In this document: piece by piece, positions 1-64,000 of the stretch
Layout of the letters: every line of letters starts with the position of its first letter
Position numbering within the stretch: the first letter of the stretch is position 1
Assembly (NCBI GenBank): GCA_965204375.1
Contig: OZ241986.1
Coordinates: 3,776,001-3,840,000 of the forward strand
DNA length: 64,000 bases
Direction of reading: 5' to 3'
Source: Candidatus Latescibacterota bacterium
GTDB taxonomy: Bacteria; Latescibacterota; UBA2968
Made by a program: the position numbers and the translations under genes
The notes under the pieces: model-generated
What the model was told of the DNA's origin: nothing
The model's database searches: none
Seen by the model: the letters and a program-made list of their open reading frames with translations, nothing else

Positions 1-8
1 CTGATCCA

Positions 9-1376
9 ATGGGAAAAGAATTTGACATCACCCCTGTTAACGTACCAAAAGTCGATACAAAATATCGCCGCATTATAACGCCTGTACCCCACCCAGACTC
101 GGTGGCAACTTTGGAAACCCTGCACCGGGTAGAACCCATCTCCATGCGCGGACAACCACCCATTGTATGGGACCGCGCAGAAGATTGTCAGGTCTATGAC
201 AAATACGGCAACATGTGGCTCGACTGGAGCTCCGGCGTACTCGTCACCAATGCCGGGCACGGCATGCCCGAAGTTCGGCGTGCAATCGTAGATCAGGTAC
301 GCACCGGGCTATTGCACAACTACGTATTCCCCAGCGAAGAACGGGCGCAACTCGTCGAATTTTTGATAGAACTGGCACCAGAAGGGTTAGACAAAGCATT
401 TCTACTAACAACCGGATCTGAAAGCACAGAAAACGCCTTAAAACTCGCGCGAACGCATGGCATTTCAACCGGAGGAAAAAAGAAAATCGGCTTTGTGGGA
501 TTTGAACGCGGATTTCACGGACGCACAATGGGCGCACAGCAAGTCGGCGGAATGCCCGGACAAAAAGACTGGATCGGAAACGAAGACCCCGCCATCGTAC
601 AGGTACCCTTTCCCGACGGATATTGGACGGAAAACGTGGATTTCGACTTCTTCTGCTCTACACTCCAGGACAAAGGACTAAATGCAGACGACGTATGCGG
701 CGTCATGCTCGAAACATATCAGGGCGTGGGACCCGATTTCGCGCCTGTAGCGTACGTACAGGCACTATCTGAATGGTGCAAAGCACACGGCGCCCTCTTG
801 ATCTTTGATGAAGTACAGGCGGGATTTGGTCGCACCGGAAAAATGTGGGGATTTGAGCACTACGGCGTAACACCCGACCTGATATGCTTTGGCAAAGGCG
901 TAAGCAGTTCCTTGCCCCTATCGGGCGTAATCGGCAAATCCGAAGCCATGGACTTATACCCCCCCGGATCAATGACCAGCACCCACACGGGCAACCCCGT
1001 CTGTTGTGCAGCGGCACTCGCCAGCCTGAAAAAAATCGTAAACGACGATCTAACCGGCAATGCAGCACGCCTCGAGCCAGTATTGATGAACGGAATCAAA
1101 AAAATTCAAGCCGCACATCCCGATGTAGTCGGACACGTAACATGCAAAGGACTCGTAGGCGGCGTACAAATGGTAAAAGCCGGAGAAAAAGAACCCAACC
1201 CGGACCTGGCGCACGAAATTGTACTGCGTTGTTTTCACAAAGGACTGCTATTCTTTGCCCCTGTGGGCGCGTGGGGACAAACCGTAAAAATCTCTCCGCC
1301 CTTAACCATTGAACAAGACGCGCTCGAAGACGGCATACAGGTACTCGCTGAAGTTGTAGATGAAGTACAGAAGTAA
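9..1376 (+). CDS. Class III PLP-dependent aminotransferase (4-aminobutyrate/acetylornithine aminotransferase-like)
   Basis: 455 aa; motifs TGSES, GFHGRT, FDEVQAGFGRTG, PLP lysine in FGKG, THTGNP. Substrate not determinable. Confidence 0.9.
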   Translation: MGKEFDITPVNVPKVDTKYRRIITPVPHPDSVATLETLHRVEPISMRGQPPIVWDRAEDCQVYDKYGNMWLDWSSGVLVTNAGHGMPEVRRAIVDQVRTGLLHNYVFPSEERAQLVEFLIELAPEGLDKAFLLTTGSESTENALKLARTHGISTGGKKKIGFVGFERGFHGRTMGAQQVGGMPGQKDWIGNEDPAIVQVPFPDGYWTENVDFDFFCSTLQDKGLNADDVCGVMLETYQGVGPDFAPVAYVQALSEWCKAHGALLIFDEVQAGFGRTGKMWGFEHYGVTPDLICFGKGVSSSLPLSGVIGKSEAMDLYPPGSMTSTHTGNPVCCAAALASLKKIVNDDLTGNAARLEPVLMNGIKKIQAAHPDVVGHVTCKGLVGGVQMVKAGEKEPNPDLAHEIVLRCFHKGLLFFAPVGAWGQTVKISPPLTIEQDALEDGIQVLAEVVDEVQK

Positions 1377-1422
1377 GAGAGCTTCAACCAATCCCCAACC
1401 CCCAGCCCCTTAAGGATTTAAT

Positions 1423-2592
1423 ATGTCAAACGAAAAACGCGGACGACTGCGCGAAATAGCGGCATTATTCTTTAAACTCGGCGTAATAGGCTTTGGTGGA
1501 CCCGCAGCGCACATCGCCCTGATGGAAGACGAAGTAGTTGAAAAGCGCGCGTGGCTATCGCGCGAGCGATTCTTAGACCTCGTCGGCGTAACGAGCATCA
1601 TCCCCGGCCCAAACTCGACGGAAATGGCAATACACCTGGGATTCTTGCGCGGCGGTTGGATCGGCCTATTACTGGCTGGCGGATGTTTTATATTCCCCGC
1701 CGTTACATTGACAACAATCCTCGCCTGGGCCTACATGACTTATGGCGCCATCCCAGAGGTTGCCGACCTGCTCTATGGCATCAAACCAGCGGTACTCGCC
1801 GTCATTCTGGGCGCACTCTGGCGGCTGGGCCAAAAAGCTGTAAAAGGCTGGCGACTGAGCTTCCTCGGCCTGGCTGTGATGCTCGTAGCCCTCACGCAAT
1901 TTAGCGGCGTCCTCGCACTGATTGGCGGTGGAATCATCGGGATGTTCTGGCTGAGAATGACGCGACCAAGAGACCGCGAACACATGGCCGTAATAGCACC
2001 TGTGGCTGGCACGGGATTGACAATGCTCGCAAGCCAGGGCGCCGTATCCGCAGCAGGACCAACACTCTGGGCACTGGGCCTATTCTTTCTAAAAATTGGC
2101 GCAATCCTCTACGGCAGCGGATACTTACTCATTGCATTCCTCGAAGAAGAACTTGTACAGGGATATGCCTGGCTAACCCAGGAACAATTGCTGGAAGCCA
2201 TTGCCATCGGCCAGTTCACGCCCGGACCCGTATTATCGACCGCAGCCTTCATCGGTTATCTCGTCACCGGCGGCAAATTATCCGGCGCACTCGTCGCTGC
2301 TGGCGCGATCTTCTTGCCCTCCTTTATCTTTGTCGCTGCCCTGAATCCCCTCTTGCCCCGGCTGCGCGAATCTGAATGGGTGGCGTCATTCCTCGACGCC
2401 GTAAACGTCTGCGCCGTAGGATTGATGGCCGCTGTAACAATAGAACTGGGCTATCTAACCCTGGATTCAATACCCAAAATGGCAATCGCAGGCATCGCAT
2501 CCATTCTGATATTGTGGCGCGGAATCGGCGCAGTATGGCTGGTCGTTGGCGGCGCCGTTGTGGGTTGGATCATCCTCGCCGCGGGCTTTTAG
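1423..2592 (+). CDS. chrA: Chromate efflux transporter (CHR family, long chain)
   Basis: Two hydrophobic repeats with FGGPAAHIA, PGPNSTEMA and GQFTPGP signatures. Confidence 0.9.
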   Translation: MSNEKRGRLREIAALFFKLGVIGFGGPAAHIALMEDEVVEKRAWLSRERFLDLVGVTSIIPGPNSTEMAIHLGFLRGGWIGLLLAGGCFIFPAVTLTTILAWAYMTYGAIPEVADLLYGIKPAVLAVILGALWRLGQKAVKGWRLSFLGLAVMLVALTQFSGVLALIGGGIIGMFWLRMTRPRDREHMAVIAPVAGTGLTMLASQGAVSAAGPTLWALGLFFLKIGAILYGSGYLLIAFLEEELVQGYAWLTQEQLLEAIAIGQFTPGPVLSTAAFIGYLVTGGKLSGALVAAGAIFLPSFIFVAALNPLLPRLRESEWVASFLDAVNVCAVGLMAAVTIELGYLTLDSIPKMAIAGIASILILWRGIGAVWLVVGGAVVGWIILAAGF

Positions 2593-2594
2593 GG

Positions 2595-3485
2595 ATGAAC
2601 CAGGAATATCTCAAACCCGAAGTCGTCTCCCGGCTCGCGCGCCTGGACCTGATCGCCCGCATGGTCGTCGAAGGATTTATCACTGGCCTGCATCAAAGCC
2701 CCTATCACGGATTCTCCGTCGAATTTTCCGAATACCGGCAATACATGCCGGGTGACTCACTGCGCGACCTGGACTGGAAAGTATTTGGCAAAACCGACCG
2801 CCTCTACGTCAAACAATACGAAGAAGAAACCAACCTCAAATCCCATCTCCTCATAGACGCCAGTGCCTCAATGGCATATCGCTCGGACGCCATCACCAAA
2901 TTCCAATACGCATCTTACACCGCAGCCGCCCTCTCCCACCTCATGTTGCGCCAGCGCGACGCCGTCGGATTAATCGCCTTTGACGACCGCATTCGCACGT
3001 ATCTGCAGCCCCGCTCAGTCACCAGTCATTTGCACACCCTGCTGACCATGCTCCAAAACACCAGCCCCGAAGGCACCGATACCGACCTTGCCGCCACCTT
3101 TCACGAACTGGCAGAACGCATTGTGCGCCGCGGCCTCGTCATCGTCATCTCCGACCTCTTCGACGACCCGGATCGCCTGCTCAACGGCCTCAAACACTTT
3201 CGCCATCGCAACCACGAAGTCATCGTCTTCCACATCCTGGACCCCCGAGAGCGCGACCTCGACTTCAACCGCGAAATGCGCTTCGTCGATCTCGAATCCG
3301 GCACGCAAATCGCCACAGAACCCTGGCACCTCGCACCCGAGTACCGCGACCACATGGAAACCCTCATCGATCGCTTTCGCCGCGAATGCCGCGAAGCCAT
3401 GATCGACTACGTCCTCCTCGAAACCTCAGAACCCTTTGACACCGCCCTCTTCAACTACCTCGCAAAACGCAAAAAATTGATGTGA
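2595..3485 (+). CDS. DUF58 / vWA-like protein (usual MoxR partner)
   Basis: GLHQSPYHGFSVEFSEYRQYMPGD, DWKVF, KQYEEE, DASASM, ISD motifs. Start moved to the ATG at 2595, just after the chrA stop. Confidence 0.88.
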   Translation: MNQEYLKPEVVSRLARLDLIARMVVEGFITGLHQSPYHGFSVEFSEYRQYMPGDSLRDLDWKVFGKTDRLYVKQYEEETNLKSHLLIDASASMAYRSDAITKFQYASYTAAALSHLMLRQRDAVGLIAFDDRIRTYLQPRSVTSHLHTLLTMLQNTSPEGTDTDLAATFHELAERIVRRGLVIVISDLFDDPDRLLNGLKHFRHRNHEVIVFHILDPRERDLDFNREMRFVDLESGTQIATEPWHLAPEYRDHMETLIDRFRRECREAMIDYVLLETSEPFDTALFNYLAKRKKLM

Positions 3486-3492
3486 AAAAAAC

Positions 3493-3528
3493 CAAACCCC
3501 CATCGCAAAAATGCGCGATGGGGGTTTG
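3493..3528. terminator. Hairpin terminator between convergent genes; left border of the peptide cluster
   Basis: Perfect 14-bp stem CAAACCCCCATCGC / GCGATGGGGGTTTG with an A-run on the left and TTTG on the right. Confidence 0.8.
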
Positions 3529-3550
3529 TATGTGCTATCGTGTACATGCC

Positions 3551-4570
3551 TCAAAGAGCCTTCAAAACATTCTTCAAAATACGCTCTTCCCTTTGAGAAA
3601 TATCATCTAACAAGGTGATAATCTTCAGAATACGATCCACATCCCACGTTCTCTTAATCTCCCCTAACGCTCGCAATTTAAGCATCATCAGATGAACCTG
3701 ATGCGCCTTGTGCTCAACCTCTTTGTACGCCTGATGAAACTGGTCTGACGGACGCAAATACCCGCGATCCTCCAGATAAGCAAGCCTATCCAACATACAA
3801 CGCTTGTGCTCCCAAAGCGTGAATAAATGCCGCCGATCCCACAACCGAGGATGGACAAACAAATGCGTAAAGTAATCTCGCAAAAGCTTATACGTCGCCA
3901 TCCCAAAGACGCCTTCAACTGGCTTGCACAACGTCCGGTAGTGGAGAGACGGATTCTCAGAATGGATGTAGGCTCGCAACTGGTCAATGACAGCATCAAT
4001 ATCAAACTCATAGATACCGTCCTCATCATACTCAAAAAGAGTCACCAGGTACGATCTGGGTTTCTCGGGATCAATCCAGCGAAACGCCGCTTCAAATTCT
4101 GAATATGCAACCCTTGAAACAGCGTAACTCCGCGCTCGATTGAATCCCAGAGTCTCAAGCGTTTCTGTATCGTCATCGTATCCGAATACCATAATAGCAT
4201 GCGGATGATGAATTTTCTCATAAAATGATGTATGCGGCAAGAAATACTCATCGGCAGTTAACTGGACATAGAAGCCCTCATCAATTTGATCGCGAATAAA
4301 CGGCACAATCTGGTTATATACTCTGACGATTGATCGCCTTGGAACAGTGTAGATAGACAGCCACGGCGGGGAGTACTGGCCTTGAAAATAGAAGTTGAAT
4401 CGGATGTTATGTTTGTTCTCATGCAACAGGTCAACGGCGAATAGCTGTATGTAATTGCAGAAGAATCAGGGAATATAATCATCCTGAAGTGACATAATCG
4501 AAAGCCGATAGCCATGTCGAGGATAGCCGTGTATGGGTGGGGATACCTGGATGGGAAGTGTTTTTTTCAT
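3551..4570 (-). pseudogene. BtrH-like (papain/NlpC-fold) protein with one in-frame TGA at codon 35
   Basis: The frame from ATG 4570 reads MKKTLPIQVSPPIHGY...DDYIP*FFCNYIQL and continues in frame into the 291-aa ORF. DEYFLP..HHPHAIMVFGYD resembles the BtrH_N motif. Stop at 4466-4468. Confidence 0.65.
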
Positions 4571-4622
4571 AATATGTCTCAAAAGCTATGCCATCTGAGT
4601 GCGAGCGAAAAATCTATTCTGT

Positions 4623-4889
4623 CTATCCGGCAGCAGGTACCTTCTGTCGTGCTGTGCGAACATAATCAGCCATGGTCTGTACGCTATCAAACAGTTCCAC
4701 GCGCAACTCTTCATCTGGTACTTCAATGTCAAATTCCTCTTCCAGACCCACAATGATCTCAATAGTCGCCATTGAATTAAGCCCCAGACCACCGCCAAAA
4801 AGCGCGTCGTCATCGTCAATTTCTTCTGCATCAACTTCAAGAGACAACGTGCGAATGATCACCTGTTTGACCCGATGTTCAATAGACAT
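4623..4889 (-). CDS. Acyl carrier protein
   Basis: 88 aa, acidic; GLGLNSMATIEIIVGLEEEFDIEVPDEEL with phosphopantetheine Ser39; strong RBS AGGAGGG. Confidence 0.9.
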   Translation of the reverse strand: MSIEHRVKQVIIRTLSLEVDAEEIDDDDALFGGGLGLNSMATIEIIVGLEEEFDIEVPDEELRVELFDSVQTMADYVRTARQKVPAAG

Positions 4890-4897
4890 AACCCCTC

Positions 4898-6799
4898 CTA
4901 TGCGATAGTTGATGTATCATCCTTTGAAAAATATTGAATCACAGTTTCCACAAGACGCTGTTGACCCGTCTCTGAAAGAATCTCAATCGCGGGCACACAA
5001 AAATTATCTTCTAATTTTTTTAGGTGACAATTAATTTGAGATTGTGCCATCTTTTTGGGCGTGATCATACTGCGCCCATAAGCTGTTCGGATATGTTTTT
5101 CGTGGTCTCCCATCGCGAGTAAGATAGTCGGTGCTTTGCACACGGCACGTATGCCATCAATTGTATCTCGGATGTATTCTTCTGCATCAATGCTGTTGAC
5201 CACCAGAATACAGGCATCGGGTTTTACCCCCAGTAAAAACGCCAGTGAAGACAAGCAATGTGTGCTGTGTTCCTGGACATGATAGGGAATGGTCCCCGAC
5301 TGAGAGCCTGTCAGGATAATATCGGGCTGTGTGCGCTGGCAAATCTCCCGAATTTTGTAATCCAGATACGGTATGTAATGTTGAAATGGCAGTTTGAGCG
5401 GCGAAGCGTAGCCCATTGGAAAAGCAGCATCCATGCCAAATAGCCGAGAATGGTGCTCTGTGCCAATCTGCCCGACTTTATAGCCCTTTTTGATGAGTCT
5501 GCGCCTGAGCGCAAGTTGCAAAGTGAACTTGCCCTGCTGAGAACTCGTGCCCATCACAGAAAGCACTGGCACATCTACAGGCGGGAGCGTGTTGAAATTT
5601 TGAATGGCCTGTGTGATTTCTTCTCTATGAATGTGAGGATAGGCAAGGCGCAGTCCCTTCTTATCCGCTGTATCATACAGATCGCCGTAAACGGTTGGAT
5701 CAAGTGCCTGAAAACTGAACACATGACATTCCTCATCAAGAGCCAATTGCACATATTCTCTGAGCAAATCGCGCTTGCGGATGCGAGATAGTTGATCCAC
5801 ATAGCCGAGAATGAGCGTATCTGCATCTGCCATTGTGTGCCGGATATTCGGGCTAATCCGCAAATTTACCTGAGATTCGCCAATCACCTTACTCGCATCT
5901 TTGCCCACTATCCCCTTTCCAATGGGGTCGGCGACACCGACAATCTCAAACGCGAGCAAATCGCGATAGCGCACCAGACTGTGCATCTCTTTGTTATACG
6001 GATACAACACGGCTTTCTTGATATAGGCATAGTCCTCTTGAAAATCTTTTTGGTGTGACTGAAGACCAGATTTGGACTTATTTTGACCTTGAGATATTTC
6101 GTTTAATGCTTTTTCTTTTAATAATAATCGAATATCTTGAACCGAACATTTTGGATGCTGTTCCAACAGGTGTGCGATAATACCCGTGATATGGGGTGCG
6201 GCAAAGCTGTTTCCTCCGGTCATAATATGTTTGCCGTTTAACCAGCACACGCGCTGTTCATCCCCTCGCGCTACACATTCGATGCGCTGATCTTCGCGGT
6301 AATAAAATCCATCTGCTTCATAAATCGCACCACCTGTCACACCAATCACTTCGGGAAATACCGCAGGATAACTCTCACGTCCGTCATTACTCTCAGCAAC
6401 TACGAGAATTACGCCAGCATCAATTGCTTTGCGGCACACCTTTTGAAGAGATTTCTTAAACGTCACATCCGTCGTGCCCAGGCTCAAATTCACCACATCC
6501 ATCTTGTTGTCAATGCACCACTGAATCGCCGCAATGAGTGCCCGTCCATCTGCCATCAAAGATGCATCAAAAATCCGCACGCTATAAAGTGCTGCATTAG
6601 GGGCCTTCTTGCGAATAATTCCAGCACACGCCGTACCATGCCCTGCACAGTCGGCGTGGTTATCTAAAAATACAATCCCACATTCTTCACCAACCTGAAT
6701 ATGAATACCACCCGAAATTTCACCTACATCAGGATGCGGAGCGTCTATGCCGCTATCGACAATGGCAAGCCGGATTTGAGAGGGATTTTCTTTAAACAT
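4898..6799 (-). CDS. S8 subtilase fused to a DUF1611 / TIGR04066-like P-loop domain
   Basis: Triad motifs AIVDSG, GHGTACAG, GNSFAAPHITG; C-terminal VMGTSSQQGKFT and GSQSG; no signal peptide. Confidence 0.82.
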   Translation of the reverse strand: MFKENPSQIRLAIVDSGIDAPHPDVGEISGGIHIQVGEECGIVFLDNHADCAGHGTACAGIIRKKAPNAALYSVRIFDASLMADGRALIAAIQWCIDNKMDVVNLSLGTTDVTFKKSLQKVCRKAIDAGVILVVAESNDGRESYPAVFPEVIGVTGGAIYEADGFYYREDQRIECVARGDEQRVCWLNGKHIMTGGNSFAAPHITGIIAHLLEQHPKCSVQDIRLLLKEKALNEISQGQNKSKSGLQSHQKDFQEDYAYIKKAVLYPYNKEMHSLVRYRDLLAFEIVGVADPIGKGIVGKDASKVIGESQVNLRISPNIRHTMADADTLILGYVDQLSRIRKRDLLREYVQLALDEECHVFSFQALDPTVYGDLYDTADKKGLRLAYPHIHREEITQAIQNFNTLPPVDVPVLSVMGTSSQQGKFTLQLALRRRLIKKGYKVGQIGTEHHSRLFGMDAAFPMGYASPLKLPFQHYIPYLDYKIREICQRTQPDIILTGSQSGTIPYHVQEHSTHCLSSLAFLLGVKPDACILVVNSIDAEEYIRDTIDGIRAVCKAPTILLAMGDHEKHIRTAYGRSMITPKKMAQSQINCHLKKLEDNFCVPAIEILSETGQQRLVETVIQYFSKDDTSTIA

Positions 6800-7517
6800 G
6801 ACATTCTCTAACTAATGATGGTGAATCCATGATCTTGCATTCCACATCAATGATTTCCTTTTTTTTCCAATCAACCAACACACGCAATGTGTCATCAGCC
6901 TTTCTTGGCTTCCAGCGATACTCAAAGACGCTTATGCCATTCATTTCAACAGCATCATACCCATAACTGCGTTCATTTCGGAGTGTGCGAATATAATCAT
7001 GGCGAGCAAAATAGGGTTGTGCATCTATATGCTTCACAATAGCTGGCAGATAATTTTCCATCAAAAGATTGGTACCTGGTATCGCACGAAATCCATAGCG
7101 TTTGTAAAGTGGAATTCCTTTTCGATTGAACGACCAGGTCGTAATTTCGATGCGTTTACAATCAGATCCACAGACAGTTCTCAAACACGCATCCCCCAGT
7201 GCCAGTCCAAAAGTTCCGCGCCTCTGAAAATCAGGATGGGTTTCTACATGAGAAAAAATGAGCACACCAGACTCAGATTTCTTCTGAGTTATTTTCATGG
7301 ATGAAATGATCCGGTGATTTCGCTTGAGTAAATAGATGACCGAGTGCTCTAAGTTGCTCAAGTCCTCAATAATTTCTTCACAAGTAGGCAGGCATTCAGA
7401 GTTGGGCTGTCTTTGAAAAGCATTTGAAGACAAGGACCAGTGTTGTGTCTGAATATCTCTCAAAAAGGTAGCATAGTGATGTAAATCGTTTTTGCTTAAG
7501 GGATGAATTTGAAACAT
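6792..7517 (-). CDS. GNAT family N-acetyltransferase with C-terminal extension
   Basis: VETHPDFQRRGTFG (motif A) and NRKGIPLYKRYGF (motif B). Start assigned to MFQIHP at 7517; overlaps the next gene by 8 nt. Confidence 0.8.
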   Translation of the reverse strand: MFQIHPLSKNDLHHYATFLRDIQTQHWSLSSNAFQRQPNSECLPTCEEIIEDLSNLEHSVIYLLKRNHRIISSMKITQKKSESGVLIFSHVETHPDFQRRGTFGLALGDACLRTVCGSDCKRIEITTWSFNRKGIPLYKRYGFRAIPGTNLLMENYLPAIVKHIDAQPYFARHDYIRTLRNERSYGYDAVEMNGISVFEYRWKPRKADDTLRVLVDWKKKEIIDVECKIMDSPSLVRECHV

Positions 7518-7542
7518 CTTTTTTCTTTCAAAAATGTAAAAA

Positions 7543-8283
7543 TCACTTGCCGACGATATAGCCGCCATACAGAAATCCAAGAAGAGGTGTAATAGTGACA
7601 TTAATATTTGCAGAACTATGAAAAGCCATACATAATAGAAGACTGCGCTTAGATTCGTAGAGATAGGTTAAAAAACAGGCAAGCACTGTCAATGTGATCA
7701 AGTGCAACAAAAATAAGTCCCAATAACCCTCTATGATATAAGGCCATAAACGCTTATGTCGAAAAACAAAGATTGAAATACTAATGACATAAGCCTTAAA
7801 TTTTCCATATTTTGTCCTGATCGTTCCGTAAAGCAGACCTCTGAAAAGAAGCTCTTCTTCAATTGGTGCTAATATAACCCCTCCAATAAAAAGCCATAGA
7901 TACTGAAAAACAAAATCTGGCGGTTGGGCACCGAAGCCTTCCCAAAAATTAAGGGGTAAATAATACGCTGTTAGACCTATACCTGCATATATCCAGAAGA
8001 AGAATACGCGTTTAGGGGGAATAGCATAATACACCATTTTCTTTAACTCAAACCGTCCGAATTGAATCAAAACAAAAAGCACTAAGAGAAGATGCATTCC
8101 TTGCATAAGTACATTCACGAAACCCCTTGGTGGCGATACAAGTCTCCACACAATCACACCTTCCAGGATAATTAAACAAGACCAGATCAAACCTTTTGCC
8201 AAAGGCACCTGAAGTGCTGGCGGCCAGTTCTCTTGTATAGATTCCGTTTTAGAGGCTTCTTCAATTGATGATTCTGGAGCCAT
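7543..8283 (-). CDS. CPBP (CAAX / Abi) intramembrane metalloprotease
   Basis: APIEEELLFRG, FVFRH and HSSAN motifs; multiple TM helices. Confidence 0.88.
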   Translation of the reverse strand: MAPESSIEEASKTESIQENWPPALQVPLAKGLIWSCLIILEGVIVWRLVSPPRGFVNVLMQGMHLLLVLFVLIQFGRFELKKMVYYAIPPKRVFFFWIYAGIGLTAYYLPLNFWEGFGAQPPDFVFQYLWLFIGGVILAPIEEELLFRGLLYGTIRTKYGKFKAYVISISIFVFRHKRLWPYIIEGYWDLFLLHLITLTVLACFLTYLYESKRSLLLCMAFHSSANINVTITPLLGFLYGGYIVGK

Positions 8284-8302
8284 AGAATAATTCCAATTCA
8301 GT

Positions 8303-8995
8303 TTAATCCAGTTTGTTGCTCAACATCTTAAAACTTTCGTCTGTCAATAAAAATTTGAAAGCCGGCTCTTTGTGAATTTCTTTTTTTCGGGCAGGATCCC
8401 ACTGGAGTGCTCTTTTTAAGCTTGAAAGAGTCTGTTCTTTATTTTTCATTGCTCCATATACCCGGGCTAAGTTATACCAGGTATTACCATCTTTGGGGTC
8501 CAGTTCAATTGACTGATCTAATGCTATGATTGCTTCGGATAATCTACCTGATTCCAGAAATACAACCCCTCTGTTGTTCCAGGCATTAGAATATTTGGTG
8601 TCAAGTTCTAAAGCGCGATCAAATGAAAGAAGTGCTTTATCCAACTCGCCCATTTTTCCCAAAACAGTACCTCGATTATTCCATAATATAGATGCTTGAG
8701 GTAGTATTTGAAGTGCCTGGTCATAAACTTTAAGTGCGTCTTGATTTTTTTCTTGTCCGCTATAAATCAAGCCAATAATGTTCCAGGCAACCTCATTTTC
8801 GGGATTTAATTTGACTACCTGTTGATAGACTTTCAAGGCTTCTTCAACGGCACCAATCTTCAAAAACTTGTTTCCTTTTTTTGACAAAATTTGAGCTTGT
8901 CCACGAGATTTATAAGGTTCGAAAATAAAATTCGCAAAATAATAGAAAGCAACGGCATGTACAAGGGGAAGGCACAGCAGCAGAAACTTTTTCAT
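8303..8995 (-). CDS. Membrane-anchored or secreted tetratricopeptide repeat protein
   Basis: N-terminal hydrophobic segment followed by about five TPRs (AWNNRG, WYNLA). Confidence 0.88.
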   Translation of the reverse strand: MKKFLLLCLPLVHAVAFYYFANFIFEPYKSRGQAQILSKKGNKFLKIGAVEEALKVYQQVVKLNPENEVAWNIIGLIYSGQEKNQDALKVYDQALQILPQASILWNNRGTVLGKMGELDKALLSFDRALELDTKYSNAWNNRGVVFLESGRLSEAIIALDQSIELDPKDGNTWYNLARVYGAMKNKEQTLSSLKRALQWDPARKKEIHKEPAFKFLLTDESFKMLSNKLD

Positions 8996-9216
8996 TACAG
9001 CATTCTTTCGTCTATCTGGACAGGGATAAGGGGAATCTGGGATAAAATACTTGATTCATTAATTCATGTCAACGCGCTGAGAATGTTAAAATGTATCGAC
9101 AAGAGCCTTCGGGGACTGAGAAAACTGCTCACGGCTTTCAGATTGGACAAAACCTGTGAACGATTATGCTTTTCACCATGCGCTGATAGTCAAAATTTAA
9201 CTTATCCTTGACAGAT

Positions 9217-9627
9217 TTAATGAGGCAAGCATTGAGGGCAATAACCAGAGTCCTGAGGGGGAGGGGTAGGCTCCCCCCCGGGGGGGAGAGGAATAGCTAT
9301 ATCAATTGACGCACCGGGCGCTGAAACATTGACCCTTAGAGTATCTACTTGTGTGCTATCACTAGCTGTTTCAATCCATATTGGTGAACTTAAATCAAAA
9401 GTGATGCGGTCACCAAGGTCTCCTGTAAGAGTCTGTGTCCATCCCCTCTCCGTTGTCTGCACACCCGTACTTGTAATTACAGCCGTACTATCTGTAGCAG
9501 TAGAGTCAGGATCTGCCGGTGTATTAGGCGGTGTATAAGGATCAGGCTCCTCGTCCTCACCAGAATAGGCAAGAACGTTTTCCAAACTGCCCATCCGTTG
9601 AGGTTTATGCAACTTTACAATTTTCAT
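9217..9627 (-). CDS. Putative precursor or exported substrate peptide, 136 aa
   Basis: RBS AAGGAG before ATG 9627; basic leader MKIVKLHKPQRMGSLENVLAY followed by an acidic Pro/Thr/Ser-rich body and terminal CPQC; directly downstream of the ABC exporter. Confidence 0.65.
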   Translation of the reverse strand: MKIVKLHKPQRMGSLENVLAYSGEDEEPDPYTPPNTPADPDSTATDSTAVITSTGVQTTERGWTQTLTGDLGDRITFDLSSPIWIETASDSTQVDTLRVNVSAPGASIDIAIPLPPGGEPTPPPQDSGYCPQCLPH

Positions 9628-9682
9628 TGTGTTTCTCCTTTCAAAGAAGTGAGTACTACAGCCCCCGAAGGCCAGGTTTATA

Positions 9683-11398
9683 TCATATACTCGCTGTTTT
9701 TTCATACAAATGAGCATAAACTCCATCTTGCATGGCTAACCACTCGTGCGTTCCCCGCTCTGCAATCTGTCCCTCATCCAATACCACAATCTCATCTGCA
9801 TTTTGAATGGTTGAAAGCCGATGTGCGATGATGATGGTTGTCCTACCTTGTCGCACGGTTTTCAATGCTTCTTGAATGTGATATTCAGACTCCATATCCA
9901 ATGCGGCAGTGGGTTCATCTAAAATCAAGATGGGTGTGTCCATCAACAGCACACGCGATAGGGCAATGCGCTGTTTCTGTCCTTCTGACATCTGCGCGCC
10001 CTGTTCACCCACCAGTGTTTCATATCCTTCGGGCAATGAAGCGACAAAGTCGTGGATGTACGCAGCCTGTGTCGCAGCCTGAACATCTCGCAAAGGTATG
10101 TCGTGTCCAAAGGTCAGGTTGTCTAAAATACTGCCCTGAAACAAGGTGCTGCCCTGCATGGCAAATCCCACCTGTTGCCGAATGGATTTCAAGCGATAGT
10201 TCCGAATATCGTACCCATCAATAGACACATATCCCTCTTGCGGGTCGTAAAATCTCGGGATCAATTTGGCAAGCGTTGATTTGCCAGATCCACTCTTGCC
10301 AACCAGTGCAATGGTGGCTTGCGCAGGGATGTGCAGGTCAATATGGCGCAAAACGGGTTGATCTTCTTGGTACGAAAAACACACATTGTGAAAACCGATC
10401 TCACCACGCACCTGAGGCAATGCAGGCATATCGGAACGATCCTGGATTTCGGGTCTCAAGTCATAGACTTCAAAAAACCTATTGATGCGAACCAATGCCA
10501 TTTCAACCTGTCCCACAAGGCCGATGAGATTGCCGATTGGACCGTAGAGATAACCCACATACCCCGAAAAAGCCATATAACTGCCCAGAGAGAGATTGCC
10601 CGATAGAACTTGTGTCCAGCCATACCAGCCATAAGCCAAGGTGCCTGCTGTTTTTACCAACGCCCCTACAAATCCAAATCCACCACTTAAATGCGTTGAC
10701 CGGATTCGCAATTTTGCAACATTGAGAAAAATGTCTCTGAGCTTGTGATAAAACGCGGCTTCCAGTCCCAGTGCTTGCACGGTGCGAATGCCCGAAAGCG
10801 ATTCGTAGGACTTGGCCGATAATTCGGCAGATGCTTCGGTCAATTTTTTAGAAACCCTGCTAAGGTATTTTTTTGACACAATAATCAATACGGTATCAAA
10901 AGGCAGTACCGCCAGACTGAGTAAGGCGAGTTTCCAATTGATGTAGAGCAAAATGGGCGGAAAAATGAGCAACTGAAGCGTGTTCATAATCAAACTGTTC
11001 ACCATCCCAATGGTACTGCCGATGGATCTGTCCATATCCCTGAAGCGAGACAGGATTTCACCCGTCTGCCGATTGTCAAAAAAGCTGAAGTCCTGTGATT
11101 GCACATGGGAGTAGAATCGAGATTTGAAATCCAGCCCCATGTTGACACCCACATAACGCGCAAAATAAGTGCTTAACAATCTTGTAAAACCCAACCCCGT
11201 CGAGAGTACAGCACCTATAATCAGGATAAAGGTCAGGAGTGTGGAGTCTTTGTGGGGATACACGTCATCAATCAAAACCTTGGTGATGTATGGCCCTGGA
11301 ATTTGCAAGAACATGACCATGATGCCCACGAGAAGAGACTGAAAGATAAACCGCCAGTAAGGACGGAGCATTTTGATGATTTTGAGTATCTGACGCAC
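9683..11398 (-). CDS. ABC exporter, fused permease and ATPase, no C39 peptidase domain
   Basis: N-terminal TM domain; Walker A GKSGSGKS, signature variant MSEGQKQR, Walker B ILILDE, IAHRLST. Confidence 0.92.
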   Translation of the reverse strand: MRQILKIIKMLRPYWRFIFQSLLVGIMVMFLQIPGPYITKVLIDDVYPHKDSTLLTFILIIGAVLSTGLGFTRLLSTYFARYVGVNMGLDFKSRFYSHVQSQDFSFFDNRQTGEILSRFRDMDRSIGSTIGMVNSLIMNTLQLLIFPPILLYINWKLALLSLAVLPFDTVLIIVSKKYLSRVSKKLTEASAELSAKSYESLSGIRTVQALGLEAAFYHKLRDIFLNVAKLRIRSTHLSGGFGFVGALVKTAGTLAYGWYGWTQVLSGNLSLGSYMAFSGYVGYLYGPIGNLIGLVGQVEMALVRINRFFEVYDLRPEIQDRSDMPALPQVRGEIGFHNVCFSYQEDQPVLRHIDLHIPAQATIALVGKSGSGKSTLAKLIPRFYDPQEGYVSIDGYDIRNYRLKSIRQQVGFAMQGSTLFQGSILDNLTFGHDIPLRDVQAATQAAYIHDFVASLPEGYETLVGEQGAQMSEGQKQRIALSRVLLMDTPILILDEPTAALDMESEYHIQEALKTVRQGRTTIIIAHRLSTIQNADEIVVLDEGQIAERGTHEWLAMQDGVYAHLYEKTASI

Positions 11399-11400
11399 AT

Positions 11401-12681
11401 TCAGTTCCTGGTCTGTACGTTTTCGAAAGATTCTTCCAACCGATAAATCTCAGGGTGCCCAATTTTGCCCACGGTTTTCAAAAACTTCTTCCACAGCAAG
11501 TCAACGATGGGACCGCGCTCTGTCACGATCTTGGCTTCCACACCCATGCCATAAGCAAGCGGACATTCTCCGTCAGATAAATGAGGATCTATCACGCTGA
11601 TCTTCACCGGATATATAGTACTCATACCGCCCGGTACAAGACCGGCACCCATAGGTGTGATAGGTTCGGGTTTTCTCGGTACGTCTGTCACCCTTCCCTC
11701 AAAAATCTTGTATTCCATGTGGGGAAAAGCATTCACATATATCCGCACCTTATGTCCTTCTTTCACCTTTGGGATATCCACTTCTTGGATCATCACCTCA
11801 GCTTGCCAACTGTGCAATTCGGCCAACTCAATCACTGCTTCACCCGCCTCAATGCGGTCGCCCTCGCGCTTGTCCAAATCGCGCGTCAACACAGTTCCAG
11901 AAACAGGCGCGTATATCTTCATCTGTTCCAGACGTGTTTTGACAAGACGATGGCTGACCTGTAATTTTTCGTACGTCTGTTTTAACATCTCAAGTTCCTG
12001 CTTGCGAGTGTCCAGAGCAGCCAATCGCCGTTTTGTCCGCTCAATTTCTACTTCTGCATGCTGCACTCGCGTCTGATGTACTCGAATGGGAATCAACGTA
12101 TCAACAGGCGGCCGCACACTCCCATCCTCGCGATAAGGCGCGTATTTACGATAGATCTGGTATTCCTGCCGAACCTGTTCCAATTGTAACTGCGCGGTCT
12201 CGTATTCCACTTCAGCACGCGCAATCTCTGTCTCCAAAACAGCACGCTCGCGTTGCAATTCTGCGACCAGAGCCACACGCCGACTTTGATTCATCGCCAG
12301 TTCATGTTCGAGTTGCTCCAATTCCGTGCGTAAATCGGTATCATCCAATGTCAGCATCAAATCACCCTGTTCGATCTCTCGTCCGTGTTGCACATGAACC
12401 GTTTGGATCAAGCCTGATCGTTGCACTTTCACTTCATAACGCGCAGTGGGCTGCAAACGACCTTGTCCTGCAACCGTTATTTCCATGCCCAGATGCCAGC
12501 CCAAAAGACCAATCAGCGCGACCATGCTTCCCACAACGCACAAAATGGTGAGCAAGAAATAGCGCACAAACCGAAACCCAATCCCCGAAGTTGGTAGGGC
12601 TTCCTGTGCCTCTGTGTTTTCCAAAGACACTTCTTTTTGGGGATAACCATTAAATCTTACAACCTGTTCACTATGTGCCAT
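11401..12681 (-). CDS. HlyD family membrane fusion / periplasmic adaptor protein
   Basis: Single TM, long coiled coil, IYAPVSGTV, terminal GMGVEAKIVT. Confidence 0.9.
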   Translation of the reverse strand: MAHSEQVVRFNGYPQKEVSLENTEAQEALPTSGIGFRFVRYFLLTILCVVGSMVALIGLLGWHLGMEITVAGQGRLQPTARYEVKVQRSGLIQTVHVQHGREIEQGDLMLTLDDTDLRTELEQLEHELAMNQSRRVALVAELQRERAVLETEIARAEVEYETAQLQLEQVRQEYQIYRKYAPYREDGSVRPPVDTLIPIRVHQTRVQHAEVEIERTKRRLAALDTRKQELEMLKQTYEKLQVSHRLVKTRLEQMKIYAPVSGTVLTRDLDKREGDRIEAGEAVIELAELHSWQAEVMIQEVDIPKVKEGHKVRIYVNAFPHMEYKIFEGRVTDVPRKPEPITPMGAGLVPGGMSTIYPVKISVIDPHLSDGECPLAYGMGVEAKIVTERGPIVDLLWKKFLKTVGKIGHPEIYRLEESFENVQTRN

Positions 12682-12732
12682 AACTCAGCCCACTGTTAAA
12701 AGTGAATTAGACCAGGCGAATGCACATTCAAC

Positions 12733-13452
12733 TCAAACATCTTCCGAAAACGCCTGAATTTCTCCGCGCATAACTTTTGTGCGGTACTCGGTAGGCGGCA
12801 TTCCGTGTATGGTCTTAAAAGCCTCGCGCAAACGATTTGATGAAAGAAACCCGCATGCACTTGCAATTTCATAAACGAATATTGAAGGTTCTTTTATCAA
12901 ATGCTGTGCTCGTGAAACCCTGATCTCCCTCAATTTTTCTGAGAAAGTCTTGCCCACATGTTTTTTGAACAGTTTGCAACCGTGCGACCTGGAAAACCCG
13001 AAATGGTTCATGACGTCATCAAAGCTCAGTCCTGGATCGCTGTAATGCTCCTCCAAAAACGACTCAAAACTCCTTTTTATCCAATCAGGAGAAGGCATAA
13101 ATTTTTTGACCTTCGCCAAAAATTTATCCTTGCAGATCGGTTTATCCAGCATGCCTACAGCTCCCAGCTTGAACATTCTTTCTGTTGATTCCAGGCGTTC
13201 AGTCCCTCCTATAATCAGGACATTTGTTTGAATTTTCTCGACCTTTAGACAAGCCAAAAGAGATATCGCATCGAGGTCTCTTATATCTTTGTCAACCACA
13301 GCGAGATCGATCTTCTCGCGTCTCAAAGTTTTAAACCCTGCTACCCCATCTCTCGCTGTGAATACATCGTAAAGTTCATCGCTCAAGTATTCACAAAGAG
13401 CCGATATAGCACAGGAGTCGCGATCTACAATCAGAACCTTCTGCTCGCTCAT
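12733..13452 (-). CDS. Response regulator, receiver domain plus AraC HTH
   Basis: KVLIVD..DLAVVD..KPI receiver; FKKHVGKTF..EIASACGF..FKTIHGMPPTEYR AraC domain. Start MSEQK at 13452 with GGAG RBS. Confidence 0.85.
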   Translation of the reverse strand: MSEQKVLIVDRDSCAISALCEYLSDELYDVFTARDGVAGFKTLRREKIDLAVVDKDIRDLDAISLLACLKVEKIQTNVLIIGGTERLESTERMFKLGAVGMLDKPICKDKFLAKVKKFMPSPDWIKRSFESFLEEHYSDPGLSFDDVMNHFGFSRSHGCKLFKKHVGKTFSEKLREIRVSRAQHLIKEPSIFVYEIASACGFLSSNRLREAFKTIHGMPPTEYRTKVMRGEIQAFSEDV

Positions 13453-13523
13453 ATTTGTCTCCGTACGCCAAAAATTTCTACACCCATATTCAAAACATGC
13501 GCCTTGCACTTAGACAGATATAC

Positions 13524-13539
13524 GCAACCTGTGTGCCAA
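13524..13539 (-). promoter_or_regulatory. Sigma54-type -24/-12 promoter for the peptide cluster
   Basis: The minus strand reads TTGGCACACAGGTTGC, matching TGGCAC-N5-TTGC, about 70 nt upstream of the first gene. Confidence 0.7.
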
Positions 13540-13704
13540 CGTGATCTTTTTAAAGAAAAATGTTTGTAAACCATTATTTTCATTGCGTATAGAATTATTA
13601 TCGCGCAAAATTTAGACCGGATATCGCATTAACAAAGTGAAACCATTGTTCACCTGTCCCTGAACAACTTGACGCCCTTTGCACCTCATGCGCTTTAATT
13701 CGCA

Positions 13705-13733
13705 TTGACAATCGCGCCTGGGGTCGCTACATT
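13705..13733 (+). promoter_or_regulatory. Sigma70-type promoter
   Basis: TTGACA-N17-TACATT. Confidence 0.6.
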
Positions 13734-13739
13734 AGTTCA

Positions 13740-13816
13740 GCTTTCTCAAGTTACCAGCTTGAGATATTTACCGCCGCTGACAGATGACTTAGCCGAGTCT
13801 TGTCAGCGGCTCTTTT
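13740..13816 (+). ncRNA. Candidate small two-hairpin RNA ending in an intrinsic terminator
   Basis: Hairpin TCTCAAG/CTTGAGA, then GCCGCTGACA/TGTCAGCGGC followed by TCTTTT. Directly after the promoter, with no + strand gene following. Confidence 0.4.
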
Positions 13817-13964
13817 ATGATAATACTGTCACGCCTGTAAATTCAACTCAAAAAGTCCCCGCGTATTTGTGATTTCCACCGCGTATTTCTGTTTTTTTTA
13901 ATTTTGAGGTTAGTACATAAAAAAACTGTGAATGGATTATTTTCCCATCCACAGTTCGCAAACA

Positions 13965-14021
13965 CTGGATCGCGACTCAACATCATGCCGCGATGACGGG
14001 CGAGGCATGCCTTGCCCCTAC
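13965..14021 (-). repeat. REP-like composite palindrome, copy 1
   Basis: CTGGATCGCG.CTCAACA.CATGCCGCGATGACG plus GGCGAGGCATGCCT.GCCCCTAC; near-identical to 50833-50889. Confidence 0.8.
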
Positions 14022-14037
14022 GGTTGTATCTCATGTC

Positions 14038-14697
14038 TCACCGCCTTGTAGAACCAAAAAAATTTGTCTTCAAATCGATCTTCTTCCCAACCCGGTTACC
14101 CACCAGCCCGCGCGCACCTGCAATATCAAAATCCTTCAACGCAATCTCAAACTCGCCCTTCACCACAAAAAAATCCCCTGGCGCGCGCTTCTTTGTCTGC
14201 TCTGACGCCAGCAAATACGTCGCCTCAAAGGGAATCTCCATCTCCTTATCCACCCCGTGCAGTGAAAACGTCCCCATAGCCAAACCCTTAATCACAGCCC
14301 TATCTTCTTCTGCCTCCACAGACACATCCTTCAACCCCGCAAACTCAAACCCAATCACCGGAAACTGTTTTTCATCCAACCAATCCGCGCTATGCAAATG
14401 CGCGTCGCGCTTCTCGATACCCGTCTCCATACTCGCAACCTGCACCTCAATCTTCCCCGTCATACCCTCCACATTTGCCGGATCCAGTTTCAACTCACCC
14501 GAAATCCCCGACGCTGTACCGTGGATCTCCTCCAGCGGAGCCGAACTCACAAACTGAATCTGATTCTTACCCACCTCATTGCGCAACACAATCGTCTGAA
14601 CACCCTCAACCGGCAACCCCAATGACGTCTCTGCACAGACCTGCTGCACTGCAACACACCCGATGAATAATAAACCAATGATCCATCGCATATTCAT
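14038..14697 (-). CDS. YceI family lipid/polyisoprenoid-binding protein, secreted
   Basis: Signal peptide; SMETGIEKRDAHLHSADWLD..FP.I.F and LHGVDK motifs. Confidence 0.88.
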   Translation of the reverse strand: MNMRWIIGLLFIGCVAVQQVCAETSLGLPVEGVQTIVLRNEVGKNQIQFVSSAPLEEIHGTASGISGELKLDPANVEGMTGKIEVQVASMETGIEKRDAHLHSADWLDEKQFPVIGFEFAGLKDVSVEAEEDRAVIKGLAMGTFSLHGVDKEMEIPFEATYLLASEQTKKRAPGDFFVVKGEFEIALKDFDIAGARGLVGNRVGKKIDLKTNFFGSTRR

Positions 14698-14730
14698 ACT
14701 CTGTCTCCTTCTCTAATAATACTCAAATGA

Positions 14731-17177
<2,447 letters not shown>

Positions 17178-17178
<1 letters not shown>

Positions 17179-17261
17179 AAGGGAGAAGGGAGAAGGGAGA
17201 AGGGAGAAGGGAGAAGGGAGAAGGGAGAAGGGAGAAGGGAGAAGGGAGAAGGGAGAAGGGA
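17178..17261 (+). repeat. Tandem heptamer (GAAGGGA)12
   Basis: Twelve exact copies directly after the icd stop, plus one copy at 17164-17170. Confidence 0.95.
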
Positions 17262-17301
17262 GAAGGCCCAGCTCAACCACCCTAAAGCTCATGCTTCATC
17301 C

Positions 17302-17368
17302 CACTTCCTCCTTCACACTTCCTCCTTCACACTTCCTCCTTCACACTTCACACTTCCCTCTCCCCTTC
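17302..17368 (+). repeat. Pyrimidine-rich CACTTCCTCCTTCA / CTTCACA tandem repeats
   Basis: Three 14-mers and related heptamers; roughly complementary to the upstream GAAGGGA run. Confidence 0.8.
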
Positions 17369-18238
17369 TATCACACGCAACAACACCTCTGTCGTCGTCA
17401 GCAGATCCAGCGCATTGTGATGCAAAATATCGCGCATTTGCACGGCATTTCCCGACTTTACAAACCGGTGATACGCATTGGGGATCTCCGCACCTGGAAT
17501 ATCGCCTTGCCGGGTGCGGCGGCAAATATATTGTTCCAGAGTCTGCAACTTGCAATTGGGCAACTGCCTGCCCCATATACGACGTCCCACATGCAACATA
17601 TCGATATGCGCCTGTCGCAGCCGAAACGGCACACCCATAAACAAACACCGGTCGCGGATATAGGGCAAATCATACGACTTGCCATTAAAGCTGACAATCA
17701 CCTGTGAAGCATCCAACATGGTGACGAAATGCGACAACAACGCAGCCTCTTCCGTATAATCTCGCGCCAGCAACTGCACAACGCGCAAATCGCCATCAAA
17801 ATGCCCCAACACACCGACCAAAAACAGCGGCGTACCAGCCGTCAACCCCGTCGTCTCGATATCGACGTAAATCACATCTTCGGCGCGTGCATCAATCAAA
17901 GAATGAAATGTATCATACGGATCATGCGGCACATTGCCCTCATGTAACGCACCAATCGCGCGTTCGTATCGCGCGCCAAACGCGCGCCCACCACCGCGCA
18001 GAACCTCTTGAACAGCCTGATCAATCAGCAAAAATGTGCCAGCGGGCGTATGAATCTCCTCGCCCTGCGTCACCTCGTCCAGCGAGAGATGCAATCGCGC
18101 ATCGGACGCAGTAGCCATCACGCGCAACGCACCGGGATCGGGCGCACGTCTCTCTTCGGCTTTAGAAACCTCATCTGCGTGTTTCAAATCGCGGCGATTG
18201 AGCGCGGCGATGCGTTTTCTCATCTCATCAGAAATCAT
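17348..18238 (-). CDS. Ribonuclease H-like (YprB / RNase_H_2) exonuclease domain protein
   Basis: YVDIETTGL, SFNGKSYDLP, HIDML, LQTLE, DIPG, HNALDL. Confidence 0.88.
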   Translation of the reverse strand: MISDEMRKRIAALNRRDLKHADEVSKAEERRAPDPGALRVMATASDARLHLSLDEVTQGEEIHTPAGTFLLIDQAVQEVLRGGGRAFGARYERAIGALHEGNVPHDPYDTFHSLIDARAEDVIYVDIETTGLTAGTPLFLVGVLGHFDGDLRVVQLLARDYTEEAALLSHFVTMLDASQVIVSFNGKSYDLPYIRDRCLFMGVPFRLRQAHIDMLHVGRRIWGRQLPNCKLQTLEQYICRRTRQGDIPGAEIPNAYHRFVKSGNAVQMRDILHHNALDLLTTTEVLLRVIEGEREV

Positions 18239-18327
18239 AAAAACAATATACTCGCACAACAGCCAATCCGTCAAGGTTATAGAAAATCCTCGCATGAAAA
18301 GAACAGTTTGTTTAAGTTAAAACCCTT

Positions 18328-20232
18328 ATGAAACGAACCTATTTTCTCATCCCCCTACTCTTCTGTGGTTGTCTCGCACCCGACCCAGGGCATCTTGCAA
18401 AAACAGGTGAAGCCGCGCAATCCAACGCGGCGATTCGCGAAACGCGCGCACCCAAACAGATCGACCCGAAAATCCTCATCAACCGCACCTTTAATGAAGC
18501 CCCCATCCTCGCTGAAAAAGTCAAAAAAGGGGAACTCCCCTCCGTATCTGAACGCCTGCCCGAAAATCCACTCATCGTCGTCCCCATGGACACCATCGGA
18601 CAATACGGTGGCATCTTGCGACGCGCACTCACCGGCGACATCATCCAAACAGCGGGAACCAATAAAACATTGAGCGAAAACCTCATGGGATTTTCGCGCC
18701 CCTTGCCCGACAGCATCGTACACAACCTCGCCGAGAGTTTTGATTTTCACGACGAAGGCCGAACCGCAATCTTCAAAATCCGCAAAGGCATCAAATGGTC
18801 AGACGGCGTGCCATTTACAGTTGATGACATATTGTTCTGGTACTACGACATGACCTTTGACGACAATGCCCGCCCCCACAACCAGCCCGTACCCCCCTCC
18901 GTGTGGGTCGTCGATGGCAAACCCATTGACCTGAAAAAAATCGACGACCACACCCTTGAAGTCTCATCGTCCAAACCCCTCGGCCGCGTATTACACGCCC
19001 TGTGTTTAGACGTCATCGCACAGCCCAAACACCATCTGTCGCACCTGCACCCCCGCTACAATCCCGAAGCGACATACGAAGAATTTCGAGAACAAGCCAC
19101 CAATGCCATGGTCATCATGAAACCCGGCATGCCGCGCTTATCCGCCTGGGTCCCCGTCGAATGGATTCGCGGTCAACGCATCGTCTATGCGCGCAACCCC
19201 TATTACTGGAAAATCGACACAGCGGGCAATCAATTACCTTATGCGGACCGCATCGAATTTACAGTCATTCAAGACCCCCAGGTTATCCTGCTCAAATTTG
19301 TCAACGGCGAACTCGACCTGTTTGGGCGCTACTCTCGCATCAACATGTTTCCCACGCTGCGCACCGAAGAAAAAAAGGGCAAATTCAAATTGCGGATCAC
19401 CGGTCCAGACCGCGGTCCGGCATATTACCTCAACTGGGACACCCCAAAACCCGCCCTGCGAGAAGCCTTTCGCAACCGCGACGTACGCATAGCCCTGTCG
19501 TATGCGATCAACCGAGAAGAAATCAACCAGATCGTCTATCACGGCCTCCTCGATCCCGCGGGCTACTCCTTCGCGCCCTCTAATCCACACTATTCAGAAG
19601 CCGCCTATCGCAAATACGCCAAATTCGACCCCGACAAATCCCGCGACCTCCTCGACAAAGCTGGATACCGCGACACAGACGGCGATGGTTGGCGCGAACT
19701 CAAAGACGGCTCGCGTTTTGAGCTCAACATCGACGTCGTCCCCGGCGTAGGCGTCGATGTTTCCGAACTCGTCTCCGAACACTGGCGCGACATAGGCATC
19801 AAAGCCAACCTGAACATATCCCTGCGCGACATTGTATGGCCCCGCCGCCTCAACGGCGAATTTGACATTCACCACTGGGGCCTCGAAGGCCCTGCCGATC
19901 CCCTGGGCCGCCTCAATGACTGGGCAATCATGGCACCCACCGTCCCCTTTTGGCACCGCAACGCCTCCAAAGAAGGTCCCGCGTGGTTACACGAATCTAC
20001 AATGCGCATCAAAAAAGTATTGACAACCGTAGATCCCATAGCCGTACATGAACACATGACAAAAGTGCGCGACCTCCACACCGACAACGTACCCGTTATT
20101 GTCGTCGGCTCCGCCTACTCTATATGGGGTGCCAGCACGCGACTCGGCAATGTCCCCATGCAGGGCAGCGCCGCCGACGTACACCGCGGCTGGGGCCGCC
20201 CTGTATTTCACGAACAGATATTTATAAAATAG
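18328..20232 (+). CDS. ABC transporter substrate-binding lipoprotein, family 5 (peptide/nickel/oligosaccharide)
   Basis: Lipobox-like FCGC; LPSVSERLPENP, KWSDGVPFTVDD, RNPYYWKID..GNQLPYAD. Confidence 0.92.
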   Translation: MKRTYFLIPLLFCGCLAPDPGHLAKTGEAAQSNAAIRETRAPKQIDPKILINRTFNEAPILAEKVKKGELPSVSERLPENPLIVVPMDTIGQYGGILRRALTGDIIQTAGTNKTLSENLMGFSRPLPDSIVHNLAESFDFHDEGRTAIFKIRKGIKWSDGVPFTVDDILFWYYDMTFDDNARPHNQPVPPSVWVVDGKPIDLKKIDDHTLEVSSSKPLGRVLHALCLDVIAQPKHHLSHLHPRYNPEATYEEFREQATNAMVIMKPGMPRLSAWVPVEWIRGQRIVYARNPYYWKIDTAGNQLPYADRIEFTVIQDPQVILLKFVNGELDLFGRYSRINMFPTLRTEEKKGKFKLRITGPDRGPAYYLNWDTPKPALREAFRNRDVRIALSYAINREEINQIVYHGLLDPAGYSFAPSNPHYSEAAYRKYAKFDPDKSRDLLDKAGYRDTDGDGWRELKDGSRFELNIDVVPGVGVDVSELVSEHWRDIGIKANLNISLRDIVWPRRLNGEFDIHHWGLEGPADPLGRLNDWAIMAPTVPFWHRNASKEGPAWLHESTMRIKKVLTTVDPIAVHEHMTKVRDLHTDNVPVIVVGSAYSIWGASTRLGNVPMQGSAADVHRGWGRPVFHEQIFIK

Positions 20233-20236
20233 CGAT

Positions 20237-21235
20237 ATGACCAACTACATCATCCGCCGCCTATTGCACATGATCCCCACGCTGATCCTGATCTCAATGG
20301 TCAGCTTTGTGGTCATACAAGCACCGCCGGGCGATATGCTCACCTCTCGCCTCGCCGAATTGGCCGAACAGGGCGAACTCGGATCTGAAAGCGCAATGGC
20401 GCAAATTGAAGCCCTGCGCGAACGCTATGGCCTCAACGACCCGATCTATGTGCAATACATCCACTGGATCTGGAAAATCGTCAGCAAAGGCGACTTCGGG
20501 CAATCCTTCACTTACGAAATGGACGTGATGGAACTCCTGGCCGAACGACTGGGACTCACACTTACCCTCACACTCTCCACATTGATCTTCACCTGGATCG
20601 TCGCCATACCCATTGGCATCTACTCTGCCACCCGACAGTATTCGATAGGCGATTACGGCTTTACCTTTCTCGGATTCATCGGCCTGGCCACCCCAAACTT
20701 TTTGCTGGCTCTGGTCATCATGTTCATTCAGGTCGCCGTCTTCGAAGCCGAGTCCGTAGGCGGCCTCCTCTCTCCCGAATATATCGGTGCTGCCTGGACA
20801 TGGGCAAAATTCGTCGATCTCCTCAAGCATATCTGGGTACCCATCATCGTCATCGGCACGGGCAGCACAGCGGGCATTATCCGCATCATGCGCGGCAACC
20901 TGCTCGACATACTCGGCCAACAACACATTCAAACCGGGCGCGCCAAGGGCCTCAAAGAAGGCAAAGTCATTGTCAAATACGGCGTGCGCATCGCCATCAA
21001 CCCCCTCGTCAGTCGTCTGGGCCTCGAACTGCCCAACCTGCTCTCTGGCGCCGTTGTCACCGGCATCGTACTCGGCCTGCCAACAGCTGGCCCCATTTTC
21101 CTCACAGCACTCACATCTCAAGACATGTATCTGGCAGGTGCATTCCTGCTCCTATCTGCCACTTTCTTGCTCATCGGCAATTTATTAGCCGATATTCTCC
21201 TGGCTTGGCTCGACCCGAGGATTCGCTATGAGTAG
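20237..21235 (+). CDS. ABC transporter permease (DppB/OppB-like)
   Basis: YIIRRLL, GDFGQS, RAKGL loop, LDPRIR terminus. Confidence 0.93.
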   Translation: MTNYIIRRLLHMIPTLILISMVSFVVIQAPPGDMLTSRLAELAEQGELGSESAMAQIEALRERYGLNDPIYVQYIHWIWKIVSKGDFGQSFTYEMDVMELLAERLGLTLTLTLSTLIFTWIVAIPIGIYSATRQYSIGDYGFTFLGFIGLATPNFLLALVIMFIQVAVFEAESVGGLLSPEYIGAAWTWAKFVDLLKHIWVPIIVIGTGSTAGIIRIMRGNLLDILGQQHIQTGRAKGLKEGKVIVKYGVRIAINPLVSRLGLELPNLLSGAVVTGIVLGLPTAGPIFLTALTSQDMYLAGAFLLLSATFLLIGNLLADILLAWLDPRIRYE

Positions 21236-22367
21236 TATCGTCGAAACACCCCCCGACGAGCGCGTGGAAAGCGTTGGTGAAAACACAACCACCGCCACCT
21301 ATTCACAGCGCCAGCTCATCTGGCGGCGTTTCAAAAAACACCGCGCCGGCGTCATCGGCGGATGCGTGGTCATCTTTCTCTACTTATGCGTCTTTCTGGG
21401 CGAATTTCTGGCACCACACGATCCGGCGCATCGCTACTATAACTACGTACACCTGCCCGCCCAGCGCATCCACATATTCTCTCAAGACGGCATCCACTGG
21501 CCCTTTGTCTATGGCATCAAAAAATCTTTTGATCTGCAAACCGGCGTCAAGGCCTATACAGAAGACGCCTCTGTGCGCTACCCCGTGTACCCCTTTGTGC
21601 GAGGTGCCCAATACACATTCTACGGCCTCTTTACCACCGACATCCACCTGTTTGGCACCGGCAAAGGCAATCCCATGTTCCTCCTTGGCACCGACCGTTT
21701 TGGGCGCGACATGCTCTCGCGCATCATCGCAGGGGGTCGCATCTCTCTCACCATCGGCCTGCTCGCCGTATTCATCAGCCTCACCCTCGGCTCTACGCTC
21801 GGCGTGATCTCCGGCTATTACGGTGGCAATATCGACAACATCATCCAGCGCATCATCGAACTCATCTTTGCGTTTCCATCTATCCCCATTCTCATGGCCC
21901 TCAGCGCAATATTGCCTCCCGAATGGCCCTCGCACCTGGTCTTTATGGGCATCGTCACCGTACTCGCGCTCGTGGGATGGGGCGGGCTCGCCCGTGAAAT
22001 ACGCGGCAAAACCCTGTCCATCCGCGAATCCGACTTTGTACTGGCCGCCCGCGTGGCCGGCGCCAGAGATCGGCGCATCATCTTCCGGCACCTGCTCCCG
22101 TCCATGTTCAGCCACATCATCGTCATAGCAACCCTCGCCATACCCGGATTCATCCTCGGCGAAAGCACATTGAGCTTTCTCGGCCTGGGCATCAAGCCGC
22201 CCATGACATCCTGGGGACTGCTCTTATCCGACGCCATGAACATTCACTCACTCAGTCTCTATCCCTGGCTTCTCATCCCGGGCGTCTGCATCATCATCGC
22301 CGTACTCGCCTTCAACTTCCTCGGCGATGGCCTGCGCGATGCAGCCGATCCGTATTCGAGCAGATAA
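21228..22367 (+). CDS. ABC transporter permease (DppC/OppC-like)
   Basis: WRRFKKH, LGTDRFGRD, ESTLSFLGLG, GDGLRDAADP. Confidence 0.93.
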   Translation: MSSIVETPPDERVESVGENTTTATYSQRQLIWRRFKKHRAGVIGGCVVIFLYLCVFLGEFLAPHDPAHRYYNYVHLPAQRIHIFSQDGIHWPFVYGIKKSFDLQTGVKAYTEDASVRYPVYPFVRGAQYTFYGLFTTDIHLFGTGKGNPMFLLGTDRFGRDMLSRIIAGGRISLTIGLLAVFISLTLGSTLGVISGYYGGNIDNIIQRIIELIFAFPSIPILMALSAILPPEWPSHLVFMGIVTVLALVGWGGLAREIRGKTLSIRESDFVLAARVAGARDRRIIFRHLLPSMFSHIIVIATLAIPGFILGESTLSFLGLGIKPPMTSWGLLLSDAMNIHSLSLYPWLLIPGVCIIIAVLAFNFLGDGLRDAADPYSSR

Positions 22368-22463
22368 GAAGTAAGAAGTAAGAAGTAAGAAGGCCCCACC
22401 CAACCACCCAAAGGCGGGTGCCTCATCACCTTTCACCCTTCACCCTTCACACTTCACACTTCC
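22368..22463. repeat. Intra-operon heptamer repeats (GAAGTAA)n ... (CTTCACN)n
   Basis: Purine heptamers at 22368-22392 and pyrimidine heptamers at about 22430-22463 flank a short spacer. Confidence 0.7.
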
Positions 22464-22464
22464 T

Positions 22465-23445
22465 ATGCCGCTCTTAGACATACGCGACCTCAAAACCTAT
22501 TTTCACACCGACGATGGCATCGTGCGCGCGGTCGATGGCGTATCCCTATCCATCGCGCCCGAAAAAACACTCGGCTTAGTCGGCGAATCGGGCTGCGGAA
22601 AAAGCATCACCGCCTTTTCAACCATGCGCCTCATCCCGAGTCCCCCGGGCAAAATCGAACACGGGCAGATCCTCTTTCACAAAGATTCCGAAAGCGATCC
22701 CATTGACCTGACACAACTCAACCCCAAAGGCACGCAGATGCGCGACATTCGCGGGAATGACATCGCCATGATCTTTCAGGAGCCTATGACCTCTCTCAGC
22801 CCTGTACACACCGTGGGCAATCAAATTGCCGAGGCGATCATGCTGCATCAGAATACAGACAAAAAAGAAGCCCGCGAACGCGCCATCGATGCCCTCAACA
22901 AAGTGCGCCTACCGCGTCCCGACCGTCAGGTCGATGCATATCCCCATGAACTCTCAGGCGGCATGCGCCAGCGCGCCATGATCGCAATGGCCCTCTCGTG
23001 CAATCCCAGCCTTCTCATCGCCGACGAACCCACGACAGCCCTCGATGTCACTGTGCAGGCCCAAATCCTGGACCTGATGCGCCATCTCCAATCCGACATC
23101 GGCATGGCGATCATGCTCATCACCCACGACCTCGGCGTCGTCGCCAGCATGGCCGACTACGTCGCAGTGATGTACCTGGGCAAAATCGTCGAATACTCCG
23201 ACACGCGCACCGTATTCAAAAATCCGCGCCATCCCTACACTATGGGCCTGCTGAACTCCATCCCACAGGTGGGCCAAAAACGCCGCCTGGTACCCATCGA
23301 AGGCACAATCCCCGACCCCTTTGAAATCCCACAGGGCTGCGCCTTTGCCCCGCGGTGCCCGCATGTAATGGATAAGTGCCGCGAAGAACCACAACTCCTC
23401 GAAATCGAATCGGGTCATCGCGTCAGTTGCTGGCTGGAAAACTGA
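22465..23445 (+). CDS. ABC transporter ATP-binding protein (DppD/OppD-like)
   Basis: [25 protein letters not shown]-terminal Cys motif. Confidence 0.95.
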
Positions 23446-23471
23446 CCGCGTCGCAAACGGAAAAGGACATC

Positions 23472-24476
<1,005 letters not shown>

Positions 24477-24485
24477 GAGGAAATA

Positions 24486-25283
24486 ATGTCCCTAACACAA
24501 AAACAACTCGACCGCTTTCGCAACTCGGGTTACGCCATTGTCCCCGACATGTTCACCCGCCGAGAAATACGTGCCATGCGCGCTGAACTCGACCGCTTCA
24601 AACGCGAGGGCCTCCTCCGCAATGTCGCCACCGACGGGGATGGGCAGACCCATTCACAAACGCAAATCAACCTGCAAATCTGTCCCATCACGCCCAAAAG
24701 CGCGTTTTACCGCGCCCTGCACTTTCACCCTAAAGTCCTCGCCCTTGTCGAGCAACTCATCGGCTCACCCTTCGTGTTCTACCTCGATCAGATCTTTCTC
24801 AAACCCGGCAAACAGGGCATAGGCACGGACTGGCACCAGGACAACGCGTATTTCAAAATCAGAGACCCCGCCAAAGGCCTTGGCATGTGGGTTGCCCTTC
24901 ACGATGCCAACATCGCCAACGGCACACTGCACATCGTACCCGACAGCCACCGCGAAAATTACACCCACGACCGGGACCCCAACAGCGACCATCACATCCA
25001 CTGCACAGTACCCGAAGAAAGAGCCATCCCCATTGAATTACCAGCCGGAGGTGCCGTCTTCTTCAATTTCGGCATTGCACATCGCACACTCGCAAACACC
25101 ACAAAAAGAGAACGCGCGGGCCTTGCCCTGCACTTTTTGAACACCGACTATATCCCCAAAAACCTCAAAGCAACCCGACGCTATACCCACCTCACAGGTC
25201 CCCTTGCCACAGGCGGAGAAAAAGAATACGGCCTTTGTGTTGCCAACACCTGGCCCAACGAAGTAGATCGTCTGCTCGCATAA
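24486..25283 (+). CDS. Phytanoyl-CoA dioxygenase (PhyH) family Fe/2OG oxygenase
   Basis: WHQD (HxD), WVALHDA..NGTL, distal His in IAHRT..N...R. Confidence 0.9.
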   Translation: MSLTQKQLDRFRNSGYAIVPDMFTRREIRAMRAELDRFKREGLLRNVATDGDGQTHSQTQINLQICPITPKSAFYRALHFHPKVLALVEQLIGSPFVFYLDQIFLKPGKQGIGTDWHQDNAYFKIRDPAKGLGMWVALHDANIANGTLHIVPDSHRENYTHDRDPNSDHHIHCTVPEERAIPIELPAGGAVFFNFGIAHRTLANTTKRERAGLALHFLNTDYIPKNLKATRRYTHLTGPLATGGEKEYGLCVANTWPNEVDRLLA

Positions 25284-25287
25284 AAAA

Positions 25288-25313
25288 TAGGGCGAAAAAT
25301 CTTTCGCCCCTAC
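25288..25313 (-). repeat. REP-like hairpin GTAGGGGCGAAAGATTTTTCGCCCTA
   Basis: Same family as 47002-47028; its TAG is the stop codon of the lipoprotein gene. Confidence 0.7.
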
Positions 25314-25597
25314 TCCTGCGCCCTTGCCTTAATAACGCGCTTCACCTTGGAAACCTCGCGCCAGAGTACCCGGGCCTTACCCTGTGTCTCTGTGGTCACC
25401 ACAATCTCTTCTTTATCTGCCCGCAACAAAATCCCCTGAAATGTCGTACCATCCCTGGTCTCTATTAACACAGAATCCCCCACTGCGACTTGCTCTGGGG
25501 AATGCACCACCTCGTAATAAATATAAGACGAGGGCGATGTGGTCTCACATCCACAAATCCACAGACTCAAAATTGCAACCATTAGCAACCTGTTCAT
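25310..25597 (-). CDS. Small lipoprotein, possibly Sm/LSm-like beta fold
   Basis: MNRLLMVAILSLWICGC lipobox; VLIETRDGTTFQGIL. Confidence 0.7.
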   Translation of the reverse strand: MNRLLMVAILSLWICGCETTSPSSYIYYEVVHSPEQVAVGDSVLIETRDGTTFQGILLRADKEEIVVTTETQGKARVLWREVSKVKRVIKARAQE

Positions 25598-25605
25598 AAC
25601 ATGCC

Positions 25606-26484
25606 TCACAGCGGTTCTGCTGAAAAAACTCGCCATCGATCCACAGGTCGAAATTTCTGCTTGAACTGACGCAAACCCGACAAACCCAGATCCCCGGCGT
25701 CATTTACGCGGCGATAATCAGACAACGCGCCATAAACCCGCCACCGCAAAAAATACGACAAATCGGGCAAATCGGGATTGGTCTTTGCAACAAAAAAATG
25801 CGCCAAATCGGGCTGCATCTTCCCGCTCAGGGCAAAAGCCTCAATCCGCCCCGCAACCTCCACACACCATCCCCACAACACATCTTCTGACCAAAAATGA
25901 AACTGATCGAGCGCTGCCCGCGTATATCCCCAGTCCAGCAAAAAGGGATGCCGACGCCCCTGGCGCCGACGCCAATGCTTCAACAGCGCGAAACAATCCG
26001 GCACATCCCACGCAGTCAAAGCGCGAAAACGGAACGCGTGGGCGCGCTCAAATCGCCTCACGCGCTTGCGCACATCCCTGAAACGCCTTCCTCTGACCGC
26101 AGCAATCTGCGATGGATCGTAAACGTATTCTGCGTCTTTATCGCGAAGTGCAAACTCTTCGGTATCTACATATTTGGCATCACAGGCATCTAACCACAAA
26201 ATTCTCGGCAGATGGCCATCTTGATGAGACGCAAGTTTGTCGATAACCCTCTTCAGCGTATCAGCATCACAGGGAACAGGTGGCAGCAGCAAATCAACAC
26301 CTTCTGGACGCTTTACCAACAGACACGTACTCCCCGCAATTTCATCCACACACACAATCCGATTGGGCGCGAGACTAAAAGCACAAAGAAAAGGCGGAAA
26401 ATAACACCAGGCCCGTTTGTTTGCGCGCAAAAACACATCGCGCAAATACTCGCCATACGTGGGATCAATGGGATGCCCGATCAC
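25606..26484 (-). CDS. DUF2156 (phosphatidylglycerol lysyltransferase C-terminal / FemAB-like) soluble protein
   Basis: EYVYD...GRRF...RKRVRRF and VNDAGDLGLSGLRQFKQKFRP match the DUF2156 pattern. Confidence 0.75.
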   Translation of the reverse strand: MIGHPIDPTYGEYLRDVFLRANKRAWCYFPPFLCAFSLAPNRIVCVDEIAGSTCLLVKRPEGVDLLLPPVPCDADTLKRVIDKLASHQDGHLPRILWLDACDAKYVDTEEFALRDKDAEYVYDPSQIAAVRGRRFRDVRKRVRRFERAHAFRFRALTAWDVPDCFALLKHWRRRQGRRHPFLLDWGYTRAALDQFHFWSEDVLWGWCVEVAGRIEAFALSGKMQPDLAHFFVAKTNPDLPDLSYFLRWRVYGALSDYRRVNDAGDLGLSGLRQFKQKFRPVDRWRVFSAEPL

Positions 26485-27478
26485 CTTGTCGCCGCCTTTT
26501 GAGATCAGCCGTGTACAGTGCCCCGTGATATGTGCCAGTCACAAGAGGCTGTGGCTTCCCGGTAGAAATAAGACGAATCATCTGACTGACCCCACCCAAT
26601 ACCTGGGCACCGACATATTCATTAAAATCCGGTATGATTTCCACAGGCGCAAAGCCCATCTCGATCAATGAACCAATCGCCCGTACTGTCTCATCTGGTG
26701 AACGACGGCCAAAACTGACAAACCCCTGCTTACCCACCTCGGGCACCAGTGCAGAGGCACCGCGCGAAACAAATAACGACAAACCGGACAACGTGTAGGG
26801 TGGATCGGTAAAAAACACATCCATTTGTCTGCACAGGTCACCCGGAATATCTTCGCGCAAATCGCGTGCAATCACAGTGATAGGCAACCCTTCGCGTTCA
26901 CTGATCACACCGAGAAAATCAACGAGCCGCTCATCGCACTCTATCACCACCACCTGCCCGAGAACAATCTCCAAATGCTGCGCCAGCAATCCCACCGCCA
27001 CAGACGTCAGATCGTCGTCCCCCAAAACGAGCAGATTGCGCCCTTCGAGAGCATCGTGTTCGTACAAATACACCGCGCGCCTTAAAACGGTCTCAGGCGT
27101 TGCATGGGATTGATCCAGTCTGACATCGACCTCTGGCCGCCTCTCAGCAATATCCGCAAAACGACCACACACCTCTTTCAAAACCACAGGAATGGGAGGC
27201 ACGCCCGGACGCGCAAAGCGTTTGCGGCATGACAGCCCCAACTCCGATTGCACAACACTCAGGCCCTTACCCGTGAGCGAAACCCCACCTTTTCGCGTCA
27301 AAATACCTCGCTTTTCCAATTCACCCCGCACAGCGGCAACCACGGGAACGGGCAACCCCACCTCCTGGGCGACATTGCGAATGGGAATCTGCTCAGCCAT
27401 AAAAACCGTTCGCAGAATGCGACGCACACCCTCGGCACCTTCGGCCAGCCGCGCCTGGATTGCCACCTCGCGCAGCAA
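26465..27478 (-). CDS. Branched-chain polyamine (bis-aminopropyl spermidine) synthase family protein with N-terminal HTH
   Basis: LDQ, LVLGDDDLTSVA, IECDERL, DLRE, FTDPPYT, FNEY motifs of the BpsA/DUF43 family. Confidence 0.8.
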   Translation of the reverse strand: MLREVAIQARLAEGAEGVRRILRTVFMAEQIPIRNVAQEVGLPVPVVAAVRGELEKRGILTRKGGVSLTGKGLSVVQSELGLSCRKRFARPGVPPIPVVLKEVCGRFADIAERRPEVDVRLDQSHATPETVLRRAVYLYEHDALEGRNLLVLGDDDLTSVAVGLLAQHLEIVLGQVVVIECDERLVDFLGVISEREGLPITVIARDLREDIPGDLCRQMDVFFTDPPYTLSGLSLFVSRGASALVPEVGKQGFVSFGRRSPDETVRAIGSLIEMGFAPVEIIPDFNEYVGAQVLGGVSQMIRLISTGKPQPLVTGTYHGALYTADLKRRRQGDRASH

Positions 27479-27497
27479 GTCAACGGGAAAATTTGAC

Positions 27498-28586
27498 CTA
27501 TGCCGTTTCGGAATCAGTGTTATCGCTGGCCTCCTCGCTCACAACCTCGAGATCATCATCCCGAGCAAGCAAATTTTCATCGTCCTTGCGATGTCTTAAA
27601 ACCACATACATCAAACTCAGTCCCGACGCATAAGTCGCCTGGACATAAGCAACCACAATACCCGTAATCACAATGAGCATCACCCCGAGGATACCACCAC
27701 CCCAGACCTCTGCTCCCGACGGTGTCCCAGGCACGGGCAAACTCGCAAACAGATCATCCCATTTCTCCGGGACAAACAAGAGATAGTGCGACGCCACGTA
27801 AAAAAGATTGGCCAGTTTAACATCCATAAACAAACCACATGCCCAGGCAATCAGACCAATCGCAGCCATGGTTAAAGCTCCCAGCATCATCAAACCAACC
27901 CACACCGCAAAAATCATCCACATCGCATACAAAACCAATCGCCAGGGCTGTGACCACGTCAGTGAAAACGACTGTATCACAACATCTAAAATATCAACCC
28001 CCTCTGTACCCACAATAGCTGGCGACATAATCACAGCAACAACAAATACCAGACCGATAAACACCGCCAACAAAGCCGTAAAAAAAATGGGAATAAAACA
28101 CAGCGCAAAAACGATCTCACCTGCTACTGGGATCCAGCTAACAACCCACCCAATAACAACGCCGCCAATCACAAAAAGGGCAAACAGAGCGAGCACGGCA
28201 ACGGGGCCAAACAGCACAGTTTTCCAGCGCCCTCTTGCAAATCGGCAGGCATCGCCAACCGAATAAAATTCATCGCCCCGAAGCTGCTGAAAAGTGATCT
28301 TGCACATCATACTGGTCGTCACAAACACCACCGACAGGGCAAACACCATACCCAAAACGTGCAACCCCGTACCGAGCAGATCAAATTCACCGAGCGTTGC
28401 GCCGGGAAATAAACCATAGCGCTGCCACAGACCCGCACTGTCCGCACGCATATGCGCGACAAGCAAAAAAACCGAATAGCCCGCCCAGGCCACAATCAAT
28501 CCCAACAGCCCAGCCCAAATTTTTTTTCCAGACCAACCCAATCGCACACAGCGAAAAATATCTCGAATATCAAAATGCAGATTCAT
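27498..28586 (-). CDS. Hypothetical integral membrane protein
   Basis: 362 aa with about six long hydrophobic segments; host-like codon usage. Confidence 0.75.
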   Translation of the reverse strand: MNLHFDIRDIFRCVRLGWSGKKIWAGLLGLIVAWAGYSVFLLVAHMRADSAGLWQRYGLFPGATLGEFDLLGTGLHVLGMVFALSVVFVTTSMMCKITFQQLRGDEFYSVGDACRFARGRWKTVLFGPVAVLALFALFVIGGVVIGWVVSWIPVAGEIVFALCFIPIFFTALLAVFIGLVFVVAVIMSPAIVGTEGVDILDVVIQSFSLTWSQPWRLVLYAMWMIFAVWVGLMMLGALTMAAIGLIAWACGLFMDVKLANLFYVASHYLLFVPEKWDDLFASLPVPGTPSGAEVWGGGILGVMLIVITGIVVAYVQATYASGLSLMYVVLRHRKDDENLLARDDDLEVVSEEASDNTDSETA

Positions 28587-28638
28587 AAAAAATAGCTCCA
28601 GCGGTCAATCCAACCAGTCCCCAGTCCCTGTTTCCTTC

Positions 28639-29205
28639 TCATTGCTCAGATGGTTCTTCCCGCTCATTCACATTGAGCACCTCTCGAACCGCAGTCAAAA
28701 AATCGTCCAATGCCATGTGCGATTCTTGCGCTTGCGCGGGCTTGCTGCGCACACCCGGAGGCAAAGGCACATGTCTGAGTCGGACCTGGCGATTCTCACC
28801 TTCGCCCACCTGTACTGTATAACACCCCTGTCCCAATCCCATCGGCCATGGAGACCCATAATTGTCGCGCTTCGAAAGAAACAGCACGGTTTCTTGTCCC
28901 ACCACAAACTGCGGCATACCTGGCACATACATCTGTTGCCCTTCCCATTTGCCGCCAGGCAAAGTCAGCACCATTTCCGAATTGGCCTGCCCTTTGACCA
29001 CCGCCATCACTCTAAACCGCGTTTGGGTAAAAATACCCTCTCGACCGGCAAAAACTGCATTATCGCGCGCGAGACATTTGACATGCACAATAGTCTGCGC
29101 GGTTTCGCACATCTCTTCAAAGACAAACGTCTTCACAGTTGTCGCCCAGGCAGGTGTCCACCCCATAGCCATCAGCATCAAACCTGCAAACAATCCTCTA
29201 TTCAT
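28639..29205 (-). CDS. Hypothetical secreted protein
   Basis: Signal peptide ending AWA; RBS AGGAGG; PGG..G..VPGMPQF..G..LFL pattern. Confidence 0.75.
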   Translation of the reverse strand: MNRGLFAGLMLMAMGWTPAWATTVKTFVFEEMCETAQTIVHVKCLARDNAVFAGREGIFTQTRFRVMAVVKGQANSEMVLTLPGGKWEGQQMYVPGMPQFVVGQETVLFLSKRDNYGSPWPMGLGQGCYTVQVGEGENRQVRLRHVPLPPGVRSKPAQAQESHMALDDFLTAVREVLNVNEREEPSEQ

Positions 29206-29300
29206 TACCTACCTCCTGAAAAAAACAGCAACCAGTAAACATCTCAAATATCATCTCTTATACATCTCAACGGGCAAACAGTTGCAGGATGATTTCAGAA

Positions 29301-30626
29301 CTACAACCCAAGCGATTCAAACACCTGTGTAGCCAACCTCAGCGCCTCATCGCGTCGCGTCACACGCCCTTCTAACTGTGCATCTTCAACAGCCCGCAAC
29401 ACCCTCTTAAACGCGGGACCGGGATTTTTTCCCATCGCAATCAAATCGCGTCCATTAATCAACGGAACAGGTCTGATTTGTTCTGGCTCCAGATTCTCCA
29501 GCGCAGCCTTACAAAACGCATAATTGTCCAACGCACCATGGCTCGACAAACAATCAATCCGGTGCAATTCCAGGTGATCTTCAAACCGATCCGTACGCAA
29601 AAAGCGCTTCAACGTACTCGAGCGCATCTCCTGTACATGCATAAATTTGTGATGATCTGCCACCAACGCCGCAATATGCTTTATCTGTTCCGACGAAAAA
29701 CGCAGCCTTCTGCAAATCTCCTCGGCCATCTCGCGCCCAACTTTTGTATGATTGTGAAACCGAATGCGATCCCGCACCTCATAAGTAGGGGGTTTGCCCA
29801 CGTCGTGCAGCAAAATACCCATCGCCAACTCTACTGAAGGATTGCACATCAAACCCAACATAATCAGCGTATGGATCAACACATCGCCCTCGGGATGAAA
29901 CTGAGGCGGTTGGAGCACGCCATCCATAGCCACAACCTCGGGCATAAAAACCGCCATCAACCCCAGATCGATCAGCCAGCGCACCCCCAAAGGCGCGCCC
30001 CCCTCGGTCAAAATTTTGACAACTTCATCGCGAATGCGTTCGTGACTTATAAACGCGATACTCGCACTCAGTTCTCCAATAGCCTCTCGCGTCTTCTCCT
30101 CAAGGGGCCAGTGATACCGACACGCAAAGCGAATCGCACGCAACATACGCAATCGATCTTCACGAAACCGGGCATGCGGATCGCCAATCGTGCGGATCAC
30201 CTTTTTTTTCAGATCAGCCTGTCCCCCCACATAGTCGAACACAGCATCGACCACTGGATCGTAAAACATCCCATTAATGGTAAAATCGCGCCTCCTCGCG
30301 TCCTCTTCTTCATTCACGAACACCACACCATCGGGATGCCGACCATCGGAATACCCCAGATCGCGGCGAAAACGCGCCACCTCATAATGATAATCACCCA
30401 GCCGTACAATCACCACCCCAAAATGCGCCCCAACCACCTGTGCATGAGGAAAAATGCCGATCACCTGTTGGAGATCGGCATTTGTGGCAATATCGTAATC
30501 GCGGGGCACCTGCCCCATCAACATGTCTCGCACGCATCCACCGGCCCACAAAGCGCGAAAACCCCGCGCCTGCAAACGACGCACAATTTCCAGCGCGCCC
30601 GTGCGTGCATCCTGGTCATTCGTCAC
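29301..30626 (-). CDS. cca: CCA tRNA nucleotidyltransferase with HD domain
   Basis: AGGCVRD..DYDIAT, RRDFTING, EDRLRMLRAIRF, HPEGDVLIH, LLHDVGKP. Confidence 0.92.
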   Translation of the reverse strand: MTNDQDARTGALEIVRRLQARGFRALWAGGCVRDMLMGQVPRDYDIATNADLQQVIGIFPHAQVVGAHFGVVIVRLGDYHYEVARFRRDLGYSDGRHPDGVVFVNEEEDARRRDFTINGMFYDPVVDAVFDYVGGQADLKKKVIRTIGDPHARFREDRLRMLRAIRFACRYHWPLEEKTREAIGELSASIAFISHERIRDEVVKILTEGGAPLGVRWLIDLGLMAVFMPEVVAMDGVLQPPQFHPEGDVLIHTLIMLGLMCNPSVELAMGILLHDVGKPPTYEVRDRIRFHNHTKVGREMAEEICRRLRFSSEQIKHIAALVADHHKFMHVQEMRSSTLKRFLRTDRFEDHLELHRIDCLSSHGALDNYAFCKAALENLEPEQIRPVPLINGRDLIAMGKNPGPAFKRVLRAVEDAQLEGRVTRRDEALRLATQVFESLGL

Positions 30627-30646
30627 ATCAAATCACCTCTTTACCA

Positions 30647-31936
30647 TTACTCCTCTACCGTCACCCGCTGAATACGCGCACCCAAACTGCGCAAGCGCGT
30701 ATCGATTTGTTCGTACCCGCGATCGATCTGTTCGATATTTCTAATCACGCTTTGACCCTCGGCACATAAAGCCGCAATAATCAGCGCCATACCCGCCCGG
30801 ATATCTGGACTCGACAAATGTTCGCCATAAAGCTTTGACGGTCCCACCACCACCGCGCGATGTGGGTCACAAATCACAATCTTCGCGCCCATATCGATGA
30901 GACGGTCCAACCAGTACATGCGCTGTTCAAACATCTTTTCAAAAAACAGCACCGTACCCCGCGCCTGCGTCGCCAACACAATGGCAATACTCATCAAATC
31001 GGGAGGAAACCCCGGCCAAGGATCATTGTCAATGCGCGGAATCGCATCGCCCACATCCGGCATAATTTCCAGCTTTTGAAAGGACGGCACCACAATATCC
31101 TGTCCATCGACCTCAACTTCCAGCCCCAACCGCCGAAACACCATCAAACTCTTGCGCATATTTTTGGGCGCAGCATTGACAATGCGAATCTCGCTATTGG
31201 TCGCTCCCGCCAACCCAATAAAACTGCCGACCTCCATATAATCTGGACCAATTGTATGCGTCGTTCCACTGAGATTTGACACGCCTTCAATAACCAGTTC
31301 ATTGGTCCCAATACCCGAAATTTGGGCACCCATACTGTTCAGCATGAAACACAATTCCTGCACATGAGGCTCTGAAGCCACATTGCACAAAATAGTCGTC
31401 CCCCGCGCAAGAACCGCTGCCATCACGGCATTTTCAGTCCCAGTTACACTGCGCTCATCCAAAAAAATGTCCGCCCCCACAAGCCCTCTGGGCGCCTTAA
31501 AATCGTAAATGTGATTGGTATGAAACCGCACGCCGAGTTCTTCCAGCGCAATCAAGTGTGTATCGACCCGCCGCCGACCGATGCGATCACCCCCAGGTCG
31601 CGGAATCGTCGCCTTCCCAAATCGCCCCAACAACGGACCGGCAAACATAAAACTGCCGCGCACTTTTCGGCACAAATCGGCCCGCAAAACAGATTTTCGG
31701 ACATCCCGAGTACAAATCGTCAGATCGTGATCACCCGAGTAGCGAACCTCTGCCCCCAGATCGCGCAAAATTTCGACAATAACGGCAATATCGCCAATAC
31801 CAGGCACATTTTTGAGCACCACAGGTTCTTCTGTCAACAAAGTCGCCGCCAAAAGAGGTTGGGCTGCATTCTTATTGCCAGCAGGAACAACAGTTCCAGA
31901 CAAAGGATGCCCACCCTCGATAACAAATTGTTCCAT
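30647..31936 (-). CDS. murA: UDP-N-acetylglucosamine 1-carboxyvinyltransferase, Asp variant
   Basis: [40 protein letters not shown]. Confidence 0.95.
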
Positions 31937-32048
31937 AAAAAACATCTCCAAACTGTGTTATGGAGAGAAAAACAGGTAGCTTCGTGGTTATGCTTATCAT
32001 AGTGCAGTTATAAAAATATATCAAGAGTAAAAAGGCAGAATCAGCCCC

Positions 32049-33104
32049 TCACTTCACACCCTTCTCCATCTCCCAATACAACTGTCCACACCCGGCCGCA
32101 ATATCATCTCCCTTGCTATAGCGAACAGTTGCTGTCAATTGCGCGTGAGACAAAATATCGACAAACCGATCAATTGCCTTCTGTGGAGGGCGTTCATAGC
32201 GCGCATCATCAATGGGATTCCATGGTATCACATTAATTTTACATGGAATATCCCGCACGAGGTCAATCAGCCTGTGTGCATCTTCGGCTGTATCATTAAA
32301 CCCGTGCAACAACACATATTCAAATGTCGCCCACCGTCTGACCTGATCGTAATAGGCCCGTACAGCGGACAGGAGTTCTGCAATAGGCCACTTGCGATTG
32401 ATGGGCATAATCTCTGACCGCTGCTCATCGGTCGTCGCATTAAGCGACACAGCCAATCCAATTTTGAGTTTTTCTCTTGCCAGTTTTGCAATACCCGGCA
32501 CATGACCAACCGTTGACAATGTAATGCGACGTATGCCCACAGCCGCCCCATAATCCAGATTGATCAGCCGAATAGCCCGAATCACCTGATCGAAATTCAG
32601 CAGGGGTTCTCCCATCCCCATCATCACTACATGCGTCAACTCATCGCCCTCCGCACGCAAAAACCGCTGTGCGTACAACACCTGCTCAACGATCTCTGCC
32701 GCCGTCAAATTGCGAATCAACCCCATGCGCGCGGTCGCACAGAACTGGCAATCGAGCGGACACCCCACCTGCGACGACACACACAGCGTGCGACGCTTGC
32801 CATCCCACATCAAAACACTTTCGATGAGCCGCTTATCGGGCAACTCAAATAAAAACTTTACCGTATCTGTTGACAAAGACCTCAATTCACCAACGCAATT
32901 TAATCTCAAAAGCGTAAATTGCTCATCAAACTCCGCGCGCACGGTTTTGGACAAATTCGTCATCGACTCAAAATCCGTGACGCCCTTGTTGTAGAGCCAG
33001 TCAATCAACTGCCGAGTTCTGTACCGCTCCAGACCCATATCGGACACATGCTGCGCCAACTCTTCGGGAAACAAGCCTTTGAGTTCAATTTTTTCAGCAT
33101 TCAT
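32049..33104 (-). CDS. rlmN: 23S rRNA (A2503-C2) methyltransferase, radical SAM
   Basis: CVSSQVGCPLDCQFCAT, MGMGEP, DIAAGCGQL. Confidence 0.97.
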   Translation of the reverse strand: MNAEKIELKGLFPEELAQHVSDMGLERYRTRQLIDWLYNKGVTDFESMTNLSKTVRAEFDEQFTLLRLNCVGELRSLSTDTVKFLFELPDKRLIESVLMWDGKRRTLCVSSQVGCPLDCQFCATARMGLIRNLTAAEIVEQVLYAQRFLRAEGDELTHVVMMGMGEPLLNFDQVIRAIRLINLDYGAAVGIRRITLSTVGHVPGIAKLAREKLKIGLAVSLNATTDEQRSEIMPINRKWPIAELLSAVRAYYDQVRRWATFEYVLLHGFNDTAEDAHRLIDLVRDIPCKINVIPWNPIDDARYERPPQKAIDRFVDILSHAQLTATVRYSKGDDIAAGCGQLYWEMEKGVK

Positions 33105-33166
33105 TGTATAACCTCACAGCAGTCAGTTGTCTATTTTCTGTTGTCAGTCCGTCCATGCCCTATTTT

Positions 33167-33205
33167 TCATCTGCGTTCATCTGCGTCATCTGCGGATCAC
33201 ACTTC
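33167..33205 (+). repeat. (TCATCTGCG)n intergenic repeat; relatives at 46985, 50891-50953 and 53943-53975
   Basis: CATCTGCGTTCATCTGCGTCATCTGCGGAT recurs at several intergenic sites in the same orientation. Confidence 0.75.
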
Positions 33206-33377
33206 AATTTACCCAGCTATGCTGATCGCGTCAAGGTCACAGCGAGCGAATTACAACATATAGCAGACACAATTTTACGACCCCTATATAATGCGGTTGA
33301 CCTAAATAGCAAGATGGTTTATTGTTTGGCGCACATTCAGTCAGCAACACATCAAAGTTCACGAGGGTCCCTCCCCC

Positions 33378-34757
33378 ATGCCAGTTCGCGCTTATAAAGG
33401 TCAGCCCAAATCCCCCAAGTCACGCAAACGATGGGTCTTCTTCTGCTTACTGATATCCGTCAGTATGCTCTTCGGCCTTGGCAAAGAACCGGCAAAAGAT
33501 GAACCCATCGCAAAAATGACTAAAGAAAGCTCCGCAGAACCCGTTTCCGTTGAAGCAGATCTCATCCTGCCTCTTACCTCTCTAGGATCCAAACCCACCA
33601 GAATTGTGGGCTATATCGCCAATAATGAAAATCTCACCGAAGCCTTCATGAGCGAAGATATCTCACGCGCCGATGCTCTCGCGCTCATCGATGTGCTACA
33701 CAGAGATATTAAACGCTCCTCATTCAATCCCAATATCGTTCGGCGTGGGGATCGCTATGAACTGGTGCTCGACAGCCGCTCTACCATTCACTACCTCAAA
33801 TACACCAGGCAGAACGACCGTGAAACGCAATTTATTGTCGAACGGATAGATGGCCAACTCAAAGCCAGGCAAGAAAACCAGCCCTTGAAGCGAGAGGCCA
33901 TCATCGTATCTGGCCGCATAAAAGACAACATCTGGAACGCGCTTCGTGAAACAGGTGAAAATCCAGCCCTCCTGTGCGACAAACTCGAATACGTATTTGA
34001 ATACTATATCGACTTTTACAACGACTGCAGAACAGGCGACCAGTTTACGTTCGTCGTTGAAAAACTCTACGGCAAATCCGGTGCCTTTGTCCGTTATGGC
34101 AATATTCTCACAGCCCAATACGAAGGCGACAAAGAATCTTTTCAAGCATTTCTCTACACTGACCCCAAAGGAAACAGAAATTACTACGACGCTAAAGGCC
34201 ACTCCCTCCAGGCACTTTTCTTACGCAAACCCCTGAACTTTACCCGCATCAGTTCCCCATTTACCAACCGTAGATTTCACCCCATACTAAAAAAATACAC
34301 GCGCCATCACGGCGTGGATTACGCCGCACCTTATGGAACAAAAGTCTGGGCCATTGCCAACGGCAAGGTTGCTTTTGTCGGACGCAAAGGTCCGCTTGGC
34401 AACTATATCGAAATCGAACACAGCAATGGCTATAAAACCGGCTATGGCCATCTGAGGGGATTTGTGCGGGGGCTGAGAAAGGGACAGCGCGTCAACCAAA
34501 AACAAACCATCGGTTATGTAGGTTCAACCGGACGCTCCACAGGCCCACACTTGCACTTCAACTTTTACGCCACAGTCAATGGCAAATACAAACTGATCAA
34601 CCCAACGCGGAAAATCAATCGTCCCGCAGGCCAACCCATCTCCGAAAAATACATGGCGTATTTTCACCAGCAGCGCGACCAGTATCTCGCGCTCTTAGAT
34701 CGCAAAAACGGTTCGATTGTCACAACCGCATTGCCGACAGGGGTAGTAGCAGAGTAG
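33378..34757 (+). CDS. M23 family peptidoglycan DD-metalloendopeptidase (MepM-like)
   Basis: HHGVDYAAP, YGHL, STGRSTGPHLH; N-terminal anchor. Confidence 0.92.
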   Translation: MPVRAYKGQPKSPKSRKRWVFFCLLISVSMLFGLGKEPAKDEPIAKMTKESSAEPVSVEADLILPLTSLGSKPTRIVGYIANNENLTEAFMSEDISRADALALIDVLHRDIKRSSFNPNIVRRGDRYELVLDSRSTIHYLKYTRQNDRETQFIVERIDGQLKARQENQPLKREAIIVSGRIKDNIWNALRETGENPALLCDKLEYVFEYYIDFYNDCRTGDQFTFVVEKLYGKSGAFVRYGNILTAQYEGDKESFQAFLYTDPKGNRNYYDAKGHSLQALFLRKPLNFTRISSPFTNRRFHPILKKYTRHHGVDYAAPYGTKVWAIANGKVAFVGRKGPLGNYIEIEHSNGYKTGYGHLRGFVRGLRKGQRVNQKQTIGYVGSTGRSTGPHLHFNFYATVNGKYKLINPTRKINRPAGQPISEKYMAYFHQQRDQYLALLDRKNGSIVTTALPTGVVAE

Positions 34758-34832
34758 AAACTTTTCTCGCCTCCCCGGATAAACAAATTCTACAACCGTG
34801 ATTACTCACGGTCTTTTTTTTAGGGTTATCTC

Positions 34833-35984
34833 ATGAAAGTCGCCTACTTCGACTGCTTTGCCGGCATCAGCGGCGACATGACCCTCGGCGCACTCGTCGA
34901 TGCGGGCCTGTCTTTTGCCGCCCTGAAATCCGAACTCGACAAACTCAGTGTGCGCGAATTCACCCTCTCCAAGCGTCGCGTGGAAAAACACGGCATTGCC
35001 GGCACCAAAATCGATGTCAACGCTCGGGAAGGCCACGTCCACCGCCACCTGAAAGACGTACTTGAAATCATCAACAACAGCGAGATATCGGCCCCTACAA
35101 AAGAAAAAGCCGCGCGCGTCTTTCAAAAACTCGCCGAAGCCGAAGCAAAAATCCACGGCACCACCATTGAAGCGGTCCACTTCCACGAAGTGGGCGCAGT
35201 AGATGCCATCGTCGATGTCGTCGGCGCTATCGTCGGCCTCGAACTCCTCGGAATCGAAGCCATCTACGCCTCCAAATTTCGATTTGGCTCGGGTCACACG
35301 CGGGGCGCACACGGGGCAATGCCCGTCCCGGTTCCCGCAGTCGTAGAAATGGCAAAAGGCTTTCCCTCTGAACGCACAGATATCCCGTATGAACTCGTCA
35401 CCCCCACCGGTGCAGCCATCCTCACGGCACTCGCCTCTAATATTGGCGAAACCATTCAGCTACGCACAGAAAGCACGGGTTATGGCGCTGGCACGCGCGA
35501 CGTCGAACAGGTACCCAACCTCCTCCGCGTTGAAATCGGCGAACTCGTCGCAGATCCCCGGACCGATTTTCCCGTTCTACTCGAAACAAATATCGACGAC
35601 ATGACCCCTGAAATTTACGGCTACCTCATCGACCGCCTGCTCGAAGCCGGTGCTCGCGACGCCTTCCTCACCCCCGTCATCATGAAAAAAGGCCGCCCAG
35701 GCATTCAACTCACCGTCCTGGCCGACCCCAACAAAGAAACCGAACTCACCGAACTCATCTTCTCAGAAACCACCACCCTCGGCATCCGCCGCCTGCCCGT
35801 TCAGCGCCACGTCCTCGAACGCCGCACAGACACCGTCCAGACCCCTTACGGTCCCGTCCGCGTCAAAATCGCCGACATCGGCGGCAAACAGCGCATCACT
35901 CCCGAATACGACGACTGCGCCCGCATCGCACGTGAAAAACAGGTACCCATTCTCGACGTTTACAAATCTGTAAATTCACTGTAG
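34833..35984 (+). CDS. larC: Nickel pincer cofactor biosynthesis protein LarC
   Basis: DCFAGISGDM, VHFHEVGAVD, ELVTPTGAA, LETNIDD, MKKGRP, ETTTLGIR, PEYDD. Confidence 0.95.
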   Translation: MKVAYFDCFAGISGDMTLGALVDAGLSFAALKSELDKLSVREFTLSKRRVEKHGIAGTKIDVNAREGHVHRHLKDVLEIINNSEISAPTKEKAARVFQKLAEAEAKIHGTTIEAVHFHEVGAVDAIVDVVGAIVGLELLGIEAIYASKFRFGSGHTRGAHGAMPVPVPAVVEMAKGFPSERTDIPYELVTPTGAAILTALASNIGETIQLRTESTGYGAGTRDVEQVPNLLRVEIGELVADPRTDFPVLLETNIDDMTPEIYGYLIDRLLEAGARDAFLTPVIMKKGRPGIQLTVLADPNKETELTELIFSETTTLGIRRLPVQRHVLERRTDTVQTPYGPVRVKIADIGGKQRITPEYDDCARIAREKQVPILDVYKSVNSL

Positions 35985-36157
35985 CTAACCCTCCCCCGGT
36001 CTCTCCCCGTACAGGGAAGGGGAGACATACTCTCCCCTTCCCCGTACTACCCTCGTAACTGTCTTGCGTCCCTTATCAATCTCTGAGAGATGATCAGCAT
36101 AACCCCGTGAAAGACCGCCATTCAAAGTTAAGCCTAAGATGCGTCTCACGGTTTGAC

Positions 36158-37630
36158 TCAATCTTCATCCTCGTAGAGCTTTTTCAGCATCCGAAGTACC
36201 TGTCTATTCTTCGGATTTAGTTCCAGAGCCTTTGCGTAATTTACGATAGCAGAAACAATTTCTCCACTCTCCATATAAGCCTCGCCCAGCCGGCTATAAA
36301 CGTTCGACGATTTGGGAAAAGCCGCTACATTTAGCTTCAAAATTTCCACGGCATCCTTGACCCTCCCTGCCCTGAGAAGTGAATACCCCAGTCTGTCCAG
36401 TTCCCGTTCGGCAAAGTTATAGACATCCGGCTGCGCTTCCTTCAGTTCGCGATACTGCTGAACCGCAGACTCAACACCCTTCTCACGCAAGGTCCTGGCA
36501 AGAACTCGAGAAATCGGCTCTTTCGGTAAATTATACGGCTGATCGTACAGGATACGGATAATTCTGCGGCTCATCTCGTCCAGCCTTGTGCCGCCCGTAT
36601 TATTGAGCAATACAATCAGGTGCCTGTCGTCAACAAGACGCGTAATGCGAGTATTAAAGCCGTTGATTCCTCCGCCGTGGGAGACTGCGTGAACGCTGTC
36701 TCTGCCTCTTCCGAGCGATATCTTCCGTACACTCCATCCATAGGCGTAATTATTCAGGTTTGGCCTGAACATCTGTTCCTTGTGCTTCCTGGAAAGCAAT
36801 TGATCGGTGTACAGTACCTGGTCCCACAGATAGAGGTCCTCTACGGTAGAGTACAGGGAGCCTGCTGAATAGGGCAGAGACATATCCAGGTAAGGTGCAT
36901 TCTCGTATCCATCAATCGTTTTTCCATATCCAGCAGCGCGTCGGCTAATCAGCGGATTGTGGTGGTCGTATCCCGTGTCGGCCATACCCACCACATCGAG
37001 TATTTGCTCCTTCAGAGCAACTTCGTACGGCTTTCCAGTCACCTGTTCGATAATCGCCCCCAGCAGGAAATATCCAGAATTATTGTACCTGTACTTTGAG
37101 CCGGGTTCGAATTCCAGATCTCCGCTACAGTATTTTTTGATAAACGGATCAACTTCGTAAGAATCTCGAGACACATCCTCGAAGAATCTGGGCAGGCCAG
37201 TGTAACTCGGGATACCCGACGTGTGCGCCAGCAGATGGTGAACCGTCACCTTCTCGCCAATATCCTCTCGGTAATACGACAGATATGCCGATACCGTGTC
37301 CTCCAGCTTCAGTTTACCGCCTTCCACCAATTGCATAATCAACATAGCTGTAAACTGCTTGGTGATGGACCCGAGCCTGAACTTCGTGTCCGTAGTGTTC
37401 GAGATATTCCACTCCATATTGGCAAGGCCGAATCCCTTCTTATAGATCACCTTCCCATTCTCAGCCACCAGCACTGTACCGTTAAACATATCGTAATCGT
37501 AGTAGCGCGTCATCAACTCCTCAATCCTGGCAGCCTTATCCTGAGCGAAACCTGAAATCGGGACCACCAATATGCCCAGCCCAGCAACCATCGCAACAGC
37601 CATCAAGCTTGACCTGAAATATGCACTCAT
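36158..37630 (-). CDS. Secreted serine hydrolase (beta-lactamase class C-like) with C-terminal TPR
   Basis: Signal peptide; SITK (SxxK), YNN, HGG; terminal TPR pair. Confidence 0.9.
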   Translation of the reverse strand: MSAYFRSSLMAVAMVAGLGILVVPISGFAQDKAARIEELMTRYYDYDMFNGTVLVAENGKVIYKKGFGLANMEWNISNTTDTKFRLGSITKQFTAMLIMQLVEGGKLKLEDTVSAYLSYYREDIGEKVTVHHLLAHTSGIPSYTGLPRFFEDVSRDSYEVDPFIKKYCSGDLEFEPGSKYRYNNSGYFLLGAIIEQVTGKPYEVALKEQILDVVGMADTGYDHHNPLISRRAAGYGKTIDGYENAPYLDMSLPYSAGSLYSTVEDLYLWDQVLYTDQLLSRKHKEQMFRPNLNNYAYGWSVRKISLGRGRDSVHAVSHGGGINGFNTRITRLVDDRHLIVLLNNTGGTRLDEMSRRIIRILYDQPYNLPKEPISRVLARTLREKGVESAVQQYRELKEAQPDVYNFAERELDRLGYSLLRAGRVKDAVEILKLNVAAFPKSSNVYSRLGEAYMESGEIVSAIVNYAKALELNPKNRQVLRMLKKLYEDED

Positions 37631-37839
37631 TTCGATCTCCTCTGAGGGGTTATCGTATTGCCCTTCTAAAGCCTGCTTACTGTGTCAGTTTCAAAAGATG
37701 CCCAGAAATCTTCTCATAAATATCGTACCAGGGAAGTCATTTAGACTGGATGTAAGCTCAAGAATTTCCTTTACGATTATATGGTTGACTGGAGTTTCGT
37801 CTAATCTAAGGCCTTACACAAATCTGTCAACGGGCTGTC

Positions 37840-37870
37840 AAAAAAAAGGGACCAGACAATCCTGGTCCCC
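37840..37870 (-). terminator. Intrinsic terminator after the DUF433 gene
   Basis: Stem GGGACCAG/CTGGTCCC followed by a long T-run on the minus strand. Confidence 0.75.
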
Positions 37871-37904
37871 TTAAAATTTACTGCCAATCCACCAGTATTC
37901 TCAT

Positions 37905-38180
37905 CTATCGTTTGCCATCCATAATCGCGTCAATATCCTCCCAGGTTACATTGGACAGTTTTGCACCAGTGGCGGCGTACTCCCGACAGGCCTGGATATC
38001 TTTCAGGGTAATGTGCGAATACCTGCGAATGATATCGGCTTCACTGCGCCCCCCATCCAGCAATTCCATGACCAGTTCCACTGAAATCCGAGTGCCTTTT
38101 ATTGTTGGTTTTCCTGCCAGAATCAACGGATCAGTGACAATGCGATCTTGCCAGATTGGATTCTTTTCTGTTTCGGCCAT
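37905..38180 (-). CDS. DUF433 antitoxin-like protein, no adjacent toxin
   Basis: DPLILAGKPTIKGTRISV..G.S..I...Y..I...DI; RBS AAGGAG. Confidence 0.9.
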   Translation of the reverse strand: MAETEKNPIWQDRIVTDPLILAGKPTIKGTRISVELVMELLDGGRSEADIIRRYSHITLKDIQACREYAATGAKLSNVTWEDIDAIMDGKR

Positions 38181-38263
38181 AGCATGTCTCCTTTTTGTCC
38201 CTGGGTCTCCGCACTCCCATTACCTGAACCATTTATAAAGGCCCTGCAATGGAATTTGTCAAA

Positions 38264-38536
38264 TCAAGACCGATTCACAAACGGATCTGGATCATATTTT
38301 GAATGATTCTGTGAAATGCACTGTAGCACTTGATAGCCATCTATAACCTGCCACATATAAATTCTTCTGCATTGTGAGCACAAAAAAAGAATATTGTCGT
38401 CGTCAAGCGGATCGTAGAGTTTCTCAATCAATCTTGACTTTCCATATTTCTCATATAAAGAGTTGAGTATTTCGGGGGGAATTGCGCGCAATGCCTCTTT
38501 AGAAATCTCCGGCTTTATGCCCCAAAGGGGTTTCAA
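38264..38536 (-). CDS. Hypothetical protein or 5'-truncated fragment
   Basis: 90-aa ORF with CxxC, weak TTG start; the frame stays open a short way upstream into the duplicated module. Confidence 0.35.
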   Translation of the reverse strand: MKPLWGIKPEISKEALRAIPPEILNSLYEKYGKSRLIEKLYDPLDDDNILFLCSQCRRIYMWQVIDGYQVLQCISQNHSKYDPDPFVNRS

Positions 38537-38607
38537 ATCAAACCCACAAACGCACTGTCTATCATTGCATATATCCAGCCGACCATCAAATCAGGGCATA
38601 GGAACAG

Positions 38608-38915
38608 ATGGTGACCAAGACCAAAACAACGCGCTACGATGTCGCCGAGCACCTGCGAACGCCTAAGGAGATGGCGGCATACTTAGAAGCCTGTATTGCG
38701 GAAGCAGATGGCGACGCAGCTTTCATCGCCAAGGCATTGGGCGATATTGTCCGCGCCAGGACATGTCTCAGATCGCTAAAGATGCCGGTCTGTCCAAAAA
38801 AAGCCTGTCTAAGGCTCTGTATGGAGAGCACTCGCCGAGCTTTGATATCATCCTGAAGGTGGAGAACGCCCTGGGGCTAAAGCTATGCGCTGAAGCTGTT
38901 GAGTATAATTTGTAA
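38608..38915 (+). pseudogene. Addiction module antidote protein (HI1420-like HTH), frameshifted
   Basis: YDVAEHLRT..MAAYL..IAKALGDIVRAR, then after a 1-nt shift near 38760 MSQIAKDAGLSKKSLSKAL..PSFDIILKV..ALGLKL. Confidence 0.85.
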
Positions 38916-38968
38916 AAAAAGGAGATACCATAGGGTGTCTCCTCTGCGAAAATATCAGGTGTTCGACA

Positions 38969-39001
38969 AAAAAAGCACGCTCTAAACGGAACGTGCTTTT
39001 T
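38969..39001. terminator. Bidirectional terminator (duplicated at 40500-40532)
   Basis: AAAAAGCACG..CGTGCTTTTT. Confidence 0.75.
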
Positions 39002-39038
39002 CATTTTTGCTTCAGATGTCACAATTTGTATGGACGGT

Positions 39039-39512
39039 TCAGTCAGTTCTGAGAGGTAATAACAAGTAAACGGCAAAGGCTCGCCGGTCCCGGACGGGAA
39101 CGCTGTTGAAACAGCGGATAACATCCTCTGCATCAGTGATGTCTTGAATAACATCAGATTTGGAAAAGGTTGCATCAGGGTCGTAATCTGCTTCGTGACG
39201 TTTTTGCTGCATATCAACGAATCGCTCTGCGAAGTCCTGAATTTCGGCCGGAAATTTGATTATATCCTGACGTTCGCAGCGTTGCCTCGCAGTTCTATGT
39301 TGCAATCCCCGGTATGCTTGACGCCATGCCGGTTGACTGCGGTGGGCACTGGGACCACCAACGAGCATATTGGCGTTGGAAGTTGCGAGACAGTGGAACA
39401 GGGCATAGTACGTCGTGCTGACAGCCCTGCGGATATTCGTCTCCCGTGTCCTACCCTTGCTGTTCGCATGAACCAAATCTCGGGCTGTTGCAATAAAATC
39501 AAGCGGTTTCAA
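39039..39512 (-). CDS. HEPN-like protein
   Basis: RRAVSTTYYALFH and RHEADY motifs; TTG start at 39512 with GGAG RBS, overlapping the upstream gene. Confidence 0.75.
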   Translation of the reverse strand: MKPLDFIATARDLVHANSKGRTRETNIRRAVSTTYYALFHCLATSNANMLVGGPSAHRSQPAWRQAYRGLQHRTARQRCERQDIIKFPAEIQDFAERFVDMQQKRHEADYDPDATFSKSDVIQDITDAEDVIRCFNSVPVRDRRAFAVYLLLPLRTD

Positions 39513-39852
39513 GATTCGTCTCCAGATGCAGACGCCGCCACTTGCCATACACATGCTGCCAATCGGATTTCTCAACCCATGACGGGCTGGGAAACTCTTC
39601 GATACCCGCCTCAATCAACTTCGAGCGAATGCGCCTGATGAAACTGGATGTCCAACTGGAGTCGAGTTGCTTCTGGTCACCATCGAAGACAATAATGATG
39701 CGAAGATACGTTTCGCCGCTGGCGTCAGAACCAAATTCATCGACCATGGGCACCACTACAATGGGATCGAACACGAACTCATCCGACGAGAAACGTTCCG
39801 CAATGGTCTCACGGACAATGGTTTGGACTTTCTTATTCTGTTCTCGTGTCAT
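39499..39852 (-). CDS. Hypothetical partner of the HEPN gene (possible degenerate minimal nucleotidyltransferase)
   Basis: 117 aa, GGGAG RBS, overlaps the HEPN start; acidic beta-rich core but no clear GS..DxD motif. Confidence 0.6.
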   Translation of the reverse strand: MTREQNKKVQTIVRETIAERFSSDEFVFDPIVVVPMVDEFGSDASGETYLRIIIVFDGDQKQLDSSWTSSFIRRIRSKLIEAGIEEFPSPSWVEKSDWQHVYGKWRRLHLETNLETA

Positions 39853-40272
39853 CACAGTGTCTCCCTGACAAGCTAAATTATTCTTATTAGAAATTTCTAA
39901 TTCTTTACGACACAATTCGTTACTTGATCTCGTGCAGCATCCTAAATATCCGCTCCCAGAGGGGATACAATATCAACTTCCTCCAGTACTGTTCCTTTCA
40001 ATTTACCCGGCTCTTGACCCTACAATACATGATGTGTGTATAGACTAGTTCAATGCTAAGTTCATCCAAAAATTCTGTCCGAAAACTTTTTCGTATTCCT
40101 TAAAAATTAGAGTGCTCTTTCAAACAATATAGTCTAACACCAAAAAGGTGTCAACGAGCCGTATTGCGTGCTATATCTCAATGACAGAGTGACGACAAAA
40201 GCGGGTTGACACTGCTACTTGTAATGCGGTACATTGTCCAGCCTTGACCATCAAATCGGAGCATAGGAGCAG

Positions 40273-40446
40273 ATGATGACCAAGACCAAAACAACGCGCT
40301 ACGATGTCGCCGAGCACTTGCGGACGCCTGAGGAGATGGCGGCATACTTAGAAGCCTGTATTGCGGAAGCAGATGGCGACGCGGCTTTCATCGCTAAAGC
40401 ACTGGACGATATTGCCCGCGCCAGGGGCAGGCCTCAGACTGATTAA
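40273..40446 (+). pseudogene. Second addiction module antidote copy, truncated before the HTH (57 aa)
   Basis: Near-identical to 38608-38760; preceded by TTGACA-N18-TACATT (40206-40235) and AGGAG. Confidence 0.85.
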
Positions 40447-40563
40447 AAAAGGAGATAGCAGAGGATGTCTCCTTTTCGAAAATATCAGATACTGGATTTA
40501 AAAAAGCACACTCTAAACGGAACGTGCTTTTTAATTTTTTCAAAAATACTATTCAGCAGAACT

Positions 40564-41967
40564 TCAGTACCGTGTTTCTACGTAAATTGCTGCCCGCCCG
40601 GAACAGGGATAGCCGGACTTGTCCTTGTGGGGATTAAGCCGGGAGGTCCTTTTCTTCCGGGTGAAGTGCTTGCCGCAATAAGCGCATTCATAGATATAGC
40701 GCGGACCGCTGGTCCGACTTACCCGTCTGCGTCTTGGTCGAGACCTGCGCGTTGACCGTCGGGTAGCAGTCGGCGGAATAATAGCTGGACCCTGCGGAGT
40801 CAGTTCCACTGCATGGCGCGGGATAAAACTTTGTCTGGTCGTCTGCGCGCCCTGGATGCGATCAATGCGGTAGCTGCGAAGCTCACCATTGGAGACCCTT
40901 ATGGCGTACAGAACGATATTGCCAACACGAGTACGCCGCAGGGAATAAGGCTCAATCCGCCGGGTAGATCCCCGGTACTTCAGATCCACGCACAAATGGT
41001 TGGCGGCGGCAAAGCGGATGATCTCCAAGAATGACTGGGCGGCACGAGAGACCGATAGGCGCAGTGTGCGTTCTCTGAGCACGGTTTCACCGACAGCCAT
41101 CTGATAAGTGGCTGGCACAAGGGGCGCTACGCCAGTTTCAAGCCAGGCAAAGAAATCGGGAAGTACGCTCCAGAAAGATTCGACAGGCGGCAGAGCCTGA
41201 AGCTGGTGGGCCAGCATCGATTGCCAAGAACCTTCAAGAATGTCCCTGTGCATCTCCAGTTCGGCAAAGGTCGGAACAGGGATACTGCGGTGAGTACATT
41301 TTTGCTTCAGAACATCGTACAAGATAGCGGACTGCGGCCGCGCTTCGGTATTGCGAAACAGATTGACGACATCATAGAGGTCGCGGGGCCGGGCACGTTC
41401 ACCCAGAGCGCGGACCTTTTCAGCAAAGGCTTCCTCATAGGCGTAGCACCTGACAGTGACTCCCTCTGCCGGCACATCGCTGTAGTCGTGAAAGATGACA
41501 TGTTCCGCTGGCGGCAGAACAAGAAGCTCATCAAGTGTCAAATCAAGTTTGATGCGCGGTAAACCACCCGAGCGCGGAGCGATCGGTCCCCGGTAGCTGA
41601 GTTTACCCTGACAGGACACAGTGCCGCGCGGGTTTTCAAAGACCTCGAATGCCTGTAATTCTTCGGGAATCTCAATGCCGGTTCCCTCATAGATCCATTC
41701 GCCGATTTCGCGGAAGGCATCGACCAGGAACTCTTGATCAATGCGAGAGGGATCGGTAAGTGTAAAATCAAGGTCTTCGGAGAATCGGTAAGTTTCAAAA
41801 TAGCACTTCTTAAGACAAGTCCCACCCTTAAAAATCCAGTTTTCTGCGAGAGCGGCGTGCTGATAGATACCAGCGAGAACCCAGCCGAGTACATAATCCT
41901 TTTCGACAACCTGGGGCAGCAAGCCAAGGGCACTCGCGATATCGAGAATTTCGCGGCGGTCAATCAT
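40564..41967 (-). CDS. AbiEii-type nucleotidyltransferase toxin fused to a WYL domain and C-terminal zinc finger
   Basis: VEKDY, FKGGTCLKK, RFSEDLDF, EK.RAL..R.RPRDLYD; then Y....RRIEPYSL...LRSYRIDRI (WYL); then CAYC..H..C. Confidence 0.85.
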   Translation of the reverse strand: MIDRREILDIASALGLLPQVVEKDYVLGWVLAGIYQHAALAENWIFKGGTCLKKCYFETYRFSEDLDFTLTDPSRIDQEFLVDAFREIGEWIYEGTGIEIPEELQAFEVFENPRGTVSCQGKLSYRGPIAPRSGGLPRIKLDLTLDELLVLPPAEHVIFHDYSDVPAEGVTVRCYAYEEAFAEKVRALGERARPRDLYDVVNLFRNTEARPQSAILYDVLKQKCTHRSIPVPTFAELEMHRDILEGSWQSMLAHQLQALPPVESFWSVLPDFFAWLETGVAPLVPATYQMAVGETVLRERTLRLSVSRAAQSFLEIIRFAAANHLCVDLKYRGSTRRIEPYSLRRTRVGNIVLYAIRVSNGELRSYRIDRIQGAQTTRQSFIPRHAVELTPQGPAIIPPTATRRSTRRSRPRRRRVSRTSGPRYIYECAYCGKHFTRKKRTSRLNPHKDKSGYPCSGRAAIYVETRY

Positions 41968-42770
41968 GCGGACGCCGCCTTCGCCCAACTCTCAGGCATA
42001 AGGAGGCGCCATCGGGATATGAGGCGACGGCCTGAAAGCCTCGGATCGAGTTTGGCGTTGCCCTGGGTCAAACGCGCCCGGCATGCCTCAACAAGGGTGG
42101 TAGTGTCGGGTCCGCGCTCTGCCAGAAAGCCCAGGCGCTTGAATACGGCACCGTTACCGACCCGGTCTGCATAGGCAATCAGCTTATCATCATCCCTGTC
42201 CTTGCGCTCGAAATAGTTCTCAAGACAATCGGCAACATGCTGGATGCCGGCTCCGAGATCCGGATCGTCGAGCATATCGATAATGGTGCGGTGAACATCC
42301 GATACGGCAATTTGGCTTCTTCCGCGCCAGACAGTCTTCGTGCCAAAAATCATATCCTGCCGGACATGCTTCAGGGTGAAGTGTGTGCCATGGCGTTGCT
42401 GGCTTTTCGCACGCACAGCCCGCGCTGTCATCACAACAATATCGCGGAAAATCTGCTCCGTCAGATCCCAGTGTTCGGCGGCTGTCCGGCCACCGATATA
42501 GGCCAGATTAAAAAGCGCAGGCACCAGCACCCAGGGATCATCAAGAACCCGCTCGCTGGTAAGAGAATCAAGGCCAACAGGTGCGTACGCACCAGGACCG
42601 ACGCGCCGCAGCCAGCCCTGTCCTCTCCAGCGAGAAAGTAGCTTGGCAGCGTCGGAACGGCTCACGCAAAGGACATGTTCAGCATCGGCGATATGAATAA
42701 TATCACCTGCTGCCCGAATAACGGCAGATAACCTGCGGCGTCCCTCAGGTATGGCGGTCTCTAAGTTCAT
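41964..42770 (-). CDS. AbiEi-type antitoxin / transcriptional regulator
   Basis: N-terminal wHTH (GWLRRVGPGAY), YIGGRTAAEHWDLTEQI, SDVHRTIID, KRLGFL; ATGA overlap with the toxin. Confidence 0.85.
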   Translation of the reverse strand: MNLETAIPEGRRRLSAVIRAAGDIIHIADAEHVLCVSRSDAAKLLSRWRGQGWLRRVGPGAYAPVGLDSLTSERVLDDPWVLVPALFNLAYIGGRTAAEHWDLTEQIFRDIVVMTARAVRAKSQQRHGTHFTLKHVRQDMIFGTKTVWRGRSQIAVSDVHRTIIDMLDDPDLGAGIQHVADCLENYFERKDRDDDKLIAYADRVGNGAVFKRLGFLAERGPDTTTLVEACRARLTQGNAKLDPRLSGRRLISRWRLLMPESWAKAASA

Positions 42771-42930
42771 GGTAATATATAGTTAAACTGCAAAAAATCG
42801 CATTTTATGTGAATTTTTATCTTCATAATATATAATAGCCAAATTCTCGCAGTTTTTCAACTATAATGTATATATTATATTGATTGTGGCGATTTCGTAA
42901 CAACAAGGAGATAAACAGCGGAGGAACATA

Positions 42931-45213
42931 ATGAAACTCTGGTATAACGAACCAGCGGAAGATTGGAATCACGCCTTACCCGTGGGGGCTGGGAAACTCG
43001 GCGCCATGGTATTTGGTGGGGTAAGTAATGAACGCATACAAATGAACGAAGACTCGATCTGGGCGGGACCACCCGTACCCAAATCACCACCGGGCGCGCA
43101 ACAGGTCATCGCACGCGCGCGTCAGCTACTCTTTGAAGGCCAATACACCGAAGCGCAGGACCTCGTACAAGAAGGCGTCATGGGAGAACGCATTGCACCG
43201 CGCAGCTATCAGACACTGGGCGACTTGCTCATCGAACAAAATGACGTCGAACAACACACCGATTACCGCCGCGAACTCTCGCTAAACTCTGCAATTGCCA
43301 CAACGCGATGGGTCGCAAATGGCGTCGCATATCATCGAGAAGTATTCGCCACAGCCATCGACCGGGCAATAATCTGTCGCATCGCATCGGACAAAGCAGG
43401 CGCAATATCGTGCCGGATATCTTTTCACCGGGAAGAAAACGCACAGTGGTCGGGCATATCCGAAAACACACTCCTCATAACCGGCCGCGCGGGACACGGA
43501 GAAACCCATCCCGGCGTAAAATTCTCTGCGGGCATCAAAGCAATCGCCGAAAACGGGCGCGTCCAGTGTGCCAACGACGCCCTCATCGTCGAAAATGCGG
43601 ACGCAGTCACAATCGTCGTCTGCGCCGACACAGACTACAACTTTGACGACCCCTACACCCCCCTGACACACGACCTGAAAGCCTCCGCGATATCCACAAT
43701 CGATAGTGCGCGTCCATACCCCCGCGTAAAGCGCGAACACGTTCGGGATCACAACAATTACTTTGACCGATGCGCCTTCTCCCTCGGAGAAGACAAAAAT
43801 GACAACATCCCCACAGACCGCCGACTCGCCGAATTCGAACACACATCGGACCCCGCGCTCGTTGCACTCTACTTCAACTTCGGACGCTACCTGACAATCT
43901 GTTGCTCCCGCCCGGGCAGTTTGTGCGCCAATCTACAAGGCATCTGGAACCAGGAATACGAAGCCCCGTGGAACAGCGACTACCACATCAACATCAATAT
44001 CCAGATGATATACTGGCTCTGTGAACTCGTCGGCCTGCCCGAATGCCATGAACCGTATTTGGAATTTTCAGACGCCCTGCGCAAAACAGCACGCCAAACA
44101 GCAAAAGAAGTCTATGGCTGTCGCGGAACCGCAGCGCATCACACAACAGATGCGTGGCGATTCACCGACCCATTGGGAAAGGTACAATACGGCATGTGGC
44201 CGATGGGCTGTGGATGGAACAGCAGGCACTTTATGGAACATTGGGATTTTAACGGATCAGAAACATTTCTGCGCGACCAGGCCTGGCCAGTTGTGCGGGA
44301 TGCAGCCCTGTTCTTCCTCGACTGGTTAACAGAAGATCCAAAAACCGGCAAACTCGTATCCGGTCCCTCCTCCTCACCGGAGAACCGCTTCCTCGCGCCG
44401 AACACACAGGACGTATGCAACCTCGTCATGGGACCGAGCATGGACCAGCAGATCATCTGGGAAACATTTACAAATTGTCTGCGCTGTGCCGAGATCCTAT
44501 CCCTCGACGACCCCATTATCGACGACATAAAAAGCGCATTATCCCGTCTCTCGGACCCGCAAATCGGCACTGACGGACGCCTGATGGAATGGACAGAAGA
44601 ATTTGAAGAACCAGACCCGGGGCACCGGCATATCTCACACATCTACGGCGTGTATCCCGGCTTCCAACTCGTCAACCAGCCCGATTTCTTAGCTGCCACG
44701 CGCAAAAGCATTGAACACCGCCTCGCGCATGGCGGCGGACACACGGGCTGGAGCAGAGCATGGCTCATCAACGTGTGGGCGCGCCTCAAAGACGCGGATA
44801 GCGCATGGGAAGACGTGCGGCAACTGCTCATACGCTCGACACTGCCCAATCTATTCGACAACCATCCCCCATTTCAGATGGACGGCAACATGGGCGGCGC
44901 CGCAGGCATAGTGGAAATAGTATTGCAAAGCCATCACAATGCCGTCGAACTATATCCCGCACTGCCAGACGCATGGACAGAAGGCAACGCAGAAGGACTG
45001 CGGGCAAGGGGTGGATTTATCGTAGATTTGCAGTGGAAAAACGGAGAAAAATCCGCGCACATAACATCCCTACTGGGCAATCCCATCCGCATGTTATACA
45101 ATGGATCTATGCGCGCAGTCAATGATGACCAGGCGGTCATCGCAGAGAGCCAGGGCGAAATCGCGTTCCAAACCGAAAAAGGAAAAAGCTATAATATAGT
45201 CATCTCCCAATAA
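42931..45213 (+). CDS. Glycoside hydrolase family 95 (alpha-L-fucosidase-like), cytoplasmic
   Basis: [58 protein letters not shown]. Confidence 0.93.
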
Positions 45214-45976
45214 TCAAACCATCGGGATCGACCTCATCGCGCAAAATGCACAACTCTTCTTCTGAGGGCGGCACAGTCCCTTCGACATCAGCCACCTGCC
45301 CCAATTCAAACCCGGTATTCTCCTGCACCTGTTCAAACGTCATACCCGGATGCAAACTCTCGACCTGCATCCGACATGTATCGTCATCAAAACTCATCAC
45401 AGCCAGATCCGTAATCACGCGATAAGGACCCCCACCACCGGGCAACCCCGCAGCCTCGCGCGCACCCGGCCCGGTCAGAAAACCCGGCGTCGTCAAAAAA
45501 TCAACCTCTTCCACAAAACGACGGCGGTCGTGCTGAGTAATAATCAGCGTGCGCCAGCAAAAACTCGCAAAATCATTGGCACCCCCGCTACCCGGAAAAC
45601 GCACGCGCGGTTTTTTGTAATCGCCAATAACCGTAGAATTTAAATTCCCATACGCATCGATCTGAGCACCGCCCAAAAACGCGTAATCCATCACACCCCG
45701 CTGACACGCCTCCATAATATCACACATACTCGTCGCCATAAGTGCCCGGTGTGTCGTGCGCGAATCACCCACAGAAATGGGCATCGCGGGCAACATCGGC
45801 GCCAAACCACCCGCTTCAAAAGCCACCAAAAGTCCCGGTGCATGCGTCTTTTGTGCCAGCATCGCCGCAGCACACGGTGCCCCTGTCCCCACCCCAACAG
45901 TCGCCCCATCCTCCAGCAACCGGGACGCCACACAAATCATCAGTTCCATCGCATTGTACATAGCATCCACCTTCAA
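45200..45976 (-). CDS. CoA-transferase subunit B (glutaconate / 3-oxoadipate type)
   Basis: [39 protein letters not shown]. Confidence 0.9.
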
Positions 45977-46965
45977 TTATTCTCCAACCGCCGCAACTCC
46001 GCCAGCCGCTCTTCCCCACCACAAACCTCCAGATAAGCCTCAAAACAATCAACACCATACAAATACTTATCCAGAAACGCGCGATATACCTCCACATCTT
46101 GCTCTGCGTCCAACCACGCCTTGAGATGCACCTCATCCGAGAAATACTCCCCAGCCATATTGCCGGGATACGATCCATACGGCACATGACACACCGCATC
46201 AACACAAAAAGCCGGAATCGCGGTCGCATTTGGATCGCTGCGAATCTCATCTGTACTCACAATGCGCTCCGCACTCACAATCACATGTTTGGAAGCACGC
46301 GACAAATCCCAATCAGCCACCGTAATACCCCGAATGCGGCAATTGCCGAACAAATCACTCTCATGCACATGAATAAGCGCCACATCGGGATACAGAGCCG
46401 GTACAGCCATCAGCGGTTTGCCCGTAAAAGGACATTCGATCTCCTTAGCCGCACTCTCCCGAAACGTATCGGTCCCCAGCATACTGCGAACAGGCACAAA
46501 AGGCACACCCGTCGCCGCCGCCCGAAACCGACATGCCAGCGCGTAATTTGTCCACTCACACACCTCGACCTCTCCGCTCTCCATCAACCGCCGTGCCTGC
46601 GCCGACAACCCGCGTGCTTCCAACCCTAAAATATATGCCGCATCTAACCGCGAAAAAATCTGCTTCCCCGTGCGCGTACCCGCCGCCAAAATCTGAAAAT
46701 CGTGCGTCGTCGTATGCCCGGCAAACCCCAGATTTGTTCGCTCCTGCCGCACAACCTCGTGCAAAAGCGCCGTCGCAATCCTGTTCCCACCAAAACCGCC
46801 AGAAGCCAAATAATCGCCGTCATGCACAAACCGGGCAACAGCATCAGACACGGACATCAGCTTATCTGTCAACGCGCCCTTCTTCTCTCGAAAAAACGCC
46901 CGTGCAACATCTGGATCGGGATCTGTAAACAGCGATCCACGGCCTGTATTTTCAGAACTCGTCAT
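45973..46965 (-). CDS. CoA-transferase subunit A
   Basis: KLMSVSDAV..VHDGD..GGF, CPFTG, PDVALIHV..D.FGN, PYGSYP. Start MTSSEN at 46965 is tentative. Confidence 0.88.
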   Translation of the reverse strand: MTSSENTGRGSLFTDPDPDVARAFFREKKGALTDKLMSVSDAVARFVHDGDYLASGGFGGNRIATALLHEVVRQERTNLGFAGHTTTHDFQILAAGTRTGKQIFSRLDAAYILGLEARGLSAQARRLMESGEVEVCEWTNYALACRFRAAATGVPFVPVRSMLGTDTFRESAAKEIECPFTGKPLMAVPALYPDVALIHVHESDLFGNCRIRGITVADWDLSRASKHVIVSAERIVSTDEIRSDPNATAIPAFCVDAVCHVPYGSYPGNMAGEYFSDEVHLKAWLDAEQDVEVYRAFLDKYLYGVDCFEAYLEVCGGEERLAELRRLENN

Positions 46966-46966
46966 A

Positions 46967-47062
46967 GCATGCCTCGCCCCTACACATCTGCGGATCCCAA
47001 TGACGGGCGAAAAATTTTTCGCCCCTACCGTTTCACACTTCAACCTTCACACTTCTCACTTC
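46967..47062 (-). repeat. Cluster of REP-like hairpins, ATCTGCG unit and CTTCACA heptamers
   Basis: GCATGCCTCGCCCCTAC, CATCTGCGGAT, GGGCGAAAAATTTTTCGCCCCTAC, then TTCACAC-type repeats. Confidence 0.7.
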
Positions 47063-47831
47063 AAAGCGCTGTCCAACCGCCATCCACCAGCAACGTATGC
47101 CCCGTAATGAGATCGGCAGCCGGACTCGCCAAAAACACCACCGCACCCACCACATCTTCGGGCTGTCCCACGCGCCCCAGAGGAATCCGCGAAAGCAAAT
47201 CCTCGCGCAACGCCTCATTATCAAACGTCGATTGTGTCAACGGCGTCAAAATAAACGTCGGACCCACGGCATTCACCGTAATCTGATAGGGCGCCCACTC
47301 CACAGCCAACACCCGCGTCAGATTCACCACACCGGCCTTACTCGAACAATAAGCCGCGCGCTTGTAATAACCCACCACCCCATTTTGCGACGCAATATTC
47401 ACAATCTTGCCACCACCCATCTCAATCATCGACCGCGCCACGCGCTGCGACATAAAAAACAACCCCTTCAAATTCACATCCAGCACCCCATCCCAATCTG
47501 CCTCTGTCACCTCAAGCGCGTCCCTGGGAATATTCACACCCGCATTATTCACCAGAATATCAACCCGGCCATAAGCATCGATAACCCGGCTCACCGCCGC
47601 ATCAATACTCTCCTGATCTGGCAATTCCAACGCCAATGGCAATGCCCGTTGCCCCAAATCTACAACCGCATCACACACCTCATCCAACATACCGATCTTC
47701 TTCGGCACCTCACACACCGCCACATCGGCACCCACCTCAGCCACCGCCAGCGCAATCGCCCGTCCAATACCCGAACCCGCACCCGTCACCAGCACCACCT
47801 GATCATCCAATCGCATACTGGGCAAAACCAT
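47061..47831 (-). CDS. Short-chain dehydrogenase/reductase (gluconate 5-dehydrogenase / KduD-like)
   Basis: TGAGSGIG, NNAG, YCSSK, PLGRVG.PED, VDGG. Confidence 0.92.
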   Translation of the reverse strand: MVLPSMRLDDQVVLVTGAGSGIGRAIALAVAEVGADVAVCEVPKKIGMLDEVCDAVVDLGQRALPLALELPDQESIDAAVSRVIDAYGRVDILVNNAGVNIPRDALEVTEADWDGVLDVNLKGLFFMSQRVARSMIEMGGGKIVNIASQNGVVGYYKRAAYCSSKAGVVNLTRVLAVEWAPYQITVNAVGPTFILTPLTQSTFDNEALREDLLSRIPLGRVGQPEDVVGAVVFLASPAADLITGHTLLVDGGWTAL

Positions 47832-47845
47832 CGCGCCCTCTCCTT

Positions 47846-50749
47846 TCACGAAGAAAAAGAAATATTATTCTCCGTATGCCGGCAAGAAATATCATCATCC
47901 CCGCGAAAATTCTTACACCCCCAGAATGCACCATAGCGCCCCTTGCGCTGAACCATATCCGCGCCACACTTCGGGCAAACAGGCAACCATGAATCACAAT
48001 CGGGATCCAGACATAATTTAAAACGCCCAGCGCGCTGCATCGGGTTGCCACACGCTTGACATCCGCTCTCAGTATGATTGCACAACGGATAATTGCTACA
48101 ACCGTAAAACGACTTACCCTCCACGGCAACAAGCGTACCCGTCTTGCACTTCACACAGCGAATGCGCTCAAAAGACGCTTGTTCCAAACTCGTCTCAAAA
48201 TCGTCCAGTGCCAACGGATATTTATTCTTCAACAACTCGACCAAAAACTCAGAAGCATTCGTCATATCCCCAATCAAATACACGCGCTGTTTGGCGCGCG
48301 TCAGCGCGACATAAAACAAACGGCGCTCCTCCGAATATAGAAAAGGATCTAACGCAGGCAATAACGCTTCCAGCAAAGAATGAGAAGTCTTCTGCGAAGG
48401 AAAACCGTACTGACCGCGTTCAAGCCCCAGCACCACCACATAATCCGCCTCCAAACCCTTCGCACCGTGAACGGTATTACACTCAATAGACAAAGAGGGG
48501 AACCGCTTCATCAACATCATCATCTGCGTGCCATTGGGCAAGTTAAAACGAAACCTGCCCAACAAATAAACCGAACTACCCTCTTCCGCCCGCTCCGCGA
48601 CATGCGCCAACACACGATCCACCCGCTCATCAAAATCCGCCTCGTCTGAAGATCGACGCTTCTTCTCGCGCAACAAAGAAACCGCAGGATGATTAACCGT
48701 CGCATGCGTGGTCAACGACTTCTTAACCTGCGCCGGATTCTCAATCACAAACTGGGAGGCAACATCGCAAATACTATTATTAAACCGAAACGTCTTATCC
48801 AGGACCGTAATTTTAGTCGCCCCAAACCTCGCCTCAAAATCCGTAGTAAACTGAATATCACTACCCGTAAAACGATAAATCGACTGCCAATCATCCCCCA
48901 CACAAAACAGAGAACACGCATCAACAGATTCTCTCAGCACCTTAACCAACCGCGCCCGCGGCTCGGATATATCCTGAAACTCATCCACCAGAATGTACCG
49001 CCAGGGCGAAACAAAGCGACCACATTGCACATACGCGATTGCCTTGCCAATCATATCGTCAAAATCGATGTGCTCGTTTTCTTTTAAAAACGCATCGTAT
49101 TTCTCATAAATCGGCACCACAATTTTCAAAGCCTGCTGCTGAACCAGACTCAGATGACCACCCTGGACAATCTCCTCCAACGGTTGATCTGGACTGGGCA
49201 AACAGCTCTTATACCGCCTCAACAAATCCGCGAGCAACGGTGTCAAATCGCGAATCGCTCCAAACTCCCTCAGCGTATCCAGCATCTCATCTGGCGAACA
49301 CGGATGAAATTGCACCCCAGCCTGTATTAATTTTTCATACAAGCCCGTCAGCAAGCGACCTTCGGTATATTCGTAGTGAAACGTCTCAATCAAGCGCGTC
49401 CCGTGCTTCTCGTGAAGTTTACGCGTCCAATCCATGCGGCGTTTATACTCATTTTTATTCACATAAGGGGCAGTATTCCCATCGCGGTCTATACCCCAGT
49501 GCTCCAGATAAACACCGTAATCCGGAAGATAAAAATCGGGCTGGTATTGCCGATAATCCGGATCCCTCGTCTCATGCTCATAATCGGCCTCGTATTGATA
49601 TGCCACACCCAGCATAAACAGATGATTGGCAATCCAGCATTCGCCCAGACCCTTTACCCGTTCACCCTTCAGCGTGCGAATCTCATTCGCAGAAATATAT
49701 TCAAAGTACTCGCCCTGGGTTTTAAAATCAAAGGCATTGACCTCTTGATACCTGTAATACCCCAGATAATCCAGAACCCATTGTCTATAGCTCGGAATCT
49801 CAAGCAACGCCTCAAACCACCCATCGACATGCTTCTCCAACAACGCGCCGTCTTGTGCCAGAGGTGAAATCGAAGGCTGCGCCTTTTCGACCGAAGCAAT
49901 AATATCCTTGCCCAACTTGTGAAACGTACTCGCAACAACGCCTTTTTTATTCACGCGCTCATCCAGTCGCTCCTGCATCTCTCGCGCCGCCTTATTCGCA
50001 AAAGCCAGCATGAGAATCTCATCGGGCCGAGCCTGCCCACTCTCGACCAAAAACCCCGCGCGCCCCACCATCGCACTCGTCTTGCCAGTACCCGCACCAG
50101 CCAGCACCAGATTATTATCCTCATCTATCACACAGGCATCGCGCTGGCTCTCGGTCAGCGGATTGCTCTCCACCTCATCAAAATAAGTTGAAAACTGTTC
50201 TTTGAGACGATCGACATACTGCGCGCGAAAATCTTCCACCTCTTGATCGCCCCAGTGCGCCATCTGCTGCACCAGCGTAAAATCAGCATCGCGATCCAAA
50301 CTGCCGACCGCTGGCACCTTGCGAAACTGATCAAGCATATCCCGCGCCATCGCCCTGATCTTCAACCAGCGGGAACTGCGCAAATAACCTTCATCCAGCA
50401 ACCTGTTAATCTCCCCAGCACATCGCCGCACCTCTGACGCAAACTTTCGCTCCTCCTCCAGCCAATACCAATAATCCTGCAACCAGTCGAAAAACCCCTC
50501 CACCTCTGATTTGCCCAACCCCTTCAGCCGCTGCTCTCCGCGATCCGTCGGCAACACCAGTTCAAAAAACAGCCTTCCGCGACGTAATACATCTTCTCGC
50601 GTCAAATTTTCAGTGCCTAAAGCAAAGCACTCACCCCCGGCCCTCTCCAAAACCAGCCCATCGGATGAAATTAAAATCGTTGCCGTCCGCGCGCCCAAAA
50701 GACGCATCAACCAATGCGGGGTAATACTTTTGTTTTTAAGTATATTCAT
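47846..50749 (-). CDS. UvrD / helicase IV-like SF1 helicase with inserted PD-(D/E)xK-like domain and C-terminal topoisomerase-type C4 zinc ribbons
   Basis: AGAGTGKT, VDEFQD, VGDDWQSIYRF, TVHGAKGLE, EERRLFYVALTRA; insert YQPDFYL...YLEHWG; C-terminal FYGCSNYP.C and FWGC. Confidence 0.88.
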   Translation of the reverse strand: MNILKNKSITPHWLMRLLGARTATILISSDGLVLERAGGECFALGTENLTREDVLRRGRLFFELVLPTDRGEQRLKGLGKSEVEGFFDWLQDYWYWLEEERKFASEVRRCAGEINRLLDEGYLRSSRWLKIRAMARDMLDQFRKVPAVGSLDRDADFTLVQQMAHWGDQEVEDFRAQYVDRLKEQFSTYFDEVESNPLTESQRDACVIDEDNNLVLAGAGTGKTSAMVGRAGFLVESGQARPDEILMLAFANKAAREMQERLDERVNKKGVVASTFHKLGKDIIASVEKAQPSISPLAQDGALLEKHVDGWFEALLEIPSYRQWVLDYLGYYRYQEVNAFDFKTQGEYFEYISANEIRTLKGERVKGLGECWIANHLFMLGVAYQYEADYEHETRDPDYRQYQPDFYLPDYGVYLEHWGIDRDGNTAPYVNKNEYKRRMDWTRKLHEKHGTRLIETFHYEYTEGRLLTGLYEKLIQAGVQFHPCSPDEMLDTLREFGAIRDLTPLLADLLRRYKSCLPSPDQPLEEIVQGGHLSLVQQQALKIVVPIYEKYDAFLKENEHIDFDDMIGKAIAYVQCGRFVSPWRYILVDEFQDISEPRARLVKVLRESVDACSLFCVGDDWQSIYRFTGSDIQFTTDFEARFGATKITVLDKTFRFNNSICDVASQFVIENPAQVKKSLTTHATVNHPAVSLLREKKRRSSDEADFDERVDRVLAHVAERAEEGSSVYLLGRFRFNLPNGTQMMMLMKRFPSLSIECNTVHGAKGLEADYVVVLGLERGQYGFPSQKTSHSLLEALLPALDPFLYSEERRLFYVALTRAKQRVYLIGDMTNASEFLVELLKNKYPLALDDFETSLEQASFERIRCVKCKTGTLVAVEGKSFYGCSNYPLCNHTESGCQACGNPMQRAGRFKLCLDPDCDSWLPVCPKCGADMVQRKGRYGAFWGCKNFRGDDDISCRHTENNISFSS

Positions 50750-50832
50750 TCATCAATTCTCAAAAAAGAAAAGCCTCCTCAATCAGGAGACTTTTCAGAA
50801 AAATAAATTGACACTACACCGACAGAACCCTT

Positions 50833-50889
50833 CTGGATCGCGGCTCAACACCATGCCGCGATGACGGGCGAGGCATGCCTCGCCCCTAC
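50833..50889 (-). repeat. REP-like composite palindrome, copy 3
   Basis: Near-identical to 13965-14021. Confidence 0.8.
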
Positions 50890-50951
50890 ACATCTGTGTT
50901 CATCTGCGAAAAACGCTCAAATTATTCGCGTTTTTTTCTGCGGATCACACT

Positions 50952-51575
50952 TCACCCATCTATCTCATCAAACCCATTCACAACCCGGCTGATCAACCCG
51001 TATTCCACAGCCTCATCGGGACTCATCCAATAATCTCGATCCGTATCTTCCTCAATCTTTTCAAGTGGCTGACCGGTCTCATCGGCATACATCTCGTTAA
51101 TCTTCTTCTTAATTTTCACAACCTCCTCAGCCGTGCGCCGCACATCTTCAGCCACCCCTTGAAACCGCATCGAAGGCTGATGAATCATAAGGCGCGAATT
51201 TGGCAAAGCCAGCCGATCTTCCTTATCTGCCGCCATCATAATCACCGTCGCTGCACTGGCTGACAGCCCCGCACTGATAATCTTTACTCTGGGGCGGATA
51301 AACCGGATCATATCGTAAATCGCGAACCCATCGTACACACTACCGCCGGGCGAATTAATAAAAATTTTAATTGGCTCTTCCGAATCTTGATGATCCAAAA
51401 AAAGCAACTGAGCCGTCACCTTAGCCGTCAATTTGTGATCCACGGGATCGGAAATTAAAATCGTACGCGCATCTATCAACCCCTTGTTCAAAATACCGTT
51501 TCTCGACGCGCTATCTTCCTCTCTTTCCTCATCTTCGAGGATCATATCGTCCTCACAAATCATCCAGTCCTCCAA
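50952..51575 (-). CDS. clpP: ATP-dependent Clp protease proteolytic subunit
   Basis: INSPGGSV, GLSASAAT (Ser), MIHQP (His), DRDYWM (Asp). Exact start uncertain. Confidence 0.93.
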   Translation of the reverse strand: MEDWMICEDDMILEDEEREEDSASRNGILNKGLIDARTILISDPVDHKLTAKVTAQLLFLDHQDSEEPIKIFINSPGGSVYDGFAIYDMIRFIRPRVKIISAGLSASAATVIMMAADKEDRLALPNSRLMIHQPSMRFQGVAEDVRRTAEEVVKIKKKINEMYADETGQPLEKIEEDTDRDYWMSPDEAVEYGLISRVVNGFDEIDG

Positions 51576-51789
51576 AAAATAAAAACCAAAAAACTCGTTA
51601 TGTCCAATGGCTCAATTTATCCCATATCCCCATTTGAGTCAAGGGGCTTGCCATTAATTTTTTTCTTCAGACGTAAAGCATCGCCACGATCCGCCCTCAC
51701 CAATTTTTCCTCCACTTCGCGGGTCATCACCAAACTCGGCAAAGACACTGCCGCAATCAATCCACTTCATACACACATCCCTCTAAATA

Positions 51790-53049
51790 CTATGCTGGCG
51801 CATCTTCTGGCCTGGGGATATTCACAAAATAGGCAAAAATAGCCACCAGCAACACCGCTGGCGCCAGCGCGTAAAACGCGGGTGCATAAGACCCCGCAGA
51901 ACTAAAAATGGATTCAATAAACCACGGCCCCGTCGCAGAAGCCAAAACCGCAAACACCTGTGCCGCACCCTGAATCTTCCCCAAATGAAGACGGCCAAAA
52001 ATATCCGCCCACGCCGTAAAAAAAATCACCGAAACCACACCGCCTGAAAACCCCAACAACCCCGCGTGTACCAGAGCTTGTCCCGGCGTTTTAAGCTGCG
52101 GAAACGCAAGCAAATAAACGCCAACCGCCAGCATCGCAACCGTCATCAGTCTGCCCAAAGACCATCGGCGCGCCGCCCAACCCGCTGTAAAATTCCCCAA
52201 CAACCCCGTCGCCATAAACACCGCCATCGCGTATTGAAACACCGTCTCATCAAACCCCAACTCCCCCAATATAGACTGATTGAACAACATCACCCCCGCG
52301 ATAACCAGATTATAGAGCGCACTCCCAATAGCAAAAACATAAAAAGCCGGCGTCATCAATGCCTGTACAAGCGTAAACCCAATCATCGGCTCCTGCGACT
52401 CATCATCTTTCACAACCTCAATATCCAGCCCAACCGCCTCCGGATCTCGACGGACAAATAGCAGACACAAACCAGATAGCACCATCAAAATCCACCCCAA
52501 TCCCGACCACATAACCCGCCAACCCTGCGTAAGCACAACATCGCCAGCAACAACAATAGCAACCGCAAAACCCAGACTCATAAGCACGGCAAAAATACCC
52601 ATCGCAACACTCAACCGCCGCACAAACCACTTGCCAACCATCGTCAAACTCACCACAGACAGCGCGCTTTGCCCCACACCCCGCATCAAAACCAGCAAAA
52701 AAAGCAAAACAATACCACCACTTGCCACCTGGCTAAAACCCAGAACCACCGCACTCAGAACAAATAGCACCCCCGTCACAACAACGCGAACCCCAAAGCG
52801 ATCAATCGCCAAACCGCAGACCAAATTGAACAACGCCCCCAAAATCGTCGCCCAGAAATTCTTCTCGGCAAAATCCAGCCGGGAAATACCCAGATCCGCG
52901 ATCAAAGGCTCTGTAATCAAACCAATGCCAACACTTCTGCCCGGCAGCGTAGCCACCATCGCAACCGCCGCAAAAATCAGAACCACCCAGCCATAATAAA
53001 ACGGCACACGCGCGGGCAGCGCATTGCCAAAAACAGTTTTGGAGTTCAT
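51790..53049 (-). CDS. MFS transporter
   Basis: About 12 TM helices, FYYGW, GLAIDRFG, WFVRR, FGRLHLG. Confidence 0.88.
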   Translation of the reverse strand: MNSKTVFGNALPARVPFYYGWVVLIFAAVAMVATLPGRSVGIGLITEPLIADLGISRLDFAEKNFWATILGALFNLVCGLAIDRFGVRVVVTGVLFVLSAVVLGFSQVASGGIVLLFLLVLMRGVGQSALSVVSLTMVGKWFVRRLSVAMGIFAVLMSLGFAVAIVVAGDVVLTQGWRVMWSGLGWILMVLSGLCLLFVRRDPEAVGLDIEVVKDDESQEPMIGFTLVQALMTPAFYVFAIGSALYNLVIAGVMLFNQSILGELGFDETVFQYAMAVFMATGLLGNFTAGWAARRWSLGRLMTVAMLAVGVYLLAFPQLKTPGQALVHAGLLGFSGGVVSVIFFTAWADIFGRLHLGKIQGAAQVFAVLASATGPWFIESIFSSAGSYAPAFYALAPAVLLVAIFAYFVNIPRPEDAPA

Positions 53050-53867
53050 TCCACACACGCCTTGAGCTTTGCCAGCCCCTCTTCTGCTGCCACAACAGAA
53101 CCCTTTGCCCAATAACTCGGGTTAAACAACTCCAGAGACAACATCCCCTCATACCCCGCATTTTCAAACCCCGCCACAATTTCTGCCCAGGGTGCCAAAC
53201 CATCCCCTGGATAAACCCGATCCGCATCTGTTATGGTATCCCTCCCGGGCGAAGCCGGATAATCATTCACATGCACCAACCCCAACTTATCCGGACCCAG
53301 ATGCTCCAGCCCGTGAAAATGTCCACTCCCTTTATACATATGATACACATCCGCCAGCAGCACGGTATCTGGCCGCCCGCATTCAGCCGCCACCAACAAA
53401 GCCTCGCCCAGCGTACCCAGAGTCTGCGCAATACCCCAAAACTCCAGCAAAGGCTTCGCCCGAAACCCGGCAACCTCATCCATCAACTCACCGTAGCGAC
53501 GCGCCACAGAAAACAAATCCACATCCCGGTCTCGAATCCCAAAAGGCGGTGCCGCGACATACGTGCAATTGAGCGCATCGGCCATCTCAAAACAGCGACG
53601 CGCCTCTTCAAGCCCCTTTGCCCGCTCCTCATCCTCTGGCACCGACCACTCAAAAAACGCGATCAGATTGACAATCTGAATCCCCCTATCCACTGCCCTA
53701 TCGCGTATATCAGACAGCGACCCACCCCCCGCAACCCACTCATCAATTTCTGCCACCCACGGCTCGATCCCCTCATAACCCGCATCCGCCGCAATATCGA
53801 TGGCATCAACCACAGAAACACCCTCATTGCGAATCGTGCTCGTATTCAAACAATACGAAAAACCCAT
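53046..53867 (-). CDS. Sugar phosphate isomerase/epimerase (xylose isomerase-like TIM barrel)
   Basis: LEF, DVYHM, VHVND, RVYPGDG, SLELF metal ligands. Confidence 0.9.
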   Translation of the reverse strand: MGFSYCLNTSTIRNEGVSVVDAIDIAADAGYEGIEPWVAEIDEWVAGGGSLSDIRDRAVDRGIQIVNLIAFFEWSVPEDEERAKGLEEARRCFEMADALNCTYVAAPPFGIRDRDVDLFSVARRYGELMDEVAGFRAKPLLEFWGIAQTLGTLGEALLVAAECGRPDTVLLADVYHMYKGSGHFHGLEHLGPDKLGLVHVNDYPASPGRDTITDADRVYPGDGLAPWAEIVAGFENAGYEGMLSLELFNPSYWAKGSVVAAEEGLAKLKACVE

Positions 53868-53986
53868 TTTTATTTTTCCTCCTCACACAAAGACACGAAG
53901 AAAAGTGAGACACGAGACACACCTATTCCCCGTTCCGTATATTCATCTGCGTTCCATCTGCGTCCATCTGCGGATTCGTCTGTTTC

Positions 53987-55375
53987 CTATATACTCGGCA
54001 AAGGTGCCGTATCACCCGTCTCGTGCTGCCACAAGCGAATCGCCTCCGCCATATTGCGAACGCGATCCCGGTGCTCGGGCGCATCGAACAAATTATTCTC
54101 CTCAAAAGGATCGGTATTCAAATCGAACAACTCGCACTGATCGCCTGCACACAAATTCAACTTCCACCGGTCACCCGTCACAACACAACGCCACGGCAGC
54201 GTCGCCACCAAATTGATATCGGGATTCCCCAAATTGCGGTCGCCAATCCCATTCCACTCCATAAACGCCATGTGCGCCTTCAAATCGCGCTCACCCGTCA
54301 ACGCACCTGCCACACTCTCACCCTGACACTGGTCCGGAATCGGCAGCCCTGCCAGATCCAAAAGCGTCGGAACCAGATCCGCGTGACCAAACACCCCATC
54401 CACCCGCGTCTGTTCCGCACTCAACCACGGCACATGCATCAAAAACGGAACGCGCGCCGACTCTTCGTAAAACGCCCGCTTCTCCCACATGCGATGATCG
54501 CCCGCCATCTCGCCGTGGTCACTCGTAAACACAAAAATCGTATTCTCCATCTGACCCGTCTCATCCAGCGCCTGCACCATCCTGCCAATGGCGTCATCTA
54601 CAATTTTCACATTGCCCAAATACTGCGCCCGCAACTTCCGCCAGTTCTCATCCCGCGTCATATCTTCCGCCACAACCCGCGCATCCGTGGTATTGCGATA
54701 AAAATCCGAACGCACGCGGTTAAACAGCGAATGCCCCTCTGGATGCTTCAAAAACGTCGGTCCCACCGGAATCTCCTCGGGATCGTACAACCCATCATAA
54801 GGTCCCCGATAAGGCGGATGCGGCTCAAACGTACTGGCAACGAGCAGCCAGGGACGCCCCGTATTCTCGCGAATAAACCGCTCTGACTCTGCGCCCACAT
54901 AAGCCCCAATCTGTGCGGATGCCGGCATCTCTGCGCGTTGTTGGGGCGTAAACCTGTTCGGCACATCCGGCACAAAACCCTGATCCAACACCCACTGGTG
55001 GTATCCACACCCATCCGCAATACTGCACCACTCGTCAAACCCGTGCTGACAATTGCCATCATCTCCCAAATGCCACTTGCCCACATACCCCTTGCGGTAC
55101 GTATCGGGCATCATCTCCGCAATAGATAATGTCTCCTCCCTCAGCGGAATCCCATTGACCACACACCCATGCGAATGCGGATAAAGCCCGGTAATCAGCG
55201 ACCCCCGCGCCGGCGTACAAACCGCCTGCGTCACATAGGCATTCTCAAAAACAAAACTGCGCTCAGCCAGCGCGTCGTGATGCGGCGACTGAATCCACTC
55301 ATTGCCATAACACGCCATCGTATCCGTGCGTTGCTGATCCGTAATAATAACTACTATATTCGGTTGTCGGGACAC
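53987..55375 (-). CDS. Sulfatase (formylglycine type), cytoplasmic
   Basis: PNIVVIITDQQR, CTPARGSLITG, GKWHLG, SDHGEM, ELFDL..DP.E. Confidence 0.93.
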   Translation of the reverse strand: MSRQPNIVVIITDQQRTDTMACYGNEWIQSPHHDALAERSFVFENAYVTQAVCTPARGSLITGLYPHSHGCVVNGIPLREETLSIAEMMPDTYRKGYVGKWHLGDDGNCQHGFDEWCSIADGCGYHQWVLDQGFVPDVPNRFTPQQRAEMPASAQIGAYVGAESERFIRENTGRPWLLVASTFEPHPPYRGPYDGLYDPEEIPVGPTFLKHPEGHSLFNRVRSDFYRNTTDARVVAEDMTRDENWRKLRAQYLGNVKIVDDAIGRMVQALDETGQMENTIFVFTSDHGEMAGDHRMWEKRAFYEESARVPFLMHVPWLSAEQTRVDGVFGHADLVPTLLDLAGLPIPDQCQGESVAGALTGERDLKAHMAFMEWNGIGDRNLGNPDINLVATLPWRCVVTGDRWKLNLCAGDQCELFDLNTDPFEENNLFDAPEHRDRVRNMAEAIRLWQHETGDTAPLPSI

Positions 55376-55389
55376 TGCGAGTCCTCCTT

Positions 55390-55598
55390 TGTCTGAATCA
55401 GGATTTTCAGGATTTTAGGATGGACAGGATACCCCCTGCCACATCACACTAATGTCTGAATCAGAATTTTCAGGATTTTAGGATGAACAGGATACCCCCC
55501 GCCACACCCCAACAAAAATGCTAAACCCATACGGCAGGATGAAAGGATGAGCAAGATGCCCCCCAACACAACCCACCAAAACTGCCAAACACATCCTG
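55390..55598 (+). repeat. Two full and one degenerate copy of the TGTCTGAATCAGGAT(TTTCAGGAT) element
   Basis: Copies begin at 55390 and 55453; degenerate copy at about 55535-55598. Confidence 0.88.
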
Positions 55599-55985
55599 TT
55601 AGTTTCGATTTAAGTGCTTTTTGTCATTGAATATTCGTTTGTATTCCAGACTTTTTGCTCCGAAGTTGATTAAAAGGCCGACTTCAAAATCATAAGCTAC
55701 CACATAGTTCTTTGCCTGCGCCAGATGAACCTCCTCCAGAGCGGTTAAGGCTTTTAATTCGACAACGATGCAATTGGCGACGATAAAATCGGCTCTTCTT
55801 ATTCCGACTTCAATACCGTCATAAAAAATGGGTTGTTCTACCTCCCGCCCAAAATCCATCCCTGCCCGTTCTAACTCAATCGCAAGACACCTCTGATAAA
55901 TTACTTCCTGAAATCCACTTCCAAGTGTGTTGTGTACTTTCATCGCGCAACCGATAATTTTGTACGTCAAATCATCACTTATCAC
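55599..55985 (-). CDS. GxxExxY protein (PD-(D/E)xK fold)
   Basis: LGSGFQEVIY, RADFIV, VELKA, GLLINFG. Confidence 0.93.
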   Translation of the reverse strand: MISDDLTYKIIGCAMKVHNTLGSGFQEVIYQRCLAIELERAGMDFGREVEQPIFYDGIEVGIRRADFIVANCIVVELKALTALEEVHLAQAKNYVVAYDFEVGLLINFGAKSLEYKRIFNDKKHLNRN

Positions 55986-56002
55986 TCTGGCTATCCTCTT
56001 CT

Positions 56003-56082
56003 TGTCTGAATCAGGATTTTCAGGATTTTAGGATGGGCAGGATACCCCGCCACACCCCACCAAAACTGCCAAAACCATCCTG
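56003..56082 (+). repeat. TGTCTGAATCAGGAT element copy
   Basis: Direct repeat of 55390 and 56572, including the CCCCGCCACACCCC loop region. Confidence 0.88.
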
Positions 56083-56134
56083 ATGATGTATGCGTAACGT
56101 CAATAAATAAAAAGGGATAAATTAAACTTGTATC

Positions 56135-56156
56135 AATATGCTAAATTTAGCATATT
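56135..56156. promoter_or_regulatory. Perfect 22-bp palindromic operator upstream of the HTH antitoxin
   Basis: AATATGCTAAATTTAGCATATT. Confidence 0.7.
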
Positions 56157-56201
56157 ATCTATTATGAACACGAAGCCACACAAACCATAGGAAAACAGAA
56201 C

Positions 56202-56552
56202 ATGAACAAAAAAGCAAACTACACAGTCGGGTCGGGCAACGTATTCAAAGACCTGGGATTTGACCGCCCAGAAGAAGAATTGGCAAAATCAGATCTGGCA
56301 ATTCAAATTACTAAAATCATTGAGCAAAAAGGTTGGACGCAAAAAAAAGCCGCAGGTGTTCTTGGCATCGACCAACCCAAAGTATCCGCGCTCAAGAATG
56401 GAAGATTAGGCGGATTTTCTATCGAGCGTCTATTGTCCTTCTTGCGGGCATTGGACCGGGACATCGACATCGTCGTACGTCCGAAAACCGAGGATGTAGC
56501 GCACATCCAGGTCGCAGAAGCAATCAATCGTCCCAGGTATGTCACGAGGTAA
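56202..56552 (+). CDS. XRE-family HTH antitoxin (HigA-like), orphan
   Basis: GSGNVFKDLG..K..L...WTQKKAA.VLGIDQPKVS.L..G.L.GFSIERL. Confidence 0.88.
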   Translation: MNKKANYTVGSGNVFKDLGFDRPEEELAKSDLAIQITKIIEQKGWTQKKAAGVLGIDQPKVSALKNGRLGGFSIERLLSFLRALDRDIDIVVRPKTEDVAHIQVAEAINRPRYVTR

Positions 56553-56571
56553 AAAAGCCCCTCTACCCCCT

Positions 56572-56656
56572 TGTCTGAATCAGGATTTTCAGGATTTTAG
56601 GATGAACAGGATACCCCCCGCCACACCCCGCCAAGCGTGCCAAACCTTCGTCCTGA
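56572..56656 (+). repeat. TGTCTGAATCAGGAT element copy; left arm bounding the defence-like operon
   Basis: Direct repeat of 56003; inverted relative to 63039-63079. Confidence 0.85.
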
Positions 56657-56753
56657 TGTTGTGTCTATGTAAAAAAAGACCTCGCAAAAATCAGGCGAGA
56701 TCTTTCGATTCTGTATATTTACGCATTCCCAAAAAAGACGATAACGATTTAAT

Positions 56754-57113
56754 TCAACTTTGACATTTGCATAATTTTGCTATTCGGCTACTCAAAGGCA
56801 TCTCCGATAGCTCCAGATTAGCCAGTGTGGAGAGATACTCGTCAGCAAAAGGCGTGTTAAAAGGCTCCAGAGCAACTGCTACCAACGATAATGTCATATC
56901 ATAGGAAAACTTTTCACCAGACACAAATTCTGCCATTAAACTCTGTATATAGCTCCGCAATTCTACCTCGGATAAATTCCCACTCCAATATGCATCTTGA
57001 AGGCGCCTGCACTCTTTGGTCCGTACAAGAATATATCGCATTGCTTTGGGTGGCATTTCATAGCCGATAGAAAAAATGAAGTCATCAGACTTTATTTTTT
57101 GAAGTACACTCAT
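56754..57113 (-). CDS. Hypothetical protein
   Basis: 119 aa from MSVLQK with GGAG RBS; followed by a hairpin and T-run at about 56671-56705. Confidence 0.6.
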   Translation of the reverse strand: MSVLQKIKSDDFIFSIGYEMPPKAMRYILVRTKECRRLQDAYWSGNLSEVELRSYIQSLMAEFVSGEKFSYDMTLSLVAVALEPFNTPFADEYLSTLANLELSEMPLSSRIAKLCKCQS

Positions 57114-57173
57114 CGGAATACTCCGCAATTTGACCAATTCACTTCTGTAGATCAAACACAAAACAGATTATGT

Positions 57174-57869
57174 TTACCTGTTCCCCAGTGCAATGTCACG
57201 AATCATCTGTGGATTGCATCTGACTTTTTCAAAAACCTGCAATCCTTCACGACACACGGTCTCACACAATTTTTTGAACAATAATCCTTTGAGGTTATAA
57301 TTGTTGGCTCCCTCAATTTCATTTGCTAACTCAGTTCCTGCTAAAACGCCGTGGACATTACGGAAATCAGGAATCAAACACCTATAGCTTTTGCCAGGCA
57401 GAAAAATCTGAGTAACTGTATCTGGAACCTGAAAAGGGAGTTGTAGAGCTTGAACGTATTCTTTGCCTAATAAAAAGAATACGAGTTTATAGTTCGCGAT
57501 TAATGTCTCTACCCGTTCATGGATTTGAAGGCTATCGCTACGCGCTAAAGGCTTCCTTTCCTTCGGCCCTGTGAATGTAACATTGTAAGGAACAATAACA
57601 TCGCATTCACGAAGCAGTCCGTACCCGGCTGAAATAATGTGCAAATCGACAACTGCCTGTCCATAAATCTCCCGAATTTGTTCTAATCCTTCCATCAAGT
57701 ATCGATGTTGTTGACCTGTGTACATTTCTGCGGCAGGTGCTTTGTAAGCACTCAGTTCTTCCGTTCGCCGGCGAAGGCGTTCACACGAACTGAAATCTTC
57801 CTGCTGGAGTTGGTTTGCAGGTTTACATTTTTTGTCGCCAGTGCAAGAGCCAATTACCAATATCTTCAC
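57174..57869 (-). CDS. DUF6884 / YaaA-like protein
   Basis: ILVIGSCTGDK, PAAEMYTG, IISAGYGLL, PYNVTF. Confidence 0.65.
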   Translation of the reverse strand: MKILVIGSCTGDKKCKPANQLQQEDFSSCERLRRRTEELSAYKAPAAEMYTGQQHRYLMEGLEQIREIYGQAVVDLHIISAGYGLLRECDVIVPYNVTFTGPKERKPLARSDSLQIHERVETLIANYKLVFFLLGKEYVQALQLPFQVPDTVTQIFLPGKSYRCLIPDFRNVHGVLAGTELANEIEGANNYNLKGLLFKKLCETVCREGLQVFEKVRCNPQMIRDIALGNR

Positions 57870-58024
57870 TATGCCCCCCGTTGTTTTCGAACTTTCAATA
57901 ATGTATTTCGCAACTCAAACTCTGGCTCAAGGCGATCATATTCTGCTTTTACATCCGGATTGTTTGCCAACGCTTCTTCTATATCGAGTGGGATCGGATC
58001 GAATTTATGGACGGTTCTTTTCAT
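57869..58024 (-). pseudogene. 51-aa N-terminal part of an XRE antitoxin, ending before the HTH
   Basis: Not in the ORF track. Reads MKRTVHKFDPIPLDIEEALANNPDVKAEYDRLEPEFELRNTLLKVRKQRGA; its stop overlaps the next GTG start. Confidence 0.55.
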
Positions 58025-58180
58025 AATTGATATATTCAGCCTCTCTCCGGCATAAGGAAAGTGCCCAAATCAAGATACTCTCGAAAAAATAGATATCAAG
58101 GGGAAATTCTCCAATGCAGGAAGATCAGTAGAGGTCTATAATCTTCTATTATTTTGGATCAGATTCCCGGCTGGCGTGTA

Positions 58181-58858
58181 CTATTCCTCTGTCACATTAT
58201 CCAATTCCTGTAACAGCTCCCCATCAATCAAATCAATCAATTCCTGCACCGTCTCAACAGTGAGTTGCGACGACTGAAAACCATGAGCAATCGCATTTCG
58301 CGTTTGCTGTATATGTTTGAGAGCATGATATGTTTCTCGCGCAATGATCCCTTCAAAGGTCATTTGCTTAAGCAAATAATCGGGCGTTGCAGTCTCTCCC
58401 TCTATTCCCTCTTTCACCGCCAGGACCCTCAAAGTCGCTTCCACCAAAGACCACCCCATGAGAAATGCAGCCTCTAAATGCCCGTTTTCCACAAATAGAG
58501 CCACTTCTACAATTTTTGAACGAATTTCTTCGACAGTAAATAGCGAAGCTCCATTCACAAAAAATGAATTTTCTGGCCCTAATAAAAACAACTCAAATTT
58601 CCAGTCAGCCTCATTTCTGACAACTTTTGCCAATTCATTTACTTGAGGAAAATCAGAGACCTGTCCACGCACTCTTACTTCGACCACAATATGCTCATCG
58701 CCTTTATGTGCAATCAAATCTGGCCGAAATGTCTGCAAAAAATCAGGCAATTGATCGCCCTGGGGTTCAATCAACACATCATAGCCCTTGTCGCGATATA
58801 CTTGCCCAACATTCTGAACGCGCAGACTTTCGTTTTCACGAGCAGTTAAGTCAGCCAT
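58181..58858 (-). CDS. REase-fold (AHJR-like) domain fused to HEPN-like domain
   Basis: KGYDV..EP, RPDLIAHKGDEHIVVEVR; C-terminal EAAFLMGWSLVEA and RNAIAH (RX4H). Confidence 0.72.
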   Translation of the reverse strand: MADLTARENESLRVQNVGQVYRDKGYDVLIEPQGDQLPDFLQTFRPDLIAHKGDEHIVVEVRVRGQVSDFPQVNELAKVVRNEADWKFELFLLGPENSFFVNGASLFTVEEIRSKIVEVALFVENGHLEAAFLMGWSLVEATLRVLAVKEGIEGETATPDYLLKQMTFEGIIARETYHALKHIQQTRNAIAHGFQSSQLTVETVQELIDLIDGELLQELDNVTEE

Positions 58859-59330
58859 TGAACACCTCTTCCTTTATTCGGCGTTTCATATTTTGGAAAG
58901 ATCGATATTCTTCAGGCTTAACATACCGCCAGGACTGTGGAACTGAAAAATTCGAGAACCGATTTCTCAGCTTGCTCAAATCAGCCGGATTTTCATATTC
59001 CCAAACGTCCGTAACTTGCAGAGCATAAGCAATTTCACGCCCTTCATAATAGGTATCAAAACTCTGCTTATCGACGCCAGCAATTTCCGATACCTCGTTC
59101 CACACTTCCTGGGGCGAACCCTGCCACACATGTCCCACGCGGAAGCCGCCGCGAAGTTGCTTGACTGGGCTTGACACGTAAATAAATGCATCACAGCCCT
59201 CTATACCGGAAGCTATACGCCTTCGCAACTCGGCTTTTTTGCGACCTGCAAAAATCAAGTCTGCATAATAAGGTTTCAGAGACAAAAGTAAAGGTTGTGT
59301 TGTTTTGTTCATGGCTGATTCGTATTCCAC
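58851..59330 (-). CDS. ASCH domain protein
   Basis: LLSLKPYYADLIFAGRKKAELRR, YVSSPVK, PQSWRY. Confidence 0.85.
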   Translation of the reverse strand: MEYESAMNKTTQPLLLSLKPYYADLIFAGRKKAELRRRIASGIEGCDAFIYVSSPVKQLRGGFRVGHVWQGSPQEVWNEVSEIAGVDKQSFDTYYEGREIAYALQVTDVWEYENPADLSKLRNRFSNFSVPQSWRYVKPEEYRSFQNMKRRIKEEVFNG

Positions 59331-61855
59331 TAAATATCTAAAAAACCGTGGCGCCCAGCACGCAAAAGGGTTTCCCGCGCACGCTCCGCATTCTCGCGTA
59401 TGCTGCTCTCATCCTCGCTGTCCAATCCCGCCTTCAGAATCGACTTCGCTTTGTCTGCGTCAATGTAGATGGTATCGTTCTGGTCAATAGCATCCGTCAT
59501 TTTTGCGAAGCATTCAACGACTTTTGCAGTGTGGCTTTCAAGCATTTCGTCCAGTATGTCCAACACGATTGAGATACTCCCGCTATCTATCTGGCTTACA
59601 TCGAGAATTTTGGTGTAAGCATCCAATCGCCAATCCGGGTCAAGACATTCAGCTTCGAGCCATAAGGCGATCTTTTGCAGTTCTTCTGGTTCCCCAACTT
59701 CAAAACGCCAATCAAAGAAAGTGGTTATACGGTCTATCAAGCGTTGTGTCAGATGCTCATCACTATTTTTCACAAACCATCCGACATAACTGGATAAGGT
59801 CGCCCGTCGTTGCGGGTCGTTCTTGGTCTTCTCGTAGAATTTTTCCAGCAGACTATCTTTTCCCCGGAGTGGATAGACTTCCCAAAAATAATAAGTAAAA
59901 AGATGTTCGCCCAGCGTATCGACTATTTCACCATTCTCAAATTTGGTCAAGTGGTCAAGTGCAAGTGCAAAATCATCTCTCAGAATTTCAAAGGTCGGCT
60001 TGAAAGGTCGATTGAAGTGCAAGAAACTTCCAAATGCTTCTATCCATACAGGTAGATTATCTTGAGGGAAAAAGACCGCTTTGTGTTCGACTGCCCATGC
60101 TTGATTTAGGCCCAAAAGTTGATCGTAATACATGCCCAATAGCGCACGTTCCGGCATCGTAAGGGGATACTCCGCATCGTCCTTAAAACGTTCTTCAAGT
60201 ATTGATGTGACTTCTGGTACCTTGTCCGTATCATCGTGCCTACACACCCATAAACCGAACTTCACAAGGTCTTGCAAAGCGCGACTTCGGGTGCTGTTGA
60301 TCGCCTCGGTAATTGGATCGTTACGATTCAGTAAGGTTGGCTCATCAAGATCTAATTGCCTGTCAAATTGTGTGCATAGCAATCTGAGAATATTTGCCAG
60401 TGATTCCCGTGCAGTGAAAGGGACATTCATATTCTTTTTCATACACTCACCAATAAAATCTCCCACTGTTCGCCGCGAACTCCCCCAGTCTGGATATTCT
60501 CGCGACGCATCGCTTTCTGCGTTTTCCGCAATGTCGGGATGCGATAGCACCCACTCACAGAATTCAAACCATAGATCAACTTGCTCATAATGTTGCTCTT
60601 TTACATGCTCTTGAATCGCCTGGACAATTGCTCTGATGTAAATGGGACGCTCTATCCGCTCGCGGTTCTCCATCCAAAATGTCAACCGTTCCTCATCGGG
60701 AATGATCGTATCTTTGAATACTGTTTGAAATGCACCTACCAATGATCCAATATTGATTTCAACCAGCCAGTCGTCCTTGTCAATTTGTTCTTCTTGCCAT
60801 TCGTTGATGTATGCGAGCAGTTCCTCGTCGCCAAGCTTTGCCAGATCTTCGGGCGAACTTGGGCTACGGTAAGAGACCATCCCGCTCTGAAATAGTGAAT
60901 AGTCTTCATCGGAAAGGGGCTTTTCCTCGGCGTTTTCCAATTCTTGGAAATAAGTTTGATATTCTCCAGTCAGTAAGCGTGCGAAGGGGCGAAGTTGCTT
61001 TCTGTGAAAATTTCGCTGGTATTCCTGGAATCCCTCCTCAGTAAATTGGTCGCCCATTCTTTCGCGGGAGTCTTCTTTTGGAGGGCCGATCAGAATAGCT
61101 TCAAATATCGTTGTTCGTTCTTCTTCATTGAGCAGACGTGTGCCAAAATGCTCGCAAGCCGTGTGGATCATTTGTTGAAATTCGTAGCCATCCATCCATT
61201 TGTCATAGTCTTTATATTCGAGAATAAATTCACGAATCCATGGTAGGGTCTGTTCATTTGGGTTCAGTGCATAGAGGTATTGGCGCAACCGCTTGAATAC
61301 CTTCCATCGCTGATTTCGCAGTGCTTCGTCAAGGGCTTCAACAGACTCTGGTGAGTTTTCGTAAACCTTCTCGCAGGCGAAGGTCAGTGTATGTATCAAT
61401 GTTTCTTTGGTATTCGGGCGTCTCCTATCAGATTGATTTAGCCGAGGACACCAGATTTCCGAGGAGTCTTCATCTCCTTCCTGATTAAGGTCTTCTTGAT
61501 GCTTGCTCAGGCGAATCATACTTGCCGTAGCATTGATCAGAATATTGGCAACCTGATAAGGCGCAATATCAGCCAATGGCCTAACACCCAGCTCTAAAAT
61601 CTGCTGGTATTCCCATTGATCGAAACGAGGCGATGGTTCGAGAGATGTTGTCATATTTTCCCATATTCCAAGACTTGAAGACGGATCAAGGGATATTTCC
61701 CCCAGATTCTCCAATCGACTTGCTTGCTTCTCCTCAGCTTTTGGATCTGGGAGAAAACCGACCAATTTTGTTAAGAACGCAGAGGTGAACTCCGCCAATT
61801 CTCTGTCAAACAGAAACGGTTTCTTAAGTAGTTCAATGATCTTGATATATCTCAT
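59330..61855 (-). CDS. Large alpha-helical repeat-like protein, unknown function
   Basis: 841 aa, acidic, Trp/Leu-rich helical character, no NTPase motif seen; overlaps both neighbours. Confidence 0.75.
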   Translation of the reverse strand: MRYIKIIELLKKPFLFDRELAEFTSAFLTKLVGFLPDPKAEEKQASRLENLGEISLDPSSSLGIWENMTTSLEPSPRFDQWEYQQILELGVRPLADIAPYQVANILINATASMIRLSKHQEDLNQEGDEDSSEIWCPRLNQSDRRRPNTKETLIHTLTFACEKVYENSPESVEALDEALRNQRWKVFKRLRQYLYALNPNEQTLPWIREFILEYKDYDKWMDGYEFQQMIHTACEHFGTRLLNEEERTTIFEAILIGPPKEDSRERMGDQFTEEGFQEYQRNFHRKQLRPFARLLTGEYQTYFQELENAEEKPLSDEDYSLFQSGMVSYRSPSSPEDLAKLGDEELLAYINEWQEEQIDKDDWLVEINIGSLVGAFQTVFKDTIIPDEERLTFWMENRERIERPIYIRAIVQAIQEHVKEQHYEQVDLWFEFCEWVLSHPDIAENAESDASREYPDWGSSRRTVGDFIGECMKKNMNVPFTARESLANILRLLCTQFDRQLDLDEPTLLNRNDPITEAINSTRSRALQDLVKFGLWVCRHDDTDKVPEVTSILEERFKDDAEYPLTMPERALLGMYYDQLLGLNQAWAVEHKAVFFPQDNLPVWIEAFGSFLHFNRPFKPTFEILRDDFALALDHLTKFENGEIVDTLGEHLFTYYFWEVYPLRGKDSLLEKFYEKTKNDPQRRATLSSYVGWFVKNSDEHLTQRLIDRITTFFDWRFEVGEPEELQKIALWLEAECLDPDWRLDAYTKILDVSQIDSGSISIVLDILDEMLESHTAKVVECFAKMTDAIDQNDTIYIDADKAKSILKAGLDSEDESSIRENAERARETLLRAGRHGFLDI

Positions 61856-62931
61856 CTGACATGCTCCACAAAAGATAAAATATTGGAAGAGAGTCTATTG
61901 ATCACTTCAACCGAATCGGCCTTCAGGACGACATCCATAATGCCTTCCAGAATTCGCGGGTTTGACGTTTCGGGAAGGTTCTCTAATATCTCAAGAACCC
62001 TCTCTGGCATAGTTTCATAAACGCGAACAAGATAATTGACCGGCGGCCAGAAAGGTGTCCGATAGCCGCCATCCGGTGTTTCTTCTATGTCCGGAGGATT
62101 GTCGAAATAACCATTAGATCTCAAAGGTTCGAGCCATATATCATCTTTAGCATGATCAAAGAAGTAGTCATAGTTGGGACCTCTGGGCTCAATAAGTCTC
62201 AAAGCACGTTCAACTTCAAAGGGTGTGACTTCATTGCCTCGTCTCAGGATAGCCTGCAATTCCGTAAGATCTTCGGTCGTGATCGGTCTGGTAGGATCAA
62301 TCACTGGCCGTTCCAAATCCTCGATTTTAAGTTCTGGTTCAAACGCCTTTATATATTTATCAAGACTGGAAAAATGTGCAATAAACCGGCGTCGCGCACA
62401 GGCTTCGCGGAAATCCCCATCGCCACTGACAACAGCGATATTTGCTTTGTGTTCCTTGTGATAATGTTCCAAAGCACTGAGGATGAAAGCATCAGGAAAT
62501 TCTTTGGGTTTCTTCGAAAATGGCGGTTCTTTTTTAAAATACCAATCAACTACATTATCCAAATCTCCGACGAGGGGCAGTTTCTCTACAATAAAATGTT
62601 CCTTAAACGTCTCCCATTGGCAAATCAGTTCATCATAGCACTTTGATTGCAATTCCTCTTCAGTAGGGAGTTCAATAAGAGACAAAGAATTAATCGGATG
62701 TGCCTCGTTTGCCTTAATCAAATTATTGGCTGCTTTGATAGCTTGTTCGTTGAATTTGCGCAGCAACTCCCGCTCCATCATTTCCGGGATTAGCAGACGA
62801 ATTCCACCTTTGACAAAAGTATCCAGCAATTGAGTAAATGCTTGTGTATCGAATCGATGCCCTTGTTGGACAAAAACTTGGGTGTCAATATAGAGAGATG
62901 TAGGAATGTGTCTCAGGTTCATCTCAGTCAT
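61852..62931 (-). CDS. PIN domain (DUF4935-like) protein with start of a helical domain
   Basis: LYIDTQVF, PPF..K.KEFPDAFIL, VVSGDGDF acidic motifs; C-terminal YFF..WLEPL..GYF.NPP. Confidence 0.8.
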   Translation of the reverse strand: MTEMNLRHIPTSLYIDTQVFVQQGHRFDTQAFTQLLDTFVKGGIRLLIPEMMERELLRKFNEQAIKAANNLIKANEAHPINSLSLIELPTEEELQSKCYDELICQWETFKEHFIVEKLPLVGDLDNVVDWYFKKEPPFSKKPKEFPDAFILSALEHYHKEHKANIAVVSGDGDFREACARRRFIAHFSSLDKYIKAFEPELKIEDLERPVIDPTRPITTEDLTELQAILRRGNEVTPFEVERALRLIEPRGPNYDYFFDHAKDDIWLEPLRSNGYFDNPPDIEETPDGGYRTPFWPPVNYLVRVYETMPERVLEILENLPETSNPRILEGIMDVVLKADSVEVINRLSSNILSFVEHVR

Positions 62932-63009
62932 CCCGCAAATTCTGTGTCGAATGCTTTTTCCCGTTGAATATCCCTGTCTGCTGATAGGCAGACATTTGTA
63001 TTTCTATCA

Positions 63010-63079
63010 CCACATCCCGCCAAACCCACCAAACCCTTATCCTGTTCATCTTCTCATCCTGCCCATCCTGATTCAGACA
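63010..63079 (-). repeat. Inverted (right-arm) copy of the TGTCTGAATCAGGAT element
   Basis: The reverse complement of 63039-63079 matches 56572-56612 at 34 of 41 positions by my count. Confidence 0.8.
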
Positions 63080-63111
63080 GTTTTTGATGTAAACGCTTCT
63101 TTCAGTATGGT

Positions 63112-63999
63112 TTAGTCCATCTGTTCCAAGAGCAGTTTCTCCCGCTCAATTTCTGCAATGAGTTCTTCTTCACTTGGCAGAATCAAGCGATACTTGGAAG
63201 CAAAAAGTTGTTCATTGTCTTTGAGCACCGAGAACTTAACAATAGTTTCGTCTTTGGAGGTGCAGAGAATCAATCCAACGATGGGGTTGTCGTCCTCGCC
63301 GCGTTTAAATTCGTCAAACATTCGGACATAGGTATCCATCTGCCCAATGTCCTGATGGGTCAATTGATCGGTTTTGAGATCAATTAACACAAAACACTTG
63401 AGCAAGTAATTATAGAACACCAGGTCAATATAAAAGTGATTGGTCTCCGTACTGATGCGGTATTGTCTGCCGACAAATGAAAACCCTTTACCAGTTTCGA
63501 GCAAAAACTGAGAGAGATTATTGATAATGGCGGTTTCCAAATCCTTTTCTTTCGGAGCAGTTTGATCTGGAAGTTGCAGAAATTCCAATACATAAGGGTC
63601 TTTGATGAATGACGGCAACCCGCTTTTGGGGGAATTGGCAGGAGACACAGTTTCTTCCATTGGCTGTTGCGAAGAAAGCAAGCGTTCGTAATAGAGGGTA
63701 TTGATGTTGCGTTGAAGTTGTCGGACGCTCCAACCTTGCTCCTTCGCTTCGCTACAATAATACGCCCGAGCTTTCGGATTTTTGACCCGCATGATCAAGC
63801 GCAGGTGACTCCAGCTTAATTCTCTACACATTGTGTAGAGAATTTCTTCATTGGGATAAGTCATGTAAAATTGGCGGAAATTCCACAAATTAGCATAAGA
63901 AAATCCTCGTCCAAATTCTTCTGTTAATATCTTCGATAAATTTTCGATGAGCCTCTTGCCGTATTCAGCTCTGGCTTTGCCGCTTTGTTCCTCTTCCAC
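63112..63999 (-). CDS. YhcG / DUF1016 PDDEXK nuclease domain protein, 5' end outside the window
   Basis: YGKRLI..LS, LSWSH, IKDPYVLEFL, GKGFSFVGRQ, IDLVFY, IDLK, DIGQMD.Y. Confidence 0.92.
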   Translation of the reverse strand: MEEEQSGKARAEYGKRLIENLSKILTEEFGRGFSYANLWNFRQFYMTYPNEEILYTMCRELSWSHLRLIMRVKNPKARAYYCSEAKEQGWSVRQLQRNINTLYYERLLSSQQPMEETVSPANSPKSGLPSFIKDPYVLEFLQLPDQTAPKEKDLETAIINNLSQFLLETGKGFSFVGRQYRISTETNHFYIDLVFYNYLLKCFVLIDLKTDQLTHQDIGQMDTYVRMFDEFKRGEDDNPIVGLILCTSKDETIVKFSVLKDNEQLFASKYRLILPSEEELIAEIEREKLLLEQMD

Positions 64000-64000
64000 A

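What the first reader, a model, noticed from the sequence alone, without database searches (positions are those of the whole stretch)
3551..13539. Ten-gene RiPP-like maturation and export cluster built on acyl transfer, with no classical RiPP maturase
Seen: ten co-oriented genes between a sigma54-type promoter and a terminator. In order they encode a REC-AraC regulator, HlyD, an ABC exporter without a C39 domain, a leader-bearing 136-aa ORF, TPR, CPBP protease, GNAT, S8-DUF1611-like fusion, ACP and a BtrH-like gene. No radical SAM, LanB/C/M, YcaO, NRPS or PKS is inside it. Known, from memory and needing confirmation: clostridial CLI_3235-type clusters (TIGR04065/04066/04068/04069) combine similar S8, P-loop and ACP-like parts with a radical SAM enzyme and short Cys-rich cores. 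BtrH moves an acyl group from the ACP BtrI in butirosin synthesis. Inference: this is a radical-SAM-free variant that cleaves a leader, acylates a protein-sized product through up to three acyltransferase-type activities, and secretes it by a type I route.
Basis: partly seen in the sequence, partly recalled or inferred. Interest (0 to 1): 0.9.

Follow-up and report, generated by a model that had tools for sequence, protein, structure and literature searches.

The report
Leader-peptide maturation and export cassette
This is a real ten-gene cluster, common in Latescibacterota from sponge-type metagenomes, that most likely trims, acylates and exports a ribosomally made protein by an uncharacterised enzyme set, though this copy has a stop codon in its last gene.

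Summary
The ten co-oriented minus-strand genes, the exact sigma54-type element and the terminator are all present.

- The "BtrH-like" gene really starts at 4570.
- It is broken by TGA at codon 35. That residue is Trp in a 90%-identical paralog and in 16 of 16 aligned homologs.
- This is a nonsense mutation, not selenocysteine.

**Conservation**
- The core is an S8 protease fused to a DUF1611/DgcN-fold domain, followed by an ACP.
- It recurs in 79 loci analysed and in 87 of 168 genomes of the phylum, with up to 7 matches per genome.
- A radical SAM gene lies nearby in only about 5 of the 79 loci.

**New points**
- Otherwise unrelated neighbouring ORFs share one 19-22-residue leader, roughly LxKPxR...VxAY..E. 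It matches no NCBIfam family.
- The slot after the ACP holds papain-fold, carrier-protein-dependent ligase relatives of the CtaG/CcbD/BtrH kind, or a BtrH_N-PCP-condensation fusion.

**Reading.** A radical-SAM-free, leader-guided maturation system built on carrier-protein acyl transfer, with type I export. The chemistry is inferred, not shown.

The parts
13524..13538 (-). sigma54-type -24/-12 element TGGCACACAGGTTGC, upstream of the regulator gene
   Evidence: It is the only exact match in the 64 kb. The same motif lies upstream of the regulator in 8 loci. Across all loci it occurs 29 times on the cassette strand against 3 on the other strand. This is a pattern only; function was not tested.
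12733..13509 (-). REC + AraC-type HTH response regulator (likely start ATG 13455)
   Evidence: Pfam Response_reg 56.1 bits, HTH_18 62.2 bits, HTH_AraC 50.8 bits.
11401..12681 (-). HlyD-type periplasmic adaptor
   Evidence: HlyD_3 54.6 bits and HlyD_D23 49 bits. TIGR01843 scores 91.5 bits, below its cut-off.
9683..11398 (-). ABC exporter (permease + ATPase), no C39 peptidase domain
   Evidence: ABC_membrane 140.7 bits at residues 21-287 and ABC_tran 107.7 bits. C39-bearing models align only from their positions ~137-171.
9217..9627 (-). Precursor, 136 aa. Conserved leader at residues 1-21 (9565-9627), MKIVKLHKPQRMGSLENVLAY. Acidic, Pro/Thr-rich variable core of 115 aa ending CPQCLPH.
   Evidence: AAGGAG lies 8 nt upstream of the ATG. 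No Pfam or NCBIfam family matches. The leader is invariant-rich in 7 homologs while the core varies. The same leader motif sits on unrelated cores in other loci.
8303..8995 (-). TPR protein with a hydrophobic N-terminal segment (probably membrane-anchored or periplasmic); accessory
   Evidence: TPR_1 128.7 bits. The N-terminus MKKFLLLCLPLVHAVAFYYF was read. Present in 12 of 65 loci.
7543..8283 (-). CPBP (Rce1-like) intramembrane protease-family protein; its type changes together with the precursor type
   Evidence: Rce1-like 55.2 bits. The window-type CPBP accompanies the window-type precursor, and the other CPBP type accompanies the other precursor types.
6792..7517 (-). GNAT-fold acyltransferase (241 aa from the start shared with its homologs); accessory
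   Evidence: Acetyltransf_1 21.6 bits against 20.7. The family profile hits GNAT structures, best 1tiq at E 1.1e-5. F97, Q98 and G101 are invariant.
6080..6799 (-). S8 subtilisin-like protease domain of the fusion protein (residues 1-240)
   Evidence: Peptidase_S8 88.2 bits and the QhpE model 153.2 bits. D15, H54 and S198 are invariant in 12 of 12. Subtilisin fold with Z up to 25.9, including the leader peptidases NisP, EpiP and 4zoq.
4898..6037 (-). DUF1611 / TIGR04066-like / DgcN-fold P-loop domain of the fusion protein (residues 255-633)
   Evidence: DUF1611 36.8 bits. TIGR04066 137.8 bits over model positions 1-360 of 361. VIA-align Z 28.8 to 2g0t, 27.1 to 2obn, and 23.5 to the N-acetyltransferase DgcN 7xrj. 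The Walker A motif G417-T426 is invariant.
4623..4889 (-). Acyl carrier protein, 88 aa
   Evidence: PP-binding 43.5 bits. The phosphopantetheine serine is invariant in 72 of 72 aligned rows. An ACP is present in 61 of 65 loci.
3551..4570 (-). Divergent BtrH/CtaG/CcbD-fold gene (339 codons), interrupted by TGA at 4466-4468 (codon 35)
   Evidence: Frame read. The paralog has TGG at this codon, and Trp is invariant in 16 of 16 homologs. hhalign to bona fide BtrH_N+DUF4872 neighbours gives probability 77%, E 2e-5. Foldseek finds AziU2-U3, CtaG and CcbD at E 6e-8 to 2e-6. The TGA stands in contigs of two runs of one sample.
3493..3528 (-). Intrinsic terminator-like hairpin plus T-run ending the operon
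   Evidence: 15 pairs, 9 of them G-C, with tail GTTTTTTT.

Best explanation
The region is a leader-guided maturation-and-export cassette for a ribosomally made product (RiPP-like). It belongs to a large family that is uncharacterised and lacks a radical SAM enzyme. The family is centred on a protease-acyltransferase fusion and a dedicated ACP.

Proposed course:
1. The regulator gene, and probably the operon, is transcribed from the sigma54-type element.
2. The 136-aa precursor is recognised through its 21-residue leader.
3. The QhpE-like S8 domain cuts after the conserved V-x-A-Y, in the cytoplasm.
4. The fused DgcN-fold P-loop domain works with the phosphopantetheinylated ACP to put an acyl or aminoacyl unit on the product. 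The most economical target is the amine just exposed beside the conserved acidic residues.
5. The CtaG/BtrH-fold protein, and in this subtype the GNAT, carry out further amide-forming transfers that depend on a carrier protein or CoA.
6. The C39-less ABC transporter and HlyD export the product.
7. The membrane CPBP and the anchored TPR protein act on the exported product, or protect against it. They change together with the precursor type.

Shown here: gene content, domain folds, conservation, the leader/core pattern, and the broken last gene.
Inferred: the cleavage site, the acyl donor and acceptor, the order of steps, and the roles of CPBP and TPR.

In this copy the CtaG/BtrH-fold gene is cut by W35* before its N-terminal papain-like part. 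That step is therefore probably lost here. The paralogous cluster 84 kb away keeps the gene intact.
For: **Gene content and folds**
- Domains are assigned.
- The S8 catalytic triad and the Walker A motif are invariant in 12 of 12 sequences.
- The C-terminal domain has the DUF1611/DgcN fold: Z 28.8, 27.1 and 23.5.
- The ACP serine is invariant, 72 of 72.
- The genome encodes one PPTase (72 bits).

**Conservation**
- 618 or more homologs of the fusion protein were found.
- 129 tblastn-confirmed loci were found; 78 were kept.
- 87 of 168 genomes of the phylum have a match.
- In 65 loci with at least 4 kb on both sides: ACP 61, ABC 57, a BtrH-type gene 45.

**Leader**
- The motif is found 58 times on the cassette strand against 3 times on the opposite strand, with equal residue totals. 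A stricter form gives 29 against 0.
- Leader length is 19-22 residues for most.
- Glu stands at +3 in 29 of 56, at a position the search pattern did not constrain.
- Cores range from 24 to 138 aa and are unrelated to each other.

**The slot after the ACP** holds one of three relatives of thiotemplated ligases:
- the divergent BtrH-like gene, in 30 loci;
- a bona fide BtrH_N+DUF4872+C39_2 gene, in 12 loci;
- a BtrH_N-like-PCP-Condensation fusion, in 4 loci.

**Fold of the last gene.** The model matches CtaG and CcbD, including CcbD solved with a PCP, at E about 1e-7 and TM about 0.5 over 285-352 columns.

**Literature precedent (passages read)**
- QhpE is a cytoplasmic subtilisin-like leader peptidase that acts before export through an ABC transporter (PMC7876137).
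- CtaG-like papain-fold ligases use carrier-protein-bound donors (PMC12865890).
- GNATs acylate RiPPs, in goadvionins from an ACP-bound donor (PMC8784127).
Against: - No chemistry was observed.
- No enzyme that could load the ACP is recognisable in the cluster: no adenylation domain, ATP-grasp or ketosynthase.
- TIGR04066 and TIGR04069 score below their cut-offs.
- The BtrH_N match is below its cut-off.
- The N-terminal 70 residues of the BtrH-like model are of low confidence.
- The expected catalytic Cys position is C in 5, S in 10 and G in 1 of 16 homologs. The His is replaced by R in 2 of 16.
- The top structural hit, AziU2-U3, is described as functionally unrelated to ligases in PMC12865890.
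- A leader-bearing ORF was found by the HMM in only 37 of 65 full loci, and the HMM was built from the sequences it then finds.
- About 6 of the 57 pattern seeds look spurious: five have no core and one is 584 aa long.
- In this copy the last gene is broken, and the break is supported by contigs of two runs of one sample at depth 8 and 28.
Confidence: 0.6

Rival explanations
1. There are two functions side by side. The leader-bearing protein is an unmodified bacteriocin-like protein: the S8 domain cuts its leader in place of a C39 domain, ABC/HlyD export it, and CPBP acts as its immunity protein. Separately, the DUF1611-like domain, the ACP and the CtaG/BtrH-fold protein build a small thiotemplated non-ribosomal product.
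For: CtaG, BtrH, CcbD and AsbE all act in non-ribosomal pathways (PMC12865890). One variant carries a PCP and a condensation domain. The CPBP type changes with the precursor type, as an immunity gene would.
Against: The protease and the DUF1611-like domain are one polypeptide in nearly all of the 120 listed homologs, and most matches lie in open frames of about 630-700 aa. This ties leader cleavage to that domain. The loci hold no adenylation, ATP-grasp or ketosynthase gene to supply a building block. The ACP follows the fusion gene in 61 of 65 loci.
Confidence: 0.15
2. The carrier protein holds the peptide itself. The P-loop domain, or the acyl-enzyme of the S8 domain, passes a peptide carboxyl group to the ACP thiol. 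The CtaG/BtrH-fold ligase or the condensation domain then forms a new peptide or isopeptide bond, giving cyclisation or ligation rather than acylation.
For: S8 domains can act as transpeptidases; the PatG macrocyclase appears among the fold matches at Z 19.3. CtaG ligates two carrier-bound peptides (PMC12865890). The Walker A motif is invariant, which fits a step that uses a nucleotide.
Against: An S8 acyl-enzyme would carry the N-terminal (leader) fragment, not the core. The only member of the DUF1611 fold with a named function is an N-acetyltransferase (7xrj). There is no direct evidence for either version.
Confidence: 0.12
3. The cluster is a decayed remnant of a CLI_3235-type radical SAM cluster and is no longer functional.
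For: The last gene has a premature stop. TIGR04066 and TIGR04069 score below their cut-offs.
Against: The radical-SAM-free architecture is the rule in this family: rSAM-like ORFs lie near the fusion gene in 6 of 79 loci by motif. Nine of the ten genes are intact. Catalytic residues are invariant. The broken gene shows no other defect and is 90% identical to its intact paralog. The own genome has no TIGR04068 member; the best score is 161 against 500.
Confidence: 0.05
4. The in-frame TGA encodes selenocysteine, and the last gene is an intact selenoprotein.
For: The genome has SelB (389 bits against 242) and a tRNA-Sec. A hairpin follows the TGA at -13.1 kcal/mol, z -2.33.
Against: The paralog has TGG (Trp) at this codon. 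Trp is invariant in 16 of 16 homologs. No homolog has Cys or TGA there.
Confidence: 0.02

Closest known systems
CLI_3235-type 'peptide maturation system' of Firmicutes (TIGR04065 precursor, TIGR04066, radical SAM TIGR04068, ACP-related TIGR04069, S8 protease, ABC transporter), e.g. the SacP23 cluster of Paenibacillus polymyxa (PMC10731318, Table 3, passages read)
   Same: It shares a TIGR04066-like P-loop protein (full-length alignment, 137.8 bits), a small carrier protein next to it, an S8 protease, an ABC exporter, and a leader-bearing precursor.
   Different: This cluster has no radical SAM enzyme. The S8 protease and the TIGR04066-like protein are fused. The ACP is an ordinary ACP rather than TIGR04069 (16.8 against 70). 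The precursor matches no NCBIfam family. BtrH/CtaG-fold, GNAT, CPBP, TPR and HlyD genes are added. Both family scores are below their cut-offs. The Firmicute system is itself uncharacterised biochemically.
Quinohemoprotein amine dehydrogenase maturation (QhpC/QhpD/QhpE/QhpF; PMC7876137, passages read)
   Same: The S8 domain scores 153 bits on the QhpE model. The logic is the same: a cytoplasmic subtilisin-like protease removes a leader from a small protein, which is then exported through an ABC transporter that has no C39 domain.
   Different: The score is below the QhpE cut-off of 165. There are no QhpD, QhpG or dehydrogenase subunits. The product is unrelated. The protease is fused to a DUF1611-like domain.
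CtaG-like thiotemplated papain-fold ligases (CtaG, BtrH, AsbE, CcbD, MllDE; PMC12865890, passages read; PDB 9qvj, 7yn1, 9dkr)
   Same: The model of the last gene's paralog has the same bipartite fold, with a papain-like N-terminal half and a helical C-terminal half, at Foldseek E 6e-8 to 2e-6. The gene sits next to a carrier protein. Sister loci carry bona fide BtrH_N+DUF4872 genes or a BtrH_N-PCP-C fusion in the same slot.
   Different: There is no sequence-level match to any solved structure. Pfam BtrH_N is below its cut-off. The Cys of the triad is not conserved across the family. The known members work in non-ribosomal pathways, not beside a ribosomal precursor.
Acylated RiPPs: selidamides, goadvionins, lipolanthines (PMC8784127, abstract and passages read)
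   Same: They too are ribosomal peptides that receive an acyl group from a GNAT. In goadvionins the donor is ACP-bound.
   Different: Those clusters have lanthionine or avionin-forming enzymes, NHLP or Nif11 leaders, and PKS/FAS genes. Here there are none of these, and the main candidate transferases are a DgcN-fold domain and a CtaG/BtrH-fold protein.
DgcN, DUF1611-family N-acetyltransferase of D-glutamate catabolism (PDB 7xrj title; PMC12363236, passages read; use of acetyl-CoA is recalled, not seen in a call)
   Same: The whole C-terminal domain shares its fold (Z 23.5, 306 residues aligned).
   Different: Sequence identity is 18%. Here the domain is fused to a protease and paired with an ACP. 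The substrate is unknown.

Membership tests
TIGR04066 family peptide maturation system protein | Score at or above the NCBIfam cut-off (200 bits) | tested here: not met
   137.8 bits, E 4e-40, although the alignment covers model positions 1-360 of 361.
CLI_3235-type system | Radical SAM maturase TIGR04068 in the cluster | tested here: not met
   None of the ten proteins has a radical SAM domain. The best TIGR04068 score anywhere in the genome is 161 bits against 500.
CLI_3235-type system | ACP-related protein TIGR04069 | tested here: not met
   16.8 bits against a cut-off of 70. The protein fits generic ACP models better: PRK07081 at 67.1 against 72, and PP-binding at 43.5 against 20.8.
CLI_3235-type system | Precursor of the TIGR04065 family | tested here: not met
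   None of the 10 precursors from this family matched a precursor model in NCBIfam at E up to 10. I did not verify that TIGR04065 is in the library copy.
RiPP-like system (general definition) | Precursor with a conserved leader and a variable core, encoded beside a leader peptidase and an exporter | tested here: met
   Strand control: 58 against 3. The S8 triad is invariant. An ABC exporter is present in 57 of 65 loci.
RiPP-like system (general definition) | Post-translational modification of the core | not testable with these tools
   This needs mass spectrometry of the product.
Peptidase S8 (subtilase) | Asp-His-Ser triad and the Pfam cut-off | tested here: met
   88.2 bits against 21.8. D15, H54 and S198 are invariant in 12 of 12.
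QhpE (NF049966) | Score at or above the cut-off of 165 bits | tested here: not met
   153.2 bits.
DUF1611 / DgcN fold | Pfam cut-off and a full-domain fold match | tested here: met
   36.0 to 36.8 bits against 25. Z 28.8 to 2g0t, 27.1 to 2obn and 23.5 to 7xrj over model residues 253-623.
BtrH_N (PF14399) / CtaG-like ligases | Pfam gathering score | tested here: not met
   25.3 bits against 29.7, and only profile positions 81-127 of 134 are matched.
BtrH_N (PF14399) / CtaG-like ligases | Bipartite papain-like plus helical fold | tested here: met
   Foldseek: 8gs1 at E 6e-8, 9qvj at 2e-7, 7yn1 at 7e-7, 9dkr at 1e-6, with TM 0.45-0.53. hhalign to bona fide BtrH_N+DUF4872 neighbours gives probability 77%.
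BtrH_N (PF14399) / CtaG-like ligases | Cys-His-Asp catalytic triad | tested here: inconclusive
   The candidate Cys column is C, S or G in 5, 10 and 1 of 16 homologs. His is present in 14 of 16. Asp is nearly invariant. The N-terminal 70 residues of the model have pLDDT about 45-56.
GNAT | Pfam cut-off and the acetyl-CoA motif (Q/R-x-x-G-x-G/A, recalled) | tested here: met
   21.6 bits against 20.7. The family profile finds GNAT structures. Q98 and G101 are invariant. The match is marginal.
Selenoprotein gene | The TGA aligns with Cys or Sec in homologs | tested here: not met
   It aligns with Trp in 16 of 16 homologs.

The most novel reading that the evidence does not exclude
This family would be a new class of ribosomal-thiotemplate hybrid. 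A single protease-acyltransferase fusion removes a dedicated leader of the LxKPxR...VxAY type. It then immediately caps or extends the new N-terminus with a unit carried on a private ACP. Papain-fold CtaG/BtrH-type ligases or a condensation domain add further carrier-bound units to cores that range from 24-residue Cys-rich peptides to proteins of 115-138 residues. Amide-bond machinery so far known only from non-ribosomal pathways would then be working on gene-encoded products, in many cassettes per genome in the mostly uncultured Latescibacterota. DNA contigs of at least 95% likeness were laid for one sponge metagenome.
Probability: 0.3. Interest if true: 0.85.

Novelty: new variant of a known kind. 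Interest (0 to 1): 0.72.

Why it matters
If the reading holds, several things follow.
- It defines a widespread maturation system with its own leader family, present in 87 of 168 genomes of the phylum at up to seven matches per genome.
- It gives the first functional context to the TIGR04066/DUF1611-type "peptide maturation" proteins.
- It extends CtaG/BtrH-type carrier-protein ligases from non-ribosomal to ribosomal substrates.
- The conserved leader gives a simple handle for mining and for heterologous production of products that are diverse and gene-encoded, possibly acylated.
- The swapping of precursor and CPBP modules at one chromosomal slot suggests antagonism or self-protection biology within these communities.

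Tried and rejected
**Selenocysteine reading of the TGA.** The gene was translated with TGA=U. A downstream hairpin folds at z -2.33, and SelB and tRNA-Sec are present. I rejected the reading because the paralog and 16 of 16 homologs have Trp at that codon.

**Stops inside fusion genes of other genomes.** One search flagged stops inside some matches. They are the natural stop codons at the gene ends.

**Complex prediction.** I submitted the fusion protein with precursor residues 1-60. The verdict was no answer (score 0.00), so it counts neither for nor against binding.

**Foldseek with the whole fusion model.** The list was filled by subtilisins. The C-terminal domain was only seen with VIA-align.

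**Sequence-level PDB searches.**
- The BtrH-like profile gave nothing meaningful.
- The C-terminal domain as a single sequence gave only 2g0t at E 0.15.

**Literature searches.**
- 'DUF1611': 2 irrelevant papers.
- TIGR04065/66/68/69 and CLI_3235: 5 papers, none on this architecture.
- 'Latescibacteria' + 'RiPP': 14 papers, with only generic antiSMASH categories in the one I read.
- 'DgcN': one search returned noise; one search returned 2 papers.
- No paper describing this cassette or its leader was found in these searches.
- Supplements are closed. Table S4 and Figure S8 of PMC12865890, which list CtaG-like enzymes found by mining, could include relatives of this gene. I could not see them.

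**RNA run X18.** Its contigs are 95-99% alike over 3698-4376 and 4765-4900. They show only that a close relative is present in an RNA library, not that it is transcribed.

**CaaX-like idea for the C-terminal CLPH.** The TPR protein scores on the PPTA repeat model (53.9 bits, with no single stretch passing). I judged this to be general TPR likeness. No prenyltransferase beta subunit is present, and other family members end differently.

**First submission.** One search was turned back because the confidence field was missing. This report is the same text with that field added.

**Not examined.** Window positions above about 18300 were not studied.

Full report
**What is in the window**

Between 3493 and 13538 lie ten genes on the minus strand, packed head to tail. 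The Pfam and NCBIfam scans give the following.
- A REC + AraC-type regulator at 12733-13509.
- A HlyD adaptor at 11401-12681.
- An ABC exporter of 571 aa at 9683-11398. Its membrane domain starts at residue 21, so it has no C39 peptidase domain.
- A 136-aa ORF at 9217-9627 with no family.
- A TPR protein at 8303-8995.
- A CPBP/Rce1-like membrane protein at 7543-8283.
- A marginal GNAT at 6792-7517.
- A 633-aa fusion protein at 4898-6799.
- An 88-aa ACP at 4623-4889.
- A gene with a sub-threshold BtrH_N match.

The fusion protein has two parts. The first is an S8 protease, with Peptidase_S8 at 88 bits and the QhpE model at 153 bits against a cut-off of 165. The second is a DUF1611/TIGR04066-like domain, which scores 137.8 bits against 200 but aligns to model positions 1-360 of 361.

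The sequence TGGCACACAGGTTGC at 13524-13538 is the only exact match to the sigma54 consensus in the 64 kb. A strong hairpin with a T-run at 3493-3528 closes the unit. Another hairpin at 13923-13957 ends the preceding YceI gene.

The flanking genes are housekeeping: an aminotransferase, a chromate transporter, DUF58/VWA, YceI and monomeric isocitrate dehydrogenase. The cluster has 38-48% G+C against 52-57% outside it.

**Corrections: the last gene is broken**

In the frame of the "291-aa" ORF an ATG at 4570 opens a 339-codon gene with one in-frame TGA at 4466-4468.

The genome has SelB and tRNA-Sec, and a hairpin follows the TGA. But a paralog that is 90% identical, 84 kb away in the same genome, has TGG at that codon. 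Trp is also invariant in 16 of 16 aligned homologs. This is a Trp-to-stop mutation.

Logan contigs of two runs of one sample cover the place without any other letter, at depth 8 and 28. That sample is probably the source of the assembly, so it is not an independent witness. Still, the stop is unlikely to be an assembly slip.

A restart at the TTG of codon 49 would give a protein without its first 48 residues.

**The family**

Homologs of the fusion protein are plentiful.
- 618 proteins have E up to 0.001 among the 8000 candidates scored. Nearly all of the 120 listed carry both Pfam domains.
- A scan of one genome per species found 129 confirmed places. The 78 loci kept are mostly Candidatus Latescibacterota, with a few Gemmatimonadota, KSB1, Cytophagia, Marinilabiliaceae, Gammaproteobacteria and Poribacteria records.
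- Within the phylum, 87 of 168 genomes have the DUF1611-like domain at E up to 1e-20. That includes 17 of 20 in the window's genus. There are up to 7 matches per genome, and most lie in open frames of about 630-700 aa.

I called ORFs in the 78 loci plus the window and the paralogous cluster, then searched them with the window's proteins. Of these 80 regions, 79 have the fusion gene. Counts among the 65 loci with at least 4 kb on both sides:

| Gene | Loci of 65 |
|---|---|
| ACP | 61 |
| ABC exporter | 57 |
| BtrH-type gene, any of three kinds | 45 |
| HlyD | 28 |
| REC-AraC regulator | 24 |
| CPBP | 21 |
| TPR | 12 |
| GNAT | 11 |

Other subtypes carry redoxin, rhodanese, MauE, a six-bladed propeller, RND pumps, Yip1, a GT28 glycosyltransferase and a solute-binding protein.

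A CxxxCxxC-bearing ORF of at least 200 aa lies within 9 kb in 9 cases. Six of these look like radical SAM proteins. Pfam confirmed the two that I scanned as Radical_SAM+SPASM (L059, L044), and three more are their cluster mates. The one in L074 gave no family.

The own genome has no TIGR04068 member; the best score is 161 bits against 500. It has one PPTase. The radical-SAM-free form is therefore the norm for this family, not a remnant.

**A shared leader**

The 136-aa ORF has six relatives. Residues 1-27 are rich in invariant positions (M1, I3, K5, L6, K8, P9, Q10, R11, G13, V18, A20, Y21, S22, E24, E27), while the rest varies.

The paralogous cluster has an unrelated 136-aa ORF in the same slot. 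A third protein, in L079, bridges the two through the same N-terminus.

Searching all loci with this N-terminus turned up the same motif at the start of ORFs that are otherwise unrelated. The motif is M..L.KP.(R/K), then 5-12 residues, then V.A(Y/Q/C/H)..E.

A pattern search gives 58 hits on the cassette strand against 3 on the opposite strand, with equal residue totals. A stricter form gives 29 against 0. About 6 of the 57 seeds are probably spurious.

The distance from Met to Tyr is 19-22 residues in most. Glu at +3 was not constrained by the pattern and is present in 29 of 56.

The cores fall into four groups:
- peptides of 24-28 residues with 4-6 Cys;
- hydrophobic Gly/Ala-rich peptides of 44-56 residues in tandem arrays;
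- acidic, aromatic peptides of 35-65 residues with 2-6 Cys;
- Cys-poor proteins of 88-138 residues, to which the window's precursor belongs.

None of 10 such precursors matches an NCBIfam precursor model at E up to 10.

A conserved leader on hypervariable cores, often in several copies beside a leader peptidase and an exporter, is the defining pattern of RiPP systems.

V at -3, A at -1 and an aromatic residue at 0 suit the hydrophobic S4 and S1 pockets of subtilisins. I therefore infer cleavage after A20-Y21. This rests on established knowledge of subtilisin specificity and was not tested here.

**The enzymes**

The fusion protein:
- In the 12-sequence alignment the S8 triad (D15, H54, S198) and a Walker A motif (G417-T426) are invariant.
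- The AlphaFold model has pLDDT 76.6.
- Residues 253-623 match the DUF1611 structures 2g0t (Z 28.8, rmsd 3.0, 317 residues aligned) and 2obn (Z 27.1). They also match 7xrj, deposited as the N-acetyltransferase DgcN (Z 23.5, 306 residues aligned).
- The N-terminal domain matches subtilisins, including the lanthipeptide leader peptidases NisP, EpiP and 4zoq.

The ACP keeps its phosphopantetheine serine in 72 of 72 aligned rows.

The last gene's family:
- It aligns to the bona fide BtrH_N+DUF4872+Peptidase_C39_2 genes that occupy the same slot in 12 other loci, with hhalign probability 77% and E 2e-5.
- In four loci the slot holds a 900-aa protein. Its N-terminus aligns to those BtrH_N genes at probability 93.9%, and it continues into a PCP and a condensation domain.
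- The model of the intact paralog has pLDDT 73.5, with the first 70 residues poor.
- That model finds AziU2-U3, CtaG and CcbD at E 6e-8 to 2e-6, with TM about 0.5 over 285-352 columns. The hits include CcbD solved with its PCP partner.
- According to PMC12865890 (passages read), CtaG, BtrH, AsbE and MllDE form a class of papain-fold ligases. They take carrier-protein-bound donors and have a Cys-His-Asp triad.
- In the window's family the candidate Cys column is C, S or G, and the His is R in 2 of 16. Catalytic competence is therefore open.

The GNAT is weak as a single sequence. As a family profile it finds GNAT structures.

**How it most likely works**

The steps below are inferred unless marked otherwise.
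1. The precursor is bound through its leader.
2. The S8 domain removes the leader in the cytoplasm. QhpE does this before ABC export in quinohemoprotein amine dehydrogenase maturation (PMC7876137, passages read).
3. The fused DgcN-fold domain uses the holo-ACP as acyl donor. The phosphopantetheine arm is also the arm of CoA; that DgcN uses acetyl-CoA is my recollection.
4. The most economical acceptor is the amine just freed beside the conserved acidic residues.
5. The CtaG/BtrH-fold protein, and the GNAT where present, perform further amide-forming transfers. Precedents are ACP-dependent acylation of goadvionins and GNAT acylation of selidamides (PMC8784127, passages read).
6. The ABC transporter and HlyD export the product.

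The TPR protein begins with a hydrophobic segment, and CPBP is a membrane protein. Both would therefore meet the product outside the cytoplasm.

CPBP type tracks precursor type. At the very chromosomal slot of the window, between YceI and the DUF58, chromate-transporter and aminotransferase genes, other genomes (L011, L009, L015) hold cassettes with the same maturase end but different precursor and CPBP modules. This pattern is typical of toxin-immunity or substrate-protease pairs.

Within the window's genome the two cassettes share 88-92% identity in the fusion, ACP and BtrH-fold proteins. They share only 36-62% in regulator, HlyD and ABC, and their precursors are unrelated.

What loads the ACP is unknown. 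No adenylation, ATP-grasp or ketosynthase gene was seen.

**Regulation**

The sigma54-type element recurs upstream of the regulator gene in 8 loci. In all loci together it occurs 29 times on the cassette strand against 3 on the other strand.

The REC-AraC protein is not a sigma54 activator. An enhancer-binding protein encoded elsewhere would be needed; this is an inference.

**Comparison and novelty**

The nearest described system is the CLI_3235-type cluster of Firmicutes. Table 3 of PMC10731318 confirms its composition: radical SAM TIGR04068, TIGR04066, TIGR04069, a subtilisin and an ABC transporter.

The window's cluster works like a relative of it but is not a member.
- Both family scores are below their cut-offs.
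- The radical SAM enzyme and the precursor family are absent.
- The protease is fused to the P-loop protein.
- A ligase-fold gene is added.

I found no paper on this architecture or leader in the searches listed. I rate it a new variant of a known kind, a RiPP-like maturation system. It has a fair chance of being the first ribosomal context for thiotemplated papain-fold ligases.

**Limits**

- Everything about the chemistry is inference.
- The leader HMM is partly circular.
- The structure models are of middling confidence.
- The complex prediction gave no answer.
- This copy has lost its last gene.
- Window positions above about 18.3 kb were not studied.

Noticed in passing
G000:C1:3692056-3701972 (outside the window; locus L008 4036-13970): A second, paralogous cassette lies 84 kb upstream in the same genome. 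It holds a REC-AraC regulator, HlyD, ABC (62% identity), an unrelated 136-aa leader-bearing ORF, a different CPBP, the fusion (88%), the ACP (92%), an intact BtrH-fold gene (90%) and a second regulator. It has no TPR and no GNAT.
   Followed up: yes
G000:C1:3598812-3607992 (outside the window; L089, L090): Two radical SAM/SPASM-like genes score 84-157 bits on TIGR04068, below its cut-off. They lie near a third REC-AraC regulator that is 48% identical to the window's. This is probably another peptide-maturation cluster in the same 200-kb stretch.
   Followed up: no
L011, L009, L015 against window 1-14700: The same chromosomal slot in other genomes holds cassettes with the same maturase genes but different precursor and CPBP modules. 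The slot lies between YceI on one side and DUF58/VWA, the chromate transporter and the aminotransferase on the other. L015 has two cassettes in tandem there.
   Followed up: partly
L012 about 1700-10000; L054 12123-13180; L028 7900-11200; L017 7704-9253: Other copies show signs of decay or rearrangement. L012 has triplicated TPR-CPBP-GNAT modules with GNAT fragments of 62-64 aa. L054 has its BtrH-fold gene split into two ORFs. L028 has its fusion gene split. L017 has split TPR and CPBP genes.
   Followed up: no
L048 1916, 5526, 7118: Three identical sigma54-type elements (TGGCACGGAATTTGC) lie on the cassette strand. Two of them stand about 425 nt upstream of short Cys-rich precursor genes (starts at 2341 and 5951).
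   Followed up: no
window 3698-4376 and 4765-4900: Contigs of a sponge metatranscriptome run (X18) are 95-99% alike over the BtrH-fold gene and the junction of the ACP and fusion genes. They come from a close relative, and transcription is not shown by this.
   Followed up: partly
window 9217-9250; L012 about 2340-2376: The window's precursor and that of L012 share the C-terminal end DSGYCPQCLPH although their cores differ. Six of the 7 family members end in His.
   Followed up: no
window 3500-13500: The cluster has 38-48% G+C against 52-57% in the flanks. This fits acquisition or exchange as a cassette.
   Followed up: no

Follow-up and report, generated by a model that had tools for sequence, protein, structure and literature searches.

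The fused gene analysed here lies in a 64,000-nucleotide window of contig OZ241986.1 from a Candidatus Latescibacterota bacterium, in an operon whose genes are all on the reverse strand (coordinates below are window positions of features on that strand). A single ATG-initiated open reading frame (4898..6799) encodes a protein of 633 aa with Pfam matches to the S8 subtilases and to DUF1611. Seven genes of the operon precede it. They encode a response regulator with an AraC-type HTH (12733..13509; Pfam), a HlyD-type periplasmic adaptor (11401..12681; Pfam and NCBIfam; present in 46 of the 78 Latescibacterota-type loci that we collected), an ABC exporter of 571 aa (9683..11398; ABC_membrane, beginning at residue 21, and ABC_tran, but no C39 peptidase domain; 54 of 78 loci), a candidate precursor peptide of 136 aa (9217..9627), a TPR protein with a hydrophobic N-terminus (8303..8995; Pfam TPR families), a CPBP/Rce1-like membrane protease (7543..8283; Pfam, 55.2 bits; 24 of 78 loci) and, directly upstream, a GNAT-type acetyltransferase (6792..7601; Acetyltransf_1, 21.6 bits versus a cut-off of 20.7; homologues in 15 of 78 loci), whose last 8 nt are shared with the beginning of the fused gene. 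Downstream are genes for an acyl carrier protein (ACP; 4623..4889) and for a CtaG/CcbD/BtrH-like carrier-dependent ligase (3551..4570), and a terminator-like hairpin (3493..3528; 15 pairs and then a T run) closes the operon. A promoter scan was uninformative (18 sites versus 17.4 expected). Membrane proteases of the CPBP/Rce1-like type are usually read as bacteriocin immunity or processing proteins.

The N-terminal part of the fused protein (residues 9–239; 6083..6775) matches Pfam Peptidase_S8 with 88.2 bits (cut-off 21.8). Asp15 (codon 6755–6757), His54 (6638–6640), the oxyanion Asn138 (6386–6388) and Ser198 (6206–6208) occur in the order typical of subtilases and are invariant in all 11 sequences of an alignment spanning 55–88% identity. 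Judged from the sequence, the fused protein has no hydrophobic N-terminus, signal peptide or prodomain, and its start lies 14 residues before the catalytic Asp. The first-pass annotation had described a complete S8 Asp/His/Ser set without a signal peptide, and these observations confirm it. Because the ABC exporter carries no C39 peptidase domain, a separate leader protease is needed, and leader removal by the S8 domain is well supported by the sequence data. A variable linker follows (residues about 233–262; 6014..6103), without a consensus in the 11-sequence alignment; within it, residues about 233–258 are the sole stretch of the enzyme that lacks conservation there.

The C-terminal part (residues 261–625; 4925..6019) is a DUF1611-fold domain composed of a Rossmann-like and a P-loop subdomain, an assignment that draws on TIGR04066, Pfam and the predicted fold. 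NCBIfam TIGR04066 ('peptide maturation system protein') covers the whole domain at profile positions 1–360 of 361, with 137.8 bits (under the cut-off of 200), and Pfam DUF1611 (PF07755) covers the P-loop subdomain (residues 408–616) with 36 bits (cut-off 25; 38 bits in the genome search). PF17396, the model for the N-terminal subdomain, gave no match to the window protein at E ≤ 0.01; many homologues carry it in their precomputed annotation. The AF2 model of the domain (pLDDT 94.8) is most similar to three DUF1611 structures: 2g0t_B (Z 29.8, rmsd 2.9, 315 residues aligned), 2obn_A (Z 28.5) and 7xrj_A (Z 24.9, rmsd 3.9, 306 residues aligned), with Foldseek E-values of 5.6e-15 to 1.4e-12, and the next unrelated family is found at about Z 15 (14.9). 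Superposition on DUF1611 structures including DgcN (7xrj), proposed in the first-pass annotation as a check, is thus borne out at the level of the predicted model. DgcN, an N-acetyltransferase by its PDB title, is the sole characterised DUF1611 protein. No DgcN-named model is found among the six NCBIfam matches at E ≤ 0.01 (the library may contain none), and the identity to 7xrj is 18%. A search of PDB sequences with an alignment profile returned subtilisins only, since the alignment rows include the protease part, and phmmer with the C-terminal domain gave a marginal P-loop match to 2g0t alone (E 0.15). Beyond DUF1611, the neighbours of the P-loop subdomain include ligases that form acyl phosphates, namely dethiobiotin synthetase, CTP synthase and formyl-THF synthetase (Z 13–15).

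Both motifs that had been singled out in this domain are present, G417-T-S-S-Q-Q-G-K-F-T426 (the P-loop, 5522–5551) and G498-S-Q-S-G502, with no variation at their G, T, G-K-F-T and G/Q positions across the 11-sequence alignment. In a broader set of 51 sequences (~30–60% identity) the near-invariant residues are in the P-loop and nearby loops: G163, T164, Q168-G-K-F171, G-T-E194, G244, Q246, N281 and D284. The P-loop Lys is followed by Phe, whereas P-loop NTPases have a Mg-binding Ser/Thr at that position, so that canonical ATP use by the DUF1611-like domain is uncertain.

A cytoplasmic S8 protease and a DUF1611-fold domain are joined in one protein, and this architecture is not a chance event, since 618 homologues were found at E ≤ 0.001 and, among the matches listed, 118 of 120 contain PF00082 and PF07755 together. 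With the C-terminal domain as query, 1449 representative clusters were found (E ≤ 0.001); of the 150 best, 120 are at least 560 aa long. A Rosetta-stone search for longer fusions collected 36 proteins (665–735 aa), 35 with PF00082 plus PF07755 and one with only PF07755; no carrier or ligase domain is joined to any of them, an absence that is weak evidence in this set. Nine proteins of 364–421 aa were used as queries as putative stand-alone DUF1611-like forms, but the resulting loci were again fused in 70 out of 80 cases.

The ACP (88 aa) has a PP-binding domain (PF00550) with 43.5 bits (gathering cut-off 20.8), and its phosphopantetheine serine is Ser39 (codon 4773–4775). Its ATG at 4889 is 8 nt, including a GAGG Shine-Dalgarno motif, from the TAG of the fused gene (4898–4900). 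An ACP gene is found directly downstream of the fused gene in 64 of the 78 loci, with the serine conserved in 66 of 66 proteins; in a second set of loci, from Bacillota and Treponema, 64 of 80 loci contain an ACP-like ORF, with the serine in 67 of 67. The link to the ACP that the first-pass annotation had suggested is thereby well supported by conservation: by its sequence the protein is a true carrier protein, and it is a constant neighbour of the fused enzyme. The TIGR04069 family (acyl carrier-related protein) matches it with 16.8 bits, below the cut-off of 70.

The ligase gene after the ACP has intact homologues, but the window copy is interrupted by an in-frame TGA at codon 35 (4466–4468). 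This TGA is real, being also present in contigs of other assemblies. A genetic code reading TGA as Trp was considered for this gene and rejected: only one codon differs, and relatives have TGG there. As the window copy is interrupted, the fold was tested on an intact paralogue 85 kb away, whose predicted model (pLDDT 91) is similar to CcbD, CtaG and BtrH-type ligases with Z 16.8–18.5 over 282–297 residues (CcbD, Z 18.5 over 297 aa; AziU3/U2, Z 16.9; CtaG, Z 16.8; next rows ≤ 11.5). Putative catalytic positions are conserved across 37 sequences: Ser/Cys38 in 25 (19 Ser and six Cys), His124 in 34 and Asp132 in 32. BtrH_N matches this ligase below its cut-off of 29.7 (25.3 bits in the window, 25.9 bits in locus L004), and it passes the cut-off (51.8 bits, with DUF4872 at 39.9 bits) for a second ligase family found in 16–18 other loci. 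Considering only loci with full flanks, a ligase, GNAT or condensation domain is encoded in 48 out of 56 and 43 out of 55 loci of the two sets (~80% of complete loci); in the other eight and 12, respectively, no separate acyltransferase is found within about 6 kb.

The candidate precursor in the window is acidic and not Cys-rich, and its ATG is preceded at 8–9 nt by an AGGAG motif. Its 21-residue leader would end at Tyr21 (9565–9567), with Glu24 (9556–9558) at P3'. Candidate precursors from both sets of loci share a basic leader of ~20 residues that ends in V/I-x-A-Y and is followed by x-x-E, and the same leader motif is found in the Bacillota and Treponema loci. Among 45 distinct candidate sites, P4 is V or I in 44, P2 is A in 43, P1 is Y in 44 and P3' is E in 38, a table whose seeds were chosen by a pattern demanding E, D or G at P3'. 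A leader-only HMM without prime-side information identified 38 sites, every one of them on the same strand as the enzyme gene, and Glu is found at P3' in 33 of them, including 12 of the 15 non-seed sites; because of the seed pattern only this last figure is unbiased. Searching this genome's second cluster with the leader HMM gave no significant match, and the precursor there was found by reading ORFs. The cut after ...VLAY predicted by the first-pass annotation fits this motif and is well supported by it. Classical subtilisin prefers a hydrophobic P4 and an aromatic P1. A complex prediction with the enzyme, the ACP and precursor residues 1–45, in which the precursor was scored, gave 0.45 versus 0.02 for the best control, a mark that 58 of 80 solved complexes and two of 110 mismatches reach, with seven of these 80 and both mismatches at ≤ 0.60; contact agreement between the runs is at least 27% and the partner pLDDT is at least 34. 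The association of the leader with the enzyme and ACP, which had been proposed for such a prediction, is weakly supported by the model.

We tentatively favour a reading which, taken as a whole, falls a little short of probable: the fused gene would encode the signature enzyme of an operon that matures and exports a bacteriocin-like ribosomal peptide, in which the S8 domain cuts, the DUF1611-like domain charges the ACP, a ligase caps and the ABC/HlyD pair exports. The S8 domain would remove the leader after Tyr (Tyr21 of the 9217..9627 product); the DUF1611-like domain would serve the ACP, most likely by charging it with an acyl or aminoacyl thioester, and so would take the place that AsbC and BtrJ, loaders of the adenylating or ATP-grasp type, have in other CtaG/BtrH-type systems; a carrier-dependent ligase (the CtaG/CcbD/BtrH-like protein encoded after the ACP, or a GNAT or condensation domain in other loci) would pass the cargo on to the amine that cleavage exposes; and the N-capped peptide would be exported. 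In the window, where the ligase gene contains a nonsense codon, capping would fall to the upstream GNAT or to the intact paralogue 85 kb away. The charging role is one that we infer solely by elimination and analogy: the conserved neighbour set contains no adenylation, ATP-grasp or ketosynthase gene, which leaves the DUF1611-like domain as the candidate loader, the structural neighbours of its P-loop subdomain include acyl-phosphate-forming ligases, and the separate ligase, GNAT or condensation domain in most loci is a better candidate for the transfer, which makes charging the likeliest role of the DUF1611-like domain. That this domain is a novel P-loop carrier-loading enzyme, neither adenylating nor ATP-grasp, which enables CtaG/BtrH-type capping of a protease-exposed N-terminus, seems to us rather doubtful when considered by itself. 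The N-acetyltransferase title of DgcN favours direct acylation as much as charging, it is not obvious why a loader should be fused to a protease unless the fusion simply serves to assemble a complex, and the full-flank loci without a separate acyltransferase (8/56 and 12/55) count against capping by a separate ligase.

These same loci are in favour of the cut-and-cap activity proposed in the first-pass annotation, according to which the DUF1611-like domain is itself the N-acyltransferase and passes the acyl group from acyl-S-ACP to the new N-terminus, as DgcN does from a CoA thioester; the CtaG-like, GNAT and condensation-domain proteins would then carry out other, lineage-specific decorations. 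The fold match to DgcN agrees with this, a protease fusion is natural when both steps follow each other on the same substrate, and the Phe after the P-loop Lys fits the binding of pantetheine-phosphate better than that of Mg-ATP. The substrate of DgcN is glutamate, and the conserved P3' Glu could be a recognition element. Such a role would, however, leave the ACP without a loading enzyme in the conserved gene set and sits uneasily with a dedicated carrier-dependent ligase after the ACP in most loci; the subfamily is also divergent (35–51 bits on PF07755 versus 240–251 for classical members), its P-loop-region motifs differ and its NCBIfam matches include no DgcN-named model. We regard the domain as an unlikely, though still credible, N-acylating enzyme, given the CtaG/CcbD/BtrH-fold ligase and the frequency of acyltransferase-type genes in these loci.

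It is less probable still that the domain has no enzymatic role and is a leader-binding or nucleotide-gated regulator of the protease, with the ACP and the ligase working independently. Proteases of peptides made by the ribosome and modified after translation (RiPPs) often have recognition domains, we know of no catalytic residue in DUF1611, and the predicted complex hints that the leader is placed somewhere on the enzyme and ACP; yet the near-invariant residues cluster at the P-loop and nearby loops, as is typical of an active site that binds a ligand, and, in the accessible part of the published tables, split-gene TIGR04066 adjoins an ACP-related gene, not a subtilase. We see a slim chance that the P-loop domain activates the side chain of the P3' Glu, possibly via an ACP thioester, for attack by the new alpha-amine or another amine, giving a product that is likewise N-blocked, either a small lactam at the N-terminus or an adduct linked through Glu. 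This would account for a Glu kept across phyla in front of hypervariable cores (including the Bacillota examples), the fold neighbours include carboxylate-activating P-loop ligases, and the joining of a protease to an activating enzyme resembles the B/C logic of lasso peptides; on the other side, Glu is missing in three of the 15 unbiased sites, the P-loop has no canonical Mg-binding Ser/Thr, and no cyclase is known to employ a carrier protein for a side chain. SacP23, the product of an eight-gene Paenibacillus cluster with the cassette, bears on several of these explanations: in the accessible part of its description the N-terminus is blocked to Edman degradation, which counts in favour of an N-capped product and agrees with direct acylation and with cyclisation alike, but the blockage could also be due to the radical SAM chemistry of that cluster. 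The SacP23 precursor given there has no Glu at P3', which argues against activation of this side chain and also against the reading that we favour.

If the favoured reading (cutting, charging of the ACP, then capping by a separate ligase) is true, it would assign a function to the largest DUF1611 subfamily and add a new way of loading a carrier protein; the products would be N-capped ribosomal peptides with hypervariable cores behind one short, simple recognition motif. A ribosomal-peptide pathway would then borrow non-ribosomal carrier chemistry in at least four phyla, using the leader code V/I-x-A-Y followed by x-x-E, a motif attractive for genome mining and peptide engineering. The cassette itself forms a very large family, with 1449 representative clusters counted for the domain, and has been catalogued since TIGRFAMs. 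A literature search (supplements excluded) returned no paper testing the function of TIGR04066, of the fused enzyme or of its carrier partner.

Parts of the operon resemble several known systems. The best-scoring named protease model for the S8 domain is QhpE (NF049966; 153.2 bits over residues 10–232, below the cut-off of 165), a subtilisin-like leader protease of quinohemoprotein amine dehydrogenase maturation that acts in the cytoplasm on a ribosomal peptide. QhpE is likewise a short protease without a prodomain, but it has no fused domain (model length 219) and its Qhp partner genes are absent from this operon according to Pfam and NCBIfam. The C-terminal domain shares with the DUF1611 proteins TM0796 (2g0t), Ava_3511 (2obn) and DgcN the two-subdomain fold, and the P-loop G-T-x4-G-K and the G-Q-x-S motif align, although it is only 14–18% identical to these solved members. 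Classical DUF1611 proteins of the same phylum are stand-alone ORFs of 332–397 aa with the motifs A-T-G-Q-T-G and C-H-E-P, whereas the fused subfamily is joined to a protease, paired with an ACP, and has G-T-E and V-V-N instead.

The ligase shares with CtaG, CcbD, BtrH and AsbE a bipartite fold (an N-terminal alpha/beta domain and a C-terminal helical region), a nucleophile-His-Asp pattern and a gene position beside a carrier protein. In the accessible part of the CtaG paper, proteins with this fold are papain-like, PCP-dependent ligases, and BtrH and AsbE use a carrier-bound acyl donor and a free amine acceptor. The identity of the ligase to CtaG, CcbD and BtrH is only 8–12%, and these enzymes and AsbE belong to non-ribosomal pathways, whereas the ligase here is encoded in a ribosomal-peptide operon. 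N-acylated RiPPs are known in the goadvionins and lipolanthines, which are made with a GNAT and an acyl-ACP donor, a carrier-bound thioester supplying the acyl group for the N-terminus once the leader has gone; their clusters contain PKS/FAS genes that build the acyl chain, and no DUF1611 enzyme. A GNAT is encoded directly upstream of the fused gene here as well, but, unlike those clusters, the conserved gene set of the fused-enzyme loci has no PKS/FAS genes.

Sequencing runs from which the producers here derive are mostly labelled sponge metagenome, and sponges are known to yield natural products. Several copies of the cassette are found per Latescibacterota genome. The reference for the cassette is the CcpM-type 'peptide maturation system' (TIGR04068 radical SAM, CLI_3235 precursor; Paenibacillus polymyxa SacP23 and Roseburia intestinalis): in the accessible parts of the published records, TIGR04066, TIGR04069 and a subtilase occur as a trio in Paenibacillus and Roseburia clusters. 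The DUF1611-like protein, the small carrier protein, the subtilase and the ABC exporter are all in the window operon, and 70 of the 80 Bacillota and Treponema loci have the same fusion of protease and DUF1611-like part as the window. The window operon differs in its added GNAT, CPBP and TPR genes, in its precursor, which has 136 aa, is acidic and is not Cys-rich, and in its lack of a radical-SAM-like ORF; more generally, a CxxxCxxC ORF of radical-SAM size is found in three of 78 Latescibacterota-type loci versus 59 of 80 in the other set. A protein family of 447 aa recurs in 60 of the 80 Bacillota loci. In the accessible description of SacP23 the precursor has, as here, a short basic leader with a small-aromatic end (A-F in SacP23, A-Y here). 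The window operon is a Latescibacterota variant, free of the radical SAM gene, of the catalogued TIGR04066/TIGR04069/subtilase cassette.

The gene at 4898-6799 (minus strand) of the window is a single ORF encoding 633 a.a. The first-pass annotation saw in it an S8 subtilase fused to a DUF1611-like domain, and this is confirmed by the uninterrupted ORF, by Pfam matches to both domains and by invariant motifs. Peptidase_S8 matches with 88.2 bits (cut-off 21.8) over residues 9-239, and the P-loop domain of DUF1611 with 36 bits (cut-off 25) over residues 408-616. Two NCBIfam models match below their cut-offs: the QhpE leader-protease model (residues 10-232, 153.2 bits; cut-off 165) and TIGR04066, 'peptide maturation system protein' (residues 261-625, 137.8 bits; cut-off 200), the latter over profile positions 1-360 out of 361. 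Asp15, His54, Asn138 and Ser198 are invariant in an alignment of 11 sequences (55-88% identity), as are the motifs at 417-426 and 498-502 pointed out earlier; the linker (~233-258) is the sole stretch with no consensus. The P-loop Lys is followed by Phe, not Ser or Thr. Just 14 residues precede the catalytic Asp, with neither a hydrophobic segment nor a prodomain, so the protease is cytoplasmic.

The AlphaFold2 model of residues 255-633, built from 51 sequences (pLDDT 94.8, pTM 0.92), superimposes on DUF1611/DgcN structures as the annotation had anticipated: among 48,161 chains searched by VIA-align, the top matches are 2g0t_B (Z 29.8, rmsd 2.9, 315 aligned), 2obn_A (Z 28.5) and 7xrj_A, 'N-acetyltransferase DgcN-25328' (Z 24.9, rmsd 3.9, 306 aligned), and Foldseek returns the identical three (E 5.6e-15 to 1.4e-12). 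Further VIA-align matches drop to Z ~15; for the P-loop half these are MinD/ParA-type ATPases along with dethiobiotin synthetase and CTP synthase, ligases that form acyl phosphates, and for the first half of the domain DapB-like and amine-dehydrogenase Rossmann domains. Aligned by hhalign with three classical DUF1611 members, the domain matches at 93.5% probability across 254 columns, sharing the P-loop and a G-Q-x-S motif with them but differing in other motifs. The domain is, by its sequence, a divergent DUF1611 subfamily.

The full-length query retrieved 618 proteins at E<=0.001, and 118 of the 120 matches listed contain both PF00082 and PF07755. With the C-terminal 379 residues as query, 1449 representative clusters were found at E<=0.001 (496 at <=1e-30), and 120 of the best 150 matches are at least 560 a.a. 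long. A genome scan yielded 78 loci, nearly all in Latescibacterota MAGs (some are in Gemmatimonadota and KSB1), with up to six copies per chromosome. PF07755 matches are found in 26 out of 61 sampled Latescibacterota genomes, at 35-51 bits for the fused type versus 240-251 bits for three classical stand-alone DUF1611 genes. A second scan, seeded with proteins taken for stand-alone forms, yielded 80 loci from Bacillota and Treponema; 70 of them again have the gene as a fusion (ORFs of 584-653 a.a.).

In the window, the fused enzyme is the eighth gene of a minus-strand operon with the order response regulator/AraC, HlyD adaptor, ABC exporter (lacking a C39 domain), precursor (9217-9627), TPR protein, CPBP protease, GNAT (6792-7601), fused enzyme, ACP and BtrH_N-like gene (3551-4570), ending at a strong terminator-like hairpin (3493-3528). 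The ACP gene starts 8 nt past the stop of the fused gene, behind a GAGG motif. As listed, the GNAT ORF overlaps the end of the CPBP gene (7543); its homologues start at a position matching Met29 (7517), which would abolish this overlap, and its 3' end overlaps the start of the fused gene by 8 nt.

Among the 78 loci, an ACP ORF directly follows the enzyme in 64 (the attachment Ser is invariant, 66/66), an ABC exporter is found in 54, HlyD in 46, and a CxxxCxxC ORF of radical-SAM size, as judged by motif and size, in only three. The 80 Bacillota/Treponema loci include an ACP-like ORF in 64 (Ser in 67/67), an ABC exporter in 72, the BtrH_N-like family of the window, downstream, in 46, and, classified by length or motif alone, a 447-a.a. 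family in 60 and a CxxxCxxC ORF in 59. Extra neighbours recur in related loci (e.g. L031, L016, L050 and L043): membrane-anchored redoxin/AhpC-TSA proteins, a rhodanese directly upstream of the enzyme, Yip1-domain membrane proteins, a GT28 glycosyltransferase and six-bladed beta-propeller proteins. These accompany Cys/Trp-rich precursors and may be involved in disulfide or sulfur handling.

An AGGAG motif precedes the ATG of the precursor ORF by 8-9 nt, and small ORFs with a like leader are found in many related loci, on the strand of the enzyme every time. In an alignment of 24 precursors, Met1 and Tyr21 are invariant and Ala20 and Glu24 nearly so, and the cores that follow are hypervariable (acidic, Cys/Trp-rich, or Gly/Ala-rich hydrophobic); in Bacillota and Treponema the leader motif also precedes tiny Cys-rich cores. 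Over 45 distinct sites (one row being mis-anchored), V/I occupies P4 in 44, with A at P2 in 43, Y at P1 in 44 and E at P3' in 38. Because the seed pattern demanded E, D or G at P3', we derived a new model from just the leader; of the 38 sites it gave, all lie on the plus strand and 33 have E at P3', among them 12 out of 15 non-seed sites (some E-values are weak). Subtilisins prefer a hydrophobic P4, a small P2 and an aromatic P1. Since the site fits this preference and the exporter has no peptidase domain, the best supported of our inferences is that the S8 domain would cut the leader after Tyr; the V/I-x-A-Y conservation over the 45 sites agrees with the cut after V-L-A-Y proposed earlier.

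The complex predicted from the fused enzyme, ACP and precursor residues 1-45 (the scored partner) had a median score of 0.45 versus 0.02 for the best control, with contact agreement between runs of at least 27% and partner pLDDT of at least 34. The verdict is 'weak support', a mark reached by 58 out of 80 solved complexes and two out of 110 mismatches; only seven of those solved complexes, and both mismatches, reached it at a score of 0.60 or less. The prediction thus gives weak support to precursor binding by the enzyme and ACP, without placing the leader.

A second cluster, ~85 kb from the window in the same genome (L168, G000:C1:3686000-3705900), encodes a regulator, HlyD (36% identity), ABC exporter (62%), CPBP-like gene, fused enzyme (88%), ACP (92%) and an intact ligase (90%). 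Its precursor (L168:11745-12188, minus strand) has I-E-A-Y and then G-C-E.

The window copy of the ligase gene (3551-4570) has an in-frame TGA at 4466-4468 (minus strand). This is codon 35, a Trp position in 35 out of 37 homologues, three codons ahead of the putative nucleophile. The identical TGA is found in independent contigs of public sequencing runs X15 and X16 (282 nt, matching the window fully; depth 8 and 28), and runs X1 and X2 have TGG only, so it is a real strain-level nonsense change and no assembly slip. Public runs with window 4300-4700 (present at least partly in 20 rows, nine studies) are mostly labelled sponge metagenome, and some marine and coral. The intact paralogue of the second cluster (L002:148-1164) was folded in place of the window copy (37 sequences, pLDDT 91) and matches CcbD (7yn1_A, Z 18.5, 297 aligned), AziU3/U2 (Z 16.9) and CtaG (9qvj_A, Z 16.8), with rows beyond at 11.5 or lower; Foldseek concurs. 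The triad positions hold a Ser/Cys nucleophile in 25, His124 in 34 and Asp132 in 32 of the 37 sequences. The CtaG paper characterises proteins of this fold as papain-like amide ligases that depend on a carrier protein and have a Cys-His-Asp triad, has BtrH and AsbE use a carrier-bound donor with a free acceptor, and terms the CtaG step an end-capping reaction. The ligase position is occupied in some loci by a second family, which passes both BtrH_N and DUF4872, and in others by a PP-binding plus Condensation protein or a GNAT; an acyltransferase-type neighbour (any ligase family, condensation or GNAT) is found in 48 out of 56 and 43 out of 55 full-flank loci of the two sets. In one locus (L055:12165-14888) and four similar ones, the post-ACP gene encodes 907 a.a. 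with PP-binding (373-432) and NRPS Condensation (483-891) domains, so that non-ribosomal parts adjoin a ribosomal-peptide operon.

We favour the order cut, charge, cap: the S8 domain would cut, the DUF1611-like domain would load the ACP, and capping of the new N-terminus would fall to the CtaG/BtrH-like ligase or to a GNAT or condensation domain. Both the cut and the partnership of the enzyme with the ACP are well supported. A carrier system requires a loader, a carrier and an off-loader, as in the analogous AsbC/AsbD/AsbE and BtrJ/BtrI/BtrH sets. Carrier and off-loader of the operon are identified by homology, and the conserved set of the 78- and 80-locus neighbourhoods includes no adenylation, ATP-grasp or ketosynthase genes; as no other conserved enzyme remains for loading, elimination and analogy suggest that the DUF1611-like domain may charge the ACP. 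The DUF1611 domain as the acyltransferase itself, perhaps with the ACP as donor, was the original proposal and stays alive: the DgcN fold match, the logic of the fusion, the non-canonical P-loop and the eight out of 56 and 12 out of 55 loci with no other transferase all speak for it, but it would leave the ACP with no loading enzyme in the conserved set. Cyclisation onto the conserved Glu would fit the N-terminus of SacP23, which is reported to be blocked; that block is likewise compatible with charging by the DUF1611-like domain and with direct acylation by it.

The published SacP23 precursor resembles the window-type precursors in its basic start and in a leader ending in E-A-F, but differs in that the P3' Glu is absent. 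The cassette of TIGR04066, TIGR04069 and subtilase type is already catalogued: two papers report its split form, with an ACP-related TIGR04069 protein, alongside the radical SAM enzyme TIGR04068 in clusters of Paenibacillus and Roseburia. Literature searches found no publications testing its function, and the 'immunity' role that one of the two papers gives TIGR04066 is a guess made there without an experiment. To this known cassette we add one cleavage code common to several phyla, the invariant carrier Ser, the assignment, from a predicted structure, of the gene downstream of the ACP as a putative CtaG/CcbD-fold ligase, and a Latescibacterota variant that is rSAM-less and multi-copy, with long acidic precursors.

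Follow-up and report, generated by a model that had tools for sequence, protein, structure and literature searches.

The locus comprises four open reading frames on the minus strand of the window, i.e. the whole 64,000-nucleotide stretch of DNA that was analysed. In the order of reading, these are g1 (61852-62931, 359 aa), which carries a PIN_12 domain and the first residues of a putative sensor; g2 (59330-61855, 841 aa), which encodes the all-helical remainder of that sensor; g3 (58851-59330, 159 aa with a GTG start), an ASCH gene of the PDC-M11B type; and g4 (58181-58858, 225 aa), in which an AHJR-like restriction endonuclease (REase) domain is combined with a HEPN domain. The ORF list and a reading of the junctions confirmed the coordinates in an earlier note on this DNA, as well as the overlap or near-overlap of neighbouring genes. 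The stop codon of g1 and the start codon of g2 share an ATGA (61852-61855, minus strand), with g2 in the -1 frame, the TAG stop of g2 and the GTG of g3 have one base in common, and g3 and g4 overlap by 8 nt (ATGGCTGA). Relatives of g3 use an ATG at 59312, which is probably the true start of this gene and would give a 17-nt spacer between g2 and g3. Judging by dN/dS, all four genes are under purifying selection.

As described before, genes for YhcG and GxxExxY adjoin the locus. Upstream of it lies a type I restriction-modification (R-M) operon, and such an operon recurs at this place in 11 to 13 of the 42 loci of relatives. With this operon and other defence genes adjoining, the placement of the locus within a defence island is supported. 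In this island, hsdS is interrupted by an insertion sequence, and the toxin gene adjoining the HTH gene is only a 27-codon remnant. The G+C content drops from approximately 0.54 to 0.42-0.47 from about position 55500 up to the end of the window. A promoter and terminator scan gave 19 and 9 hits against 15.9 and 7.9 expected from shuffling, and thus no excess. No RNA run was found among the sequencing runs listed as containing the stretch.

The PIN domain proposed for g1 was borne out by the Pfam scan, which matched PIN_12 (PF16289) with an E-value of 4e-24 over the full model (residues 13-174, approximately 62410-62895, minus strand), with a linker behind it. Five acidic residues (D16, E53, E55, D147 and D171) are each retained by at least 97% of the 35 sequences in the alignment, and the acidic site of this predicted nuclease domain is intact. 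PIN_12, or DUF4935, belongs to the VapC group of PIN-like nucleases and is listed with unknown function in PMC5499597. The PIN domain is likely to be the effector; no SIR2 family was detected in g1 by Pfam at E ≤ 0.1. The last approximately 120 residues of g1 (~239-359, approximately 61855-62217, minus strand) correspond to the start of the sensor. Residues 239-336 match positions 308-405 of the PADLOC Dsr1 model (E 5.8e-4), collinear with the match of g2 described below, and hhalign also places the beginning of the sensor within the C-terminal part of g1.

For g2, the Pfam scan gave no family, and no NTPase family was found in either g1 or g2. Structure prediction, which had been suggested for the helical protein, yielded an all-alpha AF2 model in the form of an alpha-solenoid (pLDDT 81.8, pTM 0.53), in agreement with the earlier description of an 841-aa helical protein lacking an NTPase. 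Foldseek searches with this model returned generic HEAT/ARM alpha-solenoids (TM 0.16-0.34). The VIA search gave Z-scores of at most 12.7, the same range as unrelated helical repeats, and the structure of Avs4 with a portal protein (Z 10.3) falls inside this range. Searching the PDB by sequence with the profile of the g2 family produced 0 matches at E ≤ 1, the ESM Atlas contained clusters without names and a weak hint at DUF4020 (10% of members, score 0.92), and in the plasmid collection only two weak Haloferax matches (24% identity) were detected.

The PADLOC model for Dsr1 (PDLC04166) matched g2 with an E-value of 3.2e-23 (residues 72-727 against model positions 498-1110 of 1227). When the tail of g1 is included, the homology spans approximately 800 model positions. 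The expectation that PADLOC would find no full match therefore gave way to an assignment of g1 and g2 to the Dsr1-like family. Fused relatives score E 1e-22 to 3e-23 with the same model, which matches in 44 of 168 Latescibacterota genomes compared to 0 of 14 control genomes. One genome of this phylum, G023, encodes a genuine Dsr1 with a SIR2_2 domain (E 1.7e-20), and hhalign aligned the g2 family profile with its sensor (92%, E 6.6e-7, 683 columns), at an identity of merely 19%. On the basis of this homology, g2 is predicted to be a sensor. The previous suggestion that the helical protein senses a phage component thus stands as far as the sensor is concerned, while the phage trigger would follow by analogy with Dsr1 and Avs7. 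As the identity to the genuine Dsr1 sensor is 19%, the trigger of g1 and g2 may be something other than the capsid protein. The family is scattered over many phyla and patchy within its own (25 of 168 genomes), and different effectors are found on the same sensor among the relatives.

In g3, the Pfam ASCH model scored below its cut-off (E 0.007). A profile built from g3 relatives matched the ZmASCH chains 5GUS/5GUQ in the PDB with an E-value of 2.5e-15, and the ASCH domain noted previously is therefore borne out. ZmASCH is described as a single-stranded RNA RNase (PMC5615036), and ASCH proteins have been reported as tRNA ac4C erasers (preprint 10.64898/2026.02.27.708502). PADLOC identified g3 as PDC-M11B (PDLC04425, E 3.4e-32), a component of the candidate system PDC-M11. 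In seven other loci, g3 relatives come after a protein of approximately 670 aa of the GNAT type that scores as PDC-M11A (five of the seven GNAT proteins were scanned). Operons of the type (PIN)-GNAT-EVE + ASCH have been described by Bell, Wolf & Koonin 2020 (PMC7641849). PADLOC detected no PDC-M11A among the nine proteins of the window, and the PDC-M11A protein of genome G078, used as query, found nothing in the genome studied here (96% complete). In G078, the PDC-M11A gene occupies the exact place of g1 and g2, and the DNA homology between the two loci stops at 59315. By these sequence comparisons, g3 is best described as a putative orphan B gene of a PDC-M11 pair that lies outside the Dsr1-like module. 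Nothing indicates that the ASCH protein triggers the nucleases, as had been proposed.

The fourth gene contains the two domains described earlier, a REase fold with EVR and a HEPN domain with RNAIAH. The AHJR-like family PF18743 matches residues 6-116 (Pfam, E 1.2e-23), and the HEPN domain covers approximately residues 109-223. The HEPN motif R187-N-A-I-A-H192 is invariant in all 14 aligned relatives, while the Pfam HEPN models score g4 under their cut-offs. With the AF2 model of g4 (pLDDT 81.8), the top Foldseek match was the HEPN structure 2hsb (TMt 0.76, rmsd 2.2, E only 7e-3), and archaeal Hjc chains were also among the best matches, with weak E-values. Within the g4 family, E10 and D47 are invariant, and the positions of E60 and K62 vary. 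In g4 itself, E60-V-R62 stands for ExK, and relatives have AVK, KVT, EVG or QVK as the last REase motif. Because of this variability, nuclease activity of the REase domain is uncertain. A RusA-like gene was located directly upstream of g4 in 6 of the 16 g4 loci examined; it is missing at the locus studied here. No nucleotidyltransferase family (MNT) was detected by Pfam among the nine neighbouring proteins. In all likelihood, g4 is a separate, lineage-restricted gene that stands here without its usual RusA-like neighbour.

Given the 8-nt overlap that joins them, g3 and g4 might nevertheless form a working pair in this genus, e.g. with the ASCH protein restraining or guiding the HEPN RNase. Such a pair would be compatible with our main explanation for g1 and g2. 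All seven g3-bearing genomes of the genus have g4 adjacent or one gene off, both genes are under purifying selection despite the absence of their usual partners, and ASCH proteins are reported to act on RNA (PMC5615036; 10.64898/2026.02.27.708502). On the other hand, at least seven genomes of the genus have g4 without g3, none of the 9 genomes from other genera in which g3 has a match carries g4 beside it, and the recurrent neighbours are PDC-M11A in the case of g3 and a RusA-like gene in the case of g4. We therefore consider a dedicated g3-g4 pair rather unlikely.

The earlier note had proposed that all four genes constitute a single new system: the helical protein would sense the phage, and the ASCH protein would read modified nucleic acid and thereby switch on the PIN, REase and HEPN activities. 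Tight packing with overlapping or near-overlapping stops and starts speaks for this model, as do purifying selection on all four genes and the same gene order in four genomes (G000, G088, G085 and G073). However, the set is not conserved beyond four genomes of one genus. The genes g2, g3 and g4 occur together in 4 of its 21 genomes and in none of the other 147 genomes of the phylum (168 in total), and within the same genus there are three genomes with g3 and g4 and no g2, three with g2 and g4 and no g3, and one with g2 alone. Outside Latescibacterota, none of the 28 loci of g2 relatives for which 2 kb or more of the downstream sequence is available carries g3 or g4. The replacement of g1 and g2 by PDC-M11A in G078, with the end of DNA homology at 59315, also argues against a single system, as does the situation in G088, where g4 is interrupted by a gene of 385 aa next to intact g1-g3. 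This inserted gene is presumably transposase-like. Moreover, the dS values of g2 (approximately 0.7) and g1 (approximately 0.45) are higher than those of g3 and g4 (0.23-0.33), indicating that the g1-g2 pair has a history different from that of its flanks. Taken together, the four-gene model is very improbable. The module formed by g1 and g2 stands alone, and each module is also found without the others. Some functional interplay of g3 and g4 with g1 and g2 may exist in this genus, as the genes stay together in four genomes. What had been regarded as a combination without a name in part matches described families: g1 and g2 are a variant of the known Dsr1-like system, not part of a new four-gene system, and g3 fits PDC-M11B.

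The two genes of this module align end to end with a single fused protein. Residues 6-357 of g1 align to residues 1-353 of the fused relative P0080, and residues 5-841 of g2 to its residues 360-1194; the lengths are 359+841 aa compared to 1195 aa. By this alignment, g1 and g2 are collinear halves of one chain of approximately 1195 aa, cut approximately 120 residues into the sensor. Fused PIN forms account for 8 of 38 loci, and WP_090540382.1, WP_148896793.1 and WP_305621500.1 are relatives of this kind. Six of the 38 genome loci are split at the g1/g2 point, including one from Verrucomicrobiaceae and one from a cyanobacterium. The identical ATGA at the identical residue was seen in L001, L003, L004, L005 and L022, in all of which, as in the window, g2 has its own ATG at that residue; the split in L024 was called by frame analysis and not from the junction letters. 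In addition, 31 of the best 120 cluster representatives start at the start residue of g2. Split relatives with the ATGA junction range from 85% to 49% identity and come from three phyla, and among split forms dN/dS is 0.20-0.30 for g1 and 0.21-0.25 for g2. Logan contigs of the runs X1 and X2/X3, which may be the source samples, match the stretch and cross the junction with 0 differences, with two samples in agreement, and the contig of a relative in run X4 crosses it without gaps. A sequencing error at the junction was rejected in view of the ATGA junctions of the relatives and of these bridging contigs. Programmed -1 frameshifting was also considered and rejected; no slippery heptamer was seen by eye, and g2 has its own ATG. 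A second recurrent cut, which leaves a gene of approximately 212 aa followed by a sensor of approximately 968 aa, was found in 16 of 19 sensor-only loci, so that multi-gene forms appear to be normal for this family. The pattern at the junction thus argues for a conserved split and not for an error.

Since the island around the locus is decaying and both g3 and g4 stand without their partners, g1 and g2 could also be regarded as pieces of a broken, non-functional PIN-sensor gene; compared to the fused forms, the junction requires a stop codon and a 1-nt shift. Decay of this kind is very hard to reconcile with a clean ATGA that is kept from 85% down to 49% identity in three phyla, with open frames and dN/dS values of 0.2-0.3 in both halves, with the intact acidic residues of the PIN domain and with the second cut in the sensor-only loci, and we regard it as highly unlikely.

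The conserved cut within the sensor may have a function of its own. We found g1 to be 87% identical to the N-terminal part of the fused proteins P0046 and P0056, and g2 to be only 69% identical to their sensor part, while for P0070 and P0080 both parts are about equally diverged from g1 and g2. In a FastTree built on the sensor part, split and sensor-only proteins are intermingled with PIN-fused ones and with those bearing other effectors, and on well-supported branches the split label has to change at least 13 times. The contrast in identity, the difference in dS and the interleaved tree hint at the ATGA cut being a working exchange point and more than a tolerated break; effector, an adaptor of approximately 128 residues and sensor body would then be portable pieces that recombination could re-pair. 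We put this forward tentatively. If true, one effector module could be paired with fast-diverging sensor alleles.

Considering all of the above, we think it quite likely that three separate modules, which are probably transcribed together, have been packed into a single block of a decaying defence island: g1 and g2 as a complete, split sensor of the Dsr1/Avs7 kind with a PIN effector, and g3 and g4 as leftovers of other pairs. The sole complete module would then be the two-gene form of a single-chain defence protein. Its halves would be made by translational coupling at the ATGA and would have to reassemble via the helical solenoid that the cut interrupts. Homology with Dsr1 and Avs7 suggests that the sensor binds a structural protein of the phage, for which the major capsid protein is the most likely candidate, and that binding frees the PIN domain. 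The freed PIN domain is predicted to cut RNA and to halt the infection, in the course of which the cell itself would probably be lost. The other two genes would be an ASCH remnant of a PDC-M11 pair and an AHJR-like-HEPN gene deprived of the RusA-like gene that usually adjoins it. A non-immune role of g1 and g2, i.e. a PIN RNase with a helical scaffold for housekeeping RNA processing or a plain toxin-antitoxin pair, is compatible with the unknown function given for PIN_12/DUF4935 in PMC5499597, yet deserves very little credence in view of the patchy occurrence (25 of 168 genomes of the phylum), the spread over many phyla, the swapping of effectors on the same sensor, the homology of this sensor to Dsr1, and the adjoining type I R-M and other defence genes.

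With the g1-g2 pair, the Dsr1/Avs7 sensor family gains a member that is armed with a nuclease and naturally made in two pieces. This family is among the few bacterial receptor families with a known phage trigger, namely the major capsid protein. Because the cut falls within the repeats of the sensor, this naturally split pair lends itself to asking how the sensor assembles and passes its signal to the effector, and also whether effector modules move between sensor alleles. The locus also calls for caution, as three modules that are unrelated and in part decayed looked like one new four-gene system on account of their close packing in a defence island.

Among known systems, g3 and g4 resemble components that usually occur in other company. 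As in PDC-M11, g3 is the B component (PDLC04425, E 3.4e-32), but the A gene was found neither in the window nor in the genome, so the pair is incomplete here. With HEPN RNases such as HEPN-MNT and Csx1/Csm6, g4 shares the Rx4H motif and a HEPN-like four-helix domain, but Pfam detected no MNT or CARF partner, and its recurrent neighbour is RusA-like. Its N-terminal domain matches AHJR/Hjc, as in archaeal Hjc-type resolvases, with EVR in place of ExK at a position that is variable in the family.

The closest relatives of g1 and g2 are defined by their sensor. According to Lee et al. 2026 (PMC12803255, PMC13581612), the sensors of Dsr1 and Avs7 are homologous and respond to the major capsid protein of the phage. 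In the same sources, a bilobed repeat architecture with a sharp bend is given for this kind of sensor, for which the AF2 model of g2 shows an all-alpha solenoid. These sensors occur with diverse effectors and without a STAND NTPase, and the Avs7 sensor type is joined to many effectors, nucleases included (PMC12803255). Activation by capsid protein and protection against phage are documented for EcDsr1 (PMC12803255, section 5), and NAD depletion by Dsr1 is described in the preprint of Garb et al. (10.1101/2021.12.14.472415). PIN-type members may already be among the proteins tabulated by Lee et al. 2026 (Supplementary Table 8). Avs7 resembles the g1-g2 pair in having the shared kind of sensor joined to an effector, with the link of g2 running through the Dsr1 model only; unlike Avs7, which is a STAND NTPase, g1 and g2 contain no NTPase family according to Pfam. 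Like Dsr1, they combine an N-terminal effector with a large all-helical sensor, lack an NTPase and lie in a defence island. They differ from it in that g1 carries a PIN_12 nuclease as effector where Dsr1 has a SIR2 NADase, and in that the single polypeptide of Dsr1 is cut approximately 120 residues into the sensor. The split Dsr1 of G023 has effector and sensor as an overlapping gene pair, as in g1 and g2, but there the cut is at the effector/sensor boundary (308 aa + 945 aa), whereas the g1/g2 cut falls within the sensor, and the effector of g1 is a PIN domain. Split forms of the Dsr1 type are natural and recurrent.

The window carries four consecutive minus-strand genes, which an earlier note had read as one anti-phage operon, and their positions were confirmed by the ORF listing: g1 (61852-62931, 359 aa), g2 (59330-61855, 841 aa), g3 (58851-59330, 159 aa) and g4 (58181-58858, 225 aa). 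The overlap between g1 and g2 is an ATGA, the stop of g2 and the GTG start of g3 have one base in common (relatives of g3 start at the ATG at 59312), and g3 shares 8 nt with g4. G+C, about 0.54 before approximately 55500, is 0.42-0.47 from there to the window end. The domains first assigned to these genes (PIN, ASCH, REase and HEPN) stood in Pfam, profile and model searches. PIN_12 was found in g1 (Pfam, E 4e-24), and a Pfam search with g2 matched no family. The ASCH match of g3 lies below the Pfam cut-off; the domain was recognized by a profile match (E 2.5e-15) to the solved chains 5GUS/5GUQ, the PDB codes under which ZmASCH appears in PMC5615036. For g4, Pfam returned an AHJR-like REase (E 1.2e-23) and weak HEPN matches, and its predicted model (pLDDT 81.8) best matched the HEPN protein 2hsb (TMt 0.76) and archaeal Hjc resolvases, with weak E-values. 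All 14 aligned relatives keep R187 and H192 of its RNAIAH motif, and its ExK motif reads EVR here and varies among relatives.

The proposal that the four genes form a single system did not hold and was rejected, as the modules occur separately across loci and genomes. Among 42 genome loci with g2 relatives, g4 is the neighbour in six and g3 in three, all of them in Latescibacterota; outside the phylum, 28 loci extend 2 kb or more downstream, and neither gene is found in any of them. Of 168 phylum genomes, 25 carry a match to g2, 25 one to g4 and 16 one to g3; no two of these genes are adjacent outside the window's genus. Within this genus (21 genomes, own genome counted), all three are adjacent in only four (the own genome G000, G088, G085 and G073). 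Three genomes have g2 and g4 without g3 (G083, G072, G075), three have g3 and g4 with no g2 nearby (G078, G074, G090), one has g2 alone (G089), five have only g4 or what remains of it (G076, G077, G081, G082, G084), and five have none (G079, G080, G086, G087, G091). In comparisons with relatives, dS was approximately 0.7 for g2 and 0.45 for g1, as against 0.23-0.33 for g3 and g4, and DNA identity was 78-82% in the g1-g2 block as against 92-98% in the flanks, indicating that the g1-g2 pair has a history of its own.

On alignment, g1 and g2 constitute a single predicted protein in two pieces. Of the PADLOC models, that of Dsr1 (defence-associated sirtuin 1) matches g1 and g2, and PDC-M11B matches g3. 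Residues 72-727 of g2 align with positions 498-1110 of the 1227 in the Dsr1 model (E 3.2e-23), and residues 239-336 of g1, in its C-terminal part, align collinearly with positions 308-405. Of 8000 candidates scored in a search of a protein collection, 1057 were relatives at E <= 0.001, many of them about 1195 aa long with an N-terminal PIN_12 domain. In one of these, P0080, residues 1-353 correspond to g1 residues 6-357 (58% identity) and residues 360-1194 to g2 residues 5-841 (60% identity). In genome G023, also of this phylum, a genuine Dsr1 sensor is encoded by a 945-aa gene that follows a 308-aa SIR2_2 gene. The family profile matched this sensor with 92% probability (E 6.6e-7, 683 columns, 19% identity). 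Since the alignment begins within the tail of g1, the cut falls some 120 residues into the sensor and not at the effector/sensor boundary. Dsr1 model matches occurred in 44 of 168 phylum genomes and in none of 14 control genomes. The own genome has a second Dsr1-like gene (G000:C1:5983550-5985496, open frame 1166 aa), matching model positions 124-345 and 550-784. It is probably a conventional SIR2-type Dsr1, as the first stretch falls within the region (5-302) that covers the SIR2_2 gene in G023.

The split itself recurs. By form, the best 120 cluster representatives comprise 31 that start at the residue where g2 starts (MR[YH][SI]KIIELL...), 29 PIN-fused, 25 with another N-terminal domain, 24 sensor-only (approximately 970 aa) and 11 of other types. 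The N-terminal part of g2 has counterparts in 38 genome loci (39 copies), of which six are split at the g1/g2 junction: L001, L003, L004 and L005 (Latescibacterota), L022 (Verrucomicrobiaceae) and L024 (a cyanobacterium). The ATGA overlap is retained in the first five; the junction letters of L024 fall outside the set read. In L004, which has the same split, the effector gene is another one (357 aa, weak pP_pnuc_1 match). Measured against split relatives, dN/dS was 0.20-0.30 for g1 and 0.21-0.25 for g2, and the PIN acidic residues D16, E53, E55, D147 and D171 are retained in at least 97% of 35 sequences. Sequencing-run contigs, from one sample for X1 and from a second of the same study, possibly the source, for X2/X3, showed no differences at the junction, and an X4 contig of a relative spans it without gaps. 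Comparative evidence of this kind argues that the split is conserved and functional.

The remaining loci comprise eight PIN-fused forms, about six fused to another domain and 19 sensor-only forms, 16 of which have an overlapping gene of about 212 aa upstream (as in L007, L016-L021, L023, L028-L030, L032, L033, L035 and L036). By eye, the N-terminus of its product (M.LN.EQQRVYDWL..LPVF...) resembles that of fused forms of about 1180 aa, which would make the gene boundary a second recurrent cut point. A Pfam scan of the L037 copy gave no family, and the fused forms gave weak pP_pnuc_1 matches only. This gene overlapping a 968-aa sensor gene is the commonest genomic form of the sensor family.

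g1 is 87% identical to the N-terminal part of the fused proteins P0046/P0056, as against 69% for g2 and their sensor part; in P0070/P0080, both parts have diverged about equally. In a FastTree of the sensor part, architectures are intermixed, and the split label changes at least 13 times on well-supported branches. The identity contrast and the interleaved tree fit repeated recombination at or near the junction, by which effector-adaptor modules would be swapped between sensor alleles, a tentative reading that is less likely than not.

g3 scores as PDC-M11B in PADLOC (E 3.4e-32), one of two components of a candidate system. A GNAT protein of about 670 aa lies directly before g3 relatives in L045-L049 (other genera) and in L050 and L052 (same genus); the five scanned of these seven score as PDC-M11A, and a type IIG R-M gene precedes the GNAT protein in several of these loci. 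For a (PIN)-GNAT-EVE and ASCH pair, a role as toxin-antitoxin or defence module has been predicted (Bell et al. 2020, PMC7641849). A search of the own genome for PDC-M11A found none. Because DNA homology between the window and L050 stops at 59315, three bases ahead of the g3 ATG, g1 and g2 occupy the exact place of PDC-M11A in G078.

The g4 family is narrow (100 clusters, mostly 80-94% identical). Among 16 distinct loci, an ASCH gene lies directly upstream of g4 in four and a RusA-like gene in six (L004 11094-11507, L005 10680-11084, L010 10659-11069, L052 6605-7018, L068 5866-6336 and L069 4628-5074), with a fused remnant in one more. The L004 copy is PF05866 (E 1e-12), and two of the six (L004, L052) have the order ASCH-RusA-g4. 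In several genera, a RusA-like resolvase gene recurs directly ahead of the AHJR-like-HEPN gene and overlaps it; this combination of two resolvase-type folds and a HEPN RNase is undescribed.

Past the window end, the own genome has first the remainder of YhcG and an hsdS fragment, then two unknown genes, hsdM, hsdR and an AAA_14 ATPase. The hsdS of this upstream type I R-M operon (hsdR, hsdM, YhcG) is interrupted by an IS4-type DDE transposase (L044, just past the window end, 1217-1891 and 2301-3659); 11 to 13 of 42 related loci have such an operon upstream in the same orientation. An antitoxin-like HTH_37 gene (56202-56552, plus strand) is an orphan: in L003 and L010 an overlapping toxin gene of 133-138 aa precedes it, of which about 27 codons remain in the window (56107-56187). 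The broken hsdS, the missing partners of g3 and g4 and the truncated toxin gene indicate that the island is decaying. In the same island of relatives, a 385-aa ORF, transposase-like by look and presumably TnpB-like, splits g4 in G088 (L001 11210-12367), and a Mutator-family transposase splits the GNAT gene, PDC-M11A, in G090 (L052 4352-5527); both insertions are fresh. Downstream of g4 lie a DUF6884/DpdC-like gene (57174-57869, minus strand; weak PDC-M57A match) and a gene for a 135-aa protein without a family (56754-57161, minus strand). L005 has both genes as well, and L010 and L013 have the 135-aa gene; the two are possibly another small module. Between the gene modules of the island lie copies of a dispersed intergenic repeat (core about 42 nt, TGTCTGAATCAGGATTTTCAGGATTTTAGGATG...), in direct orientation at 55390-55464, 55453-55527, 55517-55591, 56003-56077 and 56572-56646 and inverted at 63038-63079. 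The inverted copies at 56572 and 63038 flank the genes g6 through g1. The own genome has at least 53 copies, and many sequencing-run contigs stop at the repeat (loose ends 63037-63086).

Dsr1 and Avs7 sensors have been described as homologous and triggered by the phage major capsid protein, and such sensors also occur without a STAND NTPase, beside NADases, nucleases and kinases (Lee et al., PMC12803255, PMC13581612). By homology, g1 and g2 would probably rejoin via the interrupted solenoid; binding of a phage structural protein to the sensor would then free the PIN domain, which would cut RNA and abort infection. Given the low identity to genuine Dsr1 (19%), the trigger could differ. Split proteins are mentioned in the methods of Lee et al.; the term PIN is absent from the main text of both versions, and Supplementary Table 8 may list PIN-type members. 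Among the papers searched, none contains both "Dsr1" and "PIN domain". Set beside these systems, what appears to be new here is the PIN effector together with a conserved cut inside a Dsr1-like sensor.
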